Positions 1 through 64,000 of a DNA stretch of 64,000 bases are shown one piece after another. The notes under the pieces are model-generated. The model was not told where the DNA came from and ran no database searches. It worked only from the letters and a program-made list of their open reading frames with translations. Both the position numbers and the translations under genes were made by a program. Source of the stretch: Biomphalaria pfeifferi (Eukaryota). The first letter of the stretch is position 1; every line of letters starts with the position of its first letter. The stretch is from assembly GCA_030265305.1 (NCBI GenBank), contig JASAOG010000080.1:1746630-1810629 (forward strand), written 5' to 3'.

Positions 1-1649
1 AAGTCTATGGTCTATCTGTGAGCATTTGTATACGCCAGTTACCAGTAGCGGTCTAAGGGGGTGGCAAGTGTGGTATCCGCCCCAGGCCAAGCGCCTTAGG
101 GGGCCCCACGATTAGAAATTCCTGTCACCGTTAGCTTCGAAAACCAGACCATTTCTCATGAGTTAAGACTTGTTGCTCAATATTTTCTGGCATTTATAAG
201 ATACCGATTACCATGTAAGATCTTAACACGACATTTTTGGTTTGGAAATATCGTTCTGTTTCGGTAAAGATAGCTTCTTATGGCCTGTACTGTTCAAGTG
301 GCTTTCCCTGTTTAACAGTTCTCCTCGGCAAAAGAAAAAAAACACGTAGCAACCAATCAAAATCGTTTATTTCGTAAATAAAGAGTCATACAGTACATTT
401 ATGTTGCATTACAGTATAAAAAGAATTGGTGCATATATAGTAAATATACCGTTACTTTAGTCTGCCATAGAGAAAAAAGGGACTAAGGTGTGTGAGAAGG
501 ATTCCTTGTTTGGTACTGTGGCTTATCTCATATAGTTATTTCGGCCAATCAGCATCCAGAATGTTTGACGATGATGTATTGCGAAAGTCAATGGACCACT
601 GTAGCTCCTATCGTACACTTTGTTTTTATACCAAAGACTTAAGGCACTATTTTCTTTTTCTAGTAAGTTGTTTTGGCACGATAGCTAGCTACTGGAAGAC
701 AATTGGCAAACAAAAGCTGCTGCGACTGGAAACATTTCGGTAATAAAATTCAGCAGCACGGGGTTTCTGTAAATGTTTGTAAAATGTATCAAATGTTTTG
801 GATGCATCTTCAGAGTTGAAGATAATCTACTTCATAGTCCAAATCTCCCTTAGGACGACGGGGGATGGCAGCGAGAAGTGTATGAACCCAGGACCATCGA
901 GACAACCGAACAACAGTCCAGCGCGCATACCTCACGGCTATGCAGCCATCCATACTTGTAAGTATTTGTCAGCGTGATTGGATTAAGCTCTGATTGGTAG
1001 TGCAATGGATAACTTGATGATAGAAAAAAATTAGAAAAAAAAAACTACGTTGGTGAACAGTCTTAGCAAGAACTCTAGCGATTGTTCAGTACCTTGACCA
1101 AAATATAAAAAAACAGCAACAAAAAAAAAAAAAAAAAAAAACAGTTGGAGAACACAGAAACTTTATGCACCAAATAACGGTCAGTTTTTAGGCTCTGTTG
1201 AGATGCTTGACAAAGTCGACCCAAAAAGAACATCTTCGACGAATCAAGACCGGTAACTCGGATATAAGATTCAAAACGAGCATATGGATCTGGTGGCATA
1301 TTCTCCCGTCATCCTTGACTGCACGCTTGATGTTAACCACAAAGAGTATATGTCTTTTACTAAGCGTTTTGTGGACGTATCAGATCCAGAAGCTATGGTG
1401 GAGAACATTTCAAATTTATGTAGTTAAAAGGCCAATAGTACAGTTCGTAAGGCAGTATGTTTATTAACAAAAAAAGGCCTCCAGCGTTAGTGGCGGACGA
1501 TCCGGTTAGCGTGACATGGTGTCATATATAAAATCTACCCATACTGCTCAGGGCCCCACATTTGACATTCGCCCAGGGCCCCGCGCACTGCTAAGGCCGC
1601 CTCTGCAGTTACACTTCAATGTTTGTGTTCTGGCGAGGATATGTTTTTA

Positions 1650-1850
1650 TTTTTATTATACATTTCGTTTATTTCCCTTGCATGTTTTTATTGTTGTTCT
1701 GCCTTGTGTTTATTTCCCTTGGATGTATGAGTGCAGGAAAGCCTATAGGTTTTTATTTTCCCCAGTATTTATTTCCCTTGGATGTGTGAGTGTATGGACG
1801 TGTATAGGTTATCATTCTGCCTTGTGTTTAATTCCCTTATTTGATAGAAA
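1650..1850. repeat. Degenerate tandem repeat (TTTATTTCCCTTGGATGT.TGAGTG.A.G...TATAGGTT), about 4 copies
   Basis: Explains ORF-track 1516..1902, which is not a gene. Confidence 0.6.
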
Positions 1851-2329
1851 GGAATTTAGCGTAAAACTTGTATTCTCAATAGTATTTAAATATTTAAAAT
1901 AAAGAATATATCATTCTGAACATAAATAAACACTAGTCTAAAAAAACGTATGTAAATAGGCTATCAGTAAGTGATTTTAACTGGTCACTGGTCATTACGA
2001 TTACAGTTGATCGATACATTCCATGCCCTTAGGGACCAATAGCTCACATTTTGAGATTTACCTTAGTGACACACAACATTTCTAGTGACACACAACATTT
2101 TAGACGTTTTATATCATCAACTTTTGTTTTTATCCACGACCAAATCAATGTACTTTAAAACATACGGACAGGAAGAGGAATACTTCATTACAACTAGGAG
2201 TAGGATTCGACCAGTCAGTGGCATAACACCCATGACGTGATGGGGCTCATTGCGACAAGTTCCATGACTAATAATCCACAGTGCCCATTTTTTAAAAAGA
2301 TGTACAGACATTGAATGCAATGACACTAT

Positions 2330-2480
2330 TACCCGTTGTTGACACTATAAATTTAAAGAACTTGATACTTAATTGAGTTTAATGATTCTATAACTTTAAA
2401 GAACTCGCTACTGAATTCAGTTTAGCGACACTATAACTTTAAAGAACTCGCTACTGAATTGAGTTTAATGATACTATTAC
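2330..2480. repeat. Tandem repeat, 3 x ~45 bp (GACACTATAA.TTTAAAGAACT.G.TACT.AATT.AGTTTAATGAT.CTAT)
   Basis: Direct reading; also a small 2 x 19-bp repeat TAGTGACACACAACATTT at 2064-2102. Confidence 0.7.
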
Positions 2481-5204
2481 TCGCGAAAGGCGGTGCATAA
2501 AATGGAATAAAAAAAATTGAAGCCATACTGATGTATACAGAAAGATTTACAATTGACCTTTAAGTTTGTGGGAGATGGCACCTTTCTACTCCGCTGCCTA
2601 CAATAGGCCTACCAGTGTAAACAGATTCTTTTATGTATATTTATTTATACTATAATAATTTTGATGTAGGCAGTTCAAACTATTTCTATGCGGACTATAC
2701 TCAATATTTTGTGGGCAATTTATAATCAAGTAGCCATTTCTATGTTAAAAGGTCTGTAATTTCATTAGAAAATACTAGGATATCATCTACAATGAATAAA
2801 AAAAATGATTAAGCTTAAACTTCAGTCCCACCGCTGTATTCATTGGTGAGTAGGTTTATGTGTACACACACTGATCATGCTTGTTACATGTTCCCTTATC
2901 TAACAAAATCTAAATTGCTGACAGCTATTGCACTTTTAGATTAGTGATATTAGTGTTTGTCCTCAAGTCTCGCTTGTCAAGTCGGATTTTGTGGGGGAAT
3001 ATTAGTGAGTGTCGCTACTCAGACGTGTTAAGTTGTTAGGACAAAAGTCGCCCGCCCATCTTAAGATATGCTTTTTTTTTTTTTTTAAAGTGACTCAACT
3101 TATTGAACTTTGTGTTTATCTGGATAATTGATAGAGAAATAACTGACATGGTATGTAACTCATGCCTTATGATTGTGAGAAGATCTGTCGAGCTTTAAAA
3201 TCGCAGTGCCAGTAACTAAAGTGAAGCGTGTTTAATATGGAAACTGTGATTCGGTCTTAAATTGAATTCAGACATTTGTTAAGTGTTGGGAAAACAAAAG
3301 GGAATGATTAGATTTTTAAAATTATTATTGAGAGTGAAATTAAAATAGAGTGACATTCTTCGATTTTTTCATATTTTTGTTTTGTTTTGTGATTTAGGTT
3401 TTATAAAAATGCCGGTACTTTTGTGTCATGTTCAAATATTTCATTTAAAAAAAAGCCCATTATGAATGTTATGTTGTTACAAATCAATCCTGGGCCTGCA
3501 AAATATTGATTGGATTAATGCCTATTTTAAATGACTTTTACGCCTGGATAGCTTTGCAAAGAACAAAAAACTTTCAGATAGATTATGCAATAGAAAAAGT
3601 ATTATTTTAAATGGTCATGACTTTACAAAGGATTACTCGGATAAACTGTACAAAACTGAATGAGAAATTCATAATTCCTTGAATTAAAAAAGATTATCAC
3701 ATCTTAAATATGTAGTCCTAGGCCTGGTGATAGATTCTTTACAAACTTTAACGTTTTATTCAACTCATTCGTTTACTGACAAGAAACAACTATCCAGAAA
3801 TATCATTATATTAAAAAAATAAAACATGGATGAATATAGTAAAAAGTATCAAGAACTGGAGGCGTACAAGCCAATAACGTTAGATGGAATTGTTCACAGA
3901 AAATCTAGACAGAAAGTTATGAGAGAAGAGAAAAAGGTAGAACAAAATTCTTCATTTTTCTTCGTTATGTCAAATGTCTGTTTAAGTGATAAGTAGCATA
4001 CAGTGGCGTAGATAGCTATGTGCGAGTAATACAGGTCTCAAGGGGCATCAAACTAAGGATACCTTTTCTCAATAAAAATCAACGCATAGTACATTATACT
4101 GTACATACATGAACAAAGACAAACTTCTGAATTTGAAATGTTTACTATAAATTAATTTACCCTGCTACTTTGGTTAATCTCTGTTCTTTCTTAGATTAAA
4201 CGTAAGCTGTTAACCAAGTTGAATCAAGTGTAGGCATAGTAGATTTGTTTAAATCTCTGAAGGCAACGCACTTTTACACGCCCACTTTCTTTTGTTACTC
4301 CATTGTTCGGTACGCTGGTTCATCTAGATCTAGAGCTTATAAATAAATGCTTTCAACTCTAAAAAAAAGCAGAATGTGGAAATTGCAAAGACAAAATCTA
4401 GGTAATTTCTAGGGGTTTGTGAAATCACTATCCAAGTTCCATTCTCTCCCGAGAGAACATGTGCTGAGAACTAAGCTTAGTTCAAGACCAAGTACTTCCA
4501 TGTGTCCACAAATACATAACGAACTTATTGCAATATTGAGTGATAATGGGACAAATAGTTTCCGACTTTTTTTGACAGTTCAATTGACATCACAAAACTG
4601 GATCAATTTTTCCAGAAGTCATTGAACTTGAGATCTTCAATTTTAATTTAAAAAAATGTTGGCTAGTTGATTCAGTTATAAATATTGTCTTTATTTCTGA
4701 CAATTATAGTAAGTGAGATTCTGTGCGAGCAAAGTTTTTTTCAGACCAAAGCGGATTATTACTTAATGGCAATCAACGCTGAAAAAAAATTGCGACTCAC
4801 TAATTTGGCAATTGTTGTGAAAAAAATAGAAGTCCAATTTTGCCCGCAAGAAAGCAGCTAAGAATTTTGAAGTTTCTTGTTGTTGTTTTTTTTTTTTTGG
4901 CAAATTAGCAATACTTTAACAATAAATACACATTAGATCGACAAAAAGTCATTTCGCTGGGGGGGGGGGGCATCACAAGGAGCTTCCGCACTGAGCATCA
5001 TATACCATAGCTACGCCACTGGTAGCATAAGATTATTTTTAAAAGCATTGTTTCACACTTTAAAATTAGAAAGTTTGATGCAAATCACAAAACAGAGTAC
5101 TTTTGATAATATTTAAAAATATGAATACAATCATTTTAAGATCTACATAATGTTGTTACAAATCTACAATGGTTCGATACTATACTCATTTTCAGTTCTA
5201 TGCG

Positions 5205-5445
5205 TGGTCGAAAGGCCAAGTGCGCTTGAACTTGGCTTGGCTTGGCTACCTAGTAGGGGGCTCGAGGTTCGACACCCGATTCGGGCAGAGTTGTGTTTAC
5301 TGAGCGCCTAAAGGCAGCACGGAAAACCAACTCCCCCCCCCCCCCACCCCACCGGTCCACAAATGAGATTGGACCAAAAGCGCTTTGAGCATGCTATAAG
5401 CATGAAAGTAGCGCTATATAAAAGCTATAATAATAATTTCAATAG
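5205..5445 (+). repeat. Dispersed repeat family X (second copy in reverse at 34515-34610), ending ..AGCATGAAAGTAGCGCTATATAAAAGCTATAATAATAAT
   Basis: 5205-5250 GTGGTCGAAAGGCCAAGTGCGCTTGAA and 5385-5445 GCGCTTTGAGCATGCTATAAGCATGAAAGTAGCGCTATATAAAAGCTATAATAATAA match the reverse complement of 34515-34610 (TTATTATAGCTTTTATATAGCGCTACTTTCATGCTTTCAAGCGCACTTGGCCTCGCGACCAC). The copy at 5205 carries a ~130-bp internal insertion that includes a tRNA-like GGTTCGACACCCGATTCGGG segment. Confidence 0.55.
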
Positions 5446-6549
5446 AAAAATACGGTAGCGACAATTTTTGGAACTTCTATACCATATGATAAACATACGT
5501 ATGTAGATTTTCCTGTTACTAACTGTGGTGTGCTGGTTTGGACATTTCTCACAAGTATTTCTTATACCTGACAAAAAAAAAAAAAAAAGAATCCCTAAAG
5601 GAAAAAATAACCAATTAGTTACATAACTATTGGTAATTTTTTTTTTGTTTGGTATCGAACAAGTGAAAAGTTTTACTTGACTGTTCTAGTGGTATAAGTT
5701 GAACTAGCCCCTTTATACTTTGTGTAGGTCGTCGCTTAAAAGTTTGAAACTAACAATAGATAACTATAAAACCTTCTATGTTCATAAGCACTTCGCTGGC
5801 ACAGTTGTTACTCAATTTTAAATGTTTGTTATAAAATGCAATCTCGGAAACATTGACACAGATACCGCCTTCTTTCTCACCCCCCCTCCCTTTTTTTTCC
5901 CAAACTGGTCCAGACAAGTGATAGAATCATAGCGCATTGAGAGAGCTCTAATGTGTATCTGTGTTGGTGGGGGGTGCGCTAGAATTTCTAAATCCTTATG
6001 TTTAGATAGCTCTAAGCTCACGTAGTTCTGTTGGTTACCTGAAATTTGTTAGGAAATAGTAAAGGACGGAAGTCATTGTGCCGACACGTGGTTTCATTTT
6101 TTTGTCTTAGTTTTTATGTCACATATAGCCTTATAAATGTGATTTAGACCCTTTTGACTTTTATCACTTGAGAAATTCTTTTTGCTCACAAGACAAAGTT
6201 TTCAGTTTTCTTTTGTTAGCTTTCTGTAGCATTAACATTTCCAGAACGGGGTTGTTAGCTTTATGTCCGGTCTTCCTCCTTTATCCTTGGGACAGGAAGA
6301 ATATTAATGGCCTTTTGTACCTTTCTTGTGAAGTCTTAACTCTTCATAGCCTCAGAGAATTCTGCAATTTTCCTGAATTTATTAGTTTAAATGCATTGTT
6401 TCAAACACTTCAAACAATAAGATGGGGATTACACGTTTCAGACTATAAGCAGAAGCGCCGACAGACAGAAATCTCAAGCCTCCAGTGATGAAATTGCCGG
6501 CTTCAAGCAGAATGCAGCCCGCGGTGTTGAAAGCGACAGTGATGACGAC

Positions 6550-6649
6550 ATGGCGGTACGACGGATTCAGGATAACCGCTCCAACCTTGACATAATTGGG
6601 GTAGACATCTCGAACGAAAATGACCTTGATACTGACCTGGAGCCTGAAG
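6550..6649 (+). CDS. LRR-EF gene exon 1 (MAVRRIQDNRSNLDIIGVDISNENDLDTDLEPE + 1 nt)
   Basis: First in-frame ATG (6550) after stop at 6418-6420. Open frame continues upstream to 6421 (acidic SDSDDD), so an upstream acceptor is possible. Donor AAG|GTTAGA at 6650, phase 1, matches next exon. Confidence 0.45.
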
Positions 6650-9600
6650 GTTAGAATCTTTTTCATTTTTATTTTAGTGCTCAAGTTTTAACGCACTAAT
6701 TTAATGAGCTGTTTTTTTCTTTTCTTTATCTGCCATCCTGTCTTCTTTTACTTCTGGCAGAGGCGGACTGGGTATCAAGCTAGTCCTGACAAGTGATGAC
6801 TATTATCATGTAATCACTGAGCCAACTAAATGACTAAATCAAATTACTGACACCACTTTTTCTCTACTTAGAGACACTGAGGGAGCGCGGTGGCTGAGTG
6901 GTTTAAAGCTTGGTTTTCGAATCTGGGGTCCTGCGCTCGAATCTCAGTGAAGACTGGGGTTTTTGAATTTCGGGATTTTTAGGGCGCCCCTGAGTTTACC
7001 CTACTCGAATGGGAACCTGACTTTAGTTGGGGAAAGTAAAGTCGGTTGGTCGTTGTGCTGGCCATATGACACGCCTGTTAACCGTGGGTTACAGAAATCT
7101 GCCCCATAGATTGCAAGGTCTGAAAGGGGAACTTAGAGACACTGTGGTTGTTATCTCTTGCAGTATTGACTGTATTGCTATTTTATAACTTCTAAACACA
7201 ACGTGTACGCCCTTGTCAAATATTTTGAAGAGAAACTACTCATCTCAAATTTAAAGTACCAAAATAGCTTGACGTTTGACTACGTAAGATATCCATATAG
7301 TTCAATTATTCCACTCCTTAAAGCGTAATTCGAACTCTCCTAATTCAAAGTCACTTTATATTCCTTTCCACTGTGTACGTAATCTGCATACTTATTGATT
7401 TTTAGCTTTTTGTTACAGTTGCATTAGTATTTGGGGAAGACAATAAGTAGTCGCTGCACCTACGAACACGTAGTCCACAGTAGTTCACGTTAAAACATTA
7501 TTTAAAGATTACAAAGAGAGTTTGTGTTTCACATGAGCTCAGAAGCGGGCTTTAATATATTTTCGTTTGTCACCTTACATGCAGTTTTTTTTAACCAATG
7601 CGCAATCATGAAGCCAGATTATCAGTGAAGAAGTTTGTGATCTATTATAAAAACTTACCTCCTCTGAAGTCTTTTATTTAAAAAAATATTTATGAAAAAA
7701 AAAGTGGCTTTTATATTTAATTAAAAAAATTAAACAGTTCGCTTTCGAAAACAAAAAGTAGCCATTGCACCAAACATTGCAAGCTGCAAAATATCGTAAA
7801 TGGATTTTCAATAAAATTTCTTTTTTAGTTTTTGAGAGACCAACGGACGAACAGACCGACCACACAAAATTAATGTCGGCTTTCGGGGGATGTAAAACAC
7901 CAAAAAAACATCATAGGCCTATCCCTAACAAATGTTATCGGTAGCTTTACTAATAAATGATCATTAATTTGTTTTGATTGCGCTAATAAAAACAATGTAC
8001 ACATTGCATTTTCTTTTGGTCTCGGGCAATGTGTGATTCACATTAGTGATTGTTAGAATCGATACTCGGATGTCAAAAGAGCCCCGAGATTCGATTACCA
8101 TTAAGAACCAAGGGAGCCTTAATGTTTACTTAGTATTACCTTCGAACGCTACTTGAACGTGGGGCCATATCGAAATGATACTTAAGTTATTTGGACGAGG
8201 TATAAGCTCTTGCTTTAGAACTGCGTCACATATCACGTTTGTTTATCTTTCTAAAGCTGCTAAGGAGAAAGACAACATACGTCATTGTTACCACTTTTTA
8301 TAATCAAGTTTCTTGGTTCAAGTGTCAGTATTGGGAACTAAAGCTGGACGTACAGGACTATAATCAACTATAATAAATAGAAATTACTAAAAAAAAAATT
8401 GTAGTCCTAAGGGCCGCTGATAATTCTTTAGTTCCCTCACAGACTTAGAGATCGTAGGGGAAGCCTGCAATATGCGTACTGGACTGTCGTCTTGATGAAC
8501 CCTTCCCGCCGAGGCGCCGCCTTCCCACGGCGTCCTGCAGGAGATATGGTCAAGGATGTAATAATTTTTACGAGGATATTAGACTCTGTGGCTAATAGCA
8601 CAGCCGACCCCCTCAATCTTCCCAACACCTCTCAGCTACTCATTAAGAATTTTAGATTTGTGAACACCAAAAGAAGACTACATCTTATTTTCAATTTAAC
8701 AAAATGTGTATATATTTATTTAATTTGAGAAACAAACGGTTTGCATTCAATAGACAAAAGATGACGTTGTAACTAAATTTTGCAAGCTGCGAAATATCAT
8801 GAAACTGGACTTTCAAAACCTTTTTTTTTTAGTTGAGATAGTCCTATAAACCTGACGTACAGTCGAACAGGAAGATTAGTCCTACTCAAAACTAATAGCG
8901 GCTTTTCCCCTTTCTGGACGGCTAAAAAGCATGCCGTTGATTTTCCTGGCTAATTCCATCAATCTTTTTCATGCTCTAATGGCATTACAGAACAAGGAGC
9001 ACTTGTACGAATATGTCTCATTAAATGGAATAGGAAATGTGCCATTATCTTTGTATTATATCTATGTTGTGCTATAATTATTTTACAGAGGCCACCCCAG
9101 CTTATGATCACTCAGGTAAAACATTGTACCTTGACGCCTGCAAAAAATTTGGAGTAGTGCCCATCTCGTATTTTTTGCGACACATGAATGACAATTCATT
9201 GTCAATGAAGCATCATGGTCTGGCAGGGGAGGGAATGAGACCTATCGCAATCTCACTTGTGGTAAGTTGTAAACCCCATGTGCTACATATCAAAATCTGG
9301 CTGGCTGGTATATAATGAAATTCTTAGCAGTCAAACTGCAGTTCACAAATTTGAGTCCCAATTTAGGCTAGAAATACTTAGCTCAGAATTTAACTCAAGA
9401 TATATCTTTCCAAGCATCTCATGGCAGCACAGACTCTTCCAAACATATATTTACAAATGCAGTTAGACCAAGTGCTTGGAGTATGTCATAGTACATTATT
9501 TGTCCCTCTATAAAAAAAATAATAATAAAAATAATGTCTTTATTATCTAAAGGGAGATCATTTCTGTTTGCCTTTGCAGTTTAGTAATTCTTCCCAAATG

Positions 9601-12600
9601 AAGTTATACATATTTTTCAACTTATATGTAAGTGAGCACAATTTTATAGTAATACTATAATAATTTGAGAGAAGACTAGATTTACCTAATTTTAAATTTA
9701 TTTATAGTAATGTATTTTTTAAAATAAAGTCTACAATCATTGTTATAGACTTTTCCCCTTATTACTCTCCCCCCCCCCCCTTGATGTGACACGTTTACTT
9801 TGTAATGAATATAGATCTAGCACTGGCACCAATAATACATGCAGGTTTTGTCTTTTGAAAGATCGAATTAAAGAACTATAAATTTTATACAATTGTTAAT
9901 TTTATGTGGCCCAAATAAAAGTTGTTTCTCTCTCTTCAGTCCAATGCCACCATCACCACACTAGATCTGACTGACAACTGGCTAGGGGTAGATGGAGGAC
10001 TGGCATTATGTGAGATGCTGAAAGAAAACTGCTTCATCACTGATTTGGTAAACTTTCCATGGTTATAGTTTTAACATTGTTATTATAATAACAAAACAAA
10101 TAAATTAGGTCAAAGGACATTCTTTCAGCTTAGGAAATCTATTGAAGTTCCTTTGTCCATTGTGTCTAGAACACTTTTGTTTGACATTTGATGAATACAT
10201 TTAAGGGAGCAACATAAACATCTAATTTTATTTTCCAGAATTAAATATTTTAATAGCTAATCTAAATTTTAAATGTAAATTTTCTATCAAATAAAAAATT
10301 ACACATCAAACACAATTTTTTTAGGATAATTTTTTTCTAAATTAAAATTATCATGAAAAAACTTTTTGGAAAAACTGAAAATAAAACTGAAGCCAGAAAA
10401 AGACTCATAATTGTCAAGGTGGGTTTACAGAGTTATCTAGGGATTGACATACCCCACCTCAACGCTGAGTAATAAATTCCTGTCGGGGTTGTAATTAGGC
10501 CTTGGCTCATCCGCTGGGCATCCCTGACTGTCTATTAATTGATATGTTAAGTAATTATACAGAACAAGTAATGGTAATAAGTTAACATATATCAGTTAAC
10601 AACAAGAGTTTAACTGACAACAGTTTAACTGACAACAGTTTAATGAATAGATGATATAACATATTTTGACATGAATGATGAGTAGGTACATAATAATAAT
10701 TACAAGGTCAAGTACAAATTAAGGAAATTATTCAACACAAATATAGCCAACATAGCATGTCCCCAGAGATAGCGCACAAACTATTATGGGGCACAAAAGA
10801 AAGACATCACTCAACGAAGCAATTCTAGATGCCCACAACAATAATGAGATACTATCTTATAGTAATTTGGCTATTTCTACTTCTGTTCTACATTTTTGTC
10901 TGCTTTCTTTTGTTGCTTGATCTATGATTGACAGGCAAACAACTCAAAGATATTGGTCTCATTATTTTCAAGTTGTAAACATTTTTGTCAGTTTTTGCAT
11001 TCACTACAAAATTTTCTTTTATACATTTGTTACTGTTTTATCATTTTCAGAATTTATCAGACAACAACCTTGACAAATGTGCAGCCCAGTTGTGTGAAAT
11101 TATTCAGAAGAATGACACGCTACGAAAAGTTAATCTCTCAGGTATATTAGATTTATGCATATATTTAAAAATGGATTTAATTGTGATAATCTTGTTATAA
11201 AGTCTGTAGGTATCTAACCTCTTTAGTAAACATTAACTAATATGGAGATTAAATAAAAAAAAAATTTAAAAAAAAATATATATATATTAACTTTTTTATT
11301 GTAAAAAGGATATCTCGTCATAATAAAATTTCCTTAATTTTATTATAGGGAATGGATTTGATGATGTCAGTGCCATTCACCTGACCAACTTGATACTGGT
11401 ACATTTTTTTTTTTTAATTTAGCAATGGCGATTAGCCATGTTTTTCATATTTAAAGGTACTTAAAAAATGTGTTTTTAAATAATTATTTAAACAATTTTT
11501 TTTTCAAACTTAGACAACAACCAAGCTGGAGAGTCTCAATCTAAGCCACAATCATTTGGGTGAGAAAGCTGGTCTGATGTTGGGTCCTGCCATATCTGAG
11601 AACCTGTGTCTCAAAGAGCTGGATCTATCTTGGAATCACCTGAGAAGGAAAGGTGCAATAGCAGTGGCTGCAGGGGTCAAGGTGAGACATCAAACTATTC
11701 ATTTCTTTTGCTAGGACAAGGAGCATGGTAACCAAGGGATATAATAGAAATTGACATAACAAATTAGCACAGCAACATGTGTTCTGAAGATGAAAAAAAC
11801 TACTTGTTTCTACATTTGGGTTATTTCTCTAGAAACACTGCAGTGAGCCTTCTAAGTCATTACCTCTGACCCCACACACAAAAATCATATAGATCTGTAG
11901 CATGAGTTGGCTAAGGACACTGTTATTAAGTTTTGACTCTTTGATTAAAAAAATATATAACAAAGAAGAATAGACTAAATCTAATTAAAATGAACAGTTA
12001 GATTAAAACACTGATAATGTAGCAATCTTTTAAACAGTTACCATCGAACAACCTAGTTATTTTTTTAATTCATTTATATTACAAATTCTATGTTGCCTGG
12101 ACATGTGGTATGTGCTCTGGAATGTCTTTAGATGGTAACAATGGTCTCACGTACAATCCCTGTTCACCACCATTCCCCATTATCCTGCAGGATGTTTCAT
12201 CTGAGATGTAATTATCTTCAAATCTGAAGAAACATTCAAAAACTTGTAAAGTAAAAAAAAAAACAAGCTTTCATGGCCTAATGTATAAGTTCTTCTTCTA
12301 TCCAGATTTAAACTGTTTAGCTGTAGTTTTAGTCTTGTCTGTGTGACAGAAAAAAAAAAGATTAACTCTACTTCTGTTTCACACTACCTCCCAGGGTGTT
12401 GGCCAGGGTCTATTTCTTTGATTGTATGATATATCTGCTTTATATGGGTGGAATAGTGTCTACAATAGGGTTGTTGTTTTTTTCTGCTTAAATGGAAATT
12501 TTCAGTATTTAATTAATTTTTCTTTTTCCTACTGAAATTTTTTAGTCCAATGTATTTATGAAGAAAGTGAATCTGTCTTGGAATGGATTTGGTCAAGAAG

Positions 12601-15600
12601 CATCCTCTGCTCTAATGGACGCTCTTAAGGCCAACAATGTACTAGAGGAAATAGATCTCACGTAGGTTGAATGTTCTGTTCATAATTAGACATTTATTGG
12701 ATATGGCATATTTTTATTTATTAAAGCAAATAAAATGGTACTAAATAATAATAATAGTAATAATAAATCACCAGAAAATTCCTCAGTGGACTGCAATGAA
12801 ATTTGTCTCTCTTTAATGAAGCTTGACCCTGGCAGTGCCAGAGAATGAATATTCGTTGTTTCTAACATAATAATAATAATCCTTATTATTTATAAGAAAC
12901 TTTGTCTTACAATTTGTGCATTACACCAAACAATACATTATAACTATAGAAAACCAAAATATTCATTCACACCAGACTTATTTATAATTTACTTCTGAAA
13001 TGTTTATATTACATTGTTAAATTGTATTTAATGATCTGATTGCCAGGGGAATAATAGAGTTTTTGTGTCTGTCTTTGCTGTTGGTATCTTGTTTCTCTTA
13101 TGTAATGGTAAAATCACAAAATCCTGACCCAAAGGAGGATTTTTTATTTTTATAGGGCTGATAGAGGAAGGAATGTGGGTATTATATCTCATCCTAGGTG
13201 ATGATAAAAGTACATATAACTTTACTGGCTTGAAAAGTTCTTTTTGGAGACCTGTATGGTCAAGTCTAATGTTAGCTTGGTACCTGGTTTGAGTCCTTGT
13301 TAGAAAGTATGTTTCACCATGTTTTCTTTCAATATCTATTGTACCCTAGTTGCTGCCATTACATGTTACATGTCATGTTCATTTATTTATTGGAACCTAT
13401 TTTAGTGCATGTTTTTTTTTTACAACTGTTTTAAATATAGAAACAATAGACTAACTACAGAAGGCGCTGTACTGATTGGTAAAGGTCTAACAATTAATGA
13501 AACCCTCAAAGTTCTAAAGGTCTGCTCTTTTGATTTTTTTTATCACTCAGCAAATCAGCGACAAGCTAATTGCTGTAATAAAATTATAGTAGTGCAGTGT
13601 TTCTCAAACTTTTTCCTTAATGAAACACTTTGCTCACTTTGAGTATTTAATGGAACACTTTGCTTATTTTTTTAGAGAGATTAATTCACATGGTGGCCTA
13701 TAAGTTAATTATTCCAGTAGTTTGCAGAACACATATTTAAGCCTTGTGGAACACTAGGGTTCCATGGAACACAGTTTGGTAAACACTGTAGTAGTGTTTA
13801 ATCTGCTGAGATTACAAAATTTTATGAAATATTTTTAAAATTCCTTTTTTTTTTTTTGGTGACTTCAGAAAATTGCATAGGAAGGATGATATTTGGTGTC
13901 GGGGCTTCAGCCAGGACCCTACTGGAGAAGCTTACAGCGCTCCACCAGACCACCTAGAGAAAGACCACAACATGGCTGTTTTTTTATTATTTTTTGAATA
14001 ATTTGTTTTCGATGGCAATCCTCAAAGCCTTAATCTAAATATGTGGGCATCTTATCTTTTCAAGGAACAAATCAGTTGTATTAGCAATGTAGTAAGGGCC
14101 TGTAAATTCATTTTAGAATATTTTTCAAGTAAAAAAGGTCCTTTTTGAATATATATATATATATATATGCTGTACACACGTCTATGCTTAGGGTTAGGGT
14201 TTACTGGGCATTAGGGTTAGGGTTTGAAAAAAATTGCCTCCCCCCTCCCAAAGTTCTGGATCCGCTAGTGATCATTCACTGTAGTATCTCTCGATATCAT
14301 GCCGAATGTTAATTTCTTTAAGACAGACCCAAAAAAAATTGATTTTATTATTAATTTTTGTATTATGACTTTTTAAAAGTTAATGGCTACTTATAATTTT
14401 ACATGATTGTAATATGATCTAAGTCACTTTAAGATCAACCAGTGAACTATTTCAGGTTGGCAAGAATCCTATGCAGAGTGCTGGCTGCTGGGCTATTGCA
14501 GCTGCCATCTTGAAAAATCCAAATTGTGTTCTGGAAACTGTTGACTTCACCGTAAGTGGAATCTTTATTTTTTTTGCTTTTTGTTACAGTTAGTAAAGTT
14601 CCTTTTTTAAACATTGTGATCTATAGGTCATCTGTTTCTTTGGTCTATGGTTAACGAGTAGGGTGTCATTTTGCCAGCACTATAACCAACCATCTTTACT
14701 TTTCCCAACTAATATTCAGGCACCCATTAGAGTTGGGTGTACTTAGGGGCGCCCTAAAAATCCTGTAAGTCAAAATCCCTGTCTTCACAGAGATTTGAAC
14801 CCTGAACCCCCGGAAGGGAAGCTAAGTGCTTAACCACTGTGTCCCCTTTTGTTACAGTTGAATAAGTATAAAAAAATAAATGGGGTTTGGATAGTTTATC
14901 TCTACTACAAGAGTTTTAATGTATCCTTTCCTCATTCCTCTCAAAATACTTTTATACTAATTTTTTCTAGAATGATAAGGTTGGAATAAAATTTTGAAGC
15001 TTCTTTTCAAGACCAAGATGTTTTAAGAAAAGAAGTAATATTCAATGATATTTGCTGTCTAGAGTTGTAAAGGGTAAAAAATAGCTAGCATAATAGCAAA
15101 AGTCTTTATTATTCACTGTAGAAGTTAGCTTACTATTTTAAAAAGTTGGTGGACCTAATAATGCCTTTGGTTCCTTAGAAAATTAATCTTCATCAATAAA
15201 AATCTGGTGTTTATTTAGTTTGAAGCCAGGCAATTTATTTAAAATCAGTCAATTTTAGATTTAAAATGTGATTTTCATAATATCTTACTAAACTTTGCAA
15301 CTAAATAATCTTATTGAGTTCTTAATGAATTTCAAGATTTATGAACAAAAACTTTTGAGACAATTCAGATATTTAAATTGTGCACTCTAGCATTCCTATG
15401 TTAGCCATTCAAATTTATGAACTCAACACTGTCTGCCACCTTTCTTTCTTATCTTATCTTCTTATCTTATCTTATATAAATAAAAGCTAAAAGCTATAAA
15501 TATATATATATTACAGACATTACTTCAAAAAAGAAGATAATTACGTCTGGCGCAATTACTATGTCTAAAGCAGTTACTATGTATTCATGGTCTAAAAAGT

Positions 15601-18600
15601 TAATGTAATTATATTTATTTATTTTATCTTAATTAATTCTTTCATTAAGTAATTATCAATTATTTCAATTTTGGCACTTAGGATATAATTGTAAACAAAG
15701 ATTTCATTGCCTTGTGGAAGCAAGTTGAGGAACAATTTCCAAAACTAAGAACTGTTCATGGAGGTACATTTAAAATTTTTATTTTAGTGCTAAATTACTT
15801 TGACTAGCATGTATGGACATTTAGAAACTTAATTGCTTGTTTTTCTGTTTTTTGATAATATTAATAAAAAAAAAATGTGTGCACTAAATTGTGGAAATTT
15901 TCAGCAGCACTAAAAGAAATATTAAACCTTATTACAGTAGCATTTTTCTTTGGTAAATGTAATAGTGTTTGAGACATAATTTCTTATTATACAATAACAT
16001 AAAAAAAAATTGTTTGAATATTGATCAGTCTGCTTAAGAAGGTTTAATAATGATTAAGTATCAGTACCAACATTTTATTGGGATAAAAAACTGAAATAAG
16101 AGTTAAACATTCAGAAAATTCAGTAAATGTTTACCATGTATTTTTTGGTCAGACTCTATTTCACCATTTAGACAGCAAAATAAATTATAGTCATTGTTGT
16201 CTTTGATCCCTTCTTTTCTAGCTGGCTGTAGGGGCACATCATATCTTTAGAATGTCATCAAATGAATTTGAATTTAATTCGAATCGTCATCAAATCTGCA
16301 ACTTGTTTACAAAAAAAAAAACAAAAAAAAAAAAACTAAACCCTTTATCATTTATAATCAGAAATAGTTTTGCTCTGTAACATTGTTGCTATGTCCTAAT
16401 TTGTTTAGTGATCAAATATTCGTTTTAAACTACTATTTTGTTTATCAGTGCAACAGATTAACCCTTCTCAAAATTCTTACAGGAACTGAAATACCATTGA
16501 AACCAAAGCAAAGAGTCCATCCACTGGCCAAAGTTACAGCATTTATCAATGCCAGAAATATTAGGCTGATAGACTTCTTCAACGAGTTTGATAAAGATGG
16601 AAGCATGAATGTGTCCAGAGAGGAGTTTAAGCAAGGAATATTGGTAAAAGTTTTAAGGATTATTGTCTGTGATGAGAGTTGTCCTTTTGGTTGATATAAT
16701 ATGAATTTAATACTTATTATCTTTTGGAAAAACAAGTATTACTGGACTTACTTTATTATAGTGATGTTTGTATTTGTCTTAAATACCATTTTTAGTTAAG
16801 CTTTGGGCTAATGACCTACATCAACCATTCTTGTGAAGATCCTTTCTGGATGAAAAAATTGGGTATTAAATGTAAATTTTTCTGTAACTTGTTGTCAAAT
16901 GTAGGCTTACATAATTAGCCTTCTTTTCAAATAAATTAAAATGAAAAATAATTTCTTGATTTAAAAAAAAAAAAAGTTAGTTTGAAAAGGAAATAACAAT
17001 TATTAACAATGGAGCTCATGTTTTTGTAACTTAACAATAAGAGTGAGCTTGGCAAAAACTTACTTTGTTTTCATTTTCTGCTGCAATGGAAAATTACAAA
17101 CACAATAATTTAAAAAAAAAAAAAAAAAATTTGCTAAATTTTTTAGCTTAATATGTTTTAAATTCATTTTTTTTTCTAGCAACTTATACAGGTAACAATT
17201 GAAATGTTTAAATTTTTCCATAATACAATTTTTTTTACTATTTTGGAGATGGATGATATTGCACAGGCTTTTTTTTTTTATCTTCACCCTTTCCTTTTCT
17301 ATTTCCTTTTAGAATCATATTTTGTTTGCTCTAATTGGCATAATTCCTTTTTCTTTATTTATTACTAACACTAACAAGATATAATGAAAATGTTAACAGC
17401 AAAGTATCTCAATGTATCATAGCTCCTTAAGGTTTATATGGCCTAAACAGTTAATTTCCTTAATATGATTAAATTTGTATGCCATATAGTTAAAATATAA
17501 CATACTTCAATATGTTTCTAAAAATAGATACTTAAAATAATTAATACCCAAGTAATTGTAAAATAAATGTGATCAGTATATTTGTAGACATTATTTACAA
17601 TCTAGGCTATCTAATTAGTTTTGTAGTCATCTGTTAATTACTTCAATTCCAATTTATACATTAAAAATGTAATCATCTGTTGATTACTTCACCTAAACAT
17701 TTACACATTAATAATGCAATTATCTATTAATTATTTCAACTCCACATTTACACATTAAAAATGTAATTATCTGTTTATTATTTCAACTCCACATTTACAC
17801 TTTAGATTTACAGCAAGGCATTAGAAACACAAAATAACTATAATTATTTGAGCATAAATGTTGATTGAACAGAAACTCTGATCTGTCTGTAAAGTAATAT
17901 TGTTCTCTTTTCATAGATATACTAATTTATCTTTTTTTTTTTTTACTTCATCTTTCTGATAGTCAGTTGTAGAATAGTTCTTTATATTTTTACTTAGAGG
18001 TTGCTTTTTTCTTTCTACTGTTTTTTTAATTTTCTTATGCTTACATTTTCTTTTGTTTTTAACTTTGTCATTCTTTCATAAGTATTTTATTATTAACTTT
18101 TGCTTTAAATATATTAGAAAGCCAGTAATTATTGATGTTGTATGCTATTTTTTTCAATTTGCACACTGAAGAAAATTATGTACAATAACTGACCAAGAAT
18201 GGTGACTATCACTTGACATGAACTTGTAATGATAATGTTACAAATGTGTTTTTCAAACATCTTTTAACTTCAAACATTTTTTTTTCTTTGTTTTTTTTCA
18301 TCAAACAAACATTGGGGGGGGGGGGGGGGGGGGGCTTTTTAAAAAATGTTTAGTTCATCAAAAAACATTTATATTTTTCTTTGGGGCTATGTTCCAATTA
18401 GGAAACTGGCATAAATCTATCTCCTGAGGATATTGAATTGTTGATTAATGAACTAAATGTCAATGAGGATGGTGCTATCAATTACAGGTACATTTTTTTA
18501 TTATTAAAGTTAGTTTAGATAGTCTTAAATATTCATGTTAAACTACAAACCCTAATGTTTACTCTACATAAAATAATATCTGTAAATCTTTTTAGAGCAG

Positions 18601-19106
18601 GGTTGGCAAACCTTTGTTTTGTTTCTACATGATTTAGATGTTCCTTCAAGATTGAGGATTATTACATTGTAGACTAAACCTCCTGTAGGATGCAGGGGAT
18701 GGCTGTGGGCAGAGTTTGAACTCAGGACCATCAAAAAGACATTCCAGAGAGCATATCATACAACCAGGGAGACATCTAGACAATATATATATGTATAGAT
18801 ACATGACTGTGATAAGGGTTAAGCAAGGAAATCTGCGAGAACCTCATATTTTTTAAGTTACCAACAAAATCAGGAAATCAATTCCTATTGCTGTGTTGTA
18901 AAAGATGTCAAAGATGTCTGACGTAGGACTTTACATTGAAATCCCAGGTTGATTAGTGTTAGAAATAAAATACTTATTATTAATTTAGCTTCTAATGTTT
19001 CTTTTAATTAAACCATTTCAGTGAGCTAGCTGTTGGACAAATGGACTATGAAGGTAAAAGGAAAAGAGTCATCCCCTATACAACATTGAGGCCAATGACA
19101 TCATAA
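6550..19106 (+). CDS. Gene span: RNI-like leucine-rich-repeat protein with C-terminal EF-hand pair (LRRC74/LRRC34-like LRR region), 13 coding exons
   Basis: Exons 6550-6649, 9089-9261, 9940-10047, 11051-11141, 11349-11398, 11514-11681, 12546-12661, 13441-13519, 14456-14551, 15682-15763, 16483-16643, 18402-18487, 19022-19106. Every exon has an AG acceptor and GT donor, and intron phases are consistent across all junctions. Repeated LxxLxLSxNxLGxxG ribonuclease-inhibitor-type LRR motifs. Two EF-hand loops (DKDGSMNVSREE; NVNEDGAINYSE) near the C-terminus. Confidence 0.7.
6882..7130 (+). mobile_element. tRNA-derived SINE, full-length copy with 13-bp target-site duplication CTTAGAGACACTG (6869-6881 and 7131-7143)
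   Basis: tRNA-like head with A-box TGGCTGAGTGG and B-box-like GCTCGAATCTC. Conserved body ...TTAGTTGGGGAAAGTAAAG..GGTCGTTGTGCTGGCCA.ATGACAC...TTAACCGTGGGTTACAG...GGTCTGAAAGGGGAACTTA. Five more copies in this window. Lies in LRR-EF intron 1. Confidence 0.8.
7740..7860. repeat. Dispersed/direct repeat Y (second copy 8770-8880)
   Basis: AA.ATTGCAAGCTGC.AAATATC.T.AA.TGGA.TTT.AA.A..TTT.TTTTTTAGTT..GAGA shared by the two loci ~1 kb apart; they flank a GC-richer island (8420-8650). Confidence 0.45.
9089..9261 (+). CDS. LRR-EF gene exon 2 (EATPAYDHSGKTLYLDACKKFGVVPISYFLRHMNDNSLSMKHHGLAGEGMRPIAISLV)
   Basis: Acceptor TTTTACAG|AG, donor GTG|GTAAGT. The 'ACKKFGVVPISYFLRH...NHHGL..G..AIA' start is typical of RNI-like LRR proteins. 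Confidence 0.7.
9940..10047 (+). CDS. LRR-EF gene exon 3 (SNATITTLDLTDNWLGVDGGLALCEMLKENCFITDL)
   Basis: Acceptor TCTCTTCAG|, donor TTG|GTAAAC, phase 0/0, LRR motif. Confidence 0.75.
11051..11141 (+). CDS. LRR-EF gene exon 4 (NLSDNNLDKCAAQLCEIIQKNDTLRKVNLS+g)
   Basis: Acceptor TTTTCAG|, donor CAG|GTATAT, ends phase 1. Confidence 0.75.
11349..11398 (+). CDS. LRR-EF gene exon 5 ((G)NGFDDVSAIHLTNLIL)
   Basis: Acceptor TATTATAG|GG completes a Gly codon; donor CTG|GTACAT. Confidence 0.65.
11514..11681 (+). CDS. LRR-EF gene exon 6 (TTTKLESLNLSHNHLGEKAGLMLGPAISENLCLKELDLSWNHLRRKGAIAVAAGVK)
   Basis: Acceptor CAAACTTAG|, donor AAG|GTGAGA; two LRR units. Confidence 0.8.
12546..12661 (+). CDS. LRR-EF gene exon 7 (SNVFMKKVNLSWNGFGQEASSALMDALKANNVLEEIDL+ac)
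   Basis: Acceptor TTTTTTAG|, donor CAC|GTAGGT, ends phase 2. Confidence 0.75.
13441..13519 (+). CDS. LRR-EF gene exon 8 ((T)NNRLTTEGAVLIGKGLTINETLKVLK)
   Basis: Acceptor AATATAG|, donor AAG|GTCTGC. Confidence 0.7.
14188..14232. repeat. Short interstitial telomere-like repeat (TTAGGG)2..(TTAGGG)2
   Basis: GCTTAGGGTTAGGGTTTACTGGGCATTAGGGTTAGGGTTTG, immediately after an (AT)10 run; in LRR-EF intron 8. Confidence 0.6.
14456..14551 (+). CDS. LRR-EF gene exon 9 (VGKNPMQSAGCWAIAAAILKNPNCVLETVDFT)
   Basis: Acceptor TATTTCAG|, donor ACC|GTAAGT. Confidence 0.75.
14699..14846 (-). mobile_element. tRNA-derived SINE, 5' portion (~150 bp), same family
   Basis: Reverse complement gives GGGGACACAGTGGTTAAGCACTTAGC...GGTTCAAATCTCTGTGAAGACAGGGATTTTGA...GATTTTTAGGGCGCCCCTAAG... 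In LRR-EF intron 9. Confidence 0.7.
15682..15763 (+). CDS. LRR-EF gene exon 10 (DIIVNKDFIALWKQVEEQFPKLRTVHG+g)
   Basis: Acceptor CACTTAG|, donor GAG|GTACAT. Confidence 0.65.
16483..16643 (+). CDS. LRR-EF gene exon 11 ((G)TEIPLKPKQRVHPLAKVTAFINARNIRLIDFFNEFDKDGSMNVSREEFKQGIL), EF-hand 1
   Basis: Acceptor TTCTTACAG|, donor TTG|GTAAAA. EF-hand-like loop DKDGSMNVSREE. Overlaps ORF-track 16383..16694. Confidence 0.75.
18402..18487 (+). CDS. LRR-EF gene exon 12 (ETGINLSPEDIELLINELNVNEDGAINY+ag), EF-hand 2
   Basis: Acceptor CCAATTAG|, donor CAG|GTACAT. With the next exon gives canonical 12-residue loop NVNEDGAINYSE. Confidence 0.7.
19022..19106 (+). CDS. LRR-EF gene terminal coding exon ((S)ELAVGQMDYEGKRKRVIPYTTLRPMTS*)
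   Basis: Acceptor CCATTTCAG|, stop TAA 19104-19106. An alternative internal donor GAAG|GTAAAAG at about 19052 cannot be excluded. Confidence 0.55.
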
Positions 19107-22100
19107 AAGTTATTTTTACTGGTAATTTGTATCTCATGAAAAGAAAGAGTCACATTTGTCAGATGAAGCTAAACCAAATTTTTAGATTGTTAATGAACTC
19201 ATTTATCTACCAAGCCTGTACAGATTCTACATTAACAAGGCAAGATAAAATGCTTCATTTTCACCCCACTCTTCTTATTGTCTGTTTCTTTTTCTGCAAA
19301 ATTTTTTTGTTCTAGTCAAACAGAATATTTTAATTTGAAAGATTTAAAATTTGTAATGTTCACCTCTTGTGGATTAAGTTATTCTTTTAAACTTAAGGAA
19401 AAAGGATGTTTTTTTTTTCTTTTTAAATTAAATCTTGATTCATTTTGAACTTAGGGAAACAAATTTGAGGGCCAAAATTTATCCGAAAAATTCTAAAAAA
19501 AAATAAATTTATTCACAACAGATTTTTATTGTTATTGTAGATTTGTAATATACAAATTGTAAATGTAATAGATTTTTATTTTTTTATTTTAGTCTATTAT
19601 AGAAGTTTTGTGGTACATGGGTGATAGGAACTTGAGAGGGCTGAAGGGGCACAAGACCTGAAAAGTACTTATGCATCAAATAACTAATAAAAATGATTCC
19701 AGCTTCTTATCCTTAGAAGGGCATTGCTTTCCTGAATACTTCTGCTTTTTTTTTTTCTTCTCTAACATTGCTTTGACTGAATTTAGGAGTCTGGGTACTA
19801 AGTTTCTTTGCCACATTATTCTATGTTTTTTTTTCTCATTACTTTTGTATAGTGCATCTTTCATGCTATAGCATACTCTGTGATATGGTACAATCTCTTT
19901 TGTGGACCTGTGGGGACATCTAGGGAGAAGAGGTTTCCATGCTGCCATTAAGTTCTTAGCAAACACAACTCAGCTTGTGTCGAGATTTCAACTCAAGCCA
20001 CTTTGATGGTAGCCAAATGATTAATGCCACTCAGCCACTCACATTCCATGTTCTGAAAAATAAAGCTCTGTCTTAGATTACTCTGAAGACCTGTCCCTTT
20101 GGAAAGTTGTGCAGTAGATTGCTCTGTTCTCTGAGAAATAAAATGAGGTGCCAGATTGCTTTGCATTTTGATTAGTCAAAAATGTGAGATAGGGTTACTA
20201 GAAATTGATAGGCTAGATCTCTACTCAAATTAAAGAAGAAATGCTTTAGTCAGTAGACAAGTGTTGGACCCATTCTGATCAGATTTTTTGAATTGTGATG
20301 CAAGAAATGATTTTGCTATTAGATAAACTATTAGATAAACCTGCTCAATTTAAATGTAGAAAAAGTTAAATGCTTAAATGCAGAGTTACAATACTTGTTA
20401 TTACACAAATGTTATAATTCTTTTTTTTTTTGTTAAGTTAAAATACTTGGTGCAGGAGAAACATATGCCCCAGTAAATTTCTGTTCTGTAATTGTAACTA
20501 TTTTAATGCCAGTATTTTAACAAGTGCCTTTTTGTGAATATTTTTAATGTAACAAGAAATATGCTTCATTGTATTACATATAGCTTTTTGTAACAATTCT
20601 GACCATTCTTTTTAGTAGTTGAAATATAATATTTTCCTTTTTTTTTAGTAAGTAAAACTGTGCATGAATGAATGTGTTTGTTTTTTTAAGAAGGAAATAT
20701 CTTCTGTTACAATGTATGAAAATTTAGGATTGTATGATTTGTAATTATTCATATTACATAATTTTCATCTTACTGTAATATTATATACTATATAGCTTTA
20801 AATTATTCAATCCTATTCCAAATGAATGTGGGACACATAATAAAAGTAAAAAGACAAATGTACAGAGTTACTAATATTACATAAAGTATTTGAGCATTAT
20901 ACATATGCTACATAGAGTTCTATGTTAAGGATAATTATATGGACAAGTAATTCTACAAATGTGTCTTTTTCCTTCTTGTTTAAAAAAAAAATCGCCTTCA
21001 CTCCAAAACAAAAAAAAAACTTCAATTGTACACTAATGCTAACCAACTTCATCTCCATGTGTCAGTTCAGCTTACCAGAAGAAATCAGAAGAAATAAAAG
21101 CCCATGTCCTTCATATCTCCCATCAGTTTTCTTTTTTTCTACCTTTCTTCGTCATAGATTTTTGCAAGACCTTACAGCATGCAAGGAGAAGGTTGGCCAA
21201 GTGTTTGATAGCTCAAGTGTGAGTTGTAAGAAATATTGGAATTTCTTTAAAGACACAAAAAAAACAACCTAGTCTAGCTCCAAATCTCCAGGCATAAGCT
21301 GGTGGAGTAAATAAAATTTGTCATGTGCTGTCACTTATCATGTAGGTAATGTGTTGATCAAAGAAACTGGTTGCTCTGTGTACCATTACATTTCGAGGGT
21401 ACTTTTTGATATCATTCGAGCTTTTTGCTATGATAATGCTAAGTCAGTCATTAAATAGTCCTATTTCATTTCAGATTTTCTCATAGAAATAATTTACTTA
21501 ATATTCATTAAATTCTTTACATTACAAGGCCTGGGTTTGTCTTAAGAGATGTGCAATTAATGTCGATGTTTTTACAACCTTACATGCAAAAGCCACATCT
21601 GTGTGAGATTTGATCATATTAAAACTCAACACCCCAGTAACATTTTCTGTTTAATCATTTGCATTTCTTGTTTATTTCATATATACTCAATGGAAAATCT
21701 TTTTGTTTTACCACATGTACATTGTATATGTACTTCTGGATTTGTCTATTTGTTGATACCAAAGTGATGTTATTGAATTCTGAACAAGCAATATTATAAC
21801 AAAAGCCTGAATGCTGTAACATTTGAATGTTTTGTTGAAATGTTTTCACATTTAAAAATTTTCTCTACTAGTTTTAGTAGCGTCATAGTTGATTTGAATA
21901 AACCTCAAGCAATAAATATTTGTACAAATTATGATGTCTTTTGAATGGATGAATGTTTGAAATTTAAAAAATTTTAATATAGTAATAACCACCTTCTTGC
22001 CTAATTTATAATTAGAATTTACATTTTTCAAAGACTAAAACATATTTAAGAAAAAAGTTTTGCTAACTTATTTTAGACAAGTAAAGAAGATAACAGTGAT

Positions 22101-25100
22101 ACAATGTAAGTTACCTAATTTTAAATTTATGAAATATTTTATTAAGTTATTGTATGGTGCTAAAATTGAGTTGTCTTTTTTCTCGCTTTTAACCATAATA
22201 TGATGAATACAAAGAAAGAAGGTTCTGTAATTTTATTTAAAGAAGAATTAAATTGTGGTGCTAGACAAGTGAAACAAAAGCTATCTCATCTGAAATCAGA
22301 TACACAAAATAACAGGAATATCACTTTGATTATTAGTTTTGAAAAACAATAAACATTGAACAAAACAAAGTTGAAACAAAAATGTATTTTAATGGTTCAG
22401 ATAAGAACAACTTAGAAATTGAACAGCAGTTTTGTGCATCATTTCATTGTTACTACACAGCAATTACATGGCTCAGATCTAATTCACTCCAAATAAAATC
22501 ATAGAAACCTTGTTGGAAAATCTACAACAGATGTTAGCGCAGGTTTCTAGACAATGGTAATAGCTGAAAAAAAATCTCCCTATATTTATTGTTCTGAAGT
22601 AGTCACCATACTTAATATTCATTTTTCTGAATAGTTTGATTGCAAAATCCTTGTGGATGTCAAAAGCAATGAAAGTAATGATAATAACATGAGTAAAAGA
22701 AAAAAAAATTAAAATACACTTTTTTTAAAATAGGTTGTTTCTAAAAATTATCAGTTCCTCTGTTCCAAAACAGTGCAAGCTACCAAGACATGAGAAGGAA
22801 AATGCGATGAGACTTTCTAATCAATGGAGATCATGACAATCTTTTTAGGATATGTGAAAATAAACAGAACCACAAGTGTAGACAAACTTTTATAATCATC
22901 AATATCACTTTCATTTATGATAAACATTTCAATCACATTCAGTTACACATTTTTTCCACTAAAAATATTAACATTAAATGATAGACAATACATTTTATGG
23001 AAATAAATTGATTACTTTTATGACTTAAAAAACACACGCAAATTAACACATTAACCTTTGAAGTCACAACAACATGCCTGAATGGAATGTTACTGCTGGT
23101 AACATAGAAACAATTTGTACACAATTTTACTTGTCGAGGATGGGGTGGCTAAGTACTTTACAGCCAATTGAAAGGTCTTCATATCACACATGGATAGTAA
23201 TTATCTTCTCATTTAAAGAAATAACTGCTATTTCTAAGGATGATAGAGCCTGGTGAATTTTGAAATTTACTTGCTATAAATGGGTACTTGACATAATACC
23301 CCCACATAACCAATTAGCTATAAGAACTAGTGAATCTAGCTTTACTTCAAATCAGAACCACAAGAACTCAGTTTTATCAACGTAAGATAGTTTATCATTG
23401 ATTGTGCATAGCATTTTTATCAACAAACAAGCAAAAAAACTAGCAGTAGAAATTCTGAGGGGTCTCATGCTGAACAAGAACATTCTTTTTTTCAGGTTAC
23501 ATTATCTTGGAATTCTAGATTTGTTTCTCCAATGTTACCCCCAATCAATAATGTATTCTGTAGTATTCTGTTACAAATAAAAATGCCTTTAATTGTTGCA
23601 TATGCTCTTACACAAAGATAAAATAAATGATATGCATGTACTTAAATACTTCAGATTTCAACACTTTGGACTATGTCACAGTGTTGAAACCAATTGAAGA
23701 TAAAATTACATAAATATTTACTTACATAAACTAATTACATAATATTTTAGACAGTTAATTACATACAAATTTTTTTAAAAGCAGCAGGGTTTGTGCAGTC
23801 ATGTGTAACACTGCTATTCGAAGACATTGCCGTCATTTTTTTAAAAAGTAAATATAAGTAAGAAGTAAAGTTAGCATGACCCTTTAACACAAATGTGTTA
23901 TACAGAATCTGAGCTTTTGTTTTTGATAAGGCAAACATGTATTAATAAAAAAAAAAGGTTTATAAATTAATACTATTAAAGACTTTGAGGGATTGATTAT
24001 TTCATTAGCAAAAGTTAAATAAAAAAGCTTGCTAAAGATAAAAGAATGTAAAGTGATCTATTGCTACAATAGGGTTCATTTCATATAATAATTATATCAA
24101 AAAGTTGTTCATTTAAATGTATTTTTAATTAATCTAATTTACTGATTTTCAATATATACATAAATCAGCTGCTAATGTTGAACACTTCTTTTGGTGTGAG
24201 TTTTATGATTTGGTGGCTTGATGACATATGAGCACTATAAAGGAATGAAAAAAACTTTGTTTATATGAAATTTAACTAAAAATTTATTTAGTTTGAATTA
24301 TAAAACTTCATTTCATATTCCTGAACTTTTCTTCTTTGATCCCCTAGTTCTAACACTTGAAAGTTCAGACTCAATATGACAATGTTTGACATGTTGCCTA
24401 TAAATGTCTTTTCAAAGTTAAAAGCACAAAACAGTCAATAATGTGAAAGGTAAGTACAGAACTGAAAAAAATTTAGAATTGGAGGCTGCTCTTCAGTTAA
24501 AATATGGTTGGAAAGATATTATGGAGCTTCCATAAAAGGCAGCAATCTAGAATCAAGTCTGTCAAAAATGTGTGGTCCGAACCCTGCTCTTTCGTAGGCA
24601 TACTGGAAAGATTGTAAATAATAATTCAAGGCACAACAGAACTATTTTAAGATTTTAATTATGTTCTTATTCTTTTCAAAAAGAAACAGTCTTAAGAAAT
24701 ACGAAATAGTTTGTATTTAGTCAATTATTTTATATTGTTTTGACAATAAAATATTCTTAAGACAAAAAAGACACATCTTTTTACTGCGCCTAGCACTGCT
24801 GCTGTTATTGCCAGGTAAATCAGGTTGACAGCAACAATAATTAAGATTGTATATGCTACTATACATGTATACAACAAAATAATGTCTAAATAAAAATATA
24901 TGTTGCTAGTTACCTGGCAGCAGTTGGTAAATATAAATGTATATATATGAATGTAAGAAAAGACATAAAAGTGGTTTTCATTAAAAATCTTTTTTACAGA
25001 TAAGTATCAAAACATTGGTACATTAAAAAAAAAGATATAAAAATGTACCTTTTAATAAAAACAGTTAGTCCATACATTACCTGTTAATGTATAAACTTTT

Positions 25101-25911
25101 TTTTAACCTACTCAAAATAGTTTGATTAGTGTATGGTACATTAGCATAAAGAAGTTTCATAACTTACATGCTTTGGTCTCAATGAAATAGTAATTAATCA
25201 CTTCATTATTGTAAAAAAGTCATTTATAATTCATTTTGTAAAATTTTTTATAAACAATCTTCTCAAAATATAAGTAGTAAATGGGTCTCAACAATTTCAC
25301 TCAATGAAAGATATTTCAAAGGTTAGTTGTGTATATCATATAAAATCATGTGTTTTTTTTTATTGAAGAACTAGATAAACCTTCACATAGAAAACACATG
25401 TTAACCATTACGCAATGTTTCAAGTTTTATTTTTGCTCTACAAAAATACTTATCAAAAGCAAGTTTACAAAGGAGACAACAGAACATGAGTTGTCTTTGT
25501 ATTATATACAAAAAAAAAAAATGAGCATATGTTAAGAAATACTAAACGATTGTTTTTTTCCATCAACAAAAACAGACATAAAAATAACCATGATGCAATT
25601 ATTAGAAGGTACAGAATTACTAATGTAACGATTTTTTTCCAAGTTAAGAAATATTTGAATTCAAAAGTAAACCCAGTGAAACCTAAATTTTAACAACAAT
25701 ACAGAAAAAAGGTTTGTTGTTTTTGTTAAGAAGTCTAAGGTTAGTTCACATACTAAACAAATAATCTAGCTCAGTTTTTTTTCATCATAAAATCATGCTT
25801 ACAGATATACAAGCATAGAAATAAAAAACAATAAGATAATTCTAATCTAATAAATCTAATCTAATGTAGGATTCATACAAACATCTCTAACTATACATGA
25901 AGTGATCATTT

Positions 25912-39903
<13,992 letters not shown>

Positions 39904-40039
39904 TACTACAATGCGCTTAAATGTTTCGTTTCGGAAAAAAATACAAGATATTTACAATGTAAATAGCACTCATCTATACAAATAAACAGATCAACTTGAT
40001 GTAAAAACTAAGACAAAAAGTCTAGTATCTATATCTATA

Positions 40040-41092
40040 GATCTAGTCACCCGATCCAAATAACTGACTCCTAAAATCCGTCTTAGCCATCTTTGTTGAG
40101 CCACATTTAGTGTTTTTCAATTTCGGCAGATGACTATTCACTGCACTTTATTAATTGAGCCCCGCCAATGGTAGAAATGTGTAACCTCTCTTAAATACGC
40201 TCTTGGAATTAAGTGACTGTAGTTTGCATTAGATTTTGTATCGAAAAGTGAAGTTTTTAATGTTGTTGTTTTTTAATTCAAAACCCCATTTAGCTACGGT
40301 CATAGAATTTAGTAACTGTAGTTTGCTTTAGAATAATATTGAAGATAGAGGTTTTCCACCTCAAAACGCTCTGTAGGGGGATTTTAAACTCAAAACCATC
40401 TGGAGGGATTTTAAACCGCTGAAGGGGGGTTTAAACTCAAAACTGAGTCAAAACTCCTTTTGGCAACACTCATAGCATTTTGAGTGCGTAATTTGCTTTT
40501 TTCTTACATTGAAGATGTATTTTTTAGCGTCAAATCCCGCTTTGCGTTTTTTTATACCAGGTATTGAAGAGGCATTTTTAGCTTCAAACCCTATTGAAGA
40601 GGGGGTTGGGGTTAACTCAAAACCCCTTTGGCTACGCTCATAGAATTTTGAGTGTGTAATTTTCTTTTTTTATATTGAAGAGGGGGGTTTATCGTAAATT
40701 TTGGAGGGGGTTTAAAAATAAAAAATCTTCCTTAACTGTGCTGGTGAAATTTGGGGGATTGTCGTTTGCATTTTTTTGCTTTGTGTTATAGAAAAGGGGC
40801 ATTTAACTTCGAAAACCCCTGGTAGGGGGTTTTAAACTCACCCCCCCCCCGGTAGGGGGTTTTAAACTCAAACCCCCCAGGTAGGGGATTTTAAACTCAA
40901 AACCCCTGGTAGGGGGTTTAAACTCAAAACCTCCTTTACTGTGCTAAGACAATTGATAGTTTAGTATTAAAATCTCACCTAAAAAAAAAACAAAAGCAAA
41001 GCAAAAAATCAGTCACTTAATTCCGATCCCCCCCCCCCCCCTGGAATTTCATTTCGGGGGGGGGGGGTGAACCCCTGGCTACGCTTATGCGT
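40040..41092. repeat. Inverted-repeat arm B (reverse complement of 28166-29385)
   Basis: CCCGATCCAAATAACTGACTCCTAAAATCCGTCTTAGCCATCTTTG...TTTCGGCAGATGACTATTCACTGCACTTTATTAAT... then the same ~135-bp units (AAACTCAAAACCCC..GGTAGGGGGTTTTAAACTC) and outer end ...GATCCCCCCCCCCCCCCTGGAATTTCATTTCGGGGGGGGGGG..GGCTACGCTTATGC. Starts ~140 bp upstream of the CHK2 ATG. Confidence 0.8.
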
Positions 41093-42479
41093 GCATCAAC
41101 GACATTATTGAACAAGCGATTTGCCTGTATTTCATCAAACAGGAAAAAAAAAGTAAGTTTTTCATCAGCGTGTCATCATCAATAGATTCCAAGAGGTGTC
41201 TTGGTTCAAGCAGAAACCCAAAGGTGTTCACATGGTTTCCCAGCCTTTGGAATCTGTCCTTGATCTCCATATGAAGTCAGCCCATCACTGCTGTCGCAAC
41301 ACGTTTGAATTGCAGTTCTATTGCAATTTCTTCTACATCAGAAGTTAACTTCCCATCATGTATTTTTTCTTCTGGTTGTTTTGATTACAGGAAATCCATA
41401 GCATTTGATTGGTAATCAGTTTCGTCCGTTTCTCATCATTTTGCTGCTACACGCTTCACAATATCTCTCCAATATTGCTGATTTTTCTAAATTTGCGCAT
41501 GAAACATATGTGACAGTTCATCTGGTTCTGCCTTAATATTTTCTACTTTTAGCTTCCACTTCAAAAAAGCGTGTCTGTGGTGGACTCCTTTTTATTGTTC
41601 TTTCAGTCTCTCAGGTTTCTTACATTTGGTGAAAGCAACTCCTGGTTTGCCTCAGAAAACAGTACGCATGCAAAACAAAAAAGACATCCCAAGTCAAGTG
41701 TGGAGAGAAGAGGAGCCAAGATCGGTTGCAAATTTCTCCTGTTGGAAACTTTCTAGTGAACCATGGTGTCAAACTTTGTAATTTATTTTGGGTAAACTCT
41801 ACTGGAAACAATACCATTCATCTTTGTTTTGGAAAATAAGCTACCCTTTAACAGAATTTTGCTCGTAGTTCCTCAGATAAAAATTCCAGGCTGGATATAT
41901 CGGAAGTCTTTGTACTTAATTCCAGCTTCTTCCATTTCTGGAGAAAGTGATTTTGGAAGACCATCACTTGACTCATCATCTGTATTCCTTACTTCAGATG
42001 TTTTGTCTGACTGTGGTAAAAGATATTCCCCTGGAGTTTCTTCAGCACTACTTCTCTCATCAAGAGACATTTTCACTTCTTTGACTAAAGTATCTTTGTA
42101 TGAATCATCTTAATAGTGATACTTTTCTTTGACATGTTCATTGTCTTCTTTGTTTTCAGTGCTCTTATCAGACTTCTTCTTAAATAATAAGGATGATGAA
42201 ATAAACTTCCATATATACCAAGTTACTTCCTGAGAATAACAAGGCATTATAGTCAGCGCTATGGAAGTTACTCCTTGAAATTAAGAGTAACCCCGCACGG
42301 AAATAGTTATTAATCTGTGTGGAGTACATGCAACCAGGTCAGTAACTTATATAACAACGTGTAAAGCAGGATTACATGACAGTGACGTAATAGTTAATTT
42401 TTTTTTAAAATTCGGACACTCATTTGGGCCCCCCCCCCTCAAGTGGGGGCCCGGGGGATATCTTGAAATTCTCCCCCCT

Positions 42480-42880
42480 CCTTTCCCCCACCCTAGCTAA
42501 GCCACTGCCATAAGGGTTATCCCTAATTGAACCCTAATAAATATTTCAGTTACTAAACCATTAGGGCCAGCATCGGACCGATAATGGCACAATAAGGGTT
42601 ATCCCTAATTGAGCCCCAATAAAAATGCCAGTTACTATATTATTGGGGCTAGTATGGGTTTGATTATGGCGCGATTCTGGAAATCCCCAATGAATCCAGT
42701 TGTTTTACCCATTCTGGGCCGATATTGGCTCGATTAGGGTTGGGAACCTAATGACGCCAATATGCAAACGATAACCGCGCCCATTAGGGTGCCATTTAGG
42801 GCAGCAATCAGGGCAAAGGGGGATAACCTTAATCAAACCTGATAGTGGGCTATAATGGGCATGTTTATAGGGAGTACTAA
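42480..42880. repeat. Tandem repeat of ~90-100-bp units rich in TTAGGG/TAAGGG cores (..TAAGGGTTATCCCTAATTGA.CCC.AATAAA.AT..CAGTTACTA...ATTAGGGC.AG.AT.GG..GAT.ATGGC.C..)
   Basis: At least 3-4 unit copies. Contains CATTAGGGCCAG, ATTAGGGTTGGG, CATTAGGGTGCCATTTAGGGCAGC. Bounded upstream by a GGCCCCCCCCCC/GGGGGCCCGGGGG block. Confidence 0.7.
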
Positions 42881-43129
42881 ATTAAATTATTTCTCGCTAT
42901 TTACATTTGTGCTCTATATTTTGTGTTCTACTCAGAAGATTAAATTTTAATCAAAAAAATCTGTACCTGGACCTAGCCACATCTAGATCCACTATTTTTT
43001 CTGCGAAAATTGTACTTTAGATGTAATTAATAAGAATATATTTAATAATTATATAATAATATAATATTCTCTCCTCCCCCTATAAAAACTACTGCAGTGT
43101 AATGTAGAATTGTAGATGTATAGATATAT

Positions 43130-43570
43130 TCCTAGTTGTTTATTCATTCTACATCTGTGGCATTTTACGTCTCGAGAGACGATCTTTTCCCTTTGCAACT
43201 TCTTGTGTGACTAAAGAGGCCAATCCTTGATACACAGCTGCGATCGCAGGTTGGGTATATATAATCACTAGGCGCCGTTGCATTTTAAACCTTCTTTCTG
43301 CTTCTGTTGTGTATGACATCTGCAATCCGTGATCCTTCCTTTATACTCTCTCTCCATGTGGATCTGTCCAGTGCCACCTCTTCCCAGTTGCCAGTGTCGA
43401 TTTTGAAGAACTTCATGTCGCGTTTGCATACATTCGTATGACGTAAAAGTGGACGACCAGCGGCTCTCTTGCCTTCTATTAGATCGCCATACAGGGTGTC
43501 CTGTGGAAGTCGACCTACTGGCATTCTGCGAACTTGGTCATTCTACATAGCTATCCGTATTTACGGTCGG
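43130..43570 (-). mobile_element. Non-LTR retrotransposon (LINE) ORF2 C-terminal fragment plus 3' UTR, 5'-truncated and degenerate
   Basis: Minus-strand translation ..ARM*NDQVRRMPVGRLPQDTLYGDLIEGKRAAGRPLLRHTNVCKRDMKFFKIDTGNWEEVALDRSTWRESIKEG...* (ORF-track 43285..43524). The motif RLPK..LYGEL..GKR..GRP.LRYKD.CKRD.....I....WE..A.DRS.WR is the conserved C-terminus of many metazoan LINE ORF2 proteins. An in-frame stop and no upstream RT sequence show it is a dead fragment. Confidence 0.7.
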
Positions 43571-43975
43571 AATTTTATATAGGTCTGTGAGTCGGCTCTA
43601 CAGCTCTATTATTTCTATTAGTTTATTTTCTCTCTCTTCCTATCCGTGATTAAAGTCGGTAGGTTATTCCCCCTTTTGATAATGCTTTTGGTCTTGATCA
43701 TGCGTCTTGACAACGACGAAAAATGGCCAGGAGTGTAAATACCGACGCTAAATGCGGATATTGCCGAGATGGTTTCTAAAGATAAAAGAAATTCAAAATC
43801 ATTTTTTGAATTCCTAGATATAAATGTCTGTCTGGTTGAAATAATTTAATAAAAATTTTGAGGTGAAATTGATTTAAAAAAAAAAAAGCCGATGTACGTA
43901 TTGATAGCTAGCGGAAATCTTCAACAGCAACAACGACAATTTTTTTTTTTTTGAGAAACTAAAGAGCTCTGTTTT

Positions 43976-43985
43976 TCTCGCGAGA
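43976..43985 (+). promoter_or_regulatory. Perfect 10-bp palindrome TCTCGCGAGA in the GOSR1 core promoter, 14 bp upstream of the first ATG
   Basis: TCTCGCGAGA is a known conserved metazoan core-promoter motif. Here it sits at -23/-35 relative to the two candidate start codons. Confidence 0.5.
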
Positions 43986-43998
43986 AATTGCCAACATC

Positions 43999-44038
43999 AT
44001 GAGAAAAACTATGGCAGAAATGGGTAATCTTTGGGAAG
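43999..44038 (+). CDS. GOSR1: GOSR1 exon 1 (M[RKTM]AEMGNLWE+g)
   Basis: Two in-frame ATGs, 43999 and 44011; the second has the better Kozak context (A at -3, G at +4). Donor GGAAG|GTATTC. Phase 1 joins exon 2 to give WEDLRRQARQLENE. Confidence 0.6.
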
Positions 44039-47000
44039 GTATTCACGCTTTTTATTTTTATATTTCTTAAATTTAGACTAAATATTGTTACATCTAGATT
44101 TAGATATCTATTTATTGGCTGGGCATGTCTATAGATCTGTCTATCTACTATCTAGATATAGATTCTAGAGATTTGTAGAAATTGTTTTGTCATGACCATG
44201 GCATGTAGAAAGTTCAACTTACTACATTACTACTAAATAGTAGACTACTTATCTACTAATTACTATTACTTCTAGTTTAGTTAGTAGTAGTACTTATTTA
44301 GACGTCTTGTCTTAGATTTGTCTTAGACTTAGATTCTACATCTACTTACTTAACTTAATCAAGTTAGTGACTTAGAGCTAAGAGTTAGAGTATTTAGTTA
44401 ATTAACTTACTTAGACTTCAAATTCAATCATCAATGTAGAATGTAGATCTAAATGATGATCTGAGCAGTTCAGACACTCACACTGAGAGTGAGACACTGA
44501 CTGAGACAGTCACAGTTGCCTGAGTAGGCTGTGACTGTCACTGTGTACTGGTGTACTGTAAGTTGTAAGTAACTGTAGCCAGTGTATAATAATAATATAA
44601 CAATATAACTGACGCCATGCCATGACTTACTAAGACTAAGCCATTGGCATTGCCAACGGCACTGGTCATTGGACACTTGTGTAACGCTTTACCTGTACTA
44701 TCCTGTACTTGTAGCCCATCTATTTAACAAAAAAAAAAATTATGGTAAGACCTGCTCATTCCACTCAGTGATTGTGACTAGATCTAATTTGGTACCTGGT
44801 CTATCAATAATTGTCTCTTCCTCTACTGCAGCTTTTTTAAAACTTGCTTAGTACATGATTATTAATTTGGGCAGAGGGAGAGCAGGGTTGTGCCTAACAC
44901 TTGCTAGATGGCGGAAAACAGATTGAGCTCTCAACATTCTACTTTTAGGGCTATTTTTTTGATCAATTTCAAATTGGCTTTTATTGACATATTATATATC
45001 ATTTTTGATGCCCAAAAATAGAGGAATTCAAAGAAAATAAAATCAGAAGCAGCAGCAATTATTTAATATTAAAAAATTTGGTCAAACACACTTACCCCTA
45101 AAAATGAAAAATCCATCACTCACAGAAGATATGTCCAATAATCCATAAATTTCACAAATTCACAATGTTATTTACAGAAAAATGTTTCACAAAGTAAAGT
45201 ATATTCATAGAACATTTGAAAAAAAAATCAAAAACTAATTTTAAAAAACATTTATGCCTATTAATTGAGCCCCCCTAGACCCCACCCTCAACGTAAAAAA
45301 AAAAAAGTTGCAAATTATAACTTATCATCATGCTTAATAACAAAACCAGTTACAGTTTTGACATATTATATATCAATTTTAATGCCTAAGCATAGAGGAA
45401 TTATAAAAAAATAAAATCATTAGCACCTGACAATTATTTACCCATAAAAAAATAGGTCAATCACACTTACACCTCGACATGAAAAATCCATCACTCACAG
45501 ACGATATGTCTATTAATCCATGATTTCACAAAACAACAAAAAAAATATTAAAAGAAGAACGTGTCACAAGGTAAGTATACTTGTAGAAGATTTTAAGAAT
45601 TAAAATTTATTTTTAATATTTATGATTAATAACTAAGCCCCTTCCTCCCCCCCCCCCCCCCCCCCCCCCACAAGTCAATTTTTTTCTTATCATGTTTTGA
45701 CATATTATTTATATATATTTATCCATTTTAGATAGAGATTGTAGATGTACTGTAGTCTAAACAAGAATAATATTTATCAAAAAATATGTCTAGCAACTAG
45801 CTAGATCTAGGGATGGTATTACATAATGTCATGCTAGATTACAATTATATCAGAAAGCTTCAAGTCAAAGTTTCAAAGTGAGTCTGTGCTACATTTGGAA
45901 TCCTAGATCTAACTGATGTCTAAAGTACATTGTAGACTAACAAAGGTATAGATCTGGATTTAGTAGATTATTATAAATAACTTATAAGAATGTAAGTAGT
46001 CTAAATGTGAATAAAACAATGTTATGAATGTTGAATGTTTGAATGTGCCCTAAACAACCATGATAGTGATAGCATGATTCAGTTCTTCATATTAGACTTA
46101 ACTAACTTTATAGAATAATATATATTATATTATATACATCAGGCTATATGTATTAGATTTAGATCTATGATTATGGCATTTAATAAAGTGTCTTATTACT
46201 GTAATGCTTTTATTCTTTGGAGCAAGGACTAAATTTGTAGATCTAGACCAGACTAGATGTTGATCTTGAATCTAGATCTATATCTAGTATTCACAAACAT
46301 AACAATTATACTTGAATTTACTAGATTAGATCTAGAAATCTAGATCTACATTAAATTGATTAAAATGTTGTGTTTTTTTTAAAATAATAGAGTATGTGGT
46401 AGATCTGCAAGATAATTGAAGAAATTAATAGAAATATACAGTACAGAGTGTACAAGGTTTTACTTAAGCAATCTGACGAAGTGTAGATCTAGTCTACACA
46501 ATTATTTCTAGAATTAATTAAATGTTATTAATTTTTACGTTTTAAGATTTGAGCTAGATATATCTAGATCGGGAATGTTTATTTAGAGTAGATCTAGATA
46601 GATCTAAGTGCAGATCTTTGTCTAGTAGTATTAAATCTCTACATATTGTCATATCTGTTTCGCTAGTTTTATTTAATGATCAATTTATTTTAGACGTAAA
46701 TCTATATGTAGTTATTGTTATCTAGGTCTAGAATACCCCCATTATCTAAGCAACTTTGTAAATAGTCTAAATCTTAAAGAAAAAAACAATAATAAAGTGT
46801 GTATAGAGCTAGTATAAGTATTAGATCTCTAGATCTAATCTATAGACCTACTAGTTTTGCTAGTTTAATTTAATAATCAATTAATTTTTTTATGTTAAAA
46901 CGTAAAACATGGTAAAGTCTTACTAGATCTAGACCTAGACGCTAGAAAATATTAGAATATATCAGTATATAATATATATCTAGCCTAGTTCTAGTGAGAC

Positions 47001-50000
47001 TAGTGCCAAAAACCTGTGTTTTTTTTTATTTATTATATATATATATAGCGCGCGAGGCATCCAATGAAATAAAACAGTAGAAAGCTGACGGCCTACTATA
47101 AATTCAAAATAAATGCCTAAGAAGCCAATATTTTAAACTAAACTATCTGTGTAAGATAAAGTCTCTAATTACCTTTCGTAGATGTTATCGCTACGAGTTA
47201 TTCCTGAGAGAATGACTAGTAAAACACCATGTTAAAAAATTGGTCATGAATTTAAGTTCCGCCGACCGACATTCTGATTGGTTAAAAAAAATATTTTTTT
47301 TTAGTTTTTTTTTTTTTTAATTTTCAAAAAGAACTAAAAAGAATTCATTATTACTACCGAAATTTTTAAAAAATGTGTTTAAATAGTAAAATTGGTGTTA
47401 TTTAAATTATATTTAAAAAAATAATTGTACATGATGTTTACGGACGGAAAAAAGCTCGGAAATGACATCGAGGCTATTTTTAAAAAAATAAGACAAATGA
47501 ACCAATATATTCCCTTTTTTTTTTCTTTATCACGTAGAACATCCATTTCTAAATGGTAAGTATGTATTTTATATATGAATTTTATTAAAAAAAAATGTTT
47601 CTTACCTTTTGCAACAGGAGTACTTAAATCCAAAAGTAAATCTTGTCAGTCCTTTAGTGCATACTTGCTGGTATTCACAAACGCACAAATTGATTATAAA
47701 AACGTATTTCAAAAAACTTTTGCTAATGAAACATAGATCTATCCATCAGTAAAGCAAATTTTACTTGGATGATGTATTTTATGTAGAAAATGAATGTAGA
47801 ACTACAAAAATGCATTTTCAATAGGAAATCTGTTTTCCGCCAGATCTAGTTTTATTAGCATATATTTTCCACCTTTGTCTTTTTAAAATTGGTAGCACAT
47901 TAGTAATTTGTGGCAAAATGGTAATATAATAATGTAAAAAATATATGGCAGCTCCACAATTCTAACAGCTCAATGTATATGACTATGACAGACTTGGTGT
48001 TTGGGACTGACGTCTCACCTTGACCATGATTTGTACCTGGTCGACCAATAAATGATGTGAAAATATTCTCAAGAGATTACACTTAACTAAAAACAAATAT
48101 TGACAAATGCATTAATTCTTTGGATTCTAGGTCGGGCCTGCCACTCTGTGTCATTTTCTTCTCAATTCTTTCAATATTGTAATCTATTTTAAATTTGGTT
48201 ACAATATTTTAGATCTTAGGTAGAAAGGTAGAAAAAAGTTTTGGAAAAAAACCCAACATAATTGTAAAGAATGCAGCCTCCTATTAGAAATGAAACACTG
48301 ATGTTAATTTCAACTGATCATAATAACTCAAGTCACAGGCATTATGCAAGACACAAGAGCTGGTCAGAACAACTTGACCATATATCAGTCATCAATCTTG
48401 GTTGATACTATGGTCCAAGATAATTTTTTTTCTATTAAATTTTTCTTTAAAAAAGTGATAATCTCCAATTCTACAGATTGTTGTACATGGATAAATTTGG
48501 TGCATTTTAGAAATCCTTCTTGGCACCAAAAAAAAAACAACAACACTATTTTTTCTTTTAAGATATAATAAAATGAACTTTTATAATAACATGAAGCACC
48601 AAAATATTGTGCATCAACATTTATCAGATAGGATATGGTGGTTCAGGCTAAAGCCTAGAAAGATAAAAGATAAGACTGAAGGCAAAAAAATAATGGGCTG
48701 TTTCTCTATTTAAGTGCTTCACTTTGAGATAAATTATTTCATATTAAATGTCCTTTAGTTTTGTATTGTACATTTAAAATGGAATTTATTTCAATTTAGA
48801 CTTGCGACGACAAGCAAGACAATTGGAAAATGAAGTTGACCTTAAATTGGTGTCCTTCAGTAAGTTAGGAACTAGCTATTCATCACAGAGGGATTATGAC
48901 AGGTAAATATTACAAATATCTAAAAATCAGTTTGTCAATAGTTACTATAGTTTACAGTTAACTGAACATCATCAGCGCCATAGAGCTCAAGGTCTGAAAG
49001 GGAAACTTTACGCTTACTTATGTCACTTTTGTCATGAGTTAAAAAAATTAATTTCTTTTAACTTGTAACTTTTAATTAAAAAAAAATTTCCTTGAAATTT
49101 ACTAGAATACATCTTCACTTGACTATTTCTCTATCAGAATATCATGTTAAGTAAAATTTAAAGAAAGATGACTAAACTAGTGTCGTTGGCCTCCTCTGTC
49201 CCTTCAAAATAGTTTAATCTAATATATATATAATATAATGTAATATGTATGAATGTCTTAGAAATCAAAGCTGTTTGACCAGTCTTGATGAAACTTGGCA
49301 TGAATGCCTTAATAAGGCCCTAACAAGAGAAATTAGTAGATTTAGGTCAGAGAGGCATTATGATTATGACAGATTTTAACTATTTAAACAGCATAGATAC
49401 CTTTTATAATAAAAAGCAAAAACAACAATAAAAAAAAACAGAACAAAGCTGGGTTAAAACATAACTAGTTTAAAAAAAAGACAAATAATGACAAACTGTG
49501 AACTATTATAAATACCATATATTTGTTACTCTCAGCCTTCCTCTCTATACTAACTCTACTAACAAGCCTGAGAATAGGTAAGTTTAGACTCTATTCTTCT
49601 TTGAATTGCATGAGCAGATTTCCCGAAGACTTCTCACCAATACCTCTCTTTTGTTGTCCAAATCAAATCATTCCATTCCTTTTTTTTTTCTTGTGATCTT
49701 GGTTTATTTTTAATATCTGTAAAAAAAATATTTATATTTGGTTATGGAGTAGATTGAGGTTGCTTTGTTTACTTCAGAATTCAGAAACTAGAATGTTAAA
49801 ATTTGTTGCTTTTCAAAACAAACAAAATAAAGTTAAATTTACTTTTATCCCTTAAAGAAAAACCAGACTATGAATGTTATTTTTTTTTTTTATGTATTAT
49901 TAAATTTCTTGTGTGCTCATGATCACTGTTTTTTGCATCATTAATTTAATAATTAAAAAATTTTCTATTTGTTTTGATTCCTTTGTTAACATAAAAAAAG

Positions 50001-53000
50001 GAAACTTTATTCCCTGCTTTTCATAGTAACTAGATCTTCAGTAAAATGCAAATGAGTGTGCTTTTATAAAAAAAACAACAACTAAGATTGCCTTAAAATA
50101 TTTTATAGGGAAATCATGTTCCTGCTGTTTTTTTTTTCTCCTTAAAGAATAAAAGAATAAATTTGGTTTTAACTTTTTCACCCTTTTCTTTGCATTAAAT
50201 AAAAAAAAACTACCTAACTTTATATGCTTAATAAAAAATTTTGATTAAAAATTCAGTAATAAAAAAATGTTAAATGACTGCCAAATAAAAAAGTTAACTA
50301 CACAAATATAGCAATTTGAATAATTAATTATACAGATGTTAATGTCATTAAGATAGTAGCAAATTAGTTTCAGAGTATTTGAGACTCCATTTTTCTTGTA
50401 TTTATTTTTACTTAATGTAAATAATTGTCTTTGTGGCATTGAATGTTTCAGTGATATAGCTCCTCTAATGAATAAAGCTAGCAGTGAACATATGTTTGAC
50501 ACAATGGCTATGGAGATATCCCAATTGTTAACAAAGGTAAGAAGTTGTAATTGTTTTATATAAAAACACTTGCACTTTGCTCTAGAGGGGTTCAAATCCA
50601 AGACAACCAATTCCTATCTATTTGATTAGGGCTTATAGGATGCTTGATGCTGAATATTACATTTGTATAATGAGTAAAGTAGAGGCACAGAATTGGTCAC
50701 AGAAATGTGAATTTTCATCTAAATGGGAAAAGTAATTATTAATTTAGCATGATCTTCTTGTCAGCATGTCCCCTTGTCATATTTTCATATTTAAATTTGA
50801 AAAATTTTAATTGGACCGTTTGCTGTATGGTGCTAAAATATTTTTGGATTTCTGATATTAACACACTTTTTTTTTTTAAAGTAAATGCGTTAGGGGTTAA
50901 AAGTATTCATTTTATGTAAATAAAAAAAGTTGTAAAACAAGATTAAATGGGCAGCTGATGTTGTTTAATTGTCTTTGTGGCCTACCGTTACCATGGTGAT
51001 AAGCAATATTTGCCCATCTCTTGTTTGTGTAGTTAAAAAAAAGTACCCCTTTCAGACCTTGTGCTCTATATGGCAGATGATGTGAAGAATATCTGTTTCT
51101 GTGGCCCACGGTTAATAAGGGTGTCATGTGGCCACCACAATGAAAAACCGCCTTTACTTTTCCCCAACTAGTGTCAGAGACCAATTAGAGCTGGGTGGAC
51201 TCAGAGGCACCCAAAGATCCCTAAATGAAAAATCTCAGTCATCATCAGGATTCCAAGCTGGAACCAAGCGCTTTACCGCCCAGTCACCGCACCTCCATGC
51301 AATAAAAAAAAAAATGGCTAGATTTAGACAGGCAAAAGGATGAATCGGATGGCAATGATCAAAGGCAATCATGCTTTAAATGTACATTTGGTATGGAGGA
51401 AGATAGGATAGTGATTATTGTTAGTTAGTAGTTCAAAGTTTCTGATATCCACACATGAAGATTTCCTATGAATTTTTTTTAACACAAAGATACGCTTTTT
51501 TCTTTACATTAACTGTTTTTTTACTAGTAACATTTTCACCTGTCCAAAAAAAAAAAGAAGCACTATTGTAACCTAATTTTATTGTGCTAAAAATATCCAA
51601 ATAAGCCATTTGAATTTCATTGCTTAACAGTGAACTTACAGTAGCCATCTAAGAGCTTGTGTTAAAACCCAAAGTACTTTCGTTACCTGTCTACAATTTA
51701 AATAGTATTTTTTATTTTGAAATGCTTTTTTTTATGGATTGATCAATTTTTTACTGTCTTTCTTTGTAGTTGACAGAAGTCAATGACAGAATGGTAGAAT
51801 ACACTCAAAATTTCTCCATGACATCTCCAAGTGCAGCTTTGCTCCACACTCTGCAGAGGCACAGAGACATACTTCAAGATTACTCTCATGAGTTCCAGAA
51901 AACAAAAGCTAATATCACTGCAATGAGAGAACGAGAAGACTTGTTGGGTTCAGTAAGGAGGGATATCAAGTAAGTTTTCACTATGTCTACAAAAAGTTTT
52001 TAACTTTATTCTGGAGCTCTTTGACCAGTTGACTAAAGAGGCATTGTGTACTCTAATCATGTATTTTTCTCAACCACTGAAAGATGGAAGTTTGTTTTTT
52101 TTTTTTTTTTTTTAAAGTTTAAGGCAATACTTTTATACGTATAGCAATAAAAAGCTTCTTTGTCATTATGCTGATTTATAGACAGAATAATTATAAGTAT
52201 CAAATCAAACTTAATATTGAACTACAAAATGTGCTTTCACTTGAGAGTCCATTCTCTGGGTGTGCCCAGTGGGCATTCATTGAATACCATTAGGCATAAA
52301 TCAGCATGAGTTTGATTTAAAATTAAGAGCGTGAACCTTTTTTCTTGTTTGGCATTGAAACAAGAGATGTTTGTTAGGTTGTGTTTTTTTGTATTGCTCA
52401 CCCAGTAGTCTAATTTATTATAATTCTAGACATAAGTTATTAACTTATATTTGCTTTCTTCTAAACAGTGCATACAAAAATTCTTCAGCTTTGAATCGCA
52501 GATCTGATATGTATCTCAAAGAACATGAACACATACGCAAGTATGCATTTTTTATATTTTAAATTTATTTATATTTCAAAATGTTCAATCTCAATTGATC
52601 ATTTACACATAATTACACAAGTTAATTTTTTAACATAATTTACTTTTTTTTTCTTTTTTCCCTCTTTAGTTCAGAGAGATTAGTGGATGAACAAATTAGG
52701 TAAATACCATTTGGAGTTCACTTATTTTATATATACTTTTGAAACTGCCTTATAAACATTCTGTGGCATCCAATAATTATTTTCATTTAATATACCTTCA
52801 TTTAACTTTACTAAAACAAGCAAAATAAAAAAACAACTTAAAAAACAAAGCTTATATTAAGTGTAGTTGTATCATTTAGTGTGTATCTGTCATGTAATTA
52901 AATTTGTAATAATAAATAATGCTAGAAAAAAACTTTTTTTTACCATTATAATTGTCCATTTTTGCTTGCTGTGTATGAAAAAAATAAATTTAGCATAGAA

Positions 53001-54181
53001 AAATGTGTGTAAAGTTTTTGCTAGCATATTGTTATACATGACACATAAAGTATAATAAATTTCTTTGAAAATGCTTTTAAGAATAAATTCAGTAGTTACC
53101 ATCTTCATTAAACAAACTTGAGCTTTAAGAAAAAAAAAAAGACCTTAATTTAACTTAGGTTATAATAGCAACCCATGAAAACAAGACATGAACTAATTGT
53201 TAACATTGTTTGCAGCATAGCCATTGCCACCAAAGAAAACCTCCAGTCACAGTCCAAGTTCCTTAATTCAATCAACATGAGAGTCAATGCCGTTGCCAGT
53301 ATCCTTTTTTGAAATTGGTTTGGGCTTAGTATTTATACTATGGATCATCATTGTCTAATGAATGTATGTAAAAAAAAATGTATGTAGCTATAAAGAGTCC
53401 TGAATTATTGCCTAACCTATTGTTCTTAAAGTTACATAAATATCTCAATCCAAGCAAAAGTATGTAGTGATGCAGTTGTAATTTAGTTCTTCTTGAACAC
53501 TTCTCTAGAAGTAGAGAATCTTGTGAATTGGTCTTTCCTCTACATTACATAATATTAAGATAACTCTAAACAAAAAAAGTTAAAAGTTTCCCCTTTCAGG
53601 GGCCCCCTAAAAATCTGGTAATTCTAAATCTCTGTCTTCACTGAGATTCGAACCCAGGTTCGGAAGCCAAGCGCTTAACCACTCAGCCACCGCGCCCCTA
53701 ATAACTCTAGAACTTATCTTTAATTGTTCTATCGGGTACAAAATAAGTCAAAGTTGTAATGAAAATATTTTTTTTTTTTTTCTATTCTGCTTTTAAAGAG
53801 TATGCCAGTGAAACATGATGGTGTGGATTCTTTGGTTATTTTAGAGGATGTCTAACAGTTGCTTTTTTTGTTTTAGGTGTTGTTTTTTAATAGAATAAGT
53901 TTATGATAAAATAATTTTAGATGAGATGAGCTGAAACAGCATCTGTGTTGGTAAATAAAAGATTGTAAGTTCTATTCTGGGGGGGGGGGATGAAGAAACA
54001 TTTATAAACAGTAAACAACTTTAAAGCTGTTAGACTTATCCTTAACCAGTATTTAGATAGATTTCCAGTTATCAACAGCCTTGTCCAGAGAATCAACTTC
54101 AGGAAGCGAAGAGACTCCATAATATTAGGACTTGTGATTGCTGTCTGTATCACTCTCCTCATCCTCTATGCCTTCCACTGA
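43999..54181 (+). CDS. GOSR1: Gene span: Golgi SNAP receptor complex member 1 (GS28/GOS28 Qb-SNARE), 8 coding exons, ~241 aa
   Basis: Exons 43999(or 44011)-44038, 48800-48902, 50452-50536, 51770-51969, 52469-52540, 52670-52699, 53216-53298, 54057-54181. Spliced product: MAEMGNLWEDLRRQARQLENEVDLKLVSFSKL...AALLHTLQRHRDILQDYSHEFQKTKANITAMRERE...IAIATKEN...NRFPVINSLVQRINFRKRRDSIILGLVIAVCITLLILYAFH*. It is colinear with human GOSR1 recalled from memory, including the C-terminal transmembrane anchor. Confidence 0.85.
44050..44460. repeat. AGATCT-rich satellite-like block (start of GOSR1 intron 1)
   Basis: CATCTAGATTTAGATATCTA...CTAGATATAGATTCTAGAGATT...; also TTAGTAGTAGTACTTA-type palindromes. Confidence 0.6.
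44975..45715. repeat. Tandem duplication, 2 full units of ~360 bp plus a partial third (TTGACATATTATATATCA.TTTT.ATGCC.AA..ATAGAGGAATT.A.A.AAAATAAAATCA..AGCA...ATCCATCACTCACAGA.GATATGTC.AATAATCCAT..TTTCACAAA..)
   Basis: Unit 1 about 44975-45335, unit 2 about 45355-45700; each ends in a C homopolymer (CCCCCCTAGACCCCACCC / C25). Lies in GOSR1 intron 1. Confidence 0.75.
45720..46990. repeat. AGATCT-rich satellite-like block, largest (~1.3 kb)
   Basis: TAGATCTAGGG, CTAGATCTAACTG, TCTAGATCTATATCTAG, GATCTAGATAGATCTAAG etc. throughout. Confidence 0.6.
48800..48902 (+). CDS. GOSR1: GOSR1 exon 2 ((D)LRRQARQLENEVDLKLVSFSKLGTSYSSQRDYD+ag)
   Basis: Acceptor CAATTTAG|AC, donor ACAG|GTAAAT. Near identity to human RKQARQLENELDLKLVSFSKL. 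Confidence 0.8.
48961..49008 (+). mobile_element. SINE 3'-tail fragment (same family)
   Basis: CATCATCAGCGCCATAGAGCTCAAGGTCTGAAAGGGAAACTT matches the 3' end of the other copies. GOSR1 intron 2. Confidence 0.5.
50452..50536 (+). CDS. GOSR1: GOSR1 exon 3 ((S)DIAPLMNKASSEHMFDTMAMEISQLLTK)
   Basis: Acceptor ATGTTTCAG|T, donor AAG|GTAAGA. Matches human DRMFETMAIEIEQLLARL. Confidence 0.8.
51041..51299 (-). mobile_element. tRNA-derived SINE, same family, near full length (overlaps ORF-track 50912..51184 and 51128..51343, which are artefacts)
   Basis: Reverse complement: GCATGGAGGTGCGGTGACTGGGCGGTAAAGCGCTTGGTTCCAGCTTGGAATCC...TTAGTTGGGGAAAAGTAAAGGCGGTTTTTCATTGTGGTGGCCACATGACACCCTTATTAACCGTGGGCCACAG...GGTCTGAAAGGGGTAC. 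GOSR1 intron 3. Confidence 0.8.
51770..51969 (+). CDS. GOSR1: GOSR1 exon 4 (LTEVNDRMVEYTQNFSMTSPSAALLHTLQRHRDILQDYSHEFQKTKANITAMREREDLLGSVRRDI+aa)
   Basis: Acceptor TCTTTGTAG|, donor ATCAA|GTAAGT. ORF-track 51770..51973 begins with non-ATG TTG; this is an internal exon. Confidence 0.85.
52469..52540 (+). CDS. GOSR1: GOSR1 exon 5 ((N)AYKNSSALNRRSDMYLKEHEHIR+aa)
   Basis: Acceptor CTAAACAG|T, donor CGCAA|GTATGC. Matches human RTELFLKEHDHLRN. Confidence 0.75.
52670..52699 (+). CDS. GOSR1: GOSR1 exon 6, 30-nt ((N)SERLVDEQI+ag)
   Basis: Acceptor CCTCTTTAG|T, donor TTAG|GTAAAT. Matches human NSDRLIEETIS. Confidence 0.7.
53216..53298 (+). CDS. GOSR1: GOSR1 exon 7 ((S)IAIATKENLQSQSKFLNSINMRVNAVA+a)
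   Basis: Acceptor TTGTTTGCAG|C. The donor GCCA|GTATCC is weak (GTATCC), but it is the only one that restores the conserved N-RFP junction with the last exon. Confidence 0.65.
53590..53698 (-). mobile_element. tRNA-derived SINE, 5' head only (~110 bp)
   Basis: Reverse complement GGGGCGCGGTGGCTGAGTGGTTAAGCGCTTGGCTTCCGAACCTGGGTTCGAATCTCAGTGAAGACAGAGATTT...TTTTTAGGGGGCCCCTGAAAGGG. GOSR1 intron 7. Confidence 0.7.
54057..54181 (+). CDS. GOSR1: GOSR1 terminal exon ((N)RFPVINSLVQRINFRKRRDSIILGLVIAVCITLLILYAFH*)
   Basis: Acceptor GTATTTAG|AT; an alternative acceptor TTTCCAG| 11 nt downstream would drop RFP. Stop TGA 54179-54181. Near identical to human RFPAVNSLIQRINLRKRRDSLILGGVIGICTILLLLYAFH. Confidence 0.8.
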
Positions 54182-57163
54182 CAGTCTTTCCACAGAAACG
54201 TTTTTTTCCATGTACAATATCTTTGAGCTGGTCGCTGCAGCATGTAAAAAAAAAGTACAAAAAGCCAACACAGTTTTTTTGGTAGAAATAATTGTCCTTG
54301 TTGAAGTGAAGCCTGTCTCTCATGCTCTGGTGATTAGCAGAGACCCTTGACAATGAAGCGCTCCTGTGCTAGGAAGAAAGTATGGACCTTTCCAGTGCAA
54401 CACTTGTTGAAATGCTTGCAACATATTTTTTGTTCTATGCTTACCTGACATCTTTTTTAGGTCTCAGCATAGTTCCTATAGGTGTATACATATTGTTGTA
54501 AGTGTATATTACAAACACTTAGCAAAGCTTCAGTACTTTAAACTGTACCATTCTTTTTAGAAAAGATCTTTATAATAAATTGTAGACTGGAAATGAATAT
54601 TATGAAGCCTAGTGAGAAACAAATCCTTTAAATATAGACAATCTTTTTGCAAAGATGAAAAAATATCAAAAAAATTTGGAACCTTGTCCTACATTGATCA
54701 AACACAAAATTTGTTTGGGCCAGTGGAAACAAAAATGATTGAGATAACAAGATTATTGACTTGGGTTTTATCATATTTTTATAATACAAAACACTCGTGT
54801 AAGCCTAATGAGTTACATTCGAAATTCCAATTAGTATTGTACTTTTTCTATTCTGTTTAAGAAATGCTTTTTGTTTCTTAATTTTGAAAATATTTTATTC
54901 AGAATAGAAAGAGATAATTGCCATCCAGCAAACTTTTATGATCATGAAGAATTATCTACAAGACAGAAAGTAAATATTTGGTTAAAAGAAAACCAAACTT
55001 TACATGAATACACAATAAAAGATCTAATTTGTCTAAAGAAACAACCCCAACCATGCTGTCATTCACGCTTTTAATGATTGATAGCTTTTGTCATTAAAAA
55101 GTTCAGTGAACTGTAGAATATGTCCAATGGTTTATTCTATGGTATTCCCATTCCCTTTTTCAATTTGCTATTTATTTAAATAACATGTTTATTAATTCAC
55201 TAAAATCTGGTTTTAATGAACTCCATTAATGCATAGAATTTTTATTTGAACATACTGAAAATAAGCATTTTGTCATGTATTACTCCTTCACCTCTTAAAA
55301 CAAAATTTCTCCCAATGATGTGACAAAATATGCAGGTCACATCTGGGTCTGTATGTGAAATACTGCACTCTTCCTTAAATTTTGAACTTGAAGACTATTT
55401 CCTTAGATTGAATTGTTAAAAAGAAAGACAAAGTGTAGCACCCTTATATGATATAACAATAAGGGGGGAGGTGTTAAGTTATGTTCAAAATTCAAAAATT
55501 CATTTACTATAAGAACAATATGAAAGAAGCAGGAATTTTAAAAATTTACTTAATGTGTCTTATTAGATTTGCAAGGAATTTTTTGTTATTGCATTTACAC
55601 ATTTATGTTGGCTGTAAACCCAATTTTCTGTGCTAGTTAAATATTACCATTAAGTGACCCTTTACTTCTGATCTACAGCCAGATGGTACAGGCCTGTATT
55701 GTTTTTTTTTTAAGGAAGTTTATTTTCTCTTTTGTTCAGATTTAGAAAAAAAAATGTTGATTTTTTATTTTAAGCAACATTTTCAAGACTTTGAAAAGTG
55801 TATTACATACCATTGACCTGAATGAACTCAACAGAAAGGTCTAGAATGGTTCTATTTCTTTCTGTACCATTGTTTTGTTCTACTGTGATGTTTGTACATA
55901 ACTATTTGGGGACACAATGTTATTTAAGGTTTTATTTTGTTGTTTGGCTGAGTTTGTCTCCCCTGCATCATGATCAGGTGTTCTAAACAGAGGATTGATG
56001 CTCATGCCAAGTTTAACTTATTTACAAATACTTCATTTTTGTTTTTGTTAAACAATGAAAAACAACAATGTATTAATTTAAAAAAAAAAAGATTGCAAGC
56101 AACACTTAGCATTCTCAATGACATTTGCCATATTAAATTGTTTAGAATTAGATGATTAATTTTCAGCCTAAATAGTAAGAAAGGTAAAAGGTTTAATATC
56201 TTTCCTATAAACTTTTAACAATTTCCTGATTTCCTATGTTTTAGTAGTTTTCTCTAATATTTTATAAAATTCTATTAAATAAGAAACTTCTGAATGCTCT
56301 ACATTTTAAAAAATGTATACTGCATTGATATATAATACCAGTAGTTCGTGTGAAACTGATGCTGCGACTCTTGTTTATTTATGCAAATTAAGACAACTTA
56401 TAATTGTAAAAAAAAATAAATTTGAAAACATTTAATTGGTAGTTGATGTCTGGGGCATACTCTGATTCCCTATTAGGTATGCTTATGTTTGAGCATAAGA
56501 CTTCTCACTAAGCTAGGTTATATAAGGAAAATGTTTTGTTTGCAATTAGTACTGTGAATAACATTGTAGGACTGTTTTACCAGAACCAAACAATAAATAC
56601 ATTTGTATGATACCAGTAATTTATTGTTACTGAATTTTTTTGTTAAATTGAGATTTGTTAGCCTAATTATATATATAAAAAAAAAAGAATACATAAATGG
56701 ATAATTTACTATGGTTGTATCTTTTGAGCTTTTATTAATGTGTGTGACAAAATAAATGCAGGACACATTTAGGCCTTTAGACAATAAATATTTTTCAAAT
56801 TTTGTATAAACACATTTTTTGAGGTCTACTTTGTGAAAAGGAGAGAGTAAAAAAAGATAACTTGTTCTATTTAATGGAGCATTTTTATCAACAATATAAT
56901 TAGCTAGATCACATTATAAAATGAATATTATGATTAAACTCTCTACAGTTGATATTTTATCATATACATTACTTACATCCTAGACTTTCACAATAATATT
57001 TTAAAAATCTAAATAGATGGTATAAAAATGCTAAAGATAATTTTTTAGCGCAAAGGTGGCATGACTATTGAAATATTTACAGTAGAGACTAGTAACACAC
57101 AAAATAACAAACACACATCTTGTTGAAATTTCATAAATATATTTTTGGTTAACAAGAATAACA

Positions 57164-57285
57164 TTATTCTTTCGAATATACAGAAATATTAGATTTGGCA
57201 TAGGAGTCTTCCCAATTCTGTCCATCAAATTTCTTTACATTCACTGACTTAATAGTTCCAAAATCAATGCAATGAGGCATGACAC
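57164..57285 (-). CDS. CENPV: CENPV-like terminal exon ((G)[39 protein letters not shown])
   Basis: Acceptor (T)13AG|GT, stop TAA (plus 57164-57166). Matches human [39 protein letters not shown]. Confidence 0.8.
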
Positions 57286-58058
57286 CTAAAAAAAAAAAAA
57301 GGTCTCAATTTAACTGATTGTATACCTAAGTAGATAATGATAAGCTCTTAAAAAGATAAACACTTGGGAGACCTTAGACTTGATACTTAAAGAAAATAAA
57401 TTTTAATCTACTTTAAAATTATGTTGGCACAAGTGCCTGGATTTAGCAAAAAAATGATTGCATAATGTATTTCTCAATGGCTGTAGGTACTTTTTTTTTT
57501 TTTTCAAAACAATTAAATGTTAAGTTGTAAGTACACAATGTATCAATCTTACAAACATGAACAAGTATTAAAATATATAGATCTATTACCAATGCCGTCT
57601 TGGTTGGAACGAGGTGTATAGAAACTCTGAACACCACATGTTTTACAAAATGTATGCTTAGCTAACTTCTTGTTAAATGCGTAGGTTGTAATGTTATCTT
57701 CTCCCTGTGAAAGAACAAGCACAACATGTAACAGCACAACATTTCTACAAAAACAAATCCTAGTACATTCCAGAGAGAATATGTTGCACTAAAGCAGATG
57801 GTAATACTGCAGAAGGCATATTGCTTCCCTAGTATATCAGAAGAGAAATCCTAGTCATCATCAAATCTGTAAATTATTCTTCATTTTAAAGTTAAAAAAA
57901 AATATTAGAAATTCAAATTTAATGATTTTGTAACAAAAACAAGCAATAGAAAAAACAATACTTTTTAAAACAAAAAACTTAGCTTAAGGGAAATAGCCGC
58001 TAATTACTGCCATTAATCTAAAAATTACAGGGTTTAGCTCCCTTTCTACTCACACTCA

Positions 58059-58103
<45 letters not shown>

Positions 58104-61100
58104 GAGAGAGAGATATAATAAAATTCATTAATTAGTACTAAATGATTATTTAATTGGTTAATATTTGGATTGATTCGAGTATTGTTATCGACTGAATAAT
58201 TATGCTTAATTTCAACTTGATTTGAGAATGGAAAATGGTAGAAAAAAAATGTTCAAACTTTTTACCAGACAGACTGAGTAAATTTATATGGAATTTGCAT
58301 CGTAATAAGAAACTAATTGGCAAGGTTTTTTTTACTGATAGTTAATTGTTATCTAGCTTTTTTATTTTAAGTATAGGTGGTACCTTTATAAATTAATATA
58401 TATAAAATATTTAAATAGAATGACAAATGTACTACATGAACTGAGGATATGTTTGAAGAAATGTATTTTTCTTTATGTATTTTCACAGTTAAATCTGTTA
58501 GTAACATATTCTCCTCTTGTGTTTTTATGCATGGACAAAAAATTCTACAACTTTTAACAATATATTTCCAGGTAAATTTTCTCTCAAAGATAAGTTCAGT
58601 CTTTGCAGGAATAAATTGATATATCTTAAAGAAGCTTGTTACAGTCAAGTCTTTTCCTACAGAGTAGTGAAATTGATGAAATTCAACTTACTTGAAGGAG
58701 AACAAAATTATTTTTTGGTACTATGAAATGAAAATTCTGCTTCTTGGTACAAATGCTGCAACTGTCAGAAAGACCAAAAATATCAATTTAAAAATGTTAG
58801 TCTAAGATACATCAAAATTTGTAACAGATATATAAATATAAATGTTATTTACCTCTTAGATGCTTACTAAGAAAGAAACTTTTGATACATTCACAATCTA
58901 AGCACAATCTAGCTTTCTATTAAACATTTGTATTTAATTTTCAGTATTTCCCAAAATGGGGAAACAAAAAGATCTTGTGCATGACACCCTCATTAAGAAA
59001 GGGCCTTAGAAATAAATGAACAGTTGTCAGTAAGAATATATCCAAGATTATATAATGTAAAAGGGGGAGGAACTACTGAGCATTATGAAAACGGATAAAA
59101 GATTAGTGAAAGTTTTTTATTTTTGATAAAACAAAAGAACAGTTTTTTTCCTTCTTTGACACCAGCTTTAAAGTACACAGGATATATCTCAAAAGGAGCA
59201 GTGATAGATTGAGATTAATTTCACAATTGAACATAAACTTTTTTCTTACTTGCAATCAAATACATCAACATTTTCTGGAGCCCAAACCTTGAACTTCACT
59301 GCCCCACAGTGACAACTTCCAGAATGTTCTGTCAACCCTGTGAAATTAAGGTGCATTCTAAACTTTTTGCATGTATTATTTTGTAGACATTGAAAAAAGT
59401 TATTGGCAGAAGTTGAGTTCTCTACTTATATTATTCTTCCTCCTTTATGAAGAGTTATCATGGAGGAGATTGTCTTAACAGTCAGCTAAGATCCTATGAA
59501 CTATGACATCAACCATGCTCTCCTGTGTCAACATTTTTTAAGTGGTCTTGACAACATTTACTAGTTTTCTTAAGCATGTCATTGTCTAAATGGTTATGTT
59601 TTGCTCTTGACTTTTACTGAGAGCTCAAGTCTGACAATGTAATTGAGTTTTGGACCAAAGGTGGGGTTCACATGCAAGACTTTAACTTTAGTGTTTATTA
59701 AAACATGAGCTTCAATGAAGGGCAATCTGGCATTGTAAGGAATAAAATATCTGTAGTATAATTGTTTATCTCTATTTTTGTTCATCAAAATATGCTTCCA
59801 AAGTATTTGTACAGATTTCTTCTCATATCAATAATAATAGAATAGTGAGCTGCATAACAATATTTGTAAATAAAATATCTTAAGTCACCTCAGATTCATA
59901 GTAAAATATTTCTGAGATTCTCCACAATTTAACCAATTTACTAGAAAATAATTCCTTTATTGTGATAGCTCAAATTTTAAAAAAAGGTGAACATAAACAG
60001 CAGTACGATTAATGATGAGTGAATGGTGGGCATTGACAAGAGTAACACCATGAGTAATTTCTTAAAATTAGATGTACTTAGGTGTACAATCAGATTAAAA
60101 ATAAAGAAATATTAGTATTTAGAACAAAAATTCATAACTTACAAATATATAGACATAACCTAATAAAATACCCAAATAAAGACAAAGAAAAAATACATTT
60201 CTATTTGTTAATGCAATGGTAAACTAAGGTAAAAATTACATTAACAAAAAATGGCTGATTAATACTGGAATACTCCCAAAACATAGAACAGGTTGCCTAA
60301 ATCAGTCAGAAAAACCAATGACACACAGAGTTTAAGTCTCTATAGCATCTGAAGACTAGATTAACTCTTTCTCTCCATAATTATTTTTCCCTGATGTGAC
60401 GGAATTCTTAATTTTGCTCATAACTATTTCACTACCCTGTTATGATTAAGCTTCAATAGCTTTGTCATTATCAGAAAATATTGTATTTGGTATAGAATTA
60501 AAGCTTGATGCATGCTCTTTATATAGCACAAAATAAAGTTTATAAAATTGAACATTAATTTAATTTAATGACATCAAATTAATGATGCTATCGTCAATTA
60601 GGAGAGAAAGAGTTAAACATATGGATAAGTATAGGATGTAATCATTTTCTTTTCTTGAAGTAACATCTGTTAATTATAACTTAAGAACACAATGGCCTTT
60701 TTTTTTAAAGGAGTGTCTATAAATTGTAAGCAATGTCAGTGTTATTTCAATCAATCACATGAAGCCCATAAAGTTACTTATTTGTTAGTAGACTAGGCTC
60801 ATCCATTCTTATTTATCTAGTAAATATGGTTTTAATCACAATAGACATTGTTTACCCTTTTGTAGTGTCATCTATGTAATGCTTAACATCGTAGGACGTA
60901 ATCATCTTCTTTTTTGAAGTAACGTCTGTATTATATAATATAACATATAGAACTTCTAATGTAAGCATGCTTTATTTAGACTTTTTGTTTACCTTAGGCA
61001 AGTATAAACCTTTCCATCTACCCTCATAGTTATTCCTTTCTTTAAATTAAATTTTTAAATAATAAATAAGTCTAATGAGACTAATGCATGACTTTATCTA

Positions 61101-61347
61101 AAAAAAAGCCAAAAAATACTACTATTGTGTTTGTTTTAAATGTAGCATAAAAGAATCTACAAAGCCAAGAGGTGGAGAACAACAGACATTGGAGGATAGA
61201 AATGAAACAGTCACTTTACCTGTTTGAGTGCTGGCATCTTGTAGTTTAGATTTTTTAGCAGCTTTCGTTTGTTTTTTCTTAAAGGCCTTTTTGGTTTCCT
61301 TTTGTTGTTGTCTTCTTGCCTGTGCTCCACTCTCAGCAAGGGGCAAG
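57164..61347 (-). CDS. CENPV: Gene span: CENPV-like protein with glutathione-dependent formaldehyde-activating (GFA/Mss4-like) zinc-binding domain; 5 exons identified, start codon not located
   Basis: Minus-strand exons 61220-61347 (K/R-rich N-terminal region), 59249-59336, 58692-58761, 57590-57704, 57164-57285. Spliced peptide: ...[130 protein letters not shown]. It is colinear with the human CENPV C-terminal half (GCHCGAVRF...[10 protein letters not shown]...HITTYTFN...[19 protein letters not shown]...APHCLDEG). Confidence 0.75.
57590..57704 (-). CDS. CENPV: CENPV-like exon ([38 protein letters not shown]+g)
   Basis: Acceptor CTTTCACAG|, donor ATTG|GTAATA. Inside ORF-track 57549..57737. 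Matches human [37 protein letters not shown]. Confidence 0.85.
58052..58115. repeat. Compound microsatellite (CT)14(TA)9(GA)5
   Basis: CTCACTCTCTCTCTCTCTCTCTCTCTCTCTCTATATATATATATATATAGAGAGAGAGATATAAT. Confidence 0.95.
58692..58761 (-). CDS. CENPV: CENPV-like exon ((N)[23 protein letters not shown])
   Basis: Acceptor TCTGACAG|T, donor CAA|GTAAGT. Matches human [24 protein letters not shown]. Confidence 0.8.
59249..59336 (-). CDS. CENPV: CENPV-like exon ((G)[28 protein letters not shown]+aa)
   Basis: Acceptor ATTTCACAG|GG, donor AA|GTAAGA. CHCGAV is the GFA zinc-site motif. Confidence 0.8.
60620..60945 (+). mobile_element. Two extremely 5'-truncated copies of the same LINE 3' tail (60620-60680 and 60885-60945)
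   Basis: TAGGATGTAATCATTTTCTTTTCTTGAAGTAACATCTGTTAATTATAAC and TAGGACGTAATCATCTTCTTTTTTGAAGTAACGTCTGTATTATATAATATAAC match the tail at 63908-63960. Confidence 0.5.
61220..61347 (-). CDS. CENPV: CENPV-like 5' coding exon (partial; ..LPLAESGAQARRQQQKETKKAFKKKQTKAAKKSKLQDASTQT+g)
   Basis: ORF-track 61122..61346. Donor ACAG|GTAAAG gives phase 1, which joins the next exon as [12 protein letters not shown]. No in-frame ATG upstream before a stop, so an upstream exon (acceptor TTCTAG| at 61348-61350) is inferred but not found. A basic N-terminus is typical of CENPV. Confidence 0.45.
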
Positions 61348-62995
61348 CTAGAACAAAATTCAAAGGTTGAAATTAATTATTCTATTAGATATTTCATAAT
61401 AAACAGGGATTCCATTTAATATGGGACAAGTATTCAGAAACAGAGAGTAAAAGGCACTGTTATTTAAAGCAGTTGGCCCCAATATGTTATGAGCCATAAA
61501 CCAATATTTTAAAAAAAGTGGCTTGTATTAAGAGCCACAGAAAGTTCTTAGCATTATAAATTCTTGAAATAAATGACTATGTTGAAAAATATGGCTTTGG
61601 TTTGTTGTTTATGACATATACAAACATGTGCTTTAAGGACCATATCAAGTTTCTCTAGAATTCATTTTGGTCAAATGGAATGTTATCTTTGAGATGTAGC
61701 CTTATGGATGATGAGTTCTTCCTTTTCTTTCCTGATTTCCCCACCCATGATGCAAAACATTATTAGGAAAAGATAACTTATTTTGAAAAAAAAAAAAATC
61801 ATGTTTTCTTAACCCAATTTTTTTTAAGTGGCTGTTGAAGTATTTAGTTACTTTTACATTTATACCTTGAATTATTTATATATTTATTTATATGAACTAT
61901 ATTTTTTATTCTTTTAATTAATTAAAATAAATGATTAAAAAATTTAGTAATTTCACCCACAGTTTTAGAGATTTTACTAACAAAGAAAGAGTTATTTTAT
62001 GTTTTGGTGTTAAACCATGAACATGGCATACATTTTTTTAGCGAAAGTTTTTTGAGAATATATTTTTGTACTTGTAAGTTATATTCTACTTTGAACTGGT
62101 AAAGTCATTTTGATTCATAGTTCATATTGTTTTTAAAAATGTACCACCATTGCTAATGGTTTTACACTTAAAAATTTGTTGATTTATAGACCTCAATAGT
62201 GTTCTTTAAAGGCTGTTTTAATCCATTTATCATATTTAAGATGTAGTCAACCTTAACACACTTATGCTGAGTTAAAATAAACATTATTTTGGTTTTCATT
62301 TCTGACTTAAATGTTGGCAAATGTAGGGTGAAAGACTGCAACTTAGGTCACATCATTACATTACACATTATTACTTTACAGATTATTAAATTACATATAA
62401 TTACTTTTTTATTAGTATGACTCCCTGGTAGTGTGGTGTGCATTATGGACTATCATTTAGATTGTCTATGGTTCAGACCCTGCCAACTGCCATTGTCTTA
62501 TTACTTATTGTTATCAATTTAATGATAACTGAAACTCCTTTAAAATACAAATACAAATTAACACATTCTCTCTGGCCAGACTATCATTTGGAGAATAATT
62601 TTCACATTTAAAATATTTAAACTTGCATCTATCATATTGTTTTCAGGGCATAAAATTTGATGGGAGAGCCGCACTTTTAATAATGTGTTTGTCACAATCA
62701 AAAGTTCAATTTTGTTGACATGAAATATTTTGACAAAAACGCTTTTAATATGAGTAATTAAAATTTTTTTTTAGGAAATTGTGTATTTTAAAAATATCCA
62801 AGGCAAAAGACAGAGAGGAATGGAGAAGGACAGTCAACAAATCTTGTGTTTGACCCAACAGTCCAACAGACTAAAGGATAGGTGAAGGTGATTTTAAAAA
62901 TACATGCTCCTCAATTTTAAACAAAATCTTTTCTTAGAACACTCTTGATAATGAAAAGGTATTTTTAGAATTTTATTCGCGATTTTGGTATCAAC

Positions 62996-63215
62996 ATGAG
63001 TTGTTTAATTTATTTCCTGTTTCTGTTACATTTTATACTACTATTAATATCACATTTATTAAACCATAACTTACTTTTTGAGACTACATGAATTGTTTAA
63101 TTTATTTCATGTTTCTGTTACATTTTATACTACTATTAATATCACATTTATTAAGCCTTAACTTACTTTGAAGAAATTGGGACAAGTTCATGGTATTTGT
63201 GTTCAAGGCATTTCT
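62996..63215. repeat. Tandem duplication 2 x ~110 bp (GAGTTGTTTAATTTATTTC.TGTTTCTGTTACATTTTATACTACTATTAATATCACATTTATTAA.CC.TAACTTACTTT)
   Basis: Direct comparison of 62996-63105 with 63106-63215. Confidence 0.75.
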
Positions 63216-63429
63216 TGGAAACATATAAAGCCCCACTTTTGAAGCTAATCTTGAATCTGGCTGTGCAGTCTAAAGGAAGAACACTATAAAGATACAATAT
63301 TGCATTAACATCTCTATTTAACATTAATATATATATTATATAAGGCACAGTATAAGAAAGTTAAGAAAAACTAAAAATTGGTGGATAATATCAAAGATTG
63401 AAATTTCCCAGGAGATAGAGAAAAATTAT

Positions 63430-63960
63430 AGCAACACAAGAAAAAAGAAGAAAAAAAATGTCACAAGAAATTCAGCAATAATGTTGGTTAGGCCAATAAT
63501 AGAATATGCATCCTCAACTCAAGAAAACATTAACAGATACAAAAAAGAGCAGTGAGTTTCATAACAAATGAATATTCACATTTGACTAGAGTAACACCTT
63601 TAGTAAAATCACTAAATTTAGAAAGCCTTCAGGATAGAAGACTCAAAAGTAAAGTAGCAATTATACATAAAACTCTGAACCATAATCTTTAAATACAAAA
63701 ACAAAATCTAATAAAATACTCAGAAAGACACAAGGATAAAGGCATATTCCTCGTTCCATATGCTAGGACAAATTTGTATAAATGCCCCTTCTTCCCTAGT
63801 GCTATAAGAGCATGGAATGGGTTGCCTGAGCTAGCCAGGAAAACCAGTGACTTAGCAGAAATTAGGTCATTGGGTTAATATGCATGACTAAATGCATTAC
63901 GCGTAGGACGTAATCATCTTCTTTTTTGAAGTAGCATCTGTATCATATAAGATAAGATAC
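63430..63960 (+). mobile_element. Non-LTR retrotransposon ORF2 C-terminal fragment (frameshifted) with its 3' tail
   Basis: Three-frame reading gives MLVRPIIEYASS..(LVRPHLEYAS motif)..RVTPLVKSLNLESLQDRRLKSKVAIIHKTLNHNL...PYARTNLYKCPFFPSAIRAWNGLPELARKTSDLAEIRSLG. This is the SFFPRTIR.WN.LP terminal motif of CR1/jockey-type ORF2, with several frameshifts and stops. Ends in the tail motif TAGGACGTAATCATCTTCTTTTTTGAAGTA.CATCTGTA (63908-63950). Confidence 0.65.
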
Positions 63961-64000
63961 AAAAGAAAGATATGCGATATACAATTTTAATTAGTATGAC

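What the first reader, a model, noticed from the sequence alone, without database searches (positions are those of the whole stretch)
6550..19106. Gene combining ribonuclease-inhibitor-type LRRs with a C-terminal EF-hand pair
Exons 2-10 encode about 11 RNI-like LRRs (LDL.DN.LG..G...L, NLS.N.F.D, LDLSWNHL...GA.A.A). Exons 11-13 encode two EF-hand loops (DKDGSMNVSREE and the canonical NVNEDGAINYSE). The N-terminal ACKKFGVVPISYFLRH...NHHGL.GEG start resembles LRRC74/LRRC34-type proteins. I do not recall an LRR + EF-hand architecture for those families, so the domain fusion or the last three exons deserve checking. SINE copies sit in two of its introns.
Basis: partly seen in the sequence, partly recalled or inferred. 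Interest (0 to 1): 0.5.

Follow-up and report, generated by a model that had tools for sequence, protein, structure and literature searches.

The report
Snail LRRC74 gene, native EF-hands

Summary
Clean AG/GT exons on the + strand encode an RNI-type LRR horseshoe followed by an EF-hand pair (Pfam LRR_6 3e-26, EF-hand_7 8e-10).

The implied novelty does not hold.
- The in-window translation is 504/504 identical to Biomphalaria pfeifferi KAK0054155.1, "LRRC74B-like isoform X1".
- Nearly all of the 120 best homologues carry the same LRR + EF-hand Pfam combination. They include molluscs, annelids, echinoderms, tunicates, amphioxus, cnidarians, lungfish and salamanders.
- A 2015 Nematostella paper already lists the C14orf166B (LRRC74A) homologue as "LRR, EF hand".
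- Two uninterrupted ~2.5 kb transcript contigs from a related animal carry both parts in one ORF.

The closest solved structure is bovine LRRC74A (PDB 9FQR), a distal-lobe subunit of the nexin-dynein regulatory complex.

Corrections to the gene model:
- The ATG at 6550 is internal; that exon starts at 6442.
- An alternative first exon lies at 3826-3936. The isoform-X1 first exon lies outside the window.
- A 12-nt alternative microexon (17180-17191) sits between the two EF-hands.

The likely function, a calcium-responsive axonemal regulator, is inferred. Interest is low.

The parts
3826..3936 (+). Alternative first coding exon (MDEYSKKYQELEAYKPITLDGIVHRKSRQKVMREEKK). It has a GT donor and is used by isoform-X3-type transcripts. 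With it the window holds a complete 541-aa isoform.
   Evidence: tblastn of the B. glabrata isoform X3 N-terminus gave 95% identity, E=7e-21. ATG and GT donor were read directly. The joined ORF was checked.
6442..6649 (+). Exon encoding the disordered acidic/Ser-rich N-terminal region.
   Evidence: Acceptor ttcag|ACT. The alignment to P0001 starts at 6439. The same exon in B. glabrata has AG/GT borders.
9089..9261 (+). Exon with the family-specific N-terminal cap motif YLDACKKFGVVPISYFLRHM (9127-9186) and the first LRR.
   Evidence: The motif recurs in 47 family representatives.
9940..10047 (+). LRR exon (LDLTDNWLGVDGGLALCEMLKEN).
11051..11141 (+). LRR exon.
11349..11398 (+). LRR exon (GNGFDDVSAIHLTNLIL).
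11514..11681 (+). Exon with two LRRs (NLSHNHLGEKAG...LDLSWNHLRRKGA).
12546..12661 (+). LRR exon (NLSWNGFGQEASSAL).
13441..13519 (+). LRR exon (NNRLTTEGAVLIGKGL).
14456..14551 (+). LRR exon (VGKNPMQSAGCWAIAAAI).
15682..15763 (+). Last LRR / C-terminal cap of the horseshoe.
   Evidence: model strands to residue 503 of P0001.
16483..16643 (+). Linker helix plus the first EF-hand. Loop DKDGSMNVSREE lies at 16590-16625.
   Evidence: Pfam EF-hand_7/EF-hand_1. Coordinates. Loop conservation.
17180..17191 (+). 12-nt alternative microexon (QLIQ) that lengthens the exiting helix of EF-hand 1.
   Evidence: Flanked by ag/gt. Conserved in B. glabrata with one synonymous change. B. glabrata isoforms X1 (618 aa) and X2 (614 aa) differ by exactly these four residues. 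It lies in helix 550-564 of the model.
18402..18487 (+). Entering helix and loop of the second EF-hand (NVNEDGAINYS; loop 18456-18487 plus 19022-19025).
19022..19106 (+). Exiting helix of EF-hand 2, basic C-terminal tail and TAA stop.
6880..7135 (+). SINE copy with a tRNA-like head, in the intron after the 6442-6649 exon.
   Evidence: Self-blast and five-copy alignment.
14649..14795 (-). Inverted copy of the same SINE family, in the intron after exon 14456-14551.
   Evidence: 81% identity to the 6880 copy over 148 bp; alignment.

Best explanation
The region is the Biomphalaria (pfeifferi-type) orthologue of the metazoan LRRC74 family. It is one gene with at least 15 coding exons in the window, counting the alternative first exon (3826-3936) and the 12-nt microexon; a further first exon, used by isoform X1, lies outside the window. 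The protein has a disordered N-terminal tail, an RNI-type LRR horseshoe of about 10-11 repeats with a family-specific N-terminal cap, a short helical linker, and a native C-terminal EF-hand pair. All of this is shown. [quoted passage not shown] The LRR horseshoe would serve as the docking surface. The EF-hand pair would bind Ca2+ and change how the subunit packs against its neighbours, giving a calcium input to dynein regulation and waveform. Alternative inclusion of the QLIQ microexon between the two EF-hands would tune that module. Location, Ca2+ binding and the microexon effect are inferred, not shown. My confidence is about 0.97 for identity and architecture, about 0.6 for an axonemal N-DRC location, and about 0.4 for real Ca2+ sensing.
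For: Gene model: frame-consistent AG/GT exons. In-window translation 504/504 identical to B. pfeifferi KAK0054155.1, named LRRC74B-like isoform X1, and 98% identical to B. glabrata XP_055861450. Pfam LRR_6 3e-26 and EF-hand_7 8e-10. Nearly all of the 120 best homologues carry both domains, across about ten phyla. So do 50%-identity cluster representatives named LRRC74A or LRRC74B from ray, frog, gecko, pupfish, hagfish, corals, amphioxus, nemerteans, annelids and a brachiopod. RNA level: a 61%-identical 518-aa orthologue is one uninterrupted ORF on two independent 2.5-kb Logan contigs. Purifying selection acts on the EF exons (dN/dS 0.26). Homologue loops keep the Ca2+ ligand positions: loop 1 in 61/70 and loop 2 in 55/70 unique loop pairs. 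Best solved relative: 9fqr_Km, E=1e-82 with the single sequence and 9e-129 with the profile, against 1e-30 or worse for other LRR proteins. Foldseek top hit is the same chain, E=5e-27, TM 0.80. That chain is closest to gecko and pupfish LRRC74A. Leung et al. 2025 (PMC11779644) assign LRRC74A to the N-DRC distal lobe. The Nematostella homologue belongs to the apical-organ (ciliary tuft) gene set together with axonemal dynein.
Against: No expression, localisation or Ca2+-binding data exist for the snail protein. The structural assignment is for mammalian LRRC74A in sperm only, and I found no LRRC74 chain in the human respiratory-cilia model 8J07. Loop 1 has a conserved Met at position 6, where Gly is canonical. 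In this species loop 2 starts with Asn, whereas all 70 distinct homologue loop pairs start with Asp; either feature could weaken Ca2+ binding. By sequence the EF module resembles the EF pairs of axonemal proteins EFCAB6 and CFAP115 more than calmodulin. My understanding, not checked here, is that those pairs act as structural modules. Bovine LRRC74A works in the N-DRC with a decayed EF loop, so Ca2+ sensing is not essential to the family's structural role.
Confidence: 0.6

Rival explanations
1. The gene is the same LRRC74 orthologue in the axoneme, but the EF-hand pair is a purely structural packing module that does not sense Ca2+. The protein would then be a static N-DRC scaffold subunit.
For: Met replaces the canonical Gly at loop 1 position 6 in 58/70 homologue loop pairs. 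Asn sits at loop 2 position 1 in this species only. The module scores better against EFCAB6 and CFAP115 EF pairs than against calmodulin. Bovine LRRC74A keeps the fold position with a decayed loop, NPSGEMMMPVGE.
Against: Ligand positions 1, 3, 5 and 12 are kept in most homologues over more than 600 My. A non-binding structural module would not be expected to preserve them. Loop 2 is a textbook DxDGDGxIxxxE in nearly all relatives.
Confidence: 0.3
2. It is a non-ciliary cytosolic RNI/NLR-like LRR protein, for example an innate-immune or signalling adaptor, with Ca2+ regulation unrelated to the axoneme.
For: The LRR type is the one found in RNH1, NOD2 and NLRPs. A B. glabrata gene annotated 'LRRC74A' appears in a list of genes differentially expressed in schistosome-challenged snails; whether it is this locus is unknown.
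Against: There is no NACHT or other NLR domain. The match to LRRC74A is about 50 orders of magnitude better than to RNH1 or NLRs. The family-specific N-cap motif is present. Many of the next-best solved relatives are also axonemal proteins, such as LRRC34, DRC5 and trypanosomatid doublet LRR proteins.
Confidence: 0.07
3. The LRR exons and the EF-hand exons are two adjacent genes wrongly joined.
For: None found. Only the absence of RNA data for this very species leaves it formally open.
Against: The frame is continuous, with matching intron phases and no stop. Bovine LRRC74A aligns across the junction. Single-ORF transcript contigs exist in a relative. The architecture is the same in over 100 species.
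Confidence: 0.01

Closest known systems
Biomphalaria pfeifferi KAK0054155.1 and B. glabrata XP_055861450.1 (LRRC74B-like isoform X1)
   Same: 504/504 identical to the B. pfeifferi protein and 98% identical to the B. glabrata protein over the in-window coding sequence. Exon structure is the same, including the microexon.
   Different: Nothing of substance; this is the same gene. The first exon of isoform X1 lies outside the window.
Bovine LRRC74A (PDB 9FQR chain Km), N-DRC distal-lobe subunit of sperm axonemes
   Same: 37% identity over 391 aa. Same N-cap motif, same LRR count, same linker, and the same position of the first EF-hand helix-loop-helix. Foldseek TM 0.80.
   Different: The bovine loop 1 has decayed to NPSGEMMMPVGE, and no second EF-hand aligned to the family profile. 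The snail protein keeps both loops and adds a long disordered N-terminus.
Non-mammalian vertebrate LRRC74B and LRRC74A (lungfish, coelacanth, salamanders, ray, gecko, pupfish)
   Same: Same LRR + EF-hand pair architecture, 45-49% identity.
   Different: Vertebrate loops are partly eroded, for example EEDKPIMKTHEE in a frog and EEGGSALITRAE in gar. No QLIQ-type insert was seen.
LRRC34, DRC5/TCTE1 and trypanosomatid axonemal LRR proteins
   Same: RNI-type LRR horseshoes that are also axonemal.
   Different: Matches are E=1e-15 to 1e-30 and cover the LRR region only. They lack the LRRC74 N-cap and the EF-hand pair.
Ribonuclease inhibitor (RNH1) and NLR LRR domains
   Same: Same 28/29-residue LRR class.
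   Different: They are not orthologous, have different repeat numbers, and have no EF-hands. The snail protein has no NACHT domain.
EFCAB6 / CFAP115 EF-hand pairs
   Same: Best non-family matches to the C-terminal linker plus EF pair (8g2z_1L 1e-13; 8i7o_Q1 3e-31 with the profile).
   Different: Those are much longer proteins (940 and 1516 aa) with no LRR domain reported in these searches. To my knowledge they are multi-EF-hand proteins of the doublet-microtubule lumen.

Membership tests
LRRC74 (LRRC74A/B, formerly C14orf166B) | RNI-type LRR horseshoe of about 10-11 repeats | tested here: met
   Pfam LRR_6 E=3e-26. The AF2 model has 11 strands at 28-residue spacing, pLDDT about 97.
LRRC74 (LRRC74A/B, formerly C14orf166B) | Family-specific N-terminal cap motif Y..aCk..gvvPvSyflRhm...l.mkHHGLg | tested here: met
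   YLDACKKFGVVPISYFLRHM...MKHHGLAG at 9127-9222. Several of its residues are invariant or nearly invariant in A1. The motif is present in bovine LRRC74A and in 47 family representatives.
LRRC74 (LRRC74A/B, formerly C14orf166B) | Much better full-length match to bona fide LRRC74 than to any other LRR protein | tested here: met
   9fqr_Km scores 1e-82 against 3.5e-30 for the next solved chain. The best database hits are all named LRRC74A/B-like. The chain is confirmed as LRRC74A-like by its best matches to gecko and pupfish LRRC74A.
LRRC74 (LRRC74A/B, formerly C14orf166B) | Fold agreement with the solved member | tested here: met
   Foldseek rank 1, E=5e-27, TM (target) 0.80, 37% identity.
LRRC74 (LRRC74A/B, formerly C14orf166B) | Physical residence in the N-DRC distal lobe of the axoneme | not testable with these tools
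   Known only for bovine sperm LRRC74A (PMC11779644).
EF-hand pair (Ca2+-binding) | EF-hand pair HMM above the curated threshold | tested here: met
   EF-hand_7 39.3 bits against cut-off 30; EF-hand_1 27.7 against 25.4. The model shows helix-loop-helix twice, with short paired strands.
EF-hand pair (Ca2+-binding) | 12-residue loops with oxygen ligands at positions 1, 3, 5 and 12, and Gly at 6 | tested here: inconclusive
   Loop 1 DKDGSMNVSREE has ligands in place but Met at position 6. Loop 2 NVNEDGAINYSE has Gly at 6 and Glu at 12, but Asn rather than Asp at position 1, which is unique among 70 homologue loop pairs.
EF-hand pair (Ca2+-binding) | Measured Ca2+ binding | not testable with these tools
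   Needs recombinant protein.
NLR / NOD-like receptors | NACHT nucleotide-binding domain N-terminal to the LRRs | tested here: not met
   No NACHT or other NLR domain in the Pfam scan. The N-terminus is disordered.
Ribonuclease inhibitor (RNH1) | Orthology-level similarity over about 15 alternating A/B repeats | tested here: not met
   Only E=6e-16 over part of the LRR region, with 10-11 repeats.

The most novel reading that the evidence does not exclude
[quoted passage not shown] Mammals let the sensor decay, while lophotrochozoans elaborated it with alternatively spliced cassettes at one fixed site between the two EF-hands. These are 4 residues in heterobranch snails and 11-20 residues in bivalves. 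That would give isoform-specific Ca2+ control of ciliary beating. This species additionally carries an Asp-to-Asn change at the first ligand of EF-hand 2.
Probability: 0.25. Interest if true: 0.4.

Novelty: already known. Interest (0 to 1): 0.12.

Why it matters
As a genome-scan finding it matters little. The gene is annotated and its domain layout is the family norm. There is a small residual value for cilia biologists. The only member with a known location, mammalian LRRC74A in the N-DRC, is a derived form with a decayed EF-hand. Most animals keep near-canonical Ca2+-binding loops, and some molluscs and annelids have an alternatively spliced cassette between them. That makes non-mammalian LRRC74 a cheap, testable candidate for a Ca2+ input into the N-DRC.

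Tried and rejected
- I looked for the isoform-X1 first coding exon in window 1-6441 by tblastn. It is absent. In B. glabrata it maps about 3 kb before the position matching window base 1.
- ARAGORN and Rfam at gathering thresholds found nothing in the gene region. The tRNA-like head of the SINE therefore rests on the consensus alignment only.
- Giant multi-LRR proteins flooded the profile search of 1.84 billion representatives. Only 47 family-sized hits were usable. The 18 of 20 looked-up representatives that carry a name are all metazoan, so I found no evidence for the architecture outside animals, and I did not test its absence.
- A paper search for LRRC74 together with EF-hand returned no paper with either term in its title or abstract, and I did not read the five hits further. 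The 2015 Nematostella table found in another search lists the two domains together.
- I considered and rejected a two-gene mis-join, an NLR or RNH1 identity, and chance ORFs.
- The long ORFs in the window listed mechanically look like low-complexity or intronic read-through, not genes; I did not test them.


Full report
**What is there**

The sequence between 6.4 and 19.1 kb on the + strand carries a clean multi-exon gene. Every internal border is AG...GT, the intron phases match, and the exons join into a 464-aa open frame ending at TAA 19104-19106. All quoted motifs are present.
- Pfam gives LRR_6 E=3.2e-26.
- It also gives EF-hand_7 E=8.4e-10 (39.3 bits, cut-off 30) at residues 382-439 of that model.

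**Identity of the gene and the organism**

- The best database hit is B. glabrata "LRRC74B-like isoform X1", 98% identical.
- The window is about 92% identical at the DNA level to the B. glabrata locus on OX365784.1.
- Exons differ at only 24 of 1515 bases. dN/dS is 0.24 overall, 0.12 for the LRR part and 0.26 for the EF part.
- The in-window translation is 504/504 identical to B. pfeifferi KAK0054155.1, "LRRC74B-like isoform X1".

The window is therefore from B. pfeifferi or a near-identical genome, and the gene is already annotated.

**Corrections to the gene model**

Comparison with the annotated isoforms shows three things.
- The exon holding ATG 6550 starts at 6442 (acceptor ttcag|ACT), so that Met is internal.
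- Two alternative first coding exons exist. The isoform-X1 exon (114 codons) lies about 3 kb before the position matching window base 1 in B. glabrata and is not in the window. The isoform-X3-type exon is in the window at 3826-3936, with ATG and a GT donor. With it, the window holds a complete 541-aa isoform.
It is conserved in B. glabrata with one synonymous change. B. glabrata isoforms X1 (618 aa) and X2 (614 aa) differ by exactly these four residues, so it is alternatively spliced.

**Do the EF-hand exons belong to the gene?**

Yes, on four lines of evidence.
- Nearly all of the 120 best homologues carry both LRR_6 and EF-hand_7 in their precomputed Pfam lists. They come from gastropods, bivalves, cephalopods, a chiton, annelids, nemerteans, a brachiopod, a bryozoan, a rotifer, echinoderms, hemichordates, tunicates, amphioxus, cnidarians, lungfish, coelacanth, bichir, gar, bowfin and salamanders.
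- Representatives of more distant 50%-identity clusters named LRRC74A or LRRC74B also keep the N-cap motif and both EF loops. These include ray, frog, gecko, pupfish, hagfish, paddlefish, corals, amphioxus, nemerteans, Owenia and Lingula.
- A 61%-identical 518-aa orthologue is encoded as one uninterrupted 1557-nt ORF on two independent ~2.5 kb Logan contigs, from SRR10323723 and SRR3401917. For a gene that spans more than 12 kb in snails, this means spliced mRNA.
- The alignment to bovine LRRC74A from a solved structure runs without a break from the N-cap, through all LRRs and the linker, into the first EF-hand.

The two-gene scenario is effectively excluded.

**Is the architecture new?**

No. 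UniRef already names many of these proteins "EF-hand domain-containing protein". Sinigaglia et al. 2015 (PMC4300403) list the Nematostella C14orf166B homologue with domains "LRR, EF hand" in the apical-organ gene set.

In bovine LRRC74A the first loop has decayed to NPSGEMMMPVGE, and the family profile finds no second EF-hand. Some other vertebrates show partial erosion. I did not examine mammalian LRRC74B.

**Anatomy**

It shows:
- a disordered N-terminus of about 180 residues;
- an LRR horseshoe with 11 strands at 28-residue spacing, pLDDT about 97;
- a short helical linker;
- a classical helix-loop-helix pair, pLDDT 82-92.

The QLIQ residues fall in the exiting helix of EF-hand 1.

Loop conservation was measured across 70 distinct homologue loop pairs.
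- Loop 1 has consensus DKDGSMSVTrEE. Ligand positions are kept in 61/70. An unusual Met at position 6 is itself conserved in 58/70.
- Loop 2 has the textbook consensus DKDGDGEINYSE, kept in 55/70.
- This species has Asn at loop 2 position 1, whereas all 70 homologue pairs have Asp.

**Likely function**

The closest solved structure is chain Km of PDB 9FQR, the bovine sperm 96-nm axonemal repeat.
- It scores E=1e-82 with the single sequence and 9e-129 with the profile. No other LRR protein scores better than about 1e-30 with the single sequence.
- It is also the top Foldseek hit (E=5e-27, TM 0.80).
- The local PDB copy labels this chain "Tubulin alpha-3 chain". Its sequence is closest to gecko and pupfish LRRC74A.
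- Leung et al. [quoted passage not shown]

By homology I infer that the snail protein is an axonemal N-DRC subunit. I further infer that its EF-hand pair supplies a Ca2+ input. Neither point is shown. The main rival is that the EF pair is only a structural module. It resembles the EF pairs of the axonemal proteins EFCAB6 and CFAP115 more than calmodulin.

**Verdict**

This is an ordinary, annotated, conserved gene. The only mildly interesting residues are the alternative cassette between the EF-hands, which recurs at the same site in other molluscs and annelids, and the contrast between preserved invertebrate loops and the decayed mammalian one.

Noticed in passing
window 17180-17191; homologues: An alternative cassette sits at one fixed site between EF-hand 1 and EF-hand 2. 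It is QLIQ here, RLLK in Aplysia, LLIK in Physella, KFQK in Haliotis, WIRK in Capitella, and 11-20 residues in oysters and clams, in some isoforms only. No such insert appeared in deuterostome or cnidarian homologues.
   Followed up: partly
window 18456-18458: The first Ca2+ ligand of EF-hand 2 is Asn (AAT) in this genome. B. glabrata and all 70 distinct homologue loop pairs have Asp. It is a single G-to-A change and is also present in the deposited B. pfeifferi protein.
   Followed up: partly
window 3826-3936: An alternative first coding exon (37 aa, isoform-X3 type) lies inside what is intron 1 of isoform X1. The Bulinus orthologue starts with a similar peptide.
   Followed up: yes
window ~26700-42100, minus strand: The neighbouring gene is a CHK2-like kinase. 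Joined exon fragments give Pfam Pkinase 2.7e-42 and FHA 2.8e-10, and an SQ/TQ-rich N-terminus lies at 41876-42109. This matches the FHA+Pkinase neighbour at the B. glabrata locus.
   Followed up: partly
window 57552-57788 and 59249-59425, minus strand: Two ORF fragments with Cys motifs resemble a GFA / CENP-V-type domain. Pfam GFA scored 23.1 bits, just under the 24.3 cut-off.
   Followed up: partly
window 33796-34000 (+), 51041-51244 (-), 53596-53699 (-): Further copies of the SINE family seen in the gene's introns. The consensus is about 270 bp with a tRNA-like head (GGTGGCTGAG.GGTTAAGCG...GGTTCGAATCTC). ARAGORN and Rfam do not call it.
   Followed up: partly
window 43271-43542 (-) and 63328-63875 (+): ORF fragments that look like the C-terminal tails of non-LTR retrotransposon ORF2 proteins. 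The first gave no Pfam hit, and the second was not scanned.
   Followed up: no
L001 17430-25601 (B. glabrata), versus window ~4291-4297: B. glabrata has an insertion of about 8 kb in intron 1 that is absent from the window. It contains a gag-like zinc-knuckle ORF, so it is probably a retrotransposon.
   Followed up: no
PDB 9FQR chain Km: The local PDB copy labels this 473-aa chain 'Tubulin alpha-3 chain', but its sequence is an LRRC74A. The label is wrong in that copy.
   Followed up: yes
P0084 (Branchiostoma belcheri); P0236, P0241, P0246, P0247, P0258: The amphioxus orthologue carries a second, duplicated EF-hand pair. Several invertebrates also have a more divergent paralogue group (loop 1 DKDxSWTLTxxE), also LRR + EF-hand and also named '74A-like'.
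   Followed up: no
window 35993-36400: A long (TATA/TATG)-type microsatellite generates spurious 'YIYIYI' ORFs on both strands.
   Followed up: no
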